52,683 bases of DNA from an uncultured Alphaproteobacteria bacterium. Lineage in GTDB: Bacteria; Pseudomonadota; Alphaproteobacteria; CAIYWZ01. The stretch spans positions 1-52,683 of the forward strand of contig CAIYWZ010000001.1 in assembly GCA_903930075.1 (NCBI GenBank). The letters are read 5' to 3'. Both the position numbers and the translations under genes were made by a program. The notes below the pieces were generated by a model. That model worked only from the letters and a program-made list of their open reading frames with translations. It was not told the DNA's origin and did no database searches. Below are positions 1-52,683 of the stretch, one piece after another (the first letter of the stretch is position 1; every line of letters begins with the position of its first letter).

Positions 1-37
1 AATAATTTTTTTATTAAATAGTATTAGTACATAGGTC

Positions 38-237
38 TGTTGATAACTATGAATTCATTGATGATTAACAACTTATCCACAGAGTTATACCCCGCTTTTT
101 TCTTGTTGGTCAAGCTTTTCGAAATTATTGTTGATAACTGTGTTTTCCTTTTATAATTCTGTGGATAATTTTGGGATACTTTGTAAGTCATTTATTTATC
201 TTTTTTTACTCACAATTTATCCACAAATTTACTCACA
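38..237. promoter_or_regulatory. DnaA-box cluster in AT-rich DNA: candidate oriC fragment or datA/DARS-like DnaA-binding locus
   Basis: Perfect TTATCCACA at 73-81 (+), 160-168 (- strand, read as TGTGGATAA) and 217-225 (+). One-mismatch TTATCAACA at 38-46 and 129-137 (both - strand). TTACTCACA at 206-214 and 229-237 flank the 217 box at about 11-12 nt phasing. The window begins inside the AT-rich tract, so the element may be truncated. Confidence 0.5.
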
Positions 238-410
238 ACCCAATTGTGCAAAATTTCGTCATCTTGATTGACAGTATCCTCGAATTCTTTTCTTTCTTCT
301 TGTGTTAATTTCTCGAATACGTTATTCATGAATTTTAGCATCATAAGATCGAGTTCCCTTGTCCCTCGGTGTGTTGCTCTGTAAAAAATTTTCTTAAATG
401 AGTGGTCCAT
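210..410 (-). CDS. sdhE: FAD assembly factor SdhE (succinate dehydrogenase assembly factor 2, DUF339 family)
   Basis: 66 aa. Contains the RGxxE motif (HRGTRELDLMM). The spacing to DDEILHNW aligns with E. coli SdhE (RRGMRELD...DDPDLFNW). Adjacency to recG is typical of alphaproteobacteria. Confidence 0.7.
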   Translation of the reverse strand: MDHSFKKIFYRATHRGTRELDLMMLKFMNNVFEKLTQEERKEFEDTVNQDDEILHNWVVSKFVDKL

Positions 411-2463
411 GATGGTTTTTTCCTCTTTTGAATCTTTATTTGCGTCTTCCTCTACTTTAGACTATGTAGGATCTTTTTTTTCTAATGTTTTAAAAAAGCT
501 CTGCGGCGATCGCATTATTGATGTTCTTTATCATATTCCGATTCAATCTAAAGTCTATACTTTTTGTCTCTCTTTAAAAGAACTGCCTCTTGCCAAATCT
601 GACGAGGGAGGAAAAATTTGGGTTAGGGTTCGTGTAAGGCCTTCTTCCCTTGAGGGAAACTCCAGGAAGCTTGTTCTGATGTGCCGTGAAGATCAGCATA
701 CTCTGGAACTTGTATTTTTTAATTCAAATCGCCCTGCTCTTTCAAAGATGTTCCCCCTTAATCAAGAACTTTGGGTTTCTGGAGAATTAACCTCTTTTTC
801 AGGTACTTATAGCATTGTTCAACCTAAGCGTATTTATAACAATAATCAAACGGAAGAATTAATTTACCCCTTAACCAAAGGCCTTGTTCTTTCAGCTTTT
901 TCTCGAATTTTATTTCAGTCTTTTCAAATTTTAGATCGAATCCCTCCACACATTGATTGGCTTGATGATGAACTTCGTGCCCAGTTTAATTGGCCCAAAT
1001 TTGTTGATTTTATGCATGCGCTTCATAATCCTTCTCTTACATTTAGTGACACTATCCGTGCACGGTTGGCGTTTGATGAACTCCTTGCCCACCAGTTAAG
1101 TCTTTTCATTGTGCGTAAAAAATTTACGATTTCTATAGAGCCTTTGTCTATCGAAGGCAGCTTAAAACGCCGCGCATTAGAACTTCTTCCTTACGAACTC
1201 ACTGCCGATCAAACGCAAGTTTTGGATGAGCTTTTGGTTGATTTAAAAAAAGATAAACCCATGAGCAGATTACTTCAAGGAGATGTGGGGTCGGGAAAAA
1301 CGATTGTTGCTTTTTTAAGTATGCTTGATGTTATCGAATCGGGTCATCAATGCGCATTGTTGGTTCCCACAGAAATTCTGGCCCAGCAACATTTTAATTC
1401 CTTGAGTTCCTTAGCAGAAAAACTCGGCGTAACCTTAGGTTTATTTTTAGGAGCCCACTCTAAAGTCCAGAAGAATAAGAATGTGCAAGCTTTGCAAAAT
1501 GGGGAAATACAAATCGCCATTGGAACGCATGCTCTTTTTCAACAGGGAGTTGAATTTAAATCTCTCAAATACATGATCATTGATGAACAGCATCGTTTTG
1601 GTGTGGAGCAAAGACTCAGTCTTCGTGATAAGGGGAATAACCCTCATATGCTCATGATGACCGCCACCCCCATACCCCGAACGATTGTGATGGTGCAATA
1701 TGGGGATTTGGATTTGAGTTTTTTGAAAAACAAACCTAAAAACAGAAAACCCATTCAAACATCCCTACTTTGTTCTTCAAAAGAATCCGAACTTGTGGAT
1801 GGAATAAAACGTATCCTTGAGAAAGGAAATCAAATTTATTGGGTTTGTCCTTTGATTGAAGAATCCGAGCATATGGATTTAGCCGATGTTACGGGGCGCT
1901 ATTTGACTTTAAAATCAATCTTTGGTGATCAGGTTGCCTTGCTTCATGGCCGCATGAAATCAAGCGAAAAAGATGAGATCATGAAAAAATTTGAAGACAA
2001 TATCTGTAAAATTTTGGTCACGACAACAGTTATCGAAGTTGGCGTCAATGTTCCCAATGCAACCGTTATGATCATCGAAAATGCCCACAGATTTGGCCTT
2101 TCCCAGCTTCACCAGTTACGTGGAAGAGTGGGCCGGGGTGCAGATCAAAGTTATTGTATCCTCATCTACGATGCCGCCTTAAAAGGAGATTCTATCAAAC
2201 GTTTAGAAATCATGCGTTCCTGCGAAGATGGATTTGTTCTTTCGGAAATGGATCTTAAACTTCGTGGAAGAGGAGATATCTTAGGAACGGCCCAAAGTGG
2301 CTTTAAAGGGCTTCGATTTTTAGACCAGGAAAAACATCAAGATCTTATTCCCCTTGCGTTAACGTATGCAAGAAAGCTATATGAACAGAAAGAACAGGGT
2401 AAAGCCGAACCAAACTTGCTTCTCGAGATTTTTAGACGTAAAGAAGATTACAGAGGCATTTAA
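409..2463 (+). CDS. recG: ATP-dependent DNA helicase RecG
   Basis: 684 aa. Walker A GDVGSGKT, DEQHRFGV (DEQH box), helicase C-terminal motifs QLRGRVGRG, and a RecG-like N-terminal wedge region. Confidence 0.95.
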   Translation: MMVFSSFESLFASSSTLDYVGSFFSNVLKKLCGDRIIDVLYHIPIQSKVYTFCLSLKELPLAKSDEGGKIWVRVRVRPSSLEGNSRKLVLMCREDQHTLELVFFNSNRPALSKMFPLNQELWVSGELTSFSGTYSIVQPKRIYNNNQTEELIYPLTKGLVLSAFSRILFQSFQILDRIPPHIDWLDDELRAQFNWPKFVDFMHALHNPSLTFSDTIRARLAFDELLAHQLSLFIVRKKFTISIEPLSIEGSLKRRALELLPYELTADQTQVLDELLVDLKKDKPMSRLLQGDVGSGKTIVAFLSMLDVIESGHQCALLVPTEILAQQHFNSLSSLAEKLGVTLGLFLGAHSKVQKNKNVQALQNGEIQIAIGTHALFQQGVEFKSLKYMIIDEQHRFGVEQRLSLRDKGNNPHMLMMTATPIPRTIVMVQYGDLDLSFLKNKPKNRKPIQTSLLCSSKESELVDGIKRILEKGNQIYWVCPLIEESEHMDLADVTGRYLTLKSIFGDQVALLHGRMKSSEKDEIMKKFEDNICKILVTTTVIEVGVNVPNATVMIIENAHRFGLSQLHQLRGRVGRGADQSYCILIYDAALKGDSIKRLEIMRSCEDGFVLSEMDLKLRGRGDILGTAQSGFKGLRFLDQEKHQDLIPLALTYARKLYEQKEQGKAEPNLLLEIFRRKEDYRGI

Positions 2464-3710
2464 TTGTTCAGTTTGCCCATGCGATTCAGGAGCATGATAT
2501 ATAACACTCCTGAAAAAGCAGTGATAAAAAAGAAATAGTCCCATGAAACCAGGGTTGCTACATATCCTGCGATTCCGCTGGCAATAATCCTGGATAATGA
2601 TCCAAAAGAAAGAAGAACGGCATATTGCGTTGCTGTATGAGCAGAAGTGCATAGTGTTGCTAAAAAGCTATAAAAAGTGACGCCACCAATTCCAAGATAA
2701 AAATGTTCCACTGCGACCACTACAAAAATCATGGGTTTATATGTTCCCACAAAATATTGAATGATTAAAATCACGCATGTTGCAATCTGCAAAACGCCGC
2801 AAAGTTTAAATGTATTGAGCGAGTCATACTTACTGATCAAGATTCCTCCTAAGAAGCCACCTAAGATAGAAAATGGCACACCTAGTAAATTGGCTTGGGC
2901 AATGTCAACATTGGAAAACCCAACTTTTGATAGAAATACGGAAGTATATGCACCAAAAATACTGTCCCCTGCCTTATAAAGTAGAATAAAGATTAAGATG
3001 TTAACCCATTGATGTTTTTTTAAAAGATCTTTGATCACATCTGCAACAATTGAGAAATAAGAGTTTTGGAAGTTTTCTTTTTGTTTAGATTCCCCTTCGG
3101 GATTTAAAATAATGACGATAAAACCTAAAGCAAGAAGAACTGACATCATGACATAAACCGTGCTCCAGGGAAACAGAGATGAAAGGTAAAAGGCACCAGA
3201 ACCTGAAATCATCAGGCCAATCCTGTATCCAATATACAATGCTGCCGTTCCGTTCCCTTGATGCTCAGGGGCTAAAACTTCAATACGATAACCTCCCAAC
3301 ACAAGATCTTGTGTTGCTGAAAAAAATGCGATGCAAAATCCAAAAACACCAAAGAGAGTCAGATGATCAACCGGATTTGTCTGGGACATTCCAATTACGC
3401 TCAGTATAAGACCAATTTGTGAAAGGATCAGCCAACTCCGCCGTTTCCCAATCCATCTTGTAAGAAAAGGGATCGAATATTGATCAATAAAAGGAGACCA
3501 AAGAAATCTAAAGGCGTAAGGTAGTTGAATAAAGGCGAGCCCCCCAATTGTTTTTGTTGAAAATCCCAGCTGCGTAAGCCACACATTCATTGTTGCAAGG
3601 GTGAGTAGAAAAGGAATCCCGGATAAAATACCAAAAAAAATCATGCTAAAAACACGTGGATTCTGATAGTGCTTAAAGGCCTGTGCCCATGACGTGAAAG
3701 AAAAACTCAT
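2460..3710 (-). CDS. ampG: AmpG-family muropeptide/MFS permease (paralog 1)
   Basis: 416 aa polytopic membrane protein. AmpG-like N-terminus (RVFSMIFFGILSGIPFLL), the conserved WSPFIDQ...GKRRSW loop, and about 12 hydrophobic segments. Confidence 0.8.
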   Translation of the reverse strand: MSFSFTSWAQAFKHYQNPRVFSMIFFGILSGIPFLLTLATMNVWLTQLGFSTKTIGGLAFIQLPYAFRFLWSPFIDQYSIPFLTRWIGKRRSWLILSQIGLILSVIGMSQTNPVDHLTLFGVFGFCIAFFSATQDLVLGGYRIEVLAPEHQGNGTAALYIGYRIGLMISGSGAFYLSSLFPWSTVYVMMSVLLALGFIVIILNPEGESKQKENFQNSYFSIVADVIKDLLKKHQWVNILIFILLYKAGDSIFGAYTSVFLSKVGFSNVDIAQANLLGVPFSILGGFLGGILISKYDSLNTFKLCGVLQIATCVILIIQYFVGTYKPMIFVVVAVEHFYLGIGGVTFYSFLATLCTSAHTATQYAVLLSFGSLSRIIASGIAGYVATLVSWDYFFFITAFSGVLYIMLLNRMGKLNN

Positions 3711-4951
3711 TTTTTATAGTCCAAACTTAATGGAAAATCATCCTGCATTTTTATCAGCATAAAAAGGCATGGTAAAGATACGAATGTACATATTATAAAG
3801 AAAATGGGCCATCCTTGCAAATCGATAATAACCCCTGATAGTGCAGCAACGCATACGCCGCCTAAGCTTTTAATAGATGACAGTTGTGAATAACGGGTGG
3901 CTGTAATGTTTGTATTTGAGCACAAATAGGCGATATAAGTCATAAAAATAGAAGCCGCCATGCCAGTTGTGAGTTGTCCAAGGGTGATTGTAAAATAGAG
4001 AATCTCAAAATTTTTCCCTGTATAAAATTGCAATAAATACAATAGGGGTGAAATCGCTTCCAGTGTTCCAAAAACGAGCAACGATTTTCGAATTCCTATG
4101 CGTATTGTGACCATTCCACCCACAATTCCCCCTAATATTGTGGGGATGATACCGTATATTTTGATGATGTTTGCAATTTCTATTTTTGAAAAACCAATAG
4201 ATTCATAAAAATTATTTGAAAAACCACTGATCAAATGATCGCCTAGTCTAAAAGAAATCACGAAAAAAAGTATCCAAAATATTTTATCCATTTTTATAAA
4301 ATCAAGAAAAGAGAGTAACGTTGATTTTAAAGATACCGTATCTTTTACAGATAATGGGGGTTCAGAGCTCATCAGAATTGTGATGACGCCAATCAATCCA
4401 CAACATGCAATGAAACAATACGCAATTTCCCATGAGAAATATGAGGCAAGAACCAGTGCTCCTGCTCCTGATATGAGGTTTCCAATACGATAACCCACAA
4501 TCGTAAAATTGGACCCCAAAATTTGCTGATCTTTGCTTAAAATCTCGACTCTATAACTTGTCATTGAAATATGGTCAAATGCCGAGCAGCTCGAGACAAT
4601 CAAACCCCAAAAAACCACCATCAATAAATTTTCTTTTGGCGATGAAAGACCAAGCCCAACAATTCCAATCATCATGATGATTTGTGTAAAAAGTATCCAG
4701 GAACGCCTTCTTCCAAAGTAATCGCTCAAAAAAGGAAGAGGGACACGGTCTACAAGTGGTCCAATGAGAAATTTAAGACCATGGGGCAAGCTGATGAGGG
4801 AAAATAGGCCAATCCACGACATGGAAATCCCTGCTTCCCCAAGGCGGCAATTCAGGGTAGAAACTGTTAGAAAAGAAGGAAGGCCACAGGCAATCCCAAG
4901 AAAAATCATACTGATTAATCTTGGGTCAAAGTAGGCCTTCATGGGCATCAT
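3707..4951 (-). CDS. ampG: AmpG-family muropeptide/MFS permease (paralog 2)
   Basis: 414 aa with the same architecture (GPLVDRV...GRRRSW). Its start codon overlaps the typA stop (TAATG) and its stop overlaps the start of paralog 1, so the three genes look translationally coupled. Confidence 0.8.
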   Translation of the reverse strand: MMPMKAYFDPRLISMIFLGIACGLPSFLTVSTLNCRLGEAGISMSWIGLFSLISLPHGLKFLIGPLVDRVPLPFLSDYFGRRRSWILFTQIIMMIGIVGLGLSSPKENLLMVVFWGLIVSSCSAFDHISMTSYRVEILSKDQQILGSNFTIVGYRIGNLISGAGALVLASYFSWEIAYCFIACCGLIGVITILMSSEPPLSVKDTVSLKSTLLSFLDFIKMDKIFWILFFVISFRLGDHLISGFSNNFYESIGFSKIEIANIIKIYGIIPTILGGIVGGMVTIRIGIRKSLLVFGTLEAISPLLYLLQFYTGKNFEILYFTITLGQLTTGMAASIFMTYIAYLCSNTNITATRYSQLSSIKSLGGVCVAALSGVIIDLQGWPIFFIICTFVSLPCLFMLIKMQDDFPLSLDYKK

Positions 4952-6771
4952 TATTCTGGTTTGGCTCTTTGCATTCTTTTCCGATCATTTGGATCAAGAT
5001 ACATTTTGCGCAAACGAATACTTTTTGGAGTAACTTCCACGAGTTCATCTTCTTGAATATAGGCAATGGCTTCTTCAAGTTTCAAAATCTTTGGCGGCGT
5101 TAAACGAATCGCTTCATCTTTTCCAGAAGCTCTGACGTTTGTGAGCTGCTTCGCACGCAAGGCATTGATTTCCAAATCATTGTCACGGTTATGTTCACCA
5201 ACAATCATGCCTTCATAAATGGGCACGCCAGATTCAATAAACATCATACCGCGATCTTCCAAATTCCAAAGGGCATATGCAACCGCATTTCCTGTTCCAT
5301 TAGAGATCAAAACACCATTTCTACGTCCTTCAATTTGGCCTTTAAATGGAGCATATCCATGGAACAAACGGCTCAAAACACCTGTTCCTCTTGTGTCTGT
5401 CAAGAATTCACCTTGATAACCAATAAGTCCACGGGACGGAATAAGGAACGTAATACGTGTTTTTCCACCGCCTGATGGGCGCATGTCGGTCATTTCACCT
5501 TTACGCATCCCCATTTTTTCCACAACAACACCTGTAAATTCATCATCCACATCAATCATCGCTTCTTCAATAGGCTCGAGTCTTTTTCCTGTTTCTTCAT
5601 CTGTTTTGTAAATCACGCGCGGACGGCTGATGGAAAGCTCAAATCCTTCACGGCGCATTTGTTCAATCAAAACACCCAGTTGAAGTTCTCCACGACCTGC
5701 AACTTCAAAGGCATCTTTGCCTGGGCTTTCGATAATTTTAATCGAAACGTTGCTGTCTGCTTCTTTAATCAAACGATCGGCAATAATACGTGAGGTCAGC
5801 TTTGTACCTTCTTTTCCAGCCAAAGGTGAATCATTGACAGAAAATGTCATGGACAATGTGGGAGGATCAATAGGTTGTGCGGCGATGGGAACAGTGACAT
5901 CCATGGCGCAAATTGTATCGGCAACCGTTGCTTTTTCAATTCCAGCGATGGCCACAATATCACCAGCTTCTGCTATTTCCACGGGTGTTTTTTCAATACC
6001 GCGGTAGGCCAAAATTTTGCTCAAACGCGCTTGTTCAATCACTGTTCCATCCCGGCTTAAAACCTTGATGGGCATGTTGAGCTTTGCTGTTCCAGAGTAA
6101 ATACGGCCCGTTAAAATACGGCCCAAATAAGGATCGTGGTTCAGTGTTGTGGCCAGCATCGCAAAAGAGCCTTCTTCGCCCTTTGCAACAGGAATACGGT
6201 CACAAATTGCTTGGAAAAGCGGTGTTAAATCTTTTTGCTCATCTTTCAAGTCATCCACAGCCCATCCATGGCGGGAAGAGGCAAATACATATTTAAAGTC
6301 AAGCTGTTCTTCATTGGCGCCAAGGGCGAGCAACAAATCAAACACTTCATTCAAAACTTCATCGGGGCGTCCATCGGGGCGGTCGATTTTGTTGATCACA
6401 ACAATAGGCTTCAGTCCAAGTTGCAGGGCTTTAGTTGTCACGAATTTGGTTTGCGGCATGGGGCCTTCAGCGGCATCCACAAGCAGAACAACGCCATCAA
6501 CCATCGATAAAATACGCTCAACCTCACCACCAAAGTCAGCGTGACCTGGGGTATCCACGATATTTAAACGTTGGTCATGCCACATCAAAGATGTACATTT
6601 TGCAAGAATCGTAATTCCGCGCTCTTTTTCTAAATCATTCGAGTCCATCACGCGCTCTGCGACCTGTTGATTGTCACGGAACGTACCGCTTTGTCTTAAA
6701 AGTGCATCAACAAGCGTCGTCTTGCCGTGGTCAACGTGTGCAATAATTGCAAGGTTGCGTATTTGAGTCAT
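4951..6771 (-). CDS. typA: Translational GTPase TypA/BipA
   Basis: 606 aa. N-terminus IRNLAIIAHVDHGKTTLVD, DTPGHADFGGEVER, NKIDR G-motifs, and full-length collinearity with BipA. Confidence 0.95.
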   Translation of the reverse strand: MTQIRNLAIIAHVDHGKTTLVDALLRQSGTFRDNQQVAERVMDSNDLEKERGITILAKCTSLMWHDQRLNIVDTPGHADFGGEVERILSMVDGVVLLVDAAEGPMPQTKFVTTKALQLGLKPIVVINKIDRPDGRPDEVLNEVFDLLLALGANEEQLDFKYVFASSRHGWAVDDLKDEQKDLTPLFQAICDRIPVAKGEEGSFAMLATTLNHDPYLGRILTGRIYSGTAKLNMPIKVLSRDGTVIEQARLSKILAYRGIEKTPVEIAEAGDIVAIAGIEKATVADTICAMDVTVPIAAQPIDPPTLSMTFSVNDSPLAGKEGTKLTSRIIADRLIKEADSNVSIKIIESPGKDAFEVAGRGELQLGVLIEQMRREGFELSISRPRVIYKTDEETGKRLEPIEEAMIDVDDEFTGVVVEKMGMRKGEMTDMRPSGGGKTRITFLIPSRGLIGYQGEFLTDTRGTGVLSRLFHGYAPFKGQIEGRRNGVLISNGTGNAVAYALWNLEDRGMMFIESGVPIYEGMIVGEHNRDNDLEINALRAKQLTNVRASGKDEAIRLTPPKILKLEEAIAYIQEDELVEVTPKSIRLRKMYLDPNDRKRMQRAKPE

Positions 6772-6817
6772 TTGGATTTATCCTTCTAATAGGTTATAAT
6801 TACTTGATTTCCACAGG

Positions 6818-6846
6818 ATTCTAGACCATTCTATTTTTTTTTGCAA
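6818..6846 (-). promoter_or_regulatory. sigma70-type promoter candidate for typA-ampG-ampG
   Basis: The minus strand reads TTGCAA, 17 nt, TAGAAT about 45 nt upstream of the typA ATG. An AGAAGGA Shine-Dalgarno (SD) sequence precedes the ATG. Confidence 0.35.
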
Positions 6847-6863
6847 GTTTTAGTTATAAAACC

Positions 6864-6892
6864 TTGACAAAATCATCGCTTTTGGTTAACCA
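6864..6892 (+). promoter_or_regulatory. Possible promoter for tRNA-His
   Basis: Perfect -35 TTGACA at 6864-6869. Only a weak -10 (TAACCA) lies 17 nt downstream. The tRNA starts about 16 nt later. Confidence 0.25.
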
Positions 6893-6907
6893 TTAACCTG
6901 AAATTGT

Positions 6908-6985
6908 GGCGGGCGTAGCTCAGCTGGTTAGAGCGCTAGGTTGTGGCTCTGGAGGTCGCCGGTTCGAAACCGGTCGCTCGCCCCA
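6908..6985 (+). tRNA. tRNA-His (anticodon GTG) with encoded G-1 and CCA
   Basis: Hand-folded cloverleaf. Acceptor stem GCGGGCG/CGCTCGC. Extra G at 6908 opposite discriminator C. D arm GCTC/GAGC. Anticodon loop TTGTGGC with GTG at 6943-6945. T arm GCCGG-TTCGAAA-CCGGT. 3' CCA at 6983-6985. Confidence 0.9.
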
Positions 6986-7355
6986 AATTCTGATTGTCTT
7001 CTAACATTTCCTGTATGCTTGTCAGAGGAAAGTGCGAGTTTAGAAACTCTTGTTTGATCTCTAGTACTGTCTTTTTTATGTATAGTACTATTTTGTGGTT
7101 TGCATTTGTTGTTGCCACCAACAACCTTAAGGAATCTCTAGAATCAAAATTCGTTATTTATTTAGCAATAACATGCTTTTTCTCATAAAATAAGTGCTTT
7201 AAATAGTAAACTATTGTTTATGAATAAAATCTGTAAAATCACAAAAATATCGTAAAATATATGTTATTGAGTGTTGTAAAAATTGAAAAAATTCGATTAT
7301 ACACATCAATTTAAACCAACATCAGTTGTGAATTTTTTAATTAATTGTAATGAAA

Positions 7356-7373
7356 ATTTACAATAGTCGTCTT
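7356..7373. repeat. 18-nt motif ATTTACAATAGTCGTCTT, exact inverted copy of 15437-15454
   Basis: Exact 18/18 match (reverse complement) to the left arm of the grpE-mutS intergenic hairpin. Locally it forms a short hairpin (ATTGTAA/TTACAAT) immediately 3' of the transposase stop. Confidence 0.6.
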
Positions 7374-8404
7374 TAAGATTGGGGGCGTTTATTTTCTAAA
7401 ATTTTCTTTTTAAGGAACGTAAAAATTCCAAGGGCCCATAACGACAAAATAATGTGACGATTCCATCCTTGATAACTTCGCACTTCATAATCATTCAGGC
7501 CCGCTTGTGAAGTTGCCATTTTTATTGAATTTTTCATCAGATCAAATGATTTGTGAACATGAATAATGGTCTCAATCGTGATATTTTGTTTGGCAAAGAT
7601 TCTATAAAAATATTCACCGTTAATAAACAATAATCGTTTGTATCCTTTATTCAAAGAGGCATCGAGTTCATAAATTTCAAATTCTTTATCCGTTTTCCAT
7701 TTGAACGCTCTTTTTGCTTTTCCCTCAATGGAAATAAGGGAATCTTTGGGGATCTCGATCATATAAGGCTGGTTATTTTTTTCCATGTACAGGGCGCATT
7801 CAATATAATATTCACCGGCCGTGACAAAAGAGCATTCAAAGCCGTTAGATATAAAGTTTTTCAACATTTCAATTGCTTGTTCTGATTTATTTAAAAATAC
7901 AGTTCCTTCTGGAATGCCTGTTTCTTGGCAACGTTTGAGATTGCTGACCCAGGATTCTGGAAGATGAAGCGCTGCATCAATAATCGTATGTCCCTGCTCT
8001 GTTCCATATCCCAAGAATACACCAACTTGAGCATTTTTTATACGACTTTTGCTTTTTTGCATCGCGGTTCCAACTGAAAGATCGCCTCTTTTGGGGAAAG
8101 CAATTTCATCAAGTGTTAAAATGCCGTTTTTACCTAATTTTTCTATTGTTGTAGCGCTGAGTTCTTTTTGAAGTATATTTCGATCAAGTTTGGCGCAATA
8201 TAGAAGATATTGAAAAGAATAAGGAGAGGATTTTCCCATTTTTTTCGAAATTTGCCAGCTATTTTTGCGCGGGACGTTACTCATCAGTCCTTTAACATAG
8301 GCACACATACTTTCCCATGTATTGTTTCTGCGTGCTCCTTTGCGTAAACGCAACAAACAACCATCAATTTCTTGCTTGATTTCTTCCCAAAAATCTTCTG
8401 ACAC
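7373..8404 (-). CDS. IS701-like (DDE_5 family) transposase, possibly catalytically degenerate
   Basis: 343 aa. The N-terminal block YVKGLMSNVPRKNSWQISKKMG...SFQYLL and the core LDEIAFPKRG...NAQVGVFLGY...LHLPESW...GIPEG...FLNKSEQA match the IS701/DDE_5 pattern, as does the C-terminal GLNDYEVRSYQGWNRHI. The expected aDxxYG motif reads TAGEYY. Confidence 0.75.
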   Translation of the reverse strand: MSEDFWEEIKQEIDGCLLRLRKGARRNNTWESMCAYVKGLMSNVPRKNSWQISKKMGKSSPYSFQYLLYCAKLDRNILQKELSATTIEKLGKNGILTLDEIAFPKRGDLSVGTAMQKSKSRIKNAQVGVFLGYGTEQGHTIIDAALHLPESWVSNLKRCQETGIPEGTVFLNKSEQAIEMLKNFISNGFECSFVTAGEYYIECALYMEKNNQPYMIEIPKDSLISIEGKAKRAFKWKTDKEFEIYELDASLNKGYKRLLFINGEYFYRIFAKQNITIETIIHVHKSFDLMKNSIKMATSQAGLNDYEVRSYQGWNRHIILSLWALGIFTFLKKKILENKRPQS

Positions 8405-8485
8405 AGTTTTACCTATTTATTATTCTTATTAATTTATACTCCATTCTTTCTCGAAGGTCAATTGCTGGAAGTTCTTAAATAGATA

Positions 8486-8513
8486 TTGACTTTAATTGTG
8501 AGAATATTATGAT
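8486..8513 (+). promoter_or_regulatory. sigma70-type promoter candidate for the MFS transporter gene
   Basis: TTGACT (8486-8491), 16 nt, TATGAT (8508-8513). Confidence 0.4.
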
Positions 8514-8531
8514 TTGTTGATAAAAATAAGG

Positions 8532-9734
8532 ATGAAAGAAGTGTTGGTATCTAGAACAATAGCTTGGTTTATGTGGGGTGTGGCCTCTATATTTTATGCC
8601 TATCAATATATTTTAAGAGTTATGCCGAATATCATTTTTGAGGATATCATTGCTCAGTTTAATATTGATGCGGCTGTTTTTGGTCAATTTTCTGGCGTGT
8701 ATTATATTGGATATTCTTTGATGCACTTGCCCATTGGCATTATGCTTGATCGATATGGTCCACGTAAAATCATGACTGGATGTATTTTACTCACTGTAGT
8801 TGGGCTTTTACCAATTCTTTTTTCCAACAGTTGGGAATATCCTCTTCTTGGTAGGGCTTTTATTGGGATTGGTTCGTCTGCTGCTATTTTAGGAACATTT
8901 AAGATTATACGGATGAGTTTTCCTGAAAAGAAATTCACAAGAATGCTCAGTCTTTCAGTAACAATAGGATTGATTGGCGCAATTTATGGTGGAGGTCCTG
9001 TAAGTTATATGTGTAGCTCGCTTGGATATAAAACTGTTATCGAAATTTTTGCGATCCTTGGCGTATTGCTGGCGATTATGACATATATTATTGTGCCGGA
9101 AATAAAAAATGAGACAAAAACCACTATTTTTTCTGATATAAAACTAGTTTTTACAAATTTTAAAGTTATCGCTTTGTGTTTATCAGCCGGATTGATGGTA
9201 GGTCCTTTGGAGGGATTTGCGGATGTATGGGGAACGCAATTTTTTAAGCAAGTCTATGGCTTTGATCAAAGCCTTGCAAGTTATCTTCCTTCGATCATCT
9301 TTATCGGCATGTGTTTTGGTGCCCCTGTTCTAAGTATGATCGCTGAAAAAACCGGTTATTATATGGGATCGATTATCGGAGCTGGAGTATTAATGTTTAC
9401 TGCTTTTGTAGCTTTGACAACAAAAACCCTAGACTTAAGTGGTATCACAATCAGTTTTTTAATTGTTGGCGTATGCTGTGCTTATCAAATTTTGGCAATT
9501 TATAAAGCGTCAACATATGTGCCCGAGAATGTTGCAGGACTTACGACAGCTGTTGCAAATATGATTATTATGATCTTTGGTTATGCATTCCATACAACAA
9601 TCGGTTTTGTGATCCAAGCTTTTGGGGGTATAAATGATGCTTCGTCGTTTGTTTATGGCATCAATGTAATCCCGATAACATTGGGAATAGGAATTCTTGG
9701 TTTTTCTATGCTGGCTTATCAGGAAAAACGTTAA
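8532..9734 (+). CDS. MFS transporter, substrate unknown
   Basis: About 400 aa with 12 predicted TM segments and MFS motif A GIMLDRYGPRK. The start is uncertain. The TTG at 8514 would lie upstream of the predicted transcription start. ATG 8532 or GTG 8541 (AAGGA 8 nt upstream) are the more likely starts. Confidence 0.8.
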   Translation: MKEVLVSRTIAWFMWGVASIFYAYQYILRVMPNIIFEDIIAQFNIDAAVFGQFSGVYYIGYSLMHLPIGIMLDRYGPRKIMTGCILLTVVGLLPILFSNSWEYPLLGRAFIGIGSSAAILGTFKIIRMSFPEKKFTRMLSLSVTIGLIGAIYGGGPVSYMCSSLGYKTVIEIFAILGVLLAIMTYIIVPEIKNETKTTIFSDIKLVFTNFKVIALCLSAGLMVGPLEGFADVWGTQFFKQVYGFDQSLASYLPSIIFIGMCFGAPVLSMIAEKTGYYMGSIIGAGVLMFTAFVALTTKTLDLSGITISFLIVGVCCAYQILAIYKASTYVPENVAGLTTAVANMIIMIFGYAFHTTIGFVIQAFGGINDASSFVYGINVIPITLGIGILGFSMLAYQEKR

Positions 9735-9758
9735 CTCACAATAACCTACTTATTACGA

Positions 9759-11309
9759 TTATGACTTTCTTGTATCTGTCATACTTTTGGTGTCAACGCA
9801 CTTTAAAAGATGCGCAGGGATTAGGAAAGCTGCGGTTGCTATACTTACCAAAAGCGTGAGTGCGAAGGCTTTCCAAACAAATCCACCTGAGATCATAGAC
9901 TCTAAGAAATAGGGCTCTATATAATAAATCAATATCCCCATAATTGTCGCAGAAATCAAGATTTTAGGTGTATTCTTTTTAAGCTGCGCGTCAATCACCA
10001 TCATATTTTTCTTCTTTAAGACTGCTGCTAAGAGCAACGCATTGATCCAGGAGGCAATAGATGTTCCAATGGCAATACCTACGTGTTGATAATACTGCAT
10101 TAAATACCAATTTAGTACAAAATTTGCAACAACGCTAATTAACCCAATAATCAGAGGTGTTGTTGTATCTTTGCGGGCAAAAAATGTGGATGAAAAAACT
10201 TTCATCAAGACATAGGCTGGAATTCCAACGCAGAATCCGCACAGCGCATAGGCTGTTTGATGAATATTGCCAGAATGTTCTAAAAATTTTCCATGTCCAT
10301 AAATCAGGGCAACAAATCCATCTGAATAGACCATGAGGCCAATTGCAATAGGAATAGTGCATAAAAGAACAAATTCAGTTGCGCGATTTTGTGTAAAAAT
10401 AGCTTCTTTCAACTCATTTTGTCTCATTTGTTTTGTCAGCATCGGAAGAAGGGCAATTCCAATGGCAACGCCGATGATGCTTAATGGAAGCTGGCTGACG
10501 CGTTCAGCATAGTTAAAATATGTAACTCCTCCTTCTGGAAGATATGAGCTGAGCAATAGATCCACGTAGAGATTGATGTGAACGACGCCTGCTCCAATCA
10601 TGCCAGGGAGAAGTTTTTTAAAAAACTCTTTGACCTGTGGTGTAAATTTAGGAATCCTAAATTTTAAAATGATTCCTGCATAGGCACAGAAGAAATACAG
10701 CCAAATAAATTGAATAACCCCAGCTCCTAAATTTGCCCAGGCAGCCAAATGCCCTGGAGTTTGAGTGAATCCAACCAGAAATATAAAGAAAATGATAATA
10801 AGCAAATTCCCAATACTTTGGGCAGATGCAGGGGCAGCAAAACGATCAATGGAGTTCAGAATGCCGCCTAAAATTGCGGACATTGAGATAAAGATAATAA
10901 AGGGAAATGTAATGTGTGTAAATTCAATAACATATTTTAATTTTTCAGGAGTTTTTAGGAGGCCTGGCGTCATGAATGAAATAAATATAGGCATGAAATA
11001 TTCAATGCCAATCACCAGAATTGTGAGAAAAATAGCAAGAATGGTTATTGAATGTTCTGCAAAAAGCTTTGCTTCTTGTTTTCCTTGTGTGGCCATAGTC
11101 CCTGAAAATATGGGAACAAAAGACGAGTTGAAAGCGCCCTCTGCAAATAAACGCCTGAAAATCCCAGGAATTTTTACAGCCAAAAGAAAAGCATCGGATA
11201 AAATACCTGCACCTAAAATATTTGCGGAAAGACCATCTCTTACATATCCTAAAAGACGTCCGATCATTGTGTGCCCACCGACAGTCAACATTGATCGCAT
11301 TAATGACAT
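9759..11309 (-). CDS. murJ: Lipid II flippase MurJ (paralog 1)
   Basis: 516 aa. MurJ/MviN N-terminus GRLLGYVRD...FRRLFAEGAFNSSFVPIFS and about 14 TM segments. Confidence 0.9.
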   Translation of the reverse strand: MSLMRSMLTVGGHTMIGRLLGYVRDGLSANILGAGILSDAFLLAVKIPGIFRRLFAEGAFNSSFVPIFSGTMATQGKQEAKLFAEHSITILAIFLTILVIGIEYFMPIFISFMTPGLLKTPEKLKYVIEFTHITFPFIIFISMSAILGGILNSIDRFAAPASAQSIGNLLIIIFFIFLVGFTQTPGHLAAWANLGAGVIQFIWLYFFCAYAGIILKFRIPKFTPQVKEFFKKLLPGMIGAGVVHINLYVDLLLSSYLPEGGVTYFNYAERVSQLPLSIIGVAIGIALLPMLTKQMRQNELKEAIFTQNRATEFVLLCTIPIAIGLMVYSDGFVALIYGHGKFLEHSGNIHQTAYALCGFCVGIPAYVLMKVFSSTFFARKDTTTPLIIGLISVVANFVLNWYLMQYYQHVGIAIGTSIASWINALLLAAVLKKKNMMVIDAQLKKNTPKILISATIMGILIYYIEPYFLESMISGGFVWKAFALTLLVSIATAAFLIPAHLLKCVDTKSMTDTRKS

Positions 11310-11319
11310 AATTTACTCC

Positions 11320-12858
11320 TTATTTTCTGATGTTTTTTAGATCAATGCACTTTAAAAAGTATGCAGGGGTTAAAAAACTAATGGCACTTGCAAAGAGCAA
11401 GGCAAAAAGAACGTCTATTTTTCCCAAAACCGATCCACCGACAATATATACATCAAAATAAGGTTGAATACAATAAATTACGACACCCATTATTGCCGAT
11501 GCGCATAAAATTTTAGGGATTCTGGATAAAAACTGTGAATCGAAAACAAACATCCGTCTTTTTTGCAAAACAATGATCAAAAGAATAGCGTTTATCCAAG
11601 AAGCAATTGCCGTTCCCATGGCAATCCCCACGTGTTGATAAGGCCCCATTAAATAAAGGTTAATCACAATATTCACAACGACGCTGATCAACCCTATAAT
11701 AACGGGGGTTAATGTATCTGAGCGGGCAAAAAATGTGGAAGAAAAGACTTTGACCATCACATATGCCGGCAGTCCAAAGGAGAATGCCGCTAAAGTCCGG
11801 GCTGTTTGAGGAATGTTCCCAGGATGATCAAGGAATTTTCCATATCCATAAAGCAGTGAGACAAAAAGATCAGCATAAATCACAAAAGCAATTGCAGCAG
11901 GTAGCGTTAAAAAAAGGACCAATTCTGTTGCGCGATTTTGAGTCGTAATTGCTTCATTCAAGTTCCCTTGACGCAGTTGTTTACTCAAAAGAGGGAGCAG
12001 CGCAACGCCCATGGCAACGCCTACCATTGAAAGGGGAAATTGATTAATGCGATCCGCAAGATTTAAGTAAGATACGCTAGCTTCTGGCAGATAAGAACAT
12101 AGCCGCATATCCACGACCAGATTAATTTGAAGAATTCCAGCTCCCACCATTCCAGGAAGTAGTTTTCTAAAAAATTCTTTCATTTCTGGAGTCAATTTGG
12201 GGACTCTAAATTTTAATGGCATGCCCGCATACGCGCAGAAAAAATAAAGCCAAGCCAATTGACAGATGCTCGAGAATAAAACCCCCCAAGAAAGAACATG
12301 ACCAGGGCTTTTTCCAGAATTTACAAAGAAATAAATCACGAAAATAATGCATAAATTTCCAATACTTGCAGCTGCAGCTGGAGCTGCAAATTTCTCGAGA
12401 GAGTTTAATACGCCTCCTAAAATTGCAGAGATTGAAATAAACAAAATAAATGGGAACGTAATACGCGTGAATTCAATGGCAAGTTCCAGTCGTTCTGGAG
12501 TTTTTGAAAATCCTGCTGCCAGAAGCCCTATAAATTCAGGCATAAAAAGTTCTATGACAAGCACCATGACGGTGAGAAAAAGACCAAGTATAACGATAGA
12601 ATGCTCTGCAAAAACTTTGGCAGATTGCTTGCCTTTTGTGGCTAAATTTCCTGAAAACATGGGAACAAACGCAGCATTAAAAGCGCCTTCTGCAAACAGT
12701 CTTCTAAATAAACTTGGGATCTTAATTGCAATATTGAGAGCATCGGTAATTGCATTTGCCCCCACATATGTTGCAATCAGTGATTCTCTAACATAACCCA
12801 AAATACGGCTAATCATTGTATGGCCGCTAATCGTCATGATAGATTTTAAAAGTGCCAT
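11320..12858 (-). CDS. murJ: Lipid II flippase MurJ (paralog 2)
   Basis: 512 aa, collinear with paralog 1 over its full length (42/70 identical over the first 70 residues, counted by eye). The same conserved FRRLFAEGAFN motif is present. Confidence 0.9.
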   Translation of the reverse strand: MALLKSIMTISGHTMISRILGYVRESLIATYVGANAITDALNIAIKIPSLFRRLFAEGAFNAAFVPMFSGNLATKGKQSAKVFAEHSIVILGLFLTVMVLVIELFMPEFIGLLAAGFSKTPERLELAIEFTRITFPFILFISISAILGGVLNSLEKFAAPAAAASIGNLCIIFVIYFFVNSGKSPGHVLSWGVLFSSICQLAWLYFFCAYAGMPLKFRVPKLTPEMKEFFRKLLPGMVGAGILQINLVVDMRLCSYLPEASVSYLNLADRINQFPLSMVGVAMGVALLPLLSKQLRQGNLNEAITTQNRATELVLFLTLPAAIAFVIYADLFVSLLYGYGKFLDHPGNIPQTARTLAAFSFGLPAYVMVKVFSSTFFARSDTLTPVIIGLISVVVNIVINLYLMGPYQHVGIAMGTAIASWINAILLIIVLQKRRMFVFDSQFLSRIPKILCASAIMGVVIYCIQPYFDVYIVGGSVLGKIDVLFALLFASAISFLTPAYFLKCIDLKNIRK

Positions 12859-12873
12859 TGTGGATCCTTAAAT

Positions 12874-15420
12874 TTAGATTATCATATTGCGTAATTTATA
12901 TAGCACATCCAATGCTTCTTTGGGAGAAATATTATCAAGATTCAGCTTTTTTACTGATTTCTCGACCAAAGATATTTTTGGGATCTCTAATTGAATGGGC
13001 GAAGCGGCCGGAATTGCTTGAGGAACATGGTCTTTTTGAAGACCTTTTAAAATTTCCGATGCCCTTGATATGACGAGTTTTGGCAAGCCAGCCAACGCGG
13101 CAACGTGAATTCCATAGGATTGATCGGCTGAGCCTGCTTTGATTTGGTGTTGAAAGATAATTTTTCCTTCCCACTCTGTGACTTTCATCGTATGACAGGA
13201 CAAATGTTTGAGTTGATGACATAACTCCACGAGTTCATGATAATGTGTTGCAAAAATTCCTCTGCTTTTATTTGCAAATTCTAAGTGCTCCAGTGTTGCC
13301 CAAGCGATGCTTAACCCATCGTATGTTGATGTTCCACGTCCGATTTCATCTAAAATTACTAAAGATCTTGGCGTTGCTTGATTTAAAATCGCCGCAGTTT
13401 CAATCATTTCCACCATAAAAGTTGACCGACCTTTAGCCAGGTCATCGCAGGCGCCGACTCTTGTAAAAATACGGTCGACAACACCGATATGCGCATGTTT
13501 TGCGGGAACAAAACTTCCGATCTGCCCCATGTAGGCAATCAGAGCATTTTGACGCAAGAAAGTGCTTTTTCCTGCCATATTTGGACCTGTTAAAAGCCAC
13601 ATTCTTTGTGAATTTTCTAAAACTGTATTGTTGGGCACAAAATTTTGATTTTCTTGTTTTAAAAACATCTCAACAATGGGGTGACGGCCTTCTTCTACGT
13701 CAAATTTTAAGCTTTCGTCAATCGTGGGTTTGCTATAGTTCTGAAGCTTTGCAAGATGTGCAAATCCAAGATAGACATCGATTTGTGCAACAGCTTTTGC
13801 GCAGTTAATAATTTTTTCATGAAGCTCTAAAACACTTTTTCTTAAATCTTGAAAAATAGAAAGTTCAAGTTTTAAAGCTTCTTCATCTGCTTTGATGATT
13901 TTTTGCTCAAGCTCTATGAGTTCCGCGGTTGTGTATCTTGCGCCATTGACAATCGTTTGACGGTGGATAAAATTTCCTGGAACTTTGCTGGCGTGTGTTG
14001 ATGTGACTTCAATAAAAAAGCCTAGAATGTTGTTGTTTTTGATTTTTAAAGAAGGAATTTCAGTTTCTCTAATATATCTTTCCTGTAGAGAACTTACAAA
14101 AACATCCCCCTCATTTTTGAGTTTTCGGTATTCATCCAAGACCAAATCATACCCAGCTTTGATGAATCCTCCATCGCGCGAAAGGAGGGGCAAGTTTTCA
14201 CCTAAAGCTTTCTCTAAGGTGATGATCAGATCTGTGCATTCATCCAGATCTTCTTTTAATGCTTTTACAATTGTTGGCGGATTGTGGAGATAGATTTTTA
14301 AATCTTTTGCAACATTTAATCCTGTTTGTATTGCAAATAAATCTCTAGGCCCTGCCCTGTCGTAAAAAAGACGCGTTAAAGACCTCTCAATATCTGGGAA
14401 TGCGCGTAAAATATCCCGGAAATTAGAATTTTCTAGAAAGTATTCCACAGCATTAAGACGCCAGTTAATCAAATCAACATTGGCCAAAGGATTCAGCATA
14501 TATTCTCGTAAAAGTCTTCCCCCACAGGCTGTGATGGTGTGGTCAATCACACTGAGCAAAGATCCCTTGTAATCGCCACTCAGGGTAAAAAAGAGCTCTA
14601 GGTTTTTTTTGGTTGATAGATCCAGATTTAAGATTTTACCATGACTTATTTTTTTTGGGCGTCTCAGGCTTGAGAAAGTCGTTTTTTGCGTCAGAGATAT
14701 ATAATCTAAAAGCGCACCTGTTGTGATAATCTCCCCCGTCTTCAGATCTCCTAGAGATTCGGTGGTCATGAGTTCAAAGACTTCTAATAATCTTTTCCCG
14801 CAGGACTGGGCATCAAACTTTAGATGGGGCAATTTAGACCATAAAAATTCACCTTTTATATCTTTAGAAAATTGTTTATCGCTGATTAAAATTTCACTGG
14901 GTTCTAAAGAATTTAATTCTTCCACTAACCGTGAAGCTTGGAAAGACGTTGTAAAAAAATCGCCCGTTGAAATATCGGCCCAGGCGAGGGAACACATTTC
15001 TCCTTCAATGAAGACGGAAGCCAAATAGTTGTGTTTTTTCGCGGTTAAGAGAACATCTTCTGTGAGTGTTCCAGGGGTGACGATTCTGATTACATCTCGG
15101 TTGACAATGGATTTATGCCCACGTTTTTTTGCCTCTTCTGGAGTTTCTGTCTGTTCACAGATCGCAACTTTAAATCCGTGCTTAATCAATCTTGGAAGAT
15201 ATGTATCACATGCATGAACAGGAATTCCACACATGGGCATTTGCGTTTCTTCTTTGCCACGTTTGGTGAGTGTAATATCAAGGGCCTTGGATGCTTCAAT
15301 TGCGTCCTGGAAAAAGAGCTCATAAAAATCCCCTAGACGAAAAAAAAGCAAGCAATCTGGATAATTCTCTCGAATTTTAAAGTATTGCTTCATCATAGGG
15401 GTTTGAGTTGCAAGTTCCAT
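12874..15420 (-). CDS. mutS: DNA mismatch repair protein MutS
   Basis: 848 aa. N-terminus TPMMKQYFKIRENYPDCLLFFRLGDFYELF, Walker A GPNMAGKST, and a C-terminal HTH region. Confidence 0.95.
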   Translation of the reverse strand: MELATQTPMMKQYFKIRENYPDCLLFFRLGDFYELFFQDAIEASKALDITLTKRGKEETQMPMCGIPVHACDTYLPRLIKHGFKVAICEQTETPEEAKKRGHKSIVNRDVIRIVTPGTLTEDVLLTAKKHNYLASVFIEGEMCSLAWADISTGDFFTTSFQASRLVEELNSLEPSEILISDKQFSKDIKGEFLWSKLPHLKFDAQSCGKRLLEVFELMTTESLGDLKTGEIITTGALLDYISLTQKTTFSSLRRPKKISHGKILNLDLSTKKNLELFFTLSGDYKGSLLSVIDHTITACGGRLLREYMLNPLANVDLINWRLNAVEYFLENSNFRDILRAFPDIERSLTRLFYDRAGPRDLFAIQTGLNVAKDLKIYLHNPPTIVKALKEDLDECTDLIITLEKALGENLPLLSRDGGFIKAGYDLVLDEYRKLKNEGDVFVSSLQERYIRETEIPSLKIKNNNILGFFIEVTSTHASKVPGNFIHRQTIVNGARYTTAELIELEQKIIKADEEALKLELSIFQDLRKSVLELHEKIINCAKAVAQIDVYLGFAHLAKLQNYSKPTIDESLKFDVEEGRHPIVEMFLKQENQNFVPNNTVLENSQRMWLLTGPNMAGKSTFLRQNALIAYMGQIGSFVPAKHAHIGVVDRIFTRVGACDDLAKGRSTFMVEMIETAAILNQATPRSLVILDEIGRGTSTYDGLSIAWATLEHLEFANKSRGIFATHYHELVELCHQLKHLSCHTMKVTEWEGKIIFQHQIKAGSADQSYGIHVAALAGLPKLVISRASEILKGLQKDHVPQAIPAASPIQLEIPKISLVEKSVKKLNLDNISPKEALDVLYKLRNMII

Positions 15421-15436
15421 ATTTTTCCATCAAATT

Positions 15437-15471
15437 AAGACGACTATTGTAAATGAATTCACAATAGTCGT
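15437..15471 (-). terminator. Intergenic hairpin downstream of grpE (terminator-like)
   Basis: ACGACTATTGT (15440-15450) pairs with ACAATAGTCGT (15461-15471), an 11-bp perfect stem. On the minus strand it is followed by CTTAATTTG, a weak U-tract. The left arm carries the 18-mer also found at 7356-7373. Confidence 0.4.
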
Positions 15472-15476
15472 TATGT

Positions 15477-15965
15477 TTAGGCTTTCTTTGAAACCCCCAC
15501 TAAGGCAGGTCTGAGCAGTCTATCGTGCAAAATATATCCAGGTTGGAGGACTTGTATGATTGTCCCCGGCTCTTTTTCCGCATCTTCTGCCTCAAACATC
15601 GCTTGATGGAGATTGTGATCAAATTTTTCACCTTCTGGAGAAATTTTCTTGATGCCAAATTTTTGGAAGCTATTGAGCAGTTCTTTTTCTGTCATTTCAA
15701 TTCCTTGAAAGAACGTTTTGCTTTGCTCATCATCATTTTGTGGTGCAGCGTTGAGAGCGCGTCTTAAGTTATCAGAAACACTCAGCAACTCTCTTGCAAA
15801 ATTTGAGACAGCGTATTTATTGGCGTCATCAACTTCCCGGTGGGCTCTTTTGCGAATATTTTCTTGTTCAGCCAAAGCTCTCAAGAGTTGATCCTTAAGA
15901 TTTGCAATTTCTTCTACTTCTGGGGATACAATGTTTTCTTCCCTGATTTCTTCTGCTTGTGTCAT
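15477..15965 (-). CDS. grpE: Nucleotide exchange factor GrpE
   Basis: 162 aa. Coiled-coil N-terminus followed by the GrpE core (ENIRKRAHRE...FARELLSVSDNL...GYILHDRLLRPALVGV). Confidence 0.9.
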   Translation of the reverse strand: MTQAEEIREENIVSPEVEEIANLKDQLLRALAEQENIRKRAHREVDDANKYAVSNFARELLSVSDNLRRALNAAPQNDDEQSKTFFQGIEMTEKELLNSFQKFGIKKISPEGEKFDHNLHQAMFEAEDAEKEPGTIIQVLQPGYILHDRLLRPALVGVSKKA

Positions 15966-15974
15966 TTTTTTCTC

Positions 15975-17018
15975 CTAATCTAATAATTTTCCAATTAATT
16001 TTGCCGTATAATCCACCATGGGAATAACCCTGGCATAATTGAGTCTTGATGGACCAATCACTCCAATTGCTCCAATGACTTGTTGCAAAGAGTTTTTATA
16101 TGGAGCAACAATTAAAGAACATCCACTTGTGCTAAAGAGTGGATTTTCTGCTCCAATAAAAATTTGCACGCCTTCTGCCGCAATGGAGGCATCCAAAAGC
16201 TCTAAAAGGGAATCCTGCGTTTCGAGAAGATCAAAAAGTGCTTTTACTTTGCCCAATTCTTCAACTTCTGTCACGTCTTGCAAAAGATTTGATTGGCCTT
16301 TTACAATCAGTAATCCCTTTGATTCACCTTTATACCATGTTCCAACGCCATTTTGAACAAGTTTTGATACAATTCCGTCAAGTTCATTTTTTTGGACCTC
16401 GAGTTCGTTTTGTAAAATAGCTTTTGCCTGCGTTAACGTTTTTCCTGCAAGTTTTGCATTGAGATAATTTGACGCTTCGATGAGCATAGAGGGTAGAATT
16501 CCTGCGGGAAGCTCAATGAGCCTATTTTCTACATTTCCATCTTGTGTCACAAGAACAGTGAGCCCACGTTCAGGTCCTAAGAAAACAAATTCAATATGTT
16601 TAAAAGCAATCTCTGTTTTTGGCGCAAGAACAAGACCTGCGCATTTGGTAAGACCTGAAAGCGTTTTGATGGCTTCTTCTAAAACTTGGTTTAAAGTTTT
16701 TCCTTTGAGTGCGCATTTGGCTTCAAGGGCACTTCGGTCAAGATCATTGATATCTCCCACTTCCAATAATCCATTGATAAAAAACCTCAGGCCAGAGTCC
16801 GTTGGAAGCCTTCCTGCGGAAGTGTGCGGGGAGTATAGATATCCAGAATCTTCTAAATCTGCCATGACATTGCGAATTGTGGCAGGAGATAGGGTGAGTC
16901 CTAAACGATGGGAAAGCGTTCTGGAGCCAACAGGTTCGCCGGTTTCTACGTAAGCTTCAATAATATGTTTCAAAATATCTTTTGATCTTGAATTGAGCTC
17001 AGTTACTTTTTCTTTCAT
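15975..17018 (-). CDS. hrcA: Heat-inducible transcription repressor HrcA
   Basis: 347 aa. N-terminal winged-helix region (L..I...Y..TGEPVGSRTLS), a C-terminal GVIGP.R..Y motif, and the classic hrcA-grpE arrangement. Confidence 0.9.
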   Translation of the reverse strand: MKEKVTELNSRSKDILKHIIEAYVETGEPVGSRTLSHRLGLTLSPATIRNVMADLEDSGYLYSPHTSAGRLPTDSGLRFFINGLLEVGDINDLDRSALEAKCALKGKTLNQVLEEAIKTLSGLTKCAGLVLAPKTEIAFKHIEFVFLGPERGLTVLVTQDGNVENRLIELPAGILPSMLIEASNYLNAKLAGKTLTQAKAILQNELEVQKNELDGIVSKLVQNGVGTWYKGESKGLLIVKGQSNLLQDVTEVEELGKVKALFDLLETQDSLLELLDASIAAEGVQIFIGAENPLFSTSGCSLIVAPYKNSLQQVIGAIGVIGPSRLNYARVIPMVDYTAKLIGKLLD

Positions 17019-17024
17019 GAACCC

Positions 17025-18011
17025 TTAATCCGGAAAATGACATGCTACAAAATGATTTGATCCGTGATCTTTAAATTCAGGCCGCACCTGGGCGCACAAA
17101 TCTTGTGCCTTAGGGCAACGTGTTCTAAACGGGCATCCACTGGGAGGATTAATCGGAGACGGGATATCTCCCATTAAAATTGTTGATTTTTTTTCCTTGG
17201 AAATTTTTGGATCTGGAGTTGGCACCGCAGAAATTAAAGCCCTTGTATAAGGATGATGAGCATGATTATAAAGCTCTGAAAATTCTGCAAGTTCTGCCAT
17301 ACGGCCTAAATACAACACCAGAATACGGTGACTAATATGACGCACAACGCTTAAGTTATGCGAGATAAAGATAATTGATGTTTTAAATTCTTTTTGTAAG
17401 TCCATCAATAAATTTACGATTTGTGCTTGAATAGAAACGTCTAAAGCGCTGACCGCTTCATCACAAATGAGCAATTTCGGACGCACAATCATGGCCCTGG
17501 CAATTCCAATACGTTGACACTGTCCTCCTGAAAATTCATGGGGGTAGCGGTTGATATAGGATCTGGAGAGCCCTACTACATCCATCATTTCTAGTACGCG
17601 TTTTTCAATATCAGCTTTACTGAGTTCTTTGAAAAAGATTTCTAAAGGCTCGGAGATAATTTGTTTAATATTGAGTCTTGGATTCAAAGAGGCAAGCGGA
17701 TCTTGAAAAATCATTTGCATATCTTTGCGAGATTTGCGCAATTCTGTTTCGGACAAAGCGCCAAGGTCTACGCCATCTAACACAACTTTTCCACCAGAAA
17801 TCTTGACAAGGTTTAAAATGGCTCGCCCTAAGGTGGATTTCCCGCAACCGGATTCTCCAACAATTCCAAGCGTTTCACCTGGCATTAAATTGAATGAGAC
17901 ATCCGTGATGGCGTGTAGTAATTTAGGCTTAGAAAAAAGACTTTTTCTGCCAACTTCAAAGTCAACAGATAGATTTTCTACATGAAGAAGGGGATTTAAA
18001 TGAGATGACAT
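17025..18011 (-). CDS. oppF: Oligopeptide ABC transporter ATPase OppF
   Basis: 328 aa. Walker A GESGCGKST, signature FSGGQCQR, Walker B LLICDE, and a C-terminal Cys-rich oligopeptide-transporter extension. Confidence 0.9.
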   Translation of the reverse strand: MSSHLNPLLHVENLSVDFEVGRKSLFSKPKLLHAITDVSFNLMPGETLGIVGESGCGKSTLGRAILNLVKISGGKVVLDGVDLGALSETELRKSRKDMQMIFQDPLASLNPRLNIKQIISEPLEIFFKELSKADIEKRVLEMMDVVGLSRSYINRYPHEFSGGQCQRIGIARAMIVRPKLLICDEAVSALDVSIQAQIVNLLMDLQKEFKTSIIFISHNLSVVRHISHRILVLYLGRMAELAEFSELYNHAHHPYTRALISAVPTPDPKISKEKKSTILMGDIPSPINPPSGCPFRTRCPKAQDLCAQVRPEFKDHGSNHFVACHFPD

Positions 18012-18970
18012 GCGGCCAATCCTCCAGAGGTTGTAATTTTAAGATCAGGGCGCTCTTCCAAACATTTGGGCATACAAAAATCACAGCGATCTTGGAACGA
18101 ACAGCCTTTTGAGAGTTGCCCCAAACTTGGTGGATTTCCAGGGATCGCCACGAGAGATTCTTGAACGTTTTGGTCCATGCGAGGGGTGGAATTTAACAAA
18201 CCTTGTGTATATGGGTGGAATGGATTATAGAAAATATCATTTACATCTCCTTTTTCTACAATTCTTCCTCCGTACATGACATGAACCCTATCACAGATTT
18301 GGGCCACAACGCCTAGGTCATGGGTAATCATAATAATGGCGGTTTTAAAGTCCTTTTTGAGCTCCAGCATTAAATCTAAAATCTGAGCTTGTACGGTTAC
18401 ATCCAATGCTGTTGTTGGTTCATCGGCGATCAGAATATCTGGTTCACATAGCAGAGACATCGCAATCATAACCCTTTGACGCATTCCGCCAGAGAGTTCA
18501 TGTGGATAGGATTTCAGCCGCATTTTGGCTTCTGGTATTTTAACACAATCGAGCATCTCTAGAGATTTTTTTTCTGCGTCACTCCAGGACAGTCCTTTAT
18601 GATAAACCAAAACCTCACTCATCTGTTTAGAAATGGTTAAGTATGGATTTAAAGATGTCATGGGATCTTGGAAAATCATCGAAAGATGATGTCCTCTGAT
18701 TTTATTGAGCTTTTCAAGAGGGAGATTCAGAATCTCTTCACCCTTAAAAAGAGCGCTTCCTGAGGCTCTTCCATTGGAAGCCAAAATTCCCATAATGGAC
18801 ATAAAGACTTGGCTTTTACCCGCTCCAGATTCGCCAACAAAGCCTAAAACTTCGCTTTCAAAAATATCAAAGCTGACATTATGAACAGCTTCTACGGGAC
18901 CATCATTTGTTAAGAATGTTGTTTTTAGGTCAACAACAGAAAGAATAGGGGTTTTCATGTTTTCACTCAT
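17996..18970 (-). CDS. oppD: Oligopeptide ABC transporter ATPase OppD
   Basis: 324 aa. GESGAGKS, LSGGMRQR, ILIADEPTTALD, and a C-terminal Cys cluster. Confidence 0.9.
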   Translation of the reverse strand: MSENMKTPILSVVDLKTTFLTNDGPVEAVHNVSFDIFESEVLGFVGESGAGKSQVFMSIMGILASNGRASGSALFKGEEILNLPLEKLNKIRGHHLSMIFQDPMTSLNPYLTISKQMSEVLVYHKGLSWSDAEKKSLEMLDCVKIPEAKMRLKSYPHELSGGMRQRVMIAMSLLCEPDILIADEPTTALDVTVQAQILDLMLELKKDFKTAIIMITHDLGVVAQICDRVHVMYGGRIVEKGDVNDIFYNPFHPYTQGLLNSTPRMDQNVQESLVAIPGNPPSLGQLSKGCSFQDRCDFCMPKCLEERPDLKITTSGGLAACHLI

Positions 18971-19830
18971 CGATCTTTGGGGTCAAGTGCGTCTCTTAAC
19001 CCATCTCCTATATAATTAAAACAAAATAAAGTTGTGGCCAGAAAAGTTGCTGGGAAAAGAAGTGACCACCACGCTGTTTCCATTTGATCGGCTCCTTCGC
19101 TAATCAGCACTCCCCAACTGGTCATAGGTTCTTGAATACCAAGGCCTAAGAAACTTAAGAATGATTCTAACAGAATCACTTTGGGAACGGTGAGTGTCAA
19201 AAAAACAGCTACAGAACCAAGAGTATTTGGAATAATGTGTTTTCTGATGATTTGCCACTTGGTAAGTCCACCTGCAACAGCGGCTTCCACAAACTCTTTT
19301 CTTTTAAGGGAAAGTGTTTGCCCGCGAACAATTCTTGCCATATCTAGCCATTCTACCGCGCCAATTGCCAAAAAAACAAGATAAATCTTTCGTCCGAAAA
19401 AAACCATGAGCAAAATCACGAAAAACATGAAGGGAAGAGAGTAAAATACATCCACAAATCGCATCATATATGAATCCGTGCGCCCTCCGATAAATCCTGA
19501 AATTGAGCCATAGGTCACGCCAATAATTAAGCTGACTAAACTTGCAACGACAGCTACCATTAAAGAGATGCGTGCGCCATACATTGTTCTAACGAAAAGA
19601 TCTCTTCCAACGGCATCTGTTCCAAAGGGAAATCCTTTTTCAAAGTTTGGAGGTGAGCCGACAAAATCCCAATCAATGCTATCAAACGCATGGGGACTTA
19701 AGAGAGGGCCAAAAATGGAGAGTATTGTAATCATGCTTAAAACAATTAACGCAACAAATGCTGCTCTATTAGAGAATAAACGCTTTCTAGCATCAGCCCA
19801 TAAGCTTCGGCCTTGGGGTATATTTTCCAT
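18967..19830 (-). CDS. oppC: Oligopeptide ABC transporter permease OppC
   Basis: 287 aa BPD-type permease with the OppC N-terminal region. It overlaps the oppD start. Confidence 0.9.
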   Translation of the reverse strand: MENIPQGRSLWADARKRLFSNRAAFVALIVLSMITILSIFGPLLSPHAFDSIDWDFVGSPPNFEKGFPFGTDAVGRDLFVRTMYGARISLMVAVVASLVSLIIGVTYGSISGFIGGRTDSYMMRFVDVFYSLPFMFFVILLMVFFGRKIYLVFLAIGAVEWLDMARIVRGQTLSLKRKEFVEAAVAGGLTKWQIIRKHIIPNTLGSVAVFLTLTVPKVILLESFLSFLGLGIQEPMTSWGVLISEGADQMETAWWSLLFPATFLATTLFCFNYIGDGLRDALDPKDR

Positions 19831-20747
19831 TATTCGTACCTCACTTTTGGATCCAATATTCCATAAAGAATATCTACAATTAAATTGAAAAGGATAATAA
19901 TGATCCCATAAAATACAACAACGCCCATCACAAGTGTATAATCACGATTAAGGGCTCCCAAAACGAAGAATCTTCCAATTCCTGGGATACCAAAAATTTT
20001 CTCAATGACAACAGACCCCGTGATAATTCCTGCAGTTGCTGGCCCTAAATAGGATACAACCGGTAACAGCGCTCCTCTTAGAGCATGACGCGCAAGAATA
20101 ACTCTTTCTGGTAATCCCTTTGCTTTTGCAGTTCTGATATAATTACTGCGTAAAACTTCGATCATGCTTCCTCTGGTGAGTCTTGCAATATATGCAATTT
20201 GTGGAAGGGTTAAGGCGATAATGGGTAAAACCATGTGTTTAAGATCTCCCCATCCTCCAACGGGCAAAAGCCTTAAATAAACACCGATCACAAGACTCAA
20301 AAGAGGCGCCATCACGAAACTTGGTATTGTGATTCCTGTCATGGAAAATCCCATAATGAGGTAATCAACGCGGGTGTTTTGCCGCAATGCCGCAATTGTT
20401 CCCAAGAAAATCCCAATAATCGCTGCTAAAACGATGGCAATACCTCCAATTTTCAAAGAAACAGGAAACCCTTGAAAAATAAGCTCAGAGACTGTGTGAT
20501 CTTTGTATTGAAAAGAGGGCCCAAAGTCGCCTTGCAAAATTCCCCAGAGATAGCGCCCAAATTGTTGATACAACGGCTCATCTAAATGATATACTTTGTT
20601 TAAATTTGCAATAATTTCTTCAGGGAGCTGACGTTCTTGATCAAACGGTCCGCCAGGAGCCATTCGAATCATGAAAAAGGAGATCCCAATAATGACAAAA
20701 AGTGTTGGGATTGCTCCTAAAATTCTATTTAAAATGAGTCTGAGCAA
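19830..20747 (-). CDS. oppB: Oligopeptide ABC transporter permease OppB
   Basis: 305 aa. OppB-type N-terminus LRLILNRILGAIPTLF. TTG start with AGGAG 9 nt upstream. Confidence 0.9.
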   Translation of the reverse strand: MLRLILNRILGAIPTLFVIIGISFFMIRMAPGGPFDQERQLPEEIIANLNKVYHLDEPLYQQFGRYLWGILQGDFGPSFQYKDHTVSELIFQGFPVSLKIGGIAIVLAAIIGIFLGTIAALRQNTRVDYLIMGFSMTGITIPSFVMAPLLSLVIGVYLRLLPVGGWGDLKHMVLPIIALTLPQIAYIARLTRGSMIEVLRSNYIRTAKAKGLPERVILARHALRGALLPVVSYLGPATAGIITGSVVIEKIFGIPGIGRFFVLGALNRDYTLVMGVVVFYGIIIILFNLIVDILYGILDPKVRYE

Positions 20748-20759
20748 ATAACTATTCTC

Positions 20760-22367
20760 CTATTCTTGAAGGTCTATCCATCTGGAAAGATGGTGGTCCA
20801 TTGCGTTGGTTTTATAACCTGAAACTTTTTCTGATACAAGAGAATTTGTGACAAAGTAATAAATAGGAGCAATCACAAAATTAGACATCAGCTCTTTTTC
20901 GGCATTAGCCAAATTTTCTATTCTTTTTTTGCCTGTTGTTTTTGCACTCTCGTCTAAATACAGATCATACTTTGGTGAAAAATGTCCAGGGGTATTTCCA
21001 ATGCCGGTATCAGATCTAAATAGGCTTAAAAAAGCGCTTGGATCTTTATAGTCTGCAATCCATCGTTGCCTGAAGACATCGTATTCTCGTTTTTCTTTGG
21101 ATGCCAAGTATACTTTCCACTCTTTGTTGGTGAGCATGGTCTCGACTCCCAAAACTTTTTTCCACATTCCTGCAACGGCAATGGCAATTTTTTTATTGCT
21201 ATCGTCTGTGTTGAAAACAATCTCGATGGGTGTGGCTTTATTATATCCGACTTCTTTGAAAATATCTTGAGCAATCTTGTTTCTTTGTTCTTGAGTCAAG
21301 CTTTTGCAAGGAACCAATCCGGAGTCGCTTTGGCATTGCATTTCTTGAGGAGCATAGTCTCCTTCAGCTGGGGGAACGAAAGAATAAGCTGGATTTTCAT
21401 CGCCTTTTGTGATTTGTAAAACAATTTTTTCACGGTCGATTGCAAGGGACAAGGCTTGTCGAATCTTGGGGTTATCAAAGGGAACCCTCGTATTGTTAAA
21501 TGCATAATAATATGTTGCATACATGGAATTGGATTTATAATTTGCAGGCATATCTTTTTTGATGATTTCAATTTGTTCAGTGGGAACAGTAAATGTCAGA
21601 TCTAAATCACCCGCCTTAAATCTTTTATATTCAGCTTGACGGTCATCTATTGGATAAAAAATGACACCATCTAATTTTACATTAGCCGCATCCCAATAGG
21701 CTGGGTTTTTTTTCAATTTGACATAAGATTGGGGAGCCCACTCTGAAATGATAAATGCTCCATTGCTAACCATGGATTCTGGGCGCATCCATCTGTCAGG
21801 ATTGCTTTCGATTGTTTTTTGATGTAAAGGAACCATGGATTGATGTGCGACAAGCGTTAAAAGATAAGGTGTTGGCTCATTTAAAGTTACAATAAACTTA
21901 TAATCGCCATCTGATTTGACCCCTAAATCCGTTAGGGGTTTTTCACCTGTAGAAATTTCTTTAGCATTTTGAATGGGATAAAACATATAAGACCAAGTGG
22001 AGGCTGTTTTAGGATCCACAGTGCGTCTCCATGCATACACAAAATCCTCAGCTTTGACGGGGTCACCATTAGACCATTTTGCATTTTCTCTTAAAAAGAA
22101 CGTATAAGTTTTTCCATCTTCGCTGATTTCCCATTTTTCCGCAGCTCCTGGGATAAGTGCTCCATCTGCGGCTGTTGATAATAGACCTTCTAGCTGATCT
22201 AAGATGATTTTGCCTTCTGCTGCACCAGTTGTTTTTTGAGGATCTAAGCTTTGGGGCTCAATGCCATTTCCTCTTTTTAATATTTTTTCAGCCAGAGCTG
22301 TGTCGCAAAGTCCAAAAATGATTTGTGTGCATATAGCTATGCTTGTAAACATTGATTTTTTTAACAT
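20760..22367 (-). CDS. oppA: Periplasmic oligopeptide-binding protein OppA (family 5 SBP), paralog 1
   Basis: 535 aa. Signal peptide followed by the mature EKILKRGNGIEPQSLDP sequence typical of OppA/MppA. Confidence 0.85.
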   Translation of the reverse strand: MLKKSMFTSIAICTQIIFGLCDTALAEKILKRGNGIEPQSLDPQKTTGAAEGKIILDQLEGLLSTAADGALIPGAAEKWEISEDGKTYTFFLRENAKWSNGDPVKAEDFVYAWRRTVDPKTASTWSYMFYPIQNAKEISTGEKPLTDLGVKSDGDYKFIVTLNEPTPYLLTLVAHQSMVPLHQKTIESNPDRWMRPESMVSNGAFIISEWAPQSYVKLKKNPAYWDAANVKLDGVIFYPIDDRQAEYKRFKAGDLDLTFTVPTEQIEIIKKDMPANYKSNSMYATYYYAFNNTRVPFDNPKIRQALSLAIDREKIVLQITKGDENPAYSFVPPAEGDYAPQEMQCQSDSGLVPCKSLTQEQRNKIAQDIFKEVGYNKATPIEIVFNTDDSNKKIAIAVAGMWKKVLGVETMLTNKEWKVYLASKEKREYDVFRQRWIADYKDPSAFLSLFRSDTGIGNTPGHFSPKYDLYLDESAKTTGKKRIENLANAEKELMSNFVIAPIYYFVTNSLVSEKVSGYKTNAMDHHLSRWIDLQE

Positions 22368-22402
22368 TTTAAACCTCTTATCTTAAAAATAAATTCACGA
22401 AA

Positions 22403-24022
22403 CTATTCAGTGATATCGATCCATTTGGAAAGGTGATAGCCCATAGCGCTTCCTTCATAACCGCTTAGAACCTTGTCAGAGACAAGATTATTCTCAACGA
22501 AATAGTAAAGAGGTATAATAGGAAAATCTGACATCATTTGCTTTTCTGCGCCCATCAGATAATCCATTCTTTCTTTCAGGTCTTTTGAAGCCGCTCCTTT
22601 GATCATTAAATCATCATACGCCTTGGAAAAATAACCAGCTGTATTGTCCGCGCCACTGTCAGATTTTAACAAGATCAAAAACGTATTTGGATCGTTGTAA
22701 TCTGCTCTCCAGACTTGTCTATAAAGCTCATAATCTCTTTTTTCTCTGGCGGCAAGGTATACTTTCCATTCCTTATTGGTCAGTTCTGTTTCGACGCCCA
22801 AAACAGATTTCCACATACCCGAAAGGGCAATGGCAATTTTTTTATGGTTCTCATCCGTGTTAAATACTATTCTTATGGGCTCGCCTTGTTTGTATCCGGA
22901 TTCTGCAAAAATCTTTTTAGACAAAGCTTCTCTTTGTGATTGTGTCAAACTTTTGCAAGGAACAAGATCGCTTGTGTCTGATAAACGGCATTGAATTTCT
23001 TGAGGTGTGTAGTCTCCTGGGGCTGGTGGAACCATTGAGTATGCAGGCTTTTCATCTCCTTTGGTCACTTGTTTTACGAGTTTTTCTCTATCTACAGCAA
23101 GAGCTAGAGCTTGACGAACTTTTGGGTTATCAAAAGGAGCCTTTGTATTATTAAAACTGTAATAATAGCTTGAATACATAGGCGTTGACCTGTAATTATT
23201 GGGCATTTGGGCTTTTAATGTTTCAATCTGATCCGCAGGAACCATTCTTGTGATATGGATGTCTCCTGTTTTAAAGCGCTTGAGCTCTGCTTGACGATCA
23301 TCTATTGGGTAAAAAATCACGCCATCTAGTTTCACGCTAGATGCATCCCAATATTTGGGATTCTTTTTAAGCTTAACGTGTAACTGGGGGGACCACTCTT
23401 CCAGGATAAATGCGCCATTGCTGACAAAATTTTCAGGTCTTGTCCATTTATCGCCATGGGTCTCAACAGTTTTTTGGTGTAAGGGGAACATACAAGGGTG
23501 TGACACAAGGGATAAAAAGTAAGGGGTTGGAGCGTTTAATGTTACAACGAGTTTGTATTTTCTATCGGATTTCACACCCAACTCTTCAATTTTTTTTACT
23601 CCTTTGCCAATATCGGCTGCGTTGACAACAGGAGAGATAATAAATGTCCAATTGGAAGCGGTTTTAGGGTCAACCATTCTTCTCCATGCATAGACAAAAT
23701 CATCCGCAGTCACGGGGTCTCCGTTAGACCATTTTGCGCTTTCTCTTAAAAAGAATGTATACGTCTTTCCATCTTCGCTGACTTCCCATTTTTCTGCAAC
23801 GCCTGGGATCATTGTTCCATTAGACGATACGCTTAACAAGCCTTCAGCAAGATCTCCAAGAATATTTGATTCTGGAACGCCCGATGTTTTGTGTGTGTCC
23901 AAGCTTTGAGGTTCTGCGCCGTTGCCACGTTTTAAGATCTTCTCAGCGCAGAGTATTTGAGGGGCATTGACAACAACTTGGGACAAAACAGCTGCCAATA
24001 TAAATATTTTATTGATTTTCAT
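22403..24022 (-). CDS. oppA: Periplasmic oligopeptide-binding protein OppA/MppA-like, paralog 2
   Basis: 539 aa, collinear with paralog 1. It has a signal peptide and the same EKILKRGNGAEPQSLD start of the mature protein. Confidence 0.85.
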   Translation of the reverse strand: MKINKIFILAAVLSQVVVNAPQILCAEKILKRGNGAEPQSLDTHKTSGVPESNILGDLAEGLLSVSSNGTMIPGVAEKWEVSEDGKTYTFFLRESAKWSNGDPVTADDFVYAWRRMVDPKTASNWTFIISPVVNAADIGKGVKKIEELGVKSDRKYKLVVTLNAPTPYFLSLVSHPCMFPLHQKTVETHGDKWTRPENFVSNGAFILEEWSPQLHVKLKKNPKYWDASSVKLDGVIFYPIDDRQAELKRFKTGDIHITRMVPADQIETLKAQMPNNYRSTPMYSSYYYSFNNTKAPFDNPKVRQALALAVDREKLVKQVTKGDEKPAYSMVPPAPGDYTPQEIQCRLSDTSDLVPCKSLTQSQREALSKKIFAESGYKQGEPIRIVFNTDENHKKIAIALSGMWKSVLGVETELTNKEWKVYLAAREKRDYELYRQVWRADYNDPNTFLILLKSDSGADNTAGYFSKAYDDLMIKGAASKDLKERMDYLMGAEKQMMSDFPIIPLYYFVENNLVSDKVLSGYEGSAMGYHLSKWIDITE

Positions 24023-24187
24023 TTTTATTTAACCTTTCGTTAATAAATTTAAGGGCCACTTTTAACTATATCCCAAAAAATCCTCTATGGCTAGAGGGTT
24101 AATCTATTTTTTTGTTTATTTACACTTTATTAACTATTTTGTGATAATAATAAATTTTAAATAGTAACTAAAAATGGGGCATTAATA

Positions 24188-26128
24188 ATGAATGAACTTT
24201 TGTGGGAACCAAGCTCGCAGCGGATAAAGAAAACTCAACTTTTTAAGTTTACCCTTCAAATCAATCAAAAATTTGGGACAAGTATTAAAAATTTTGATGA
24301 CCTTCATCATTTTTCTGTTTCTAACCCGGGTGATTTTTGGAGTGCAGCTTATGATTTTTTTGGTGTGATTGGGTCTAAGGGCGATTTAATTTATAAAGAA
24401 AGCGACAAATTTCATGAAAGTCAGTTCTTTCCAGATGCAACGCTTAATTTTGCTCAAAATCTGCTTGTGGCCTCTGGAGATGAGGAGGCCATTGTTTTTT
24501 GGTCAGAAGACGGTAAGCGTCTTTCTTATACGTTTACTCAAATTAAACGCATGGCTTTGTCTTTTGCCTCGGGTCTTAAAGAACAGGGCCTGCTCCCTGG
24601 AGACCGGGTGGCGGCCTATATCCCAAATATTCCAGAAGCGGCTACATGCATGATGGGAACCGCTGCCATTGGTGCTGTTTGGTCTTCGTGCTCCCCTGAT
24701 TTTGGGGTTGCTGGCGTTTTGGATCGTTTTTCTCAAATCGAACCCAAAGTTTTGGTCACAACGGATGGATATCTTTATGGCGGAAAAGTTTACTCAAACC
24801 TTGAAAAGCTTCCGGGCATTTTGGAAGGACTTCCAACGGTTGAAAAAGTAATTATTATACCTTTTATGAAGATCAAGGCAGAGTTTTTTGACCCGCGAAT
24901 GATTATGCTTGCAGATTTTACAGAGCCTCACGTGCAGAAAGAGTTTATATTCGAAGAATTTCCATTTGATCATCCACTTTATATTCTTTTTTCTTCAGGA
25001 ACGACGGGGAAACCCAAATGTATTGTGCATGCAGCCGGAAGAATTTTGTTGCAGCATTTAAAAGAACATCAGTTGCATATGGATATTCACTCTGGTGACC
25101 GGGTATTTTATTTTACAACCTGTGGATGGATGATGTGGAATTGGCAGGTTTCAGCCCTTGCAACTGGGGCAACATTGGTTCTTTTTGATGGATCACCTTT
25201 AGCGTGTAAAGGGAAGATACTCCTGGATTTAGCCAGATACGAAGCCGTTACCTTTTTTGGAATCTCAGCCAAATATATTAGCGCCATTCATAAAGCAGGG
25301 CTTGAGCCGATTAAAACGCACGAATTTCCAAAGTTGCGCACGATCGCCTCCACCGGATCTCCTTTGTCAGGGGAGAGTTTTGATTATATTTATCATTCTT
25401 TCAAAAATGATGTTCAGCTGGCCTCCATTTCGGGGGGAACGGATCTGGTGGGTTGCTTTGTCTTAGGGAATCCAATTGGCCCTGTATATAAAGGCGAAAT
25501 TCAAGCGCCAGGATTGGGTATGGAGATTGATGTTTTTGATGAACAGGGAAATTCTATTGAGCATGGGAAAGGCGAGCTTGTGTGTAAAAAGCCTTTCATG
25601 TCAAAGCCCCTGAAGTTTTGGAATGATGAAAATAACGAGAAATTCCTTGCCGCATACTTTAAAACCTACCCCAATATTTGGCACCACGGCGATTATATTG
25701 AGCGCACCGTCCATGGTGGGTTTATCATTCATGGCAGGTCAGATACAACACTTAATCCTGGCGGCGTGCGTATCGGAACAGCGGAAATTTATCGTCAGGT
25801 TGAAAAAGTGGAGGAAGTTTTAGAGTCTTTAGTGATCGGTCAAGAATTTGAAGATGATGTCCGTGTGATTCTGTTTGTTAAATTGCGTGAAGGATTTGAT
25901 TTAACCGATGAACTCAAAGCCAAAATCAAACAAAAAATCAAAGAAAACACAACCCCAAGGCATGTTCCTGCAAAAATCATCAAAGCACCCGATATTCCAA
26001 AAACAAAATCTGGAAAAATTACGGAGATTGCCGTTCATGATTTGATTCACGGCAAGAAAATCAACAATACCGAATCCATCGCAAATCCGGAAGTACTGTC
26101 ATTTTATGAGCATTTGGTGATTACATAA
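24188..26128 (+). CDS. aacS: Acetoacetyl-CoA synthetase (acetoacetate-CoA ligase)
   Basis: 646 aa. AMP-binding motif SSGTTGKPKCIV, an AacS-specific N-terminal region (LWEPS...FW), and a C-terminal KTKSGKI. Confidence 0.9.
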   Translation: MNELLWEPSSQRIKKTQLFKFTLQINQKFGTSIKNFDDLHHFSVSNPGDFWSAAYDFFGVIGSKGDLIYKESDKFHESQFFPDATLNFAQNLLVASGDEEAIVFWSEDGKRLSYTFTQIKRMALSFASGLKEQGLLPGDRVAAYIPNIPEAATCMMGTAAIGAVWSSCSPDFGVAGVLDRFSQIEPKVLVTTDGYLYGGKVYSNLEKLPGILEGLPTVEKVIIIPFMKIKAEFFDPRMIMLADFTEPHVQKEFIFEEFPFDHPLYILFSSGTTGKPKCIVHAAGRILLQHLKEHQLHMDIHSGDRVFYFTTCGWMMWNWQVSALATGATLVLFDGSPLACKGKILLDLARYEAVTFFGISAKYISAIHKAGLEPIKTHEFPKLRTIASTGSPLSGESFDYIYHSFKNDVQLASISGGTDLVGCFVLGNPIGPVYKGEIQAPGLGMEIDVFDEQGNSIEHGKGELVCKKPFMSKPLKFWNDENNEKFLAAYFKTYPNIWHHGDYIERTVHGGFIIHGRSDTTLNPGGVRIGTAEIYRQVEKVEEVLESLVIGQEFEDDVRVILFVKLREGFDLTDELKAKIKQKIKENTTPRHVPAKIIKAPDIPKTKSGKITEIAVHDLIHGKKINNTESIANPEVLSFYEHLVIT

Positions 26129-26135
26129 GCCCAGA

Positions 26136-28874
26136 TTATTTTGTCATTGTCAGCAATTGCTTCGTACGTTCATTGGCTTGAACAAGCATGGCAGAGGCCA
26201 TTTGATATTGAACACTCGATGAAGTCATTCGCGTCATTGCTTCTGGAATATCCGCGTCTATGAACTCTGCAATTGCAGATTGCATGTTGATAATATTGGA
26301 TGAAAGAATATCCTTGTTCACTTCCAGTTGTTTCTGTTGTGCTCCAAGATTTGCGTAGCTTTTATTGACAGCATTCATCGCTTGATCAATCAGAGCCGAG
26401 GCTTCTTGAGCGGCAGCTTGTGTGTTGATATCTGCATTGACCATATTCAAAGCTGAAAGGGTTACAGCTGGCAGTTTGATGGTTAAAACGTCTGTTGAAA
26501 GCTCGGCGACCTGGAAATCGATTGCCAGACCTCCTCCCGAGCTGATATCAAAGATACGCTGGGAAAGAGGCGTGTTCAATTGAAACGAGTCACCAAGCAG
26601 GGCGCTCACAGCATTGGAGAAAAGCACAACTTGTTTGCCGCCGTTGCTGACGTACTTTTCATAGGTATTGATCCCGTCACTGAGTTTAAAGATCCCGCTT
26701 AGACCCGATCCCTCTGGTTTATAACTCAAAGCATATTTCCCAGGGCTTGCGGATCCACCTGAAAGAATTCCATCAATTCCTGTTGTCCCCCCTGTTGCGC
26801 CAGAGTCTGGTTTAAACTGAGCCGGCGCCGTGCCATTTTGAAGTCCAAGAAAGTTTAAAAGTGTCGTATGAAACGTCACGCCATCTGTTACCGCAGAGGC
26901 TGTTTGAGATCCATATTGGAAAACCAGCTTGTTTTCTCCATCTGTGGTGCTCATCAATTCCAGAGTGCCATTATTGCTGGGTAAACTCACGGTATTGGTA
27001 TAAACTTGGTTTCCAACCGTGATGCTCACATCAAATTGACTTCCATTGGCTTTGACCAAAGCTTTCGTTGCAATCCCTGAAATAAATCCAGTACTGCTGC
27101 TAACAGAACTCGTAAATCCATACGTTGAATCTGCAGCTAAACCATTGGCCGTGATTCCTACATTTTGAACCGCAGTTCCACCAAAAGAAATATTGTTTTT
27201 TGTGAGTAACGTTTGCAAGTTTGTTGCAAAGGTTTGCGCACTGGTAATTCCGCTTGTATTACCAGCAAAAGTGATCGTCATCGTATTTTGTGAATTTGAA
27301 GTGCTGGTCAGGGTAAAAGTACCGCCAGATGATACTTGAATAATACCTTGGTTTTTAAAAATTTCCCCATTTTCCATGGTAACGACAACTTCGTTTGCGT
27401 TAATCACACCATTTGTATAGCTATTCACTGTGGTAGTAGATACTTTTCCATTGATGGTCCCAGTAAGATTCGAGTTATTAAGAGGAGCAAAAGCCACACT
27501 AGAAGTGATGGTTTCAGAGCTGGTGCTTACAAATACTGTATCTGTGGTAAATGTTGTTGCAAAAGCAGCTGCTGCATCTGTAAAACTCGTTGTTAGTCCT
27601 GTAATATTCGAATCAAGAACAACAGAAATTGTTTTTGTGCTGTCAGTTGTGTTGGTGAGTGTGAGTATTCCATTTACGCCAGGAGTAAACGCTGTTGCAT
27701 TGCTATATATTGATCCATCAGAGAGCGTGATGCTAAATTGATTTGCATCATAGCTGACGTCAGCTGCAGGAGAATCTGTGTTGAGTCCTCCAAATAAAAT
27801 ATTCAAAGCTGTAGAAAATCCTGAAGGAGTGTTGGCTTCTGGCCAAAAGGAGTTAGCGAGAGTAACACCCGGTAAATTATCAGAAGCCGTCACAAATTCT
27901 GTAGGAGGCGTGGAAGCAACATCTGGAAGAATCGAGTCAGCATGAACTTTAATTATATTGCCGCCGGAATCATCCGGCAGGTTATAAAAAGTTAGAGTTC
28001 TCCCGGCGTTCGTTGTGCTTGTAAAGATTGTCGGGGCGCTTGATGTCATACAATCAACTGGTGTAGTAGTATTAATATAAACTTCTGTTCCGATCGTAAA
28101 ACTTACTTGGGATCCATTACTTTGAGCTGAACCAGGCATAAAATCAGCAAGATGAATATTACCACTTTTTAAAATAGTCCCGCTAAAATTGAGTGTGTCC
28201 CATAATGCTGCGCTAGCTGTGGTTGCAGGCACCATTGTGGTTGGTCCATGAACTGCTGTAACTGTTGCATTTATACCGTTGGAGGCTGTGACAGTTCCGT
28301 TAAATCCATTATAGCTTGTACCAACATTTTCCACCGTGCATATTCCTAAATTTTGAACTACAGTTCCCCCCAAAGAATGGGTTGAACTGATTGCATTTCC
28401 AGAGGCATCAAAAAGACTGACGGCTGTTCTTGCAAGGATGGCCTCTCCAGCACCGCCGGCGAGCATGGAGACGCCGTTCCAACGGGTTTGAATAGAAATA
28501 TTGTCGATAAAATCTCGAAGTTTTATGAATTCTTCTCTGGCCATCATTTTGTCGGCATTGGAGAGGGATCCGTTGATGACTTGAGAGGTCAGCGTTTTCA
28601 TACGTGTTAGAACGTTGGAGATATTTCTTAAGCTGTCAGCAGCCACTTGGATCAAGGATGCCCCTTGCGAGGTGTTTCTTGAAGCCTGCACGAGCACATT
28701 CATCGTAGAAGTAAGAGTTGCTCCGATTGCGGTTTCTGCGGCCCCATCGGATGCACGGACAATACGTGAACCAGATGCAAGCTCTGCAATTGCTTTTGCG
28801 TTTATATCCGAGCCAACTCTAATACCCCGCTGCGCGTAAATTGATGCTGTGTTTATTGTTGCTGAAATTGCAAT
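26136..28874 (-). CDS. fliC: Giant flagellin paralog 1 (912 codons if translation starts at ATT 28874; the longest canonical-start ORF is 26136..28703)
   Basis: Flagellin C-terminal domain (LGAQQKQLE...MLVQANERTKQLL). The N-terminal flagellin domain continues in frame for 57 codons above the first ATG (IAISATINTASIYAQRG...ELASGSRIVRASDGAAETAIG), with 56/70 residues identical to paralog 2. The codon aligned to the paralog-2 ATG is ATT, and the same AGAAGGAAT SD sequence lies upstream. Confidence 0.75.
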   Translation of the reverse strand: MAISATINTASIYAQRGIRVGSDINAKAIAELASGSRIVRASDGAAETAIGATLTSTMNVLVQASRNTSQGASLIQVAADSLRNISNVLTRMKTLTSQVINGSLSNADKMMAREEFIKLRDFIDNISIQTRWNGVSMLAGGAGEAILARTAVSLFDASGNAISSTHSLGGTVVQNLGICTVENVGTSYNGFNGTVTASNGINATVTAVHGPTTMVPATTASAALWDTLNFSGTILKSGNIHLADFMPGSAQSNGSQVSFTIGTEVYINTTTPVDCMTSSAPTIFTSTTNAGRTLTFYNLPDDSGGNIIKVHADSILPDVASTPPTEFVTASDNLPGVTLANSFWPEANTPSGFSTALNILFGGLNTDSPAADVSYDANQFSITLSDGSIYSNATAFTPGVNGILTLTNTTDSTKTISVVLDSNITGLTTSFTDAAAAFATTFTTDTVFVSTSSETITSSVAFAPLNNSNLTGTINGKVSTTTVNSYTNGVINANEVVVTMENGEIFKNQGIIQVSSGGTFTLTSTSNSQNTMTITFAGNTSGITSAQTFATNLQTLLTKNNISFGGTAVQNVGITANGLAADSTYGFTSSVSSSTGFISGIATKALVKANGSQFDVSITVGNQVYTNTVSLPSNNGTLELMSTTDGENKLVFQYGSQTASAVTDGVTFHTTLLNFLGLQNGTAPAQFKPDSGATGGTTGIDGILSGGSASPGKYALSYKPEGSGLSGIFKLSDGINTYEKYVSNGGKQVVLFSNAVSALLGDSFQLNTPLSQRIFDISSGGGLAIDFQVAELSTDVLTIKLPAVTLSALNMVNADINTQAAAQEASALIDQAMNAVNKSYANLGAQQKQLEVNKDILSSNIINMQSAIAEFIDADIPEAMTRMTSSSVQYQMASAMLVQANERTKQLLTMTK
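27156..27494 (-). repeat. Flagellin module A (~113 aa) in its paralog-1 position, after module B
   Basis: AFAPLNNSNLTGTINGK...ISFGGTAVQNVG is the homolog of paralog-2 residues 171-283. A second GGTxVQNxG junction motif is retained at 28344-28370. Confidence 0.7.
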
Positions 28875-28906
28875 AATCGTATTCCTTCTATTTCATTCTT
28901 ATTTTT

Positions 28907-28942
28907 AAGAACTTGGACCTTGATGATTTGTGTCAAGTTCCT
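28907..28942 (-). promoter_or_regulatory. Conserved 5' UTR stem-loop of flagellin paralog 1
   Basis: GGACCTTGA/TCAAGTTCC imperfect hairpin, homologous in position and sequence to 32133-32168. Confidence 0.4.
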
Positions 28943-28957
28943 GATATGAGTTGATTA

Positions 28958-28973
28958 TGCAAGTTTTATGCCG
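28958..28973 (-). promoter_or_regulatory. sigma54-type -24/-12 promoter candidate (paralog 1)
   Basis: The minus strand reads CGGCAT-AAAAC-TTGCA. The invariant GG and GC are at the correct spacing, with two mismatches to TGGCAC-N5-TTGCA. Confidence 0.5.
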
Positions 28974-29006
28974 TATCGGATTATTTTTTGTGATGATCGA
29001 ATAATC

Positions 29007-29492
29007 TTACTCAGCTTCTAATTTTTCTACAAAATTGGAAATGAGCGGTTCTGTGATGAGGATTTGGGCTTTGGTGATGGGGTCTGTTACATCTTCGATG
29101 GTCGAAAGGATTGCTTCTATGGAATGGGCGAGTTGAATGGCTTTTTCGTCGTCTTTATGCCAATATTCTTCTCGTTCTAGTTTTTTAGCTGTGCGTTCTT
29201 CAGGAGTTAGATCTTTCCAGGATTTTTGACGTGTTTTTAAGTTGCCGTTTTCTTTGGCCCATTTTTTATAGGATTCTTGCTTGTCTTTCATAAAGGCATC
29301 AATGAGCTTCTTAATTTCTTGAATTTTATCGTGCTGAATCTGTTCCAGAACAATTTGTAAATCAAGCGCCATTTGATTTTTTTGGATATTTGCTTTCCAT
29401 GAGGTTTTCCAATCTTTATCAGATGCAAAAGCTTCATGATTGAACCCTGCGTTCAAAAAACAGACGATCAGAATTTTATTTAAAAGCCTCAT
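29007..29492 (-). CDS. Hypothetical secreted/periplasmic K/E-rich helical protein, co-transcribed with flagellin paralog 2
   Basis: 161 aa. Sec-type signal peptide MRLLNKILIVCFLNAGFNHEAFA|SD. AAAGGTGGA SD sequence, with the ATG 16 nt after the flagellin stop. No family recognised by eye. Confidence 0.6.
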   Translation of the reverse strand: MRLLNKILIVCFLNAGFNHEAFASDKDWKTSWKANIQKNQMALDLQIVLEQIQHDKIQEIKKLIDAFMKDKQESYKKWAKENGNLKTRQKSWKDLTPEERTAKKLEREEYWHKDDEKAIQLAHSIEAILSTIEDVTDPITKAQILITEPLISNFVEKLEAE

Positions 29493-29508
29493 TTTTTATC
29501 CACCTTTC

Positions 29509-32097
29509 TTATCTTGTCATTGTCAGCAATTGCTGCGTACGTTCATTGGCTTGAACGAGCATGGCGGATGCGATTTGGTATTGAACGCTCGATGAAGTCA
29601 TGCGTGTCATTGCTTCGGGAACATCCGCATCTATAAATTCTGAAATCGCTGCTTGCATATTGATAATATTAGACGAGAGAATTTCTTTATTTACTTCCAA
29701 TTGTTTTTGTTGAGCTCCAAGGTTTGCGTAGCTTTTATTGACCGAATCCATCGCCTGATCAATCAAAGCAGATGCAGCTTGAGCAGCGGCTTGTGTATTA
29801 ATATCGGCATTGACCATATTCAAAGCCGTAAGTGTTACGGCAGGTAATTTTACGGTCAAAACGTCTGTTGAAAGTTCGGCTACCTGGAAATCGAGTTGCA
29901 AGCCTCCTCCTAAGTTGATATCAAAGATACGTTGTGAAAGCGGAGTATCAACATGGAAAGAAGCCCCCAGCATAGCACTCACGCCATTGGAAAATAAGAC
30001 GACTTGTTTTCCGCCACTGCTGACGGATTGTTCATAAATATTGATCCCATCACTGAGTTTCAAAATTCCACTCAAGCCCGATCCATCAGGTTTATAGCTT
30101 AATGCATACTTTCCTGGCGCTGCAGATCCGCCTGAGAGAATACCATCGAGTCCTGTAATCCCTCCCGTTGCACCAGAATCTGGCTTAAACTGGGCAGGAG
30201 CTGTTCCATTTTGAAGGCCTAGAAAATTGAGTAAGGTTGTATTAAAGGTCACACCATCGGTTACAGCAGATGCTGTTTGAGATCCATATTGGAAAACCAG
30301 TTTATTTTCTCCATCTGTGGTGCTCACCAATTCCAACGTTCCATTATTGGTGGGCAAATCAACGGCGTTCGTATAGACTTGATTTCCAACTGTTACTGTC
30401 ACTTCAAATTTACTTCCATTTGGTGTCACAGAAGCATTCGTTGCAATTCCTGAAATAAACCCAGTACTGCTGGTGACAGGACTTGTAAATCCATAGGTTG
30501 CATCTGCCGCTAAACCATTAACGGTGATACCGCCGGAGTTGCTGGTGGCAAAGGTCGTACTTGTTGTAAGAGTTGTTGTAAAAGCAGTTTTTGCTTCAGC
30601 GGAATTTGTGGTGAGTCCTGTAATGTTAGAGTCTAAATTTAATGTAATTGTTTTTGTGCTATCAGTTGTATTGGTCAGAGTAAGTGTGCCATTTACGGTA
30701 GGAGTAAATTCTGTTGCATTATTATATGTTGATCCATCAGAGAGTGTGATGCTAAATTCACTTGCGCCATAACTGACATCTGCGCCAGTGCTTGTATCAC
30801 TTATATTTGTGAGTGCATTGAGTGCTATAGCAAAAGCAGCAGGAGTTGTTGGAGCAGTAGCTCCGTTAGTGAATGTTATCGTCCTGCCAGCATTTGTTGT
30901 GCTTGTAAAAGTTGTGGTACCTGTTGTATTTGCAGAACTCAAAGCTGTGGTATTTGTATAAATTTCTGTCCCAATCATAAAGCTGACCTGCGAACCATTG
31001 CTGTAAGCTGAATTTGCAGTAAAATTAGCAAGCGAAACATTACCAGTTTTTGCGACTGTACTGAAGTTTCCAGCACTTGAAGTTATAGTAGAAACTCCTG
31101 CACCTGCTGCTATCAATGTAACAGAACTATTAGTAACGGTTGTAACAGTCGCATCAATACCGTTAGATGCTTTAACTGTGCCATTGAATCCATACGTTGT
31201 TGGCGTATATCCATTATAGCTTGTGACAGCATTTTTAGCAGCTGAGGTTCCAACGTTTTGAACGGAGGTTCCGCCAAAAGAGGTATTGCTTTGTGTCAAA
31301 AGTGTTTGAAGGTTGGTTGCAAAAGTTTGAGAACTTGTAATTGCACTTACACTACTCTCAAAAGTAAGAGTCATTGTGTTTTGTGAATTTGAGGTGCTGG
31401 TGAGGGTAAAAGTACCATTAGCTGCTACCTGGACCACTCCCTGATTTTTAAAAACTTCTCCATTTTCCATCGTGACAAGAATATCATTGGCATTTACCAC
31501 ACCATTTGTGTAATTTTCGATCGTGACTGTTGAAACTTTTCCATTAATTGTCCCTGTAAGGTTGGAGCTATTTAAAGCCGCAAAAGCATTGCTAACGTTT
31601 CCTGTATCAGTAATTGCGTTACCAGATCCATCGAAAAGACTCACGGCTGTTCTTGCTAGGATCGCGTTTCCAGCTCCTCCTGTGAGCATGGAGACGCCAT
31701 TCCAGCGGGTTTGAGTGGAGATGTTGTCGATGAAATCACGCAGTTTGAGGAATTCTTCCCGGGCCATCATTTTGTCGGCATCGGAGAGGGATCCGTTGAT
31801 AACTTGAGAGGTCAGCGTTTTCAGACGTGTCAGGACGTTAGAGATGTTCCTTAAACTGTCAGCGGCCACTTGAATGAGGGAAGCCCCTTGGGAGGTGTTG
31901 CGCGAGGCTTGAGTGAGAACACCCATGGTGGAAGAGAGCCTGGCTCCAATTGCCGATTCCGCCGCACCATCGGATGCACGGACAATACGTGAGCCAGAAG
32001 CGAGCTCTGCAATTGCTTTCGCGTTCGTCTCAGAGCTTTTTTCAATACCCCTTTGTGAGTAAATCGATGCGTTATTCGTTGTCGCTGAAATGGCCAT
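29509..32097 (-). CDS. fliC: Giant flagellin paralog 2 (862 aa)
   Basis: N-terminal flagellin domain (MAISATTNNASIYSQRG...LASGSRIVRASDGAAESAIG...TQASRNTSQGASLIQVA). C-terminal flagellin domain (LGAQQKQLEVNKEIL...MLVQANERTQQLL). The central region of about 600 aa is T/S/N/G-rich. Confidence 0.85.
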   Translation of the reverse strand: MAISATTNNASIYSQRGIEKSSETNAKAIAELASGSRIVRASDGAAESAIGARLSSTMGVLTQASRNTSQGASLIQVAADSLRNISNVLTRLKTLTSQVINGSLSDADKMMAREEFLKLRDFIDNISTQTRWNGVSMLTGGAGNAILARTAVSLFDGSGNAITDTGNVSNAFAALNSSNLTGTINGKVSTVTIENYTNGVVNANDILVTMENGEVFKNQGVVQVAANGTFTLTSTSNSQNTMTLTFESSVSAITSSQTFATNLQTLLTQSNTSFGGTSVQNVGTSAAKNAVTSYNGYTPTTYGFNGTVKASNGIDATVTTVTNSSVTLIAAGAGVSTITSSAGNFSTVAKTGNVSLANFTANSAYSNGSQVSFMIGTEIYTNTTALSSANTTGTTTFTSTTNAGRTITFTNGATAPTTPAAFAIALNALTNISDTSTGADVSYGASEFSITLSDGSTYNNATEFTPTVNGTLTLTNTTDSTKTITLNLDSNITGLTTNSAEAKTAFTTTLTTSTTFATSNSGGITVNGLAADATYGFTSPVTSSTGFISGIATNASVTPNGSKFEVTVTVGNQVYTNAVDLPTNNGTLELVSTTDGENKLVFQYGSQTASAVTDGVTFNTTLLNFLGLQNGTAPAQFKPDSGATGGITGLDGILSGGSAAPGKYALSYKPDGSGLSGILKLSDGINIYEQSVSSGGKQVVLFSNGVSAMLGASFHVDTPLSQRIFDINLGGGLQLDFQVAELSTDVLTVKLPAVTLTALNMVNADINTQAAAQAASALIDQAMDSVNKSYANLGAQQKQLEVNKEILSSNIINMQAAISEFIDADVPEAMTRMTSSSVQYQIASAMLVQANERTQQLLTMTR
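31249..31587 (-). repeat. Flagellin module A (~113 aa) in its paralog-2 position, directly after the N-terminal domain
   Basis: AFAALNSSNLTGTINGK...TSFGGTSVQNVG is the homolog of paralog-1 ORF residues 404-516. Confidence 0.7.
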
Positions 32098-32132
32098 AAT
32101 CTTTATTCCTTCTAGTTTATCATTCTTTATGT

Positions 32133-32168
32133 AGGAACTCGAACCTTGATGATTTTTATCAAGTTCCT
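32133..32168 (-). promoter_or_regulatory. Conserved 5' UTR stem-loop of flagellin paralog 2
   Basis: GAACCTTGAT/ATCAAGTTC stem with one bulge and a 7-nt loop. An alternative outer pairing is AGGAACT/AGTTCCT. Confidence 0.4.
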
Positions 32169-32183
32169 GACAGGAGTTGGTTA

Positions 32184-32199
32184 TGCAATTCCTGTGCCA
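32184..32199 (-). promoter_or_regulatory. sigma54-type -24/-12 promoter (paralog 2)
   Basis: The minus strand reads TGGCAC-AGGAA-TTGCA, a perfect match to TGGCAC-N5-TTGCA, about 85 nt upstream of the ATG. Confidence 0.65.
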
Positions 32200-32295
32200 A
32201 GATTTAAAAATGGAGAAATTTTATTGTTAATACTTTGTTTACCGAACACTTTTAAGATCAATTTAATCACGACTCAATGAGAAGGTAGTTATATT

Positions 32296-33957
32296 ATGTT
32301 GAATACAGAATTTATAGAAAACTGTTTTAAAGCTCAAAAGGCATTTGGGGACGTTTTTAAGGGGAAGATGGATGAGGGGATGGATATGCATATGCATATG
32401 CAAACTTCGTCGGATATTTCCCATAGCCTTTTTGACTTTTTGCAGTATATGATGAAAAATCCAGAGCAAATCCATGCGTTTCAGAGTCAATTTATCCAGA
32501 ACCAAGCAGAGATTCTGAAAAATATTTCCCACAATGAGACTCCCCTGCCCTTTAAAGATAAAAGATTTAAGGGCGATGCTTGGAATGAAAATCCTTTTTA
32601 TACGTACCTTTCTCAATCTTATTTAAATTTAAGTCAGCAAGTGCAAAAAACTTTAAAAGATCTTGAATCTGCCGAGCCGGAGATGGGATTAAAGGTGAAA
32701 TTTTATTTAAATCAATTGTTAGATGCGCTTTCTCCCTCAAATTTTGTCATGACGAATCCTGAGATTTTGGAGACCACCCTTAAAACACAAGGGGCGAATT
32801 TGAAGGAAGGGTTTGAAAAGCTCGCCAAAGATTTACAAGATTCACCAAATTTTAAAATGAACCCTGAAGGGGCTTTTAAGGTGGGGGAGAATATCGCAAC
32901 AACCCCAGGAGATGTTGTTTTTAAAAATGAATTGATGGAGCTAATTCATTATAAGCCTAAAGGAAAAAAGACGTATAGCATTCCCTTACTCATCATCCCC
33001 CCTTGGATCAATAAGTATTATATTTTTGATTTGAGCCCGGAAAACTCCTTTGTGAAATGGCTTGTTTCTCAACAAATAGATGTTTATATCATTTCCTGGG
33101 TTAATCCCCAAGCAGGGCAAAAGCAAATTTCTTTTGAAGATTACATGACAAAAGGGATTATGGAAGCTGAAAAAGAAATTCTAAAATTTACATCCTCGAA
33201 GGAAATTAATTTCTTAGGGTATTGTTTAGGAGGGATTCTTCTTTCCTGTTACATGGCGTATATGGGGGAAAATAAGATTTCTACCGCAAAATCCGCAAGT
33301 TTCTTTGCCACTCCCCTTGATTTTACAAAGTCTGGAGACTTAAAACTGTTTGTCAATGAGAAGAAAATCAATTATTTAGAGAATCTAATGGATAAACAGG
33401 GAGTTTTAGACGGCAATATTTTATTCCAGGTTTTCAGTATGCTTCGGTCTAAGGAGATGGTTTGGGATACTCTTGTAAATACATATATGCTGGGCAAAGA
33501 TCCAAGGCCCTTGGATTTTCTTTTTTGGAACAGTGATGTGACGAATTTATCTGGGGAGATGTATAAATTTTATGTGCGTAAGTTTTATCTTGAGAATAGT
33601 TTTTTCAAAAAAGATAATTTGAGTCTTAAAAATACCCCCATTGATTTGAGCAAAATTATGGCCGAAACCTTTTGGCTCTCTACCCGGGACGATCATATTG
33701 CGCCTTTCTCATCCACGCTTTCGGGGCTTAATCTTTTGAAATCTCCGTTTGAATTTGTCTTGGGTGAATCAGGGCATGTGGCGGGGATTTTTAATCCGGC
33801 AAAGTCTTTAAAATATGGATTTACATCGGGAGATGAATATAAAAGCGGATCCTGGTGGCCCCATTGGTTAGATTGGCTCACCCAAAGGTCGGGAACTTTG
33901 GAAAAAATCATGGAGATTCCAGGGTTATATCCGGCTCCTGGAATGTATGTGAAATAA
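32296..33957 (+). CDS. phaC: Class I poly(3-hydroxyalkanoate) synthase PhaC
   Basis: 553 aa. Lipase-box GYCLGG with catalytic Cys, DKRFKGDAWNENPFY, and a C-terminal GHVAGI histidine motif. Confidence 0.9.
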   Translation: MLNTEFIENCFKAQKAFGDVFKGKMDEGMDMHMHMQTSSDISHSLFDFLQYMMKNPEQIHAFQSQFIQNQAEILKNISHNETPLPFKDKRFKGDAWNENPFYTYLSQSYLNLSQQVQKTLKDLESAEPEMGLKVKFYLNQLLDALSPSNFVMTNPEILETTLKTQGANLKEGFEKLAKDLQDSPNFKMNPEGAFKVGENIATTPGDVVFKNELMELIHYKPKGKKTYSIPLLIIPPWINKYYIFDLSPENSFVKWLVSQQIDVYIISWVNPQAGQKQISFEDYMTKGIMEAEKEILKFTSSKEINFLGYCLGGILLSCYMAYMGENKISTAKSASFFATPLDFTKSGDLKLFVNEKKINYLENLMDKQGVLDGNILFQVFSMLRSKEMVWDTLVNTYMLGKDPRPLDFLFWNSDVTNLSGEMYKFYVRKFYLENSFFKKDNLSLKNTPIDLSKIMAETFWLSTRDDHIAPFSSTLSGLNLLKSPFEFVLGESGHVAGIFNPAKSLKYGFTSGDEYKSGSWWPHWLDWLTQRSGTLEKIMEIPGLYPAPGMYVK

Positions 33958-33958
33958 C

Positions 33959-34492
33959 TTACTTTAAGTTTTTAGCCATATTGTAACCGGTTAGAAAAAA
34001 ACCTTCTCTGGTGTATAGTTTTTTTGCCCCCTGATTGTGGCCGAAAACATGGAGGCGGACTTTTTTGGCGCCAAATTCTTTTGCTTTTTCTTCGTAAATT
34101 TTTAAAAGAGCTGTCCCGTATCCTTTATTTTGAAATTCTTCAAAAATGCGAATATCATATAAAAAACCTTCGGTTTGATCATCTTCAATAATTCTCATAT
34201 ACCAAAGGGTTCCAACTTTTTTACCACTATCGACAGCAATCACGTCAAATATATAGTTATTTGGGGTTTGGGCCCCTAGGGGAAGAATACCTAAAAATTC
34301 TGCTATTTCTTTGCTTCTGACCTGCGGTTCTGGATCTTTATCATTTTTTACAACGTTTTCAATCGATCCTTCGATGAAGCGTGCTTTCAATGCTTTAAAA
34401 CTTTCATCATCCATTTCTTTTAAAGTTACTTTTTTAGCATTTGCATGGAGACCAATTGCAAACAGCAATATAAATGAAAAGAGTATATTCAT
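33959..34492 (-). CDS. GNAT-family N-acetyltransferase with N-terminal signal peptide (paralog 1)
   Basis: 177 aa. Signal-like MNILFSFILLFAIGLHANA. GNAT motif A FQNKGYGTALL. C-terminal LHVFGHNQGAKKLYTREGF. Confidence 0.8.
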   Translation of the reverse strand: MNILFSFILLFAIGLHANAKKVTLKEMDDESFKALKARFIEGSIENVVKNDKDPEPQVRSKEIAEFLGILPLGAQTPNNYIFDVIAVDSGKKVGTLWYMRIIEDDQTEGFLYDIRIFEEFQNKGYGTALLKIYEEKAKEFGAKKVRLHVFGHNQGAKKLYTREGFFLTGYNMAKNLK

Positions 34493-34502
34493 TGGTTGTT
34501 CC

Positions 34503-35084
34503 TTAATTTAAATTTTTCGCCATATTATAACCGGTTAAGAAAAAGCCCATTTTCTCATAAAGTTTTTTAGCTCCTTGATTATGGGCAAAAACATGTAACC
34601 GAAGTTTTTTTGCGCCTATTTCTTTGGCTTTTTGTTCATAAAGCTTTAAAAGAGCCGTTCCATAGCCTTTGCTTTGAAATTCTTCAAATATACGAATATC
34701 AAAGAGAAAAAAGATTGGATTTTCCCCTTCTGTATATTTCAAGAACCAAACAGTGCCGACTTTTTTTCCTGTATCTTTGGCGACCACGTCATAAATAAAA
34801 TTGTTAGGCGTTTCCAATCCCAAAGGCAAATTTCGTCCAAATTCTTTGATCGCTCGTGCGCGCGTTACTTCTTCAGTATCACGGTCGTTTATCATGCGAT
34901 TTTCAACTGATCCTTCGATATACCGTTCTCTGAAAGCTTTGAATCCTTGCGTATCCATTTCCTTGAGGATGATTTCTTGGACACGCGTTTCTTTTTTTTC
35001 TGTTGACTTCCAAGACCACGCATTTGTTTCCGTTGTTACGAATGCGCTCAAAGATAAAACTAAACATAAGATGATTTTTTGCAT
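34503..35084 (-). CDS. GNAT-family N-acetyltransferase with N-terminal signal peptide (paralog 2)
   Basis: 193 aa. Signal-like MQKIILCLVLSLSAFVTTETNA. 54/63 residues identical to paralog 1 across the acetyl-CoA-binding half (by eye). Confidence 0.8.
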   Translation of the reverse strand: MQKIILCLVLSLSAFVTTETNAWSWKSTEKKETRVQEIILKEMDTQGFKAFRERYIEGSVENRMINDRDTEEVTRARAIKEFGRNLPLGLETPNNFIYDVVAKDTGKKVGTVWFLKYTEGENPIFFLFDIRIFEEFQSKGYGTALLKLYEQKAKEIGAKKLRLHVFAHNQGAKKLYEKMGFFLTGYNMAKNLN

Positions 35085-35100
35085 TTAAAGTTGCTCCCGT

Positions 35101-38760
<3,660 letters not shown>

Positions 38761-38764
<4 letters not shown>

Positions 38765-39498
38765 TTTTCCAAAGCGCTTTTGACAAGGTCTTTGGCCATA
38801 TTTGACCATGACGTTCCAGGGTAATTCTTTTCAAGGATCATAGCCGCTTCATTTGCAAGAGCCGCATCTCCAAAACTTAAAAATACTTCAACGATGCGAT
38901 AATAAGCTTCAGGAGTATATTTAGAGTCACGGTGTTTTTGAATCACGGTTTGAAATCTTCCCAAAGCCGAAATATCAGATCCTTCATTTTGATATTGACG
39001 CGCAACTTCGATTTCTTTTGCGGCAAGCAACTCTTTAAGTAAACTTATTCTTTCTTTAGAATCTTTCGCATAAACAGACCTTGGGAATTTTTTAATATGT
39101 AAATCCAGGGCCTTAAAAGCTTCCTCTGTGGTTTGATGGTCTCTTGTTGGATCTTTAACACGTTCATAATGAATCAGACCAATCAGATATGTTGCATAAG
39201 GAGTAAGTTCGTGCGCAGGGTGCATTTTGGAGAAATTATCCAAAACAGCCACAGCTTGCTCATGTCTTTGGCTTTTATAATAACAATAACCGGCCATAAC
39301 CTGAGCTTTCTTTGCCCATGAATTATAAGGATATTGACGCTCTACATCTTCAAAGGTTTCTGCAGCTTTTACATAATATCCACTGACCATACTATCCATT
39401 GCTTCATTGTAAACTTCATCTAAAGGGCGATCTTTAAATCCCTCATCGCTGCAGCTTGCTAAAAATAAGCTAAGAGCAGTAAACACTATTTTTTTCAT
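38761..39498 (-). CDS. bamD: Outer membrane protein assembly factor BamD (YfiO)
   Basis: 245 aa. Lipobox LFLASC, TPR-like repeats, and the bamD-recN-ligA synteny common in alphaproteobacteria. Confidence 0.85.
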
Positions 39499-39541
39499 TT
39501 TTTATCCAATCTAATTTCTTATTCAAACTATAAGCACTATT

Positions 39542-40681
39542 TCACTTTTCTTCTAGTGCTTTTATTCCTGGCAGTATATCTCCGCCTAAGTATTCTAAAA
39601 ACGCTCCCCCTGCCATGGAAATATGCGTTAGTTTCTGTTCTATCTTTGCTTTATAGATAGCAGCCACTGTTTCACCACCACCAGCAATAGAAAGAACCTC
39701 AGGAGAGGCATATTTCCCAATAAGCTTTGCAATCTCTAACGTTCCTTTTGCGCCCCATTCTTCTTCAAAAATACCAACAGGCCCATTCCATAAAATAGTT
39801 TTTGCATTTTTGAGGACTTCATCAATCTTGTGCAGAGTTTTTTCACCGATATCTACAAAACATTCATGAGGTTTGATATCTTCCACATTGATTTCTTTGC
39901 GCACCCTATTTTCAACAATCGCTCTGTCGCAAGGAAGCAGAAGATCAACACCTCTTTCCTTACATGTTGAAATCAGAGCCAGAGCCGTTTCTTTAAAATC
40001 TTTTTCAACCAATGAAGTTCCAACATCAAACCCTTGAGCAAATAAAAATGTGTTGGCCATGCCTCCACCTAGAATGAGGGTATCAACTTTTTTAGCCAAA
40101 TTTTTCAAAACGCCGATTTTGGTGGAAACTTTTGATCCGCCAATAATTGCAACAGTAGGTCTTTTAGAAGAGGAAAGAACCTTCTCTAGATAAAATACTT
40201 CTTTTTCGAGTTCTAATCCTGCATAGGAGGGGAGGAAATGCGTAATGCTTTCAACAGAAGCATGGGCTCTGTGAGAGACAGAAAAAGCATCGTTTACAAA
40301 TATATCCCCGAATGCTGAAAGCTCTTGAGCAAAGCCCTTATCATTTAATTCTTCCCGTGTGTCGAATCTTAAATTTTCTAAAAGAGATATTTTTTCATCA
40401 GAATTTAATCCAAAACCAACTTTATGGCCTAAAGCTTTTTCTAAATATGGGGTGAGAAACTCTAAACTTAAAGATTTGTCGCCAAGTTTTGGTCTGCCTA
40501 AATGCGACATAAGTCTAATTTGTTTTACGTTTGATTGAAGTAGAAATTTAATTGTTTTTGAAAGAGCTTTTAAACGTGCAGTTTCAAGGACTCTGCCTTC
40601 ATATATGGGGACATTAAAGTCTGCGCGCACCAAAACAGTTTTGTTTTCAAGATCTGCTGAGGATAACTTTTGTAGATTCAT
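39542..40681 (-). CDS. pgk: Phosphoglycerate kinase
   Basis: RADFNVP, GGGMANTF and GGGA motifs. The start is set at ATG 40681, with GGAGG 5 nt upstream. The ORF-track start at 40693 is a TTG inside the SD sequence. Confidence 0.9.
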   Translation of the reverse strand: MNLQKLSSADLENKTVLVRADFNVPIYEGRVLETARLKALSKTIKFLLQSNVKQIRLMSHLGRPKLGDKSLSLEFLTPYLEKALGHKVGFGLNSDEKISLLENLRFDTREELNDKGFAQELSAFGDIFVNDAFSVSHRAHASVESITHFLPSYAGLELEKEVFYLEKVLSSSKRPTVAIIGGSKVSTKIGVLKNLAKKVDTLILGGGMANTFLFAQGFDVGTSLVEKDFKETALALISTCKERGVDLLLPCDRAIVENRVRKEINVEDIKPHECFVDIGEKTLHKIDEVLKNAKTILWNGPVGIFEEEWGAKGTLEIAKLIGKYASPEVLSIAGGGETVAAIYKAKIEQKLTHISMAGGAFLEYLGGDILPGIKALEEK

Positions 40682-40700
40682 TTTTTCCTCCAAAAAGATA

Positions 40701-40734
40701 AAAATCAGGAGACAGTTTATTATCCCCTGATTTT
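40701..40734 (-). terminator. Weak hairpin downstream of rpoC
   Basis: AAAATCAGG/CCTGATTTT 9-bp stem with a 16-nt loop, followed by TATCTTTTT. It lies immediately before the pgk SD sequence, so read-through is likely. Confidence 0.35.
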
Positions 40735-40740
40735 AAATTG

Positions 40741-43700
40741 TCAAATAGCAGCTTTTTTTTCGGCTTTTTCAGCTTTAGCGGATGCTTCTTGTTGCTCGCG
40801 GGCTGCTTCAACCAAGAGTTTATCTTTTGTTGCTGCCATTTTCTTAAAGTCATTGACAGAGCGGCCTGTTCCAACTGGAATTAATCGTCCTACGATGACG
40901 TTTTCTTTTAATCCATGCAAACGATCGACCTTTCCTGAAACAGCGGCTTCTGTGAGAACACGTGTTGTTTCCATGAAAGAAGCTGCCGAGAAAAATGACT
41001 TGGTTTGAAGAGATGCTTTTGTAATACCTTGCAAAATCGGACGACTTGTTGCGGCTCTCAACCCTTCTGATAAGGCTTTACGGTTTTCTTCTTCAAAGTC
41101 TCCTCTATCAAGAATTTCTCCATTGAGCATTGTGGTATCACCAGCATCCATAACTTCGACTTTTTGAAGCATTTGGCGCACAATCATTTCTATATGCTTG
41201 TCGTTAATTTTCACACCTTGCAAACGAAAGACTTCTTGAACTTCGTTTCCAAGATAATTTGCCAGTGCTTCCACGCCCATAACTTGAAGAATATCGTGGG
41301 GAACTTGGTTTCCATCGACCAATAAATCGCCTCTTTTAACCACGTCACCTTCATGAACCATAATGTGTCTGCCCTTTGGAATTAAGTATTCCATAGGAGC
41401 CGAGTTTTCTTCCAATGGCGTAATCGTAATACGGCGTTTTGTCTTATAATCTTTTCCAAATTCAACACGGCCATCTGCCTCACAAATAATCGCGCTATCT
41501 TTTGGTTTACGTGCTTCGAATAATTCTTCAACGCGTGGCAAACCTCCTGTGATATCACGGGTCTTTGTTGATTCTTTAGGAATACGTGCTAAAACATCAC
41601 CTGCTTTAACTTTTGCGCCATTTTCAACGCTCAAAATAGCTTCAACAGACATAAAGTATCTTGCTTCAAGACCTGAGGGCAAGAGAAGAGGATTGCCTTC
41701 TGCATCCCGCAAAATAATCCTTGGCTTCAAGTCCGATCCTCTGGACTGTTGCTTCCAATCAATAACCACGCGGTTTGAAATACCTGTTGATTCATCCACG
41801 ACTTCCCTGATAGAAAGGCCATCGATTAAGTCAACATAATTTACAATACCATCACGCTCTGTGATAATTGGAACAGTATATGGATCCCAATCCGCAAGTT
41901 TGTCACCTTTTTGAACAGTTCTTCCATCATCGACCAAAAGACGTGATCCAAATGGAACCTTATGTCTTGCTTTTTCACGGCCATGAGCATCGCAAATCGA
42001 AACTTCTAAATAACGACCAGTGACAACAAGTGTACCATCATCACGGGCAACGGCAACGCGGTTCTTAATCGCAATGATACCTTCAATTCCGGCTTCAATG
42101 CTTGATTTTTGAGCTCCTCGTTGAGCGGCTCCTCCAATGTGGAACGTACGCATTGTGAGCTGTGTTCCTGGTTCACCGATAGATTGGGCAGCAATAACGC
42201 CAACAGCTTCGCCGATATTGACCAAAGTTCCACGTGAAAGATCTCGTCCATAACATTTTACGCAAATGCCGATTTTGCTTTCGCATGTTAACACCGAGCG
42301 AATTTTAATTTCACTGATGCTGGTATTATCAATTTTGGTAACGCCTTCTTCATCGATCATTTTTCCAGCGCCAACGATTAATTCACCAGTAATTGGGTCA
42401 TACAAGTCGTCAAAGACAATACGTCCAAGAACACGTTCGCTCAAAGATGCAATAACTTCACTGCCTTCCATAACCGCGCGAATGTCTAAGCCATGCTGGG
42501 TTCCGCAATCGTCTTCTGTAATAATACAATCTTGAGCAACATCCACCAAACGACGGGTCAGATAACCAGAGTTCGCAGTTTTTAATGCCATATCCGACAA
42601 ACCTTTACGGGCTCCATGTGTGGAGTTGAAATATTCTAAAACATTCAAGCCTTCTTTGAAGTTTGAAATAATCGGTGTTTCAATAATTTCACCATTTGGT
42701 TTTGTCATCAGACCGCGCATACCTGCAAGCTGCTTCATTTGAGCAGCGGAACCTCTGGCTCCAGAATGGGCCATCATGAAGACGGAGTTTGTTGGCTCTC
42801 CAGGAATAACCTTTGAAAGCTCTTTCATCATGGCGTCAGCAACAAGGTCAGAACATTGCGACCATGCGTCGATAACTTTGTTGTACTTTTCACCTTGTGT
42901 GATCAAACCATCAAGATATTGTTGTTGGAATTCACCAACTTTATCTCTGGTTTCGGAAACAAGCTGTGTTTTTGTTGGCGCAATGATGAGGTCATCTTTA
43001 CCAAAGGAAATGCCAGATTTTGTTGCATATAAGAAACCAAGTTTCATGATTCTATCGGCAAAAATCACCGTTTCTTTTTGACCACAGTTTCTATATACAA
43101 GGTCCACAAGTCCTGAGATTTCCTTGTTTGTCAAAACATGATTGATGGAAGCAAAAGGAATATTTTTACTTGGCATATATTCCCATAAAATCGCACGTCC
43201 TGGTGTTGTATGGACACGGGTATACTCAATTTCTCCTTGGTCGTTCAGAACAGGAATTTTTGTATGAATTTTTGCATGAAGGCTCAAGTATCCAGAATCA
43301 AGTGCATGTTCGATTTCGCAAATAGATCCGAATAATCCACCTTCACCTGGTTCGCCTTCGCGCTCCATCGTTAAATAATAGAGTCCAAGAACGATATCTT
43401 TTGTTGGAACAATAATAGGTTTTCCGCTGGCAGGGCTGAGAATGTTGTTTGTCGACATCATCAAAACGCGCGATTCAAGCTGCGCTTCTAAAGATAATGG
43501 TACGTGGACAGCCATTTGATCTCCATCAAAGTCAGCATTAAACGCTGTACAGACAAGCGGATGGAGCTGAATTGCTTTTCCTTCGACCAAGATTGGTTCA
43601 AATGCTTGAATCCCAAGTCTATGAAGCGTTGGCGCTCGGTTTAAGAGAACAGGGTGTTCACGAATAACTTCTTCTAGAATATCCCATACTTCAACACGTT

Positions 43701-44925
43701 CTTTTTCAACCATACGGCGCGCGGCTTTAACTGTTTGAGCCAATCCATATTTTTCAAGTCTTGCAAAAACGAAAGGTTTAAAGAGCTCTAACGCCATCTT
43801 CTTTGGCAAGCCACATTGATGAAGTTTTAGCTCAGGACCAACCACGATCACAGAACGACCAGAATAATCCACACGTTTTCCCAAAAGGTTCTGACGGAAG
43901 CGTCCTTGCTTTCCTTTGAGCAAATCAGAAAGAGATTTTAAAGGTCTTTTGTTTGCGCCAGTAATAACTCTACCTCTTCTACCATTGTCAAAAAGTGCAT
44001 CTACAGCTTCTTGCAACATACGTTTTTCATTTCGTATAATGATATCAGGTGCGCGCAGTTCAATCAGTCTTTTTAAGCGGTTATTTCTGTTAATAACGCG
44101 TCTGTATAAATCATTCAGATCCGATGTTGCGAATCTGCCCCCATCAAGTGGAACCAGTGGGCGTAATTCTGGTGGGATGATGGGAATAACATCCATAATC
44201 ATCCATTCTGGGCGTGTTCCAGATTCCAAGAATGCATCTACAACTTTAAGGGTTTTAACCAGCTTTTTTCTTTTTGTTTCAGAAGTCGCACTGAGTAATT
44301 CTTCTTTAACGCGAATATGTTCAGCCTCTAAATTGATATTTGTGAGCATTATTTTTAAGGCTTCAGCACCAATGCTTGCCGCAAAAGTATCTTCGCCATA
44401 TCTTTCTTGGGATTCGATGTATTCTTCTTCAGTGAGCAACTGACCAAGGCGCAGGTCTGTCAGGCCTGGTTCAACAACGATGTAGCTTTCAAAATATAGA
44501 ACACGTTCGATATCTTTGAGTGACATATCTAGTAAGAATCCAATACGGCTTGGCAAAGATTTTGTAAACCAAATATGCGCAATTGGAGAGGCTAAATCAA
44601 TGTGCCCCATACGTTCACGGCGCACTTTTGCGAGCGTGACTTCAACACCACATTTCTCGCAAATAACGCCTCTGTATTTCATACGCTTATATTTTCCACA
44701 TAAGCATTGATAATCTTTAATCGGACCAAAAATACGTGAACAGAATAAGCCATCTCTTTCTGGCTTAAATGTTCTGTAGTTAATCGTTTCTGGCTTCTTC
44801 ACTTCACCATAAGACCAAGATCTTATTTGATCTGAGCTCGCTACTGAGATTTGAATTTCGTCAAACTGTTGAGCAGTTGACATTGGTGAGAAAAGATTGA
44901 CTAAATTTCTATTCATACCTTGCAT
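40741..44925 (-). CDS. rpoC: DNA-directed RNA polymerase subunit beta'
   Basis: 1394 aa. Catalytic motif [12 protein letters not shown] and a zinc-binding Cys motif near the N-terminus. Confidence 0.97.
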
Positions 44926-44940
44926 ATTTGATCTCCTCTA

Positions 44941-47900
44941 TTATAGCGTGCGTTGATTAAATTCAACATTGAGTCCTAAGGACTTTAACTCTTTTACCAG
45001 AACGTTAAATGATTCTGGAATTCCAGCTTCAAGATTATCATCACCGCGAACAATGGCTTCATAAACCTTTGTACGACCTGCAACGTCATCTGACTTTACA
45101 GTGAGCATTTCTTGAAGTGTATAGGCTGCGCCGTAGGCTTGTAGAGCCCAGACTTCCATTTCTCCAAAACGTTGACCACCAAATTGAGCTTTTCCGCCCA
45201 AAGGTTGCTGTGTTACTAAGCTGTATGGACCAACTGAACGGGCATGGATTTTCTCATCAACCAAATGGTGGAGTTTGAGAATATAAATACATCCAACAGT
45301 TACTTGTCGGCTAAATTGCTCCCCAGTTCTTCCATCATACAATGTTTCTTGACCTGAAGTATCCAAACCTGCTTGACGTAGGAAATGACTAATGTCTTCT
45401 TGTTTTGCTCCATCGAACACAGGACTTGCCATGGGAACCCCTTTGACAAGGTTACTTGCAAGCTCCATGGTTGATTCATGTTTGAAAGAAGTCATCGCAC
45501 TTGTGATGTTTTTATCTTCGTAAACATCCTGGAGTCTTTCTTTAAAGACACTTTCACTGATATTGTCTTTCGAGAATTCACCGATAAGCTTGGAAATTTG
45601 TTTCCCCAAATTCATCGAAGCCCAACCCAAATGTGTTTCAAGAATTTGTCCAACGTTCATACGTGAAGGAACACCAAGTGGGTTCAAAACGATATCCAAA
45701 GGTGTGCCATCTTCCAAATAAGGCATATCTTCAATGGGAACGATGCAAGAAACAACACCTTTGTTTCCATGACGTCCAGCCATTTTATCGCCAGGTTGTA
45801 GTTTTCTTTTCACAGCGACGAAAACCTTGACCATTTTCAAAACTCCTGGTGGCAATTCATCGCCTCTTCTGAGTTTTTCAACTTTATCTTCAAACCGTTG
45901 CATGAGCGATTGAATTGAATTATCAACTTGTTGCTTTAAGTCTTCAATTTTACGCATCGCTTTATCATCTTCGATAACGATTTGTCTCCATTGGCCTTTC
46001 GTGATGGATGCAAGGAACTCGGCAGTTATTTGAGTTCCCAGTTCAACATTTACTCCTGTTGGCGCCTTTGTCACAATACCATCTAATAAAAATGTGTGAA
46101 GACCCGCATAGAAGTTTCTCTCCAAAATGAGTTTTTCATCATCTCTATCTTTTGCTAAACGATCAATCTCGCTCTTTTCAATGGCCAAAGAACGCTCGTC
46201 TTTATCTAGTCCGCGGCGGGAAAATACCCGTACTTCAACAATTGTACCATTGACTCCAGGTGGAACACGCAAAGAGGAGTCCCTCACATCAGAAGCTTTT
46301 TCTCCAAAAATGGCTCTTAAGAGCTTTTCTTCTGGGGTTACAGGAGATTCTCCTTTGGGAGTGACCTTGCCCACGAGAATATCTCCGGGCTTTACATCAG
46401 CTCCTATAGAAATAATACCTGCTTCATCGAGATTCTTTAGAGCTTCTTCACCAACATTTGGGATATCGCGAGTAACTTCTTCATTTCCAAGTTTTGTGTC
46501 TCTGGCCATAATTTCAAATTCTTCGATATGCACAGATGTGAAAACGTCGTCTTTAACAATACGTTCAGAAATGATGATTGAGTCTTCAAAGTTATACCCA
46601 TTCCAGGACATGAATCCAACCAGGACATTTCGCCCTAAAGCCAGTTCTCCATTATCAGTGGACGGTCCATCTGCAATGATATCGCCCGTTTTAATAAAAT
46701 CTCCAACACGCACCAATGGTTTTTGGTTGATACATGTGCTTTGGTTTGATCTTTGGAACTTCAACAAATTATAGATATCAACGCCTGCAATGCTTTGATC
46801 GCCATCTTCTGTGGCTCTGACAACAATACGATTTGCGTCAACTTGGTCTACAATACCCGATCGTTTTGCAATGACGGTGACTCCTGAGTCACGGGCTACG
46901 ACTGATTCCATACCTGTACCAATTAAAGGAGCTTCTGCCCTTAGGAGTGGAACGGCTTGTCTTTGCATGTTTGATCCCATGAGAGCGCGGTTCGCGTCAT
47001 CGTTTTCAAGGAAAGGAATTAAAGATGCAGCAACCGAAACGAGCTGTTTTGGAGAAATATCCATTAAGTCGACTTCGGAAGCCCCTGCAATGATAAATTC
47101 ACCTGATTTACGGGCACTGACAAATTCAGTTGTAATCTTTCCTGATGGATCAAGATCAGCATTGGCTTGGGCAATTGTGTATTTTCCTTCATCCATAGCC
47201 GAGAGATAAATCACTTCACCACTGACGATTCCGCCTGCTACTTTGCGATAGGGAGTTTCAATGAAACCATAGGGGTTTACACGGGCATAGGTTGCCAATG
47301 AGTTGATCAAACCAATATTTGGACCTTCTGGAGTTTCAATTGGGCAGATACGGCCATAATGAGTCGTGTGAACGTCTCGTACTTCAAATCCGGCTCTTTC
47401 TCTTGTTAAACCACCTGGTCCTAAGGCTGATAATCTTCGTTTATGCGTGATTTCTGCCAAAGGATTGTTTTGATCCATAAATTGTGACAACTGAGAAGAT
47501 GCAAAGAATTCACGTACCGCAGAAGCAGCTGGTTTTGCATTGATCAAGTCGTTGGGGACAACGCCTTCTAAATCCAAAGATCCCATACGTTCTTTGATCA
47601 CACGTTCTACGCGGGTAAGTCCGCTTCTGTATTGATTTTCAAGCAACTCTCCAACGGAGCGAACGCGTCTATTTCCAAGGTGATCGATATCGTCAATCTG
47701 TCCTCTTCCATCTTTTAGGTCCAAAAGTGTCTTTGCAACGTTCAAAAAGTCTTCAGTCGTTAAAACGCGTGTATCAACGGGTAAATTCAAATTAAGCCTG
47801 GAATTTGTTTTCACGCGTCCCACAGAGGATAAATCATACCTTTCCAAATCAAAGAAAAGAGATTTAAAGAGTTGTTGTGAACCTTCCAATGTTGGTGGTT

Positions 47901-49116
47901 CACCAGGTCTCATAATACGATAAATATCCATCAGGGCTTCATCGCGTGTGTTGTTTTTATCTGCTTTGAGGGTATTTCTAAGGTAAGGTCCGACATTGCT
48001 GTAATCAATATCTAAAACAGAAAAACTATGAATGCCATTTTTTACAAATTTTTCTAAAAGGGCAATGGATAATTCATCACCCGCTTCAGCCAAAACTTCT
48101 CCTGTGTTTCCGATGATTGCTTGTGAGACAAACTTTCCAACCAAATCTTCGCTTAAAGCAAGGATGTGTTTTACGCCATCTGTATCTAATTTCTTGGCTA
48201 GGCGATGGGTGACTTTTGTGCCTGCTTCGATAACCACTTTTCCAGTATCTGCGTCAACAACGTCGTAGGCTGCCTTTACACCTTTCCATTTTTGGGAGAG
48301 GTAGGTATAGCGCCAAGCATTCATGGACGAGACGAATTCTTGGGAGGTGTAAAAATAATTTAAAATTTCTTCACGGGTCATCCCCTTTATTTCGGAAGGG
48401 TGCAGAACTTCATTTTTTTCTTGCGCAGCTTTTTTCTTTTCAACAGTTTGTGGGCTTTCAAGGGCCATTAAAAGTGTTGTGACGGGAATTTTACGTTTGC
48501 GATCAATTCTGACATATAAAAAGTCTTTGGCATCAAATTCAAAATCAACCCAAGAACCACGATAGGGGATAATTCTTGCGGAGAATAAATACTTACCTGA
48601 GGAATGGCTTTTGCCGCCATCATGGTCAAAAAATACACCAGGGGATCTGTGCATCTGTGAAACAACGACGCGTTCTGTGCCATTGACGATAAAAGTACCG
48701 TTGGGGGTCATCAAAGGCATGTCGCCCATGTAAACTTCTTGTTCTTTGATGTCTTTAATATTTCTTGCGCCTGTTGCTTCGTCAGTTTCCCACAAAATCA
48801 GACGATATGTGGCGCGCAGTGCTGCTGAGTATGTTCCGCCTCTTTGGCCGCATTCTGAAACATCAAACTTGGGGTCTTGGAAATCATACTTCACAAATTC
48901 TAATTGAGCTTTTCCAGCATAATCTTTCACTGGAAATATAGACTTAAATGCCGCTTGCAGGCCTGAGTCTTCCCGGTCACTTGCTGGAACATTGTATTGT
49001 AAAAAAGAATCATAAGAACTCTTTTGAAGTTCAATAAGATTGGGCATTGGAGTAACCTCTGGGATTCTTCCAAAACTCTTACGAAATCTTTTGCGACCTG
49101 TGTACGAAATATCCAT
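44941..49116 (-). CDS. rpoB: DNA-directed RNA polymerase subunit beta
   Basis: 1391 aa. Conserved rifampicin-cluster region ([13 protein letters not shown]) and C-terminal [13 protein letters not shown]. Confidence 0.97.
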
Positions 49117-49152
49117 ATTGTTCCCCCTGGGATGTATTTTAATTTAAATTTT

Positions 49153-49191
49153 AAACGACGAAAAGGAGACCCTAGAATTTCTAAGATCTCC
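49153..49191 (-). terminator. rplL-rpoB intergenic attenuator/terminator
   Basis: The minus strand has GGAGATCTTAG-AAATT-CTAGGGTCTCC (an 11-bp stem with two G-U pairs) followed by TTTTCGTCGTTT. This is the classic position of the partial terminator between rplL and rpoB. Confidence 0.6.
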
Positions 49192-49216
49192 GGTAATTTT
49201 TGTGCTGATGAAAGGT

Positions 49217-49585
49217 TTACTTAACCTCAACAACAGCTCCTTCTGCAGTAATTTTTTCTTTGAGCTTTGCGGCTTCATCTTTGCTGACGCCTTCTTTAAC
49301 AGCCTTTGGTGCAGCTTCAACGAGGTCTTTAGCTTCTTTCAAACCAAGACCTGTGATTTCACGTACAACCTTAATAACGTTGATCTTGTTTGGACCAACT
49401 TCTTTGAGGATCACGTTGAATTCTGTTTGTTCTTCAACAACAGGAGCGGCAGCTCCAGCAGCAGCAACAGCAACAGGAGCAGCGGCAGAAACGCCCCACT
49501 TTTCTTCTAATGCTGTGCTGAGCTCTGCAGCTTCAAGAATGGTTAAAGTTGAAAGTTCATCTACTAATTTTGCGACTTTTGACAT
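49217..49585 (-). CDS. rplL: 50S ribosomal protein L7/L12
   Basis: 122 aa. Ala-rich hinge [15 protein letters not shown] and C-terminal domain KEAKDLVE. Confidence 0.95.
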
Positions 49586-49619
49586 AATAATTTAACTCCT
49601 AAATATATATAAATTTTAA

Positions 49620-50129
49620 TTAATCTTTTTTGCTATATGCTGATAGCACACGGGCAATTTGTGCCCCTGGTTCTTTAAGTAAGCGTGCGATTTTTGTCGC
49701 AGGTGCGTTGATAATACCGATAAGTATCGAGCGTTGTTCATCCAAAGATGGAAGTTTCGCCAAAGCTTTGACGTTGTTCTCATTCAAAATCTGCCCATTC
49801 ATATAACCGCCAAGGATTTTTACCTTGTCGTTTGTGGAGGCAAACTTTTCAACAACTTTCGCTGCTGCAATTGGATCAGTTGAAAATGCAACGCCAATAG
49901 GACCAGAAAAAGAAGACGAAAGACCTTCCAGCTCTGTTCCAGTGACTGCTCTTTTCGCAAGTGTGTTTTTCACAATGCGGAAAGAAGCATTTTCAGCTCT
50001 CATTTTACGACGCAAATCAGTCATCTCGCTTACGGTCAACCCAGTTTGGCGAACAATAACAACAAGACCAGCTTGTTCCCATTTTTCTTTCCAATCAGCA
50101 ATAAGTTCTTGCTTTTGAGTTTTATTCAC
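49620..50129 (-). CDS. rplJ: 50S ribosomal protein L10
   Basis: L10 family. The start is set at GTG 50129 (MNKTQKQELI), with AAGGAG 8 nt upstream. The ORF-track start at 50159 would translate through the SD sequence. Confidence 0.9.
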   Translation of the reverse strand: MNKTQKQELIADWKEKWEQAGLVVIVRQTGLTVSEMTDLRRKMRAENASFRIVKNTLAKRAVTGTELEGLSSSFSGPIGVAFSTDPIAAAKVVEKFASTNDKVKILGGYMNGQILNENNVKALAKLPSLDEQRSILIGIINAPATKIARLLKEPGAQIARVLSAYSKKD

Positions 50130-50330
50130 GAACTTGACTCCTTTTGTTTTGATTAACACTACCTACAGCTTATACTGTTAAACTGTAGAACTCAAACGTC
50201 CTATCCAAGAAGGAAGTGTTAAAACACTTCGTCTCTTGTCTATGCAGGATTTATTTTGTTACCTGCAGTCTCGGACAAGAGAGAAAAAATCTCTCTTTTT
50301 TCACCAGAAAACGTATTTTCTGGAGAATCT
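50130..50330 (-). promoter_or_regulatory. Structured rplJ leader (candidate L10/L12 autoregulatory leader)
   Basis: At least five hairpins in about 170 nt: 50163-50188, 50213-50230, 50243-50267, 50278-50296 and 50304-50323. The position matches the L10 leader. Confidence 0.4.
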
Positions 50331-51026
50331 TTATGCCTTCAGTGATGTAAGATCTACTTTTACGCCAGGTCCCATTGTTGACGAAAGAGACATCTTTAAC
50401 ATATATGTTCCTTTGACGCCAGCTGGGCGGATTTTAGAAATGACATCTACAAAAGCGTGAATATTTTCAACAAGCTTGACAGATTCAAAACTTGATTTTC
50501 CAACGCCTGCGTGAATGATACCGGCTTTATCTGTACGATATTCGATTTGACCAGACTTTGCCGCATTAACTGCGCCTGCAACATCCATGGTCACTGTCCC
50601 AAGCTTTGGGTTTGGCATTAAGCCCTTTGGACCTAAAATTTTACCAAGCTTACCAACAATACCCATCATGTCCGGTGTTGCGATACAGCGGTCAAATTCA
50701 ATTGTACCTACCAAAATTTTATCTGCTAAGTCATCTGCTCCAACGATATCTGCACCTGCTTTTTCAGCATCTTGGGCTTTTGGACCCTTTGCGAAAACAG
50801 CAACGCGTAATGTTTTTCCAGTGCCGTTTGGCAATTGGACAACACCGCGCAAGGCTTGCTCTGCTTTTCTAACATCCAAATTTAAATTCAGAGCTAGTTC
50901 AACAGTTTCATCAAATTTTGCTTTGGATGCGCTTTTAACGATGCCTACTGCTTCTTCTAATGTATAAAGTTTATTGGAATCAAAACCTTCATATACACTT
51001 TTCATTCTTTTTGATTTATTTGCCAT
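50331..51026 (-). CDS. rplA: 50S ribosomal protein L1
   Basis: 231 aa, full-length L1 signature ([14 protein letters not shown]..., LPNGTGK). Confidence 0.95.
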
Positions 51027-51032
51027 AATTTT

Positions 51033-51464
51033 TTACGCTCCTACAACGTTTAAGCCCATTGATCTTGCGGAACCGATAACCATTTGCATAGCGGCTTCAA
51101 CATCATTGGCATTTAAGTCAACCATTTTCTTTTCTGCAATTTCGCGAATCTGATCCATCGTTACTTCGCCTACAGTCGCGCGACCTGGGGTTGTTGTTCC
51201 CTTGTCGATTTTTGCGGCTTTTTTCAAGAAAAAAGTCATAGGAGGAGATTTCATGATAAATGTAAATGTTTTATCAGTGAAAGCTGTAATAATAACAGGA
51301 ATTGGCGTTCCTACTTCAATTGTTTGAGTTCTGGCATTAAAAGCCTTACAGAACTCCATAATGTTCAAACCTCTTTGTCCCAATGCTGGACCAACGGGTG
51401 GGGATGGGTTTGCTTTTCCCGCAGGAAGTTGCAATTTTATATACCCAAGTACTTTTTTAGCCAT
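51033..51464 (-). CDS. rplK: 50S ribosomal protein L11
   Basis: 143 aa. [34 protein letters not shown]. Confidence 0.95.
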
Positions 51465-51532
51465 AATAACCTCTTTCTATCATTTTAGGTTCGCGGTCGC
51501 GGTCTGACTAAGGACCTTCCGCATTGTTAATC
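51465..51532 (-). promoter_or_regulatory. GC-rich structured leader upstream of rplK-rplA (candidate L1-binding leader)
   Basis: A locally GC-rich tract at 51488-51522 can pair GCGG..GGTC with GACC..CCGC. This is the position of the L11-operon leader. Confidence 0.3.
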
Positions 51533-52069
51533 TTAAGCTTTTTCTACCTGTGTGAAATCAAGATCCACAGGAGTTGCTCTGCCAAAAATTGTAACAGAGA
51601 CTTTAAGCCTTGCTCTATCTTCATCTATTTCCTCAACGACGCCGCTAAAGGAAGCAAATGGACCGTCTGAAACTTTAATAACTTCTCCAATTTCAAATTT
51701 GAGGGCTGTTTTTGTAACATTAGACCCTTCTTGAAGTTGTGTAAGAAGTCTTTGGGCTTCAGCTTCACTGATGGGAACAGGTTTTGTTTTTGATCCCAAA
51801 AATCCTGTGACTTTTGGCGTGTTTTTTACCAAATGCCAGCTTTCATCCGTAAGTTGCATGTGAACAAGAATGTAGCCTGGAAAAAACTTTTTCTCAGCAT
51901 TCGTTTTCACGCCTCTGCGGATTTCAACAACTTCTTCACTTGGAACCAAAACTTCAGAAATCTGTTCCAAAATGCCTTTTTTTTCTGCTTGTTCACGAAT
52001 ATACTGAGAAACTTTTTTCTCATTGCCTGAGTATACATGAACAACGTACCAGCGATGTGTTTCTGTCAT
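51533..52069 (-). CDS. nusG: Transcription termination/antitermination factor NusG
   Basis: 178 aa. N-terminal RWYVVHVYSGNEKKV and a C-terminal KOW motif. Confidence 0.95.
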   Translation of the reverse strand: MTETHRWYVVHVYSGNEKKVSQYIREQAEKKGILEQISEVLVPSEEVVEIRRGVKTNAEKKFFPGYILVHMQLTDESWHLVKNTPKVTGFLGSKTKPVPISEAEAQRLLTQLQEGSNVTKTALKFEIGEVIKVSDGPFASFSGVVEEIDEDRARLKVSVTIFGRATPVDLDFTQVEKA

Positions 52070-52269
52070 AACCAGGATCCCAAACTTAAAATACTTCTGA
52101 TGACGTAAGACGAAATTGAATCGACGATGAGGAAGAAAATGGATGCAATCGAGACCATAATGAAAACCATAATCCCTGTAATAATCACTTCTTTTCTATT
52201 TGGCCAAGAAACTTTATTGATTTCTTGCCGAACTTGTTTAAAGAACTCGATAGGCGATGTCTTTTGCAT
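52066..52269 (-). CDS. secE: Preprotein translocase subunit SecE
   Basis: 67 aa with a single TM segment and the EINKVSWPNRKE motif. It overlaps the nusG start. Confidence 0.85.
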   Translation of the reverse strand: MQKTSPIEFFKQVRQEINKVSWPNRKEVIITGIMVFIMVSIASIFFLIVDSISSYVIRSILSLGSWL

Positions 52270-52289
52270 TTTTTCCTCAAACGTTATGT

Positions 52290-52366
52290 TGGCAGGAGTG
52301 GAGGGACTTGAACCCCCAGCCCCCGGTTTTGGAGACCGGTGCTCTGGCCAATTGAGCTACACTCCT
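52290..52366 (-). tRNA. tRNA-Trp (anticodon CCA)
   Basis: The minus strand reads AGGAGTG-TA-GCTC-AATTGGCCA-GAGC-A-CCGGT-CTCCAAA-ACCGG-GGGCT-GGGGG-TTCAAGT-CCCTC-CACTCCT-G-CCA. It sits in the canonical tuf/tRNA-Trp/secE position. Confidence 0.92.
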
Positions 52367-52378
52367 AAAATATTTATA

Positions 52379-52405
52379 CCTCCCTTCTTTTTTCAAGAAG
52401 GGAGG
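52379..52405 (-). terminator. Hairpin terminator downstream of tuf
   Basis: CCTCCCTTCTT/AAGAAGGGAGG 11-bp perfect GC-rich stem with a 5-nt loop, in T/A-rich flanks. Confidence 0.5.
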
Positions 52406-52424
52406 TCGCTTTTATCAACCGTTG

Positions 52425-52683
52425 TTACTTAATAATCGAAGTTACAACACCAGCACCGACGGTACGGCCACCTTCGCGGATCGCGAATCTTAGGCCTTCA
52501 TCCATCGCAATTGGTGCGATTAACTCAACAACCATGGAGATATTATCTCCTGGCATCACCATTTCTGTGCCTTCGGGCAACTCAGTTGCACCGGTCACGT
52601 CTGTTGTTCTAAAATAGAACTGTGGACGGTAGTTGCTAAAGAACGGTGTATGACGACCGCCTTCTTCCTTGGTCAAAATATAG
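52425..52683 (-). CDS. tuf: Elongation factor Tu, 3' end only (the gene runs off the window)
   Basis: The C-terminal domain sequence [21 protein letters not shown]...[12 protein letters not shown] is unmistakably EF-Tu. Confidence 0.95.

Follow-up and report, generated by a model that had tools for sequence, protein, structure and literature searches.

Two large flagellin paralogues with a lineage-restricted, modular outer region in an uncultured alphaproteobacterium

The minus strand of the window (the whole stretch of DNA analysed here, 52,683 nt or 52.7 kb, from a freshwater alphaproteobacterium of about 40% GC) carries two paralogous flagellin genes, flaA and flaB, with ORF161 in between. 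These genes probably encode genuine late-class structural flagellins of a thick, decorated filament, as a lineage-specific version of a known phenomenon. The sequence-only reading that preceded this analysis had described two large flagellin paralogues separated by a secreted-looking ORF; the ORFs are indeed found there, with Pfam, NCBIfam and PDB matches, and the first of its interpretations, thick-filament large flagellins, provides the best fit. The genes of this region are as follows:

24188–26128, plus strand: aacS, acetoacetate-CoA ligase (NCBIfam NF002937, 896 bits against a cut-off of 639), a neighbour outside the system
26136–28874, minus strand: flaB, large flagellin paralogue (ORF; Pfam Flagellin_N and Flagellin_C; upstream homology to flaA)
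29007–29492, minus strand: ORF161, hypothetical protein of 161 aa (ORF; ribosome-binding site AAGGTGG)
29509–32097, minus strand: flaA, large flagellin of 862 aa with an ATG start (ORF; Pfam; PDB matches; orthologues)
32296–33957, plus strand: phaC, class I PHA synthase (Pfam PhaC_N, 1.8e-64; 550 bits against TIGR01838, under its cut-off of 622), a neighbour outside the system

In FlaA, an N-terminal D0/D1 part (approximately aa 1–165) and a C-terminal D1/D0 part (approximately aa 745–862) enclose an outer region (approximately aa 165–745). Both ends are recognised by Pfam in FlaA (Flagellin_N, 2e-23; Flagellin_C, 3.5e-13) and in FlaB (Flagellin_N, 1.8e-13 in its ATG-started form; Flagellin_C, 1.1e-12), and aa 2–148 of FlaB read from the ATT start discussed below match flagellin models (NCBIfam). 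Additionally, both ends align with solved flagellar filament proteins (E = 1e-25), reaching the last residue: FlaA aa 8–143 align to solved filaments and aa 766–862 to a solved flagellin chain as far as its end. At the level of sequence, both proteins are shown to have complete D0/D1 helical domains. The core motif, SGSRIVRASDGAAE, which had been regarded as atypical, is a mild, conservative variant that lines up, position by position, with the canonical SGLRINRAGDDASG seen in solved flagellins and is conserved across the large-flagellin family. Flagellin models are the top NCBIfam matches of both proteins, scoring 89–94 bits versus 57–65 bits for the FlgL model TIGR02550 (cut-off 127). An identity as FlgL, the hook-filament junction protein, was rejected because flagellin models outscore it and the nearest relatives directly precede fliD-fliS, which is the position of fliC. 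A test for flagellinolysin revealed no enzyme domain, the flagellin ends being the sole Pfam or NCBIfam domains at E <= 0.01, and no PDB fold match.

The centres of FlaA and FlaB span approximately 580–630 aa and are rich in threonine (16–19%), serine (12%), glycine (11%), asparagine (9–10%) and alanine (9–10%), in agreement with the T/S/N/G-rich region of about 600 aa described earlier. In FlaA, this part is organised into modules:

29863–31620, minus strand: flaA outer-domain region, aa 160–745 (off-diagonal BLAST, hhalign, AF2 model), with modules R1 (aa ~171–272), M2a (~300–354), R2 (~355–440), R3 (~441–520), R4 (~524–628) and M5 (~636–730)

R1–R4 are homologous to each other, with 30–38% identity between modules in off-diagonal BLAST. 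Profile-profile comparison of the six R1–R4 pairs (hhalign) gave E = 1.3e-10 for R1/R3 and 6e-7 to 2.4e-5 for four others, R2/R3 being the weak pair (E = 0.0015). An AF2 model of the FlaA centre (mean pLDDT 84.3) predicts that each R module consists of beta strands followed by one helix. The structural check proposed earlier for the centre came out in two ways: the beta-rich modules are predicted by AF2, whereas no PDB counterpart of the fold was found at E <= 1e-3 (Foldseek). Likewise, neither Pfam nor NCBIfam gave an adhesin or enzyme family match in the outer region. The central region matches just 55 of 1.84 billion representative proteins, which makes its repeat unit a lineage-restricted module. 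In FlaB, the repeats stand in a permuted order compared with FlaA and all orthologues, with the FlaA R1 block (aa 163–313) located at aa 453–596; FlaB also carries an additional insert of about 50 aa (aa ~300–352) and two Cys residues.

Orthologues of FlaA are 55–58% identical to it over the full length. No flagellin orthologue above 58% identity was found, although RpoB relatives 94% and 81% identical exist in databases, which could reflect patchy retention or merely fragmentary assemblies. By their D0/D1 domains, the 850–912-aa proteins and a basal 734-aa member (P0008) form one clade nested among flagellins of about 495 aa, and this large-flagellin family is a single small clade of uncultured alphaproteobacteria. 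The ~495-aa relatives, located in fliC-(flaG-like)-fliD-fliS operons, align just to FlaA aa ~515–745, i.e., the last two modules, R4 and M5. The ancestor would have been a ~495-aa flagellin with this two-module outer domain, which, as the homology shows, grew by the addition of three more R-module copies and one unrelated module. A tandem duplication within the lineage (dS between flaA and flaB about 0.8–1.2) would have produced the two genes, both subsequently under purifying selection, and the FlaB modules would have been reordered after the duplication. In line with this, dN/dS between flaA and flaB is 0.11 for the N-terminal, 0.17 for the central and 0.06 for the C-terminal part, and between the orthologues of two other loci (L005 and L006) it is 0–0.04 overall and 0–0.02 in D0/D1; constraint is strongest in D0/D1, the core for polymerisation.

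Upstream of each gene lies a candidate promoter of the sigma-54 type:

32183–32199, minus strand: flaA sigma-54-type -24/-12 element TGGCACAGGAATTGCAT (GGC-N7-TTGCAT match; conserved before orthologues)
32098–32182, minus strand: flaA leader (5' UTR), with predicted hairpin AGGAACTTGA...TCGAGTTCCT and ribosome-binding site GAAGGA
28957–28973, minus strand: flaB sigma-54-type -24/-12 element CGGCATAAAACTTGCAT (GGC-N7-TTGCAT match; aligns with the flaA element)

Both genes show the -24 GG and -12 GC of a sigma-54 promoter (TGGCAC-N5-TTGCA) at a suitable upstream distance, with TGGCACAGGAATTGCA at -102 and CGGCATAAAACTTGCA at -99, i.e., roughly 100 nt before the respective gene. Apart from these two elements, GGC-N7-TTGCAT has no match in the 52.7-kb window. 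The element is conserved upstream of orthologues despite diverged flanks (loci L004, L005, L006 and L018) and is also retained upstream of normal-sized relatives (L008, L014 and L016), at 59–165 nt from the called starts and against a background frequency of 0.024 per 300 nt. It precedes most, not all, of the flagellin genes examined in the extended family, and was not found before P0155 in L013 or before the second tandem flagellin in L016 and L017. Promoter and leader together are identical between flaA and flaB at 82 of 99 positions (83%), whereas fourfold-degenerate sites in the coding DNA next to them are 52–56% identical. A conserved, structured leader would follow each promoter; the hairpin predicted in the flaA leader is just weakly better than shuffles (z = -1.6), and no Rfam family matches. 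Consensus match and conservation suggest that flaA and flaB are each transcribed from their own sigma-54 (RpoN) promoter, like late-class flagellar genes, which makes the earlier pointer to rpoN an apt one.

Neither gene has other flagellar genes for company. A scan of every ORF of at least 100 aa in the window for flagellar identity found none besides flaA and flaB (longest intergenic gap, at most 408 nt), in agreement with the earlier observation that further flagellar genes are missing here. Hook, export, motor, fliD, fliS, flaG, rpoN and activator genes were seen neither in the 52.7 kb nor in the approximately 20 kb surrounding six loci with an orphan large flagellin each, and no linkage to fliD, fliS, flaG or flgKL was seen in the window or around the orthologues. 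Orphan status had been taken as an anomaly; it is instead the rule, because all large flagellins examined in this and a neighbouring clade lie isolated among housekeeping genes, at varying loci. Membership in the flagellin family does not require linkage to other flagellar genes, though such linkage is common; flaA and flaB of Helicobacter pylori, for instance, are unlinked. The fliD, fliS and apparatus genes are assumed to lie elsewhere in the genome.

The position between aacS and phaC would be incidental. The convergent aacS and flaB end at 26128 and 26136, confirming the 7-nt gap noted before, and phaC and flaA diverge from a 198-nt intergenic region that contains the putative flaA promoter. 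The idea that a cassette had been inserted into a coherent aacS-phaC pair found no support: GC3 of flaA, flaB and ORF161 (0.345–0.358) equals that of the surrounding core genes (0.33–0.40), giving no sign of recent acquisition; an uninterrupted aacS-phaC pair was seen nowhere in the loci compared; and the one syntenic relative compared (RpoB 85% identical) has no phaC, aacS or flagellins after ligA-GNAT. Moreover, in sister lineages a PHB depolymerase gene lies directly upstream of the flagellin operon, so the neighbourhood of PHB genes and flagellins may be old.

ORF161 starts 16 nt past the flaA stop and is probably cotranscribed with flaA. Its GC3 (0.358) matches the rest of the genome, and its product would be helical and rich in Lys and Glu, with an N-terminus that resembles a signal peptide. 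ORF161 matches nothing in Pfam or NCBIfam, none of the loci compared has a homologue, and it is unrelated to the FlaG-like ORFs found in the equivalent position in L008, L016 and L017. Comparison thus lends no support to this predicted ORF being a real gene.

The start of flaB deserves separate consideration. The ORF list begins this gene at ATG 28703 (855 aa); homology to flaA reaches beyond this ATG by 57 codons, up to an ATT at 28874–28872, from which the protein has 912 aa, in keeping with the length of up to about 910 aa given by the sequence-only reading. This ATT aligns with the ATG of flaA, and the same GAAGGA ribosome-binding site precedes both. It is identical in three assemblies, which may share one sample. 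In the bacteria studied, AUU is a very weak initiator (e.g., in infC). It is possible, if rather unlikely, that flaA alone is functional and that flaB was recently silenced by an ATG-to-ATT mutation, or is translated from Met58; in the latter case it would miss the N-terminal D0 segment and would not be exportable. Such a history would account for an ATT at the very position of the ATG of flaA and all orthologues, would sit well with so weak an initiator, and would be consistent with the derived rearrangements and the two Cys residues of FlaB. Against it, codons 2–57, upstream of the first ATG, show a pN/pS of 0.25, which points to their translation through most of the period after the duplication; ribosome-binding site and spacing are preserved, promoter and leader are conserved, and the 912 codons contain no stop codon or frameshift. 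Since this alternative concerns flaB only, it is compatible with a structural role for FlaA. If both genes are functional, the ATT start probably leads to weak translation, making FlaB a minor or conditional subunit.

A second alternative concerns the use made of these proteins. Built on a flagellin scaffold, they could pass out of the cell by way of a flagellar type III system, perhaps a reduced one, and form adhesive or host-interaction fibres, or secreted surface proteins, of a protist-associated bacterium, rather than propeller subunits. Host-dependent Holosporales carry flagellar genes and almost never show flagella, which have been observed in just one member, and a role in secretion has been proposed (PMC11909080). 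Some relatives of the flagellins described here are labelled Holosporales, including a MAG among the outer-domain relatives; the outer region is large, repetitive and without a PDB fold match, and fliD and fliS are not nearby, unlike in the normal-sized relatives. However, D0/D1 are the most constrained domains (dN/dS 0.06–0.11, and 0–0.02 between close orthologues), and no adhesin or enzyme family is recognisable in the outer region. Host association is also an assumption for this organism, whose RpoB is ordinary and about 70% identical to that of free-living Rhodospirillales; its nearest named RpoB relatives likewise reach just ~70% identity. Finally, the syntenic relative encodes a methyl-accepting chemotaxis protein, and in tetranucleotide composition it correlates at 0.98–0.99 with the giant-flagellin contigs from its own metagenome; this chemoreceptor hints at real motility in the clade. 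Export for surface roles is therefore considered improbable. A bolder form of it, in which a largely non-motile protist-associated alphaproteobacterium exports fibres or surface proteins whose repeat module is a new host-binding or surface-shielding domain, with the ATT-started, module-shuffled flaB as a conditionally expressed antigenic or functional variant, is best regarded as a long shot.

Least probable is that the flagellar apparatus was lost in the lineage and the genes are functionless or decaying relics, as had also been suggested: orphan genes, a flaB without ATG and the lack of a flagellin orthologue from the closest RpoB relatives (94% and 81% identity) would fit, but both frames are intact over 862 and 912 codons, strong purifying selection (dN/dS 0–0.17) acts over the full length in paralogues and orthologues despite a dS of at least 0.8, promoter and leader are conserved beyond synonymous sites, and the sigma-54 element is kept across lineages with completely different flanking genes.

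Under the favoured explanation, a thick decorated filament, family membership suggests that the products travel through the flagellar type III apparatus and assemble into the core of the filament, from which the centre would project as about six beta-rich globular modules. The filament surface would thereby be thick, heavily decorated, Thr/Ser-rich and possibly glycosylated. These genes add a small, previously undescribed family of 850–912-aa flagellins in uncultured alphaproteobacteria, in which growth from two modules in the ancestor to six can be traced. The repeat module has no counterpart among solved structures, the two paralogues illustrate naturally occurring reordering of modules, and flaB offers a flagellin with a non-canonical start, ATT. 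The genes extend the known diversity of flagellin outer domains, rather than introducing a new mechanism or kind of system. If the organisms are protist symbionts, as the labels of some relatives would have it, the expression of a thick flagellum would be relevant to their passage to new hosts.

The closest precedent is that of large (>800 aa) and giant (>1000 aa) flagellins, such as those of Bermanella marisrubri and Oleibacter marinus, which occur in many phyla including alphaproteobacteria and form filaments of ~30 nm or more (Thomson et al., 2018, PMC6248924); flagellins above 800 aa build thick filaments of 24–30 nm (PMC6248924, PMC11532411). FlaA and FlaB share with them canonical D0/D1 ends, a greatly expanded centre and expansion by stepwise internal duplication of an outer-domain unit, here R1–R4 against one R copy in the shorter relatives. 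At 862 and 912 aa they fall below the 1000-aa threshold of giant flagellins and belong to the large class of that study (PMC6248924), and their repeat unit is another, lineage-restricted module.

Another comparison is offered by the 793-aa flagellin of Geovibrio thiophilus, the filament of which was solved by cryo-EM (PDB 9AU6; PMC11532411). It is similar in size, has several beta-rich outer domains (D2–D5) and is one of several flagellin paralogues of similar length in its genome; a whole-length sequence alignment is detectable (E = 1.5e-7). The outer regions nevertheless show no structural similarity (Foldseek), the R modules being predicted as beta strands plus one helix and not evidently Ig-like. 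Additionally, G. thiophilus has three flagellin genes, two of them in a common operon and one in a different operon (PMC11532411), whereas flaA and flaB are isolated among housekeeping genes.

The ~495-aa flagellins P0153, P0156 and P0009 of Holosporales-like uncultured alphaproteobacteria are the evolutionary parents of the large family. They have related D0/D1 domains, a sigma-54-type promoter and an outer domain homologous to R4+M5 of FlaA (30–40% identity). They differ in having two outer modules only, and their genes are followed by a FlaG-like ORF, fliD and fliS, none of which lies beside flaA and flaB.

Sigma-54-dependent flagellin genes are familiar from Caulobacter crescentus (fljK and fljL, with FlbD), Helicobacter pylori (flaB) and Vibrio (flaA). 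For flaA and flaB described here, dependence on RpoN and an enhancer-binding activator, neither of which is encoded in the window, is suggested by sequence. The likeness to these systems lies in the -24/-12 promoter, in the separation from the rest of the regulon and in the presence of multiple paralogues with major and minor roles.

The flagellin genes flaA and flaB and the small ORF161 between them lie on the minus strand, flanked on the left by aacS, an acetoacetate-CoA ligase gene (896 bits, exceeding the cut-off), and on the right by phaC, which encodes a class I PHA synthase:

29509-32097, minus: flaA, flagellin of 862 aa (ORF with Pfam Flagellin_N and Flagellin_C)
29007-29492, minus: ORF161, 161 codons, between flaA and flaB
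26136-28874 (from an ATT), or to ATG 28703, minus: flaB, flagellin of 912 aa or 855 aa (Pfam Flagellin_N and Flagellin_C)
32183-32199, minus: sigma-54-type -24/-12 element TGGCACAGGAATTGCAT, ~100 nt upstream of the flaA start
28957-28973, minus: sigma-54-type -24/-12 element CGGCATAAAACTTGCAT, ~100 nt upstream of the flaB start
32098-32182, minus: flaA leader
28875-28956, minus: flaB leader, 83% identical to that of flaA

That two minus-strand flagellin genes with an intervening ORF stand here, as the sequence-only reading had it, is borne out by the ORF list, Pfam, NCBIfam (whose flagellin models match both proteins) and PDB sequences; its sizes of 860-910 aa correspond to 862 aa for flaA and, if the ATT start is used, 912 aa for flaB, and a composition count agrees that the central regions are rich in Thr, Ser, Gly, Asn and Ala. 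Both proteins end in canonical D0/D1, the conserved domains of the flagellin polymerisation core, and solved flagellar filament chains align to both ends of flaA, last residue included (E = 1e-25). A FlgL identity was rejected on comparison of NCBIfam models. The core motif SGSRIVRASDGAAE, previously taken as atypical, is a mild variant: each of its positions lines up with SGLRINRAGDDASG in solved flagellins, and the family retains it. ORF161 starts 16 nt past the flaA stop with an AAGGTGG site ahead, and in codon composition it resembles the genome at large. It matches no Pfam or NCBIfam family and bears no similarity to the FlaG-like ORFs in the corresponding position of relatives; with no detectable homologue, it is a putative gene by these sequence features.

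The centre of the flagellins is modular, with off-diagonal similarity of 30-38% in segment-wise BLAST. When modules cut out of the family alignment were compared profile against profile, four of them were linked (R1, ~171-272; R2, ~355-440; R3, ~441-520; R4, ~524-628), R1/R3 being the best pair (E = 1.3e-10), followed by four further pairs (E = 6e-7 to 2.4e-5) and a weak R2/R3 (E = 0.0015), and two others, M2a (~300-354) and M5 (~636-730), were unrelated to the R modules. An AlphaFold2 model of flaA residues 160-745, built from a 56-sequence alignment (mean pLDDT 84.3), predicts each R module to be a set of beta strands with one helix after them, while M5 is all-beta. Foldseek of this model against the PDB returned nothing at E <= 1e-3, the outer domains of solved large flagellins included; recurring weak matches to OspA, ribosomal uL6 and TolB were not accepted as evidence. 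A whole-protein model from an 8-sequence alignment (pLDDT 55.7), for which Foldseek gave weak flagellin matches only, was not used.

Full-length homologues (850-892 aa, 55-58% identical to flaA) come from a few metagenomes and one MAG titled 'uncultured Alphaproteobacteria bacterium', and scans of species-representative genomes and JGI metagenomes added no family members to the contigs already known; no publication was found under the accessions of the source metagenomes. Searched alone against 1.84 billion representative proteins, the central region gave 55 matches at E <= 1e-3, most of them flagellins of ~495 aa, one named 'flagellin [Holosporales bacterium]', whose residues ~150-378 align to flaA ~515-745, i.e., to R4+M5 only. 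At the readable loci of these shorter flagellins (L008, L014, L016/L017), the gene is followed by a FlaG-like ORF, fliD and fliS in L008 and L016/L017, and directly by fliD and fliS in L014. In a neighbour-joining tree of D0/D1, the large family (850-912 aa) and a basal protein of 734 aa (P0008) form one long-branched clade within the ~495-aa proteins, with flaA and flaB as sisters, and flagellins of 730-872 aa in a separate clade have expanded independently. The multi-module outer region is derived by repeat amplification. Large flagellins of an independent clade also occur as paired orphan genes (L013/L022, Logan SRR13555242 contig 8041; 795 and 725 aa), divergently oriented and separated by 8 kb, in a setting of Tat, ABC-transporter and lipoate-ligase genes. 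In two unrelated samples, L004/L012 (metagenome GCA_013558295.1) and L006/L018 (run SRR32119621), two distinct large flagellins co-occur (types P0004/P0201 and P0005/P0006) at two different housekeeping loci, and these may be unlinked paralogues of one genome and not two organisms.

The two paralogues differ in the arrangement of their modules: the R1 block of flaA (aa 163-313) is found at aa 453-596 of flaB, which carries an additional insert of ~50 aa. Since all orthologues share the order of flaA, that of flaB is the derived one. The start of flaB at ATG 28703 comes from a mechanical ORF list; the frame and the similarity to flaA extend 57 codons further, to the ATT at 28874 (within 28869-28880, minus), which is aligned exactly with the flaA ATG and preceded by the same, intact GAAGGA ribosome-binding site, flaA and all orthologues having an ATG at this position. 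The 56 flaB codons between the ATT and the first ATG show a pN/pS of 0.25 and so are under purifying selection, having been translated during most of the time since the duplication. The ATT either serves as a rare non-canonical start or marks a start codon lost very recently.

Both genes are preceded by the -24/-12 element, and GGC-N7-TTGCAT has no match in the window besides these two, the paralogous upstream regions of flaA and flaB not being independent evidence. The element recurs ahead of the orthologues in L004, L005 and L006 despite divergence of the non-coding DNA around it, and ahead of the normal-sized relatives (L008, L014), the first flagellin of L016/L017, and L018; at these loci its first base lies 59-165 nt ahead of the called start, and the background of the strict pattern is 0.024 per 300 nt. 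It is absent before P0155 in L013 and ahead of the second of the tandem flagellins in L016/L017. Promoter and leader are identical between flaA and flaB at 82/99 positions, compared with 52-56% at fourfold-degenerate sites of the adjoining coding DNA, which points to constraint on the leader in both copies; with so low an identity at fourfold sites, recent gene conversion was rejected. Both leaders share a hairpin flanked by AGGAAC/GTTCCT, with a second AGGA at the ribosome-binding site, which could be a candidate site for a post-transcriptional regulator. The predicted stability of the hairpin is marginally above that of shuffled sequence, and an Rfam search of 25900-32400, leaders included, found no family.

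The explanation that seems probable overall is that flaA and flaB encode structural flagellins of a thick, decorated filament, transcribed by RpoN and exported by the type III route. The RpoN holoenzyme and a flagellar activator would transcribe the genes once basal body and hook are complete, and the flagellins would pass the flagellar type III gate and polymerise through D0/D1, their outer modules forming a thick decorated surface for which the filaments of other large flagellins are precedents. With its ATT start and reordered modules, flaB might be translated weakly as a minor or conditional subunit, or have been silenced very recently. Indirectly in favour of a flagellum are the conserved sigma-54 promoters, a type that late flagellar genes use, the strong constraint on the polymerisation domains, the descent from flagellins residing in fliD-fliS operons, and a methyl-accepting chemotaxis protein gene (PF00015, 2e-16) at 20645-22007 of L020, a relative's contig (JACCDN010534759.1) that shows a tetranucleotide correlation of 0.98-0.99 with the giant-flagellin contigs from its own metagenome. 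Against it counts that, according to a review, several Holosporales have flagellar genes but flagella have been seen in a single member (PMC11909080). A homologue search with FliD of L008, a Holosporales-labelled MAG, gave six matches, none from the giant-flagellin clade. Membership of the organism in Holosporales is itself uncertain: its BipA shares 71% identity with the one in the Holosporales-labelled MAG, and its RpoB is ~70% identical at most to that of any named alphaproteobacterium. That the proteins are exported by the flagellar type III system to serve a non-motility, host-interaction role is judged improbable. At 14978-18356 of L008, fliC-flaG-fliD-fliS is followed by genes for a heme oxygenase, a bacteriophytochrome histidine kinase and a response regulator, suggesting a possible light-sensing module beside the filament genes.

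The view that these genes are relics fares worse. Nei-Gojobori dN/dS between flaA and flaB is 0.11, 0.17 and 0.06 for the N-terminal, central and C-terminal parts (dS 0.8-1.2), and between the orthologues in L005 and L006 it is 0, 0.04 and 0.02 (dS 0.54-1.2); together with the pN/pS of the upstream flaB codons, these figures exclude long-standing pseudogenes. Both flagellin genes are intact and under purifying selection, with complete D0/D1 and conserved -24/-12 elements.

Recent horizontal insertion of a cassette, proposed to have interrupted an aacS-phaC pair, was rejected on native composition, GC3 of flaA, ORF161 and flaB (0.345-0.358) matching that of rpoB, mutS, ligA, aacS and phaC (0.33-0.40), and aacS adjoins phaC in no genome looked at. 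The description of the genes as orphans holds in that they have no flagellar neighbours, but this is not anomalous: orphan status is the norm for large flagellins in the group, since orthologues of flaA sit at differing loci, each amid housekeeping genes, and the two flagellins of the other large-flagellin clade likewise stand alone. L020, whose RpoB is 85% identical, shares the window's gene order from secE through ligA-GNAT, beyond which it has unrelated genes (the chemotaxis gene 8 kb further on) and no phaC, flagellin or aacS on the contig; the region right of the GNAT genes has clearly been rearranged between the two lineages. Directly upstream of the flagellin operon, L008 (8363-9727), L016 (6519-7754) and L017 (299-1522) carry orthologous PHB depolymerase genes (PF06850; L008 and L016 copies 49% identical), and in the window PHA synthase holds the corresponding side. 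Since this PhaC is not orthologous to the depolymerase (22% identity), the arrangement gives only a hint that the neighbourhood of PHB and flagellin genes may be ancestral and not the product of an interruption.

The surroundings agree with two further points of the sequence-only reading: the stop codons of the convergent aacS and flaB are 7 nt apart, and no other flagellar gene was found among all ORFs of at least 100 aa scanned (intergenic gaps <=408 nt). These ORFs encode RecG, two MFS transporters, BipA, a transposase, a third MFS transporter, two MurJ, MutS, GrpE, HrcA, an Opp transporter with two binding proteins, two GNAT acetyltransferases, LigA, RecN, BamD, Pgk, RpoC, RpoB, four ribosomal proteins and NusG. 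The window is unusually rich in tandem paralogue pairs, of which flaA/flaB is the fifth:

2460-4951: two AmpG/MFS-like transporters
9759-12858: two MurJ
20760-24022: two OppA-like binding proteins
33959-35084: two GNAT acetyltransferases, both with signal-peptide-like N-termini (L020 has a single GNAT after ligA)

The sole mobile-element gene is a DDE_5-family transposase (7373-8404, minus) adjoining tRNA-His (6909-6985).

Caulobacter, Helicobacter and Vibrio provide textbook examples of flagellin genes that are unlinked and sigma-54-dependent. Large and giant flagellins have arisen by internal duplication in many phyla, alphaproteobacteria included (PMC6248924); a 793-aa flagellin builds a 24-nm filament, and flagellins of >1000 aa build filaments of at least 30 nm (PMC11532411, PMC6248924). 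The structural clusters into which outer domains sort number in the hundreds, and many lack a solved structure (PMC11532411). What is new here is a rare repeat module restricted to the lineage, a clear ancestor-descendant series of flagellins, the permutation of modules between the paralogues flaA and flaB, and the putative ATT start of flaB.
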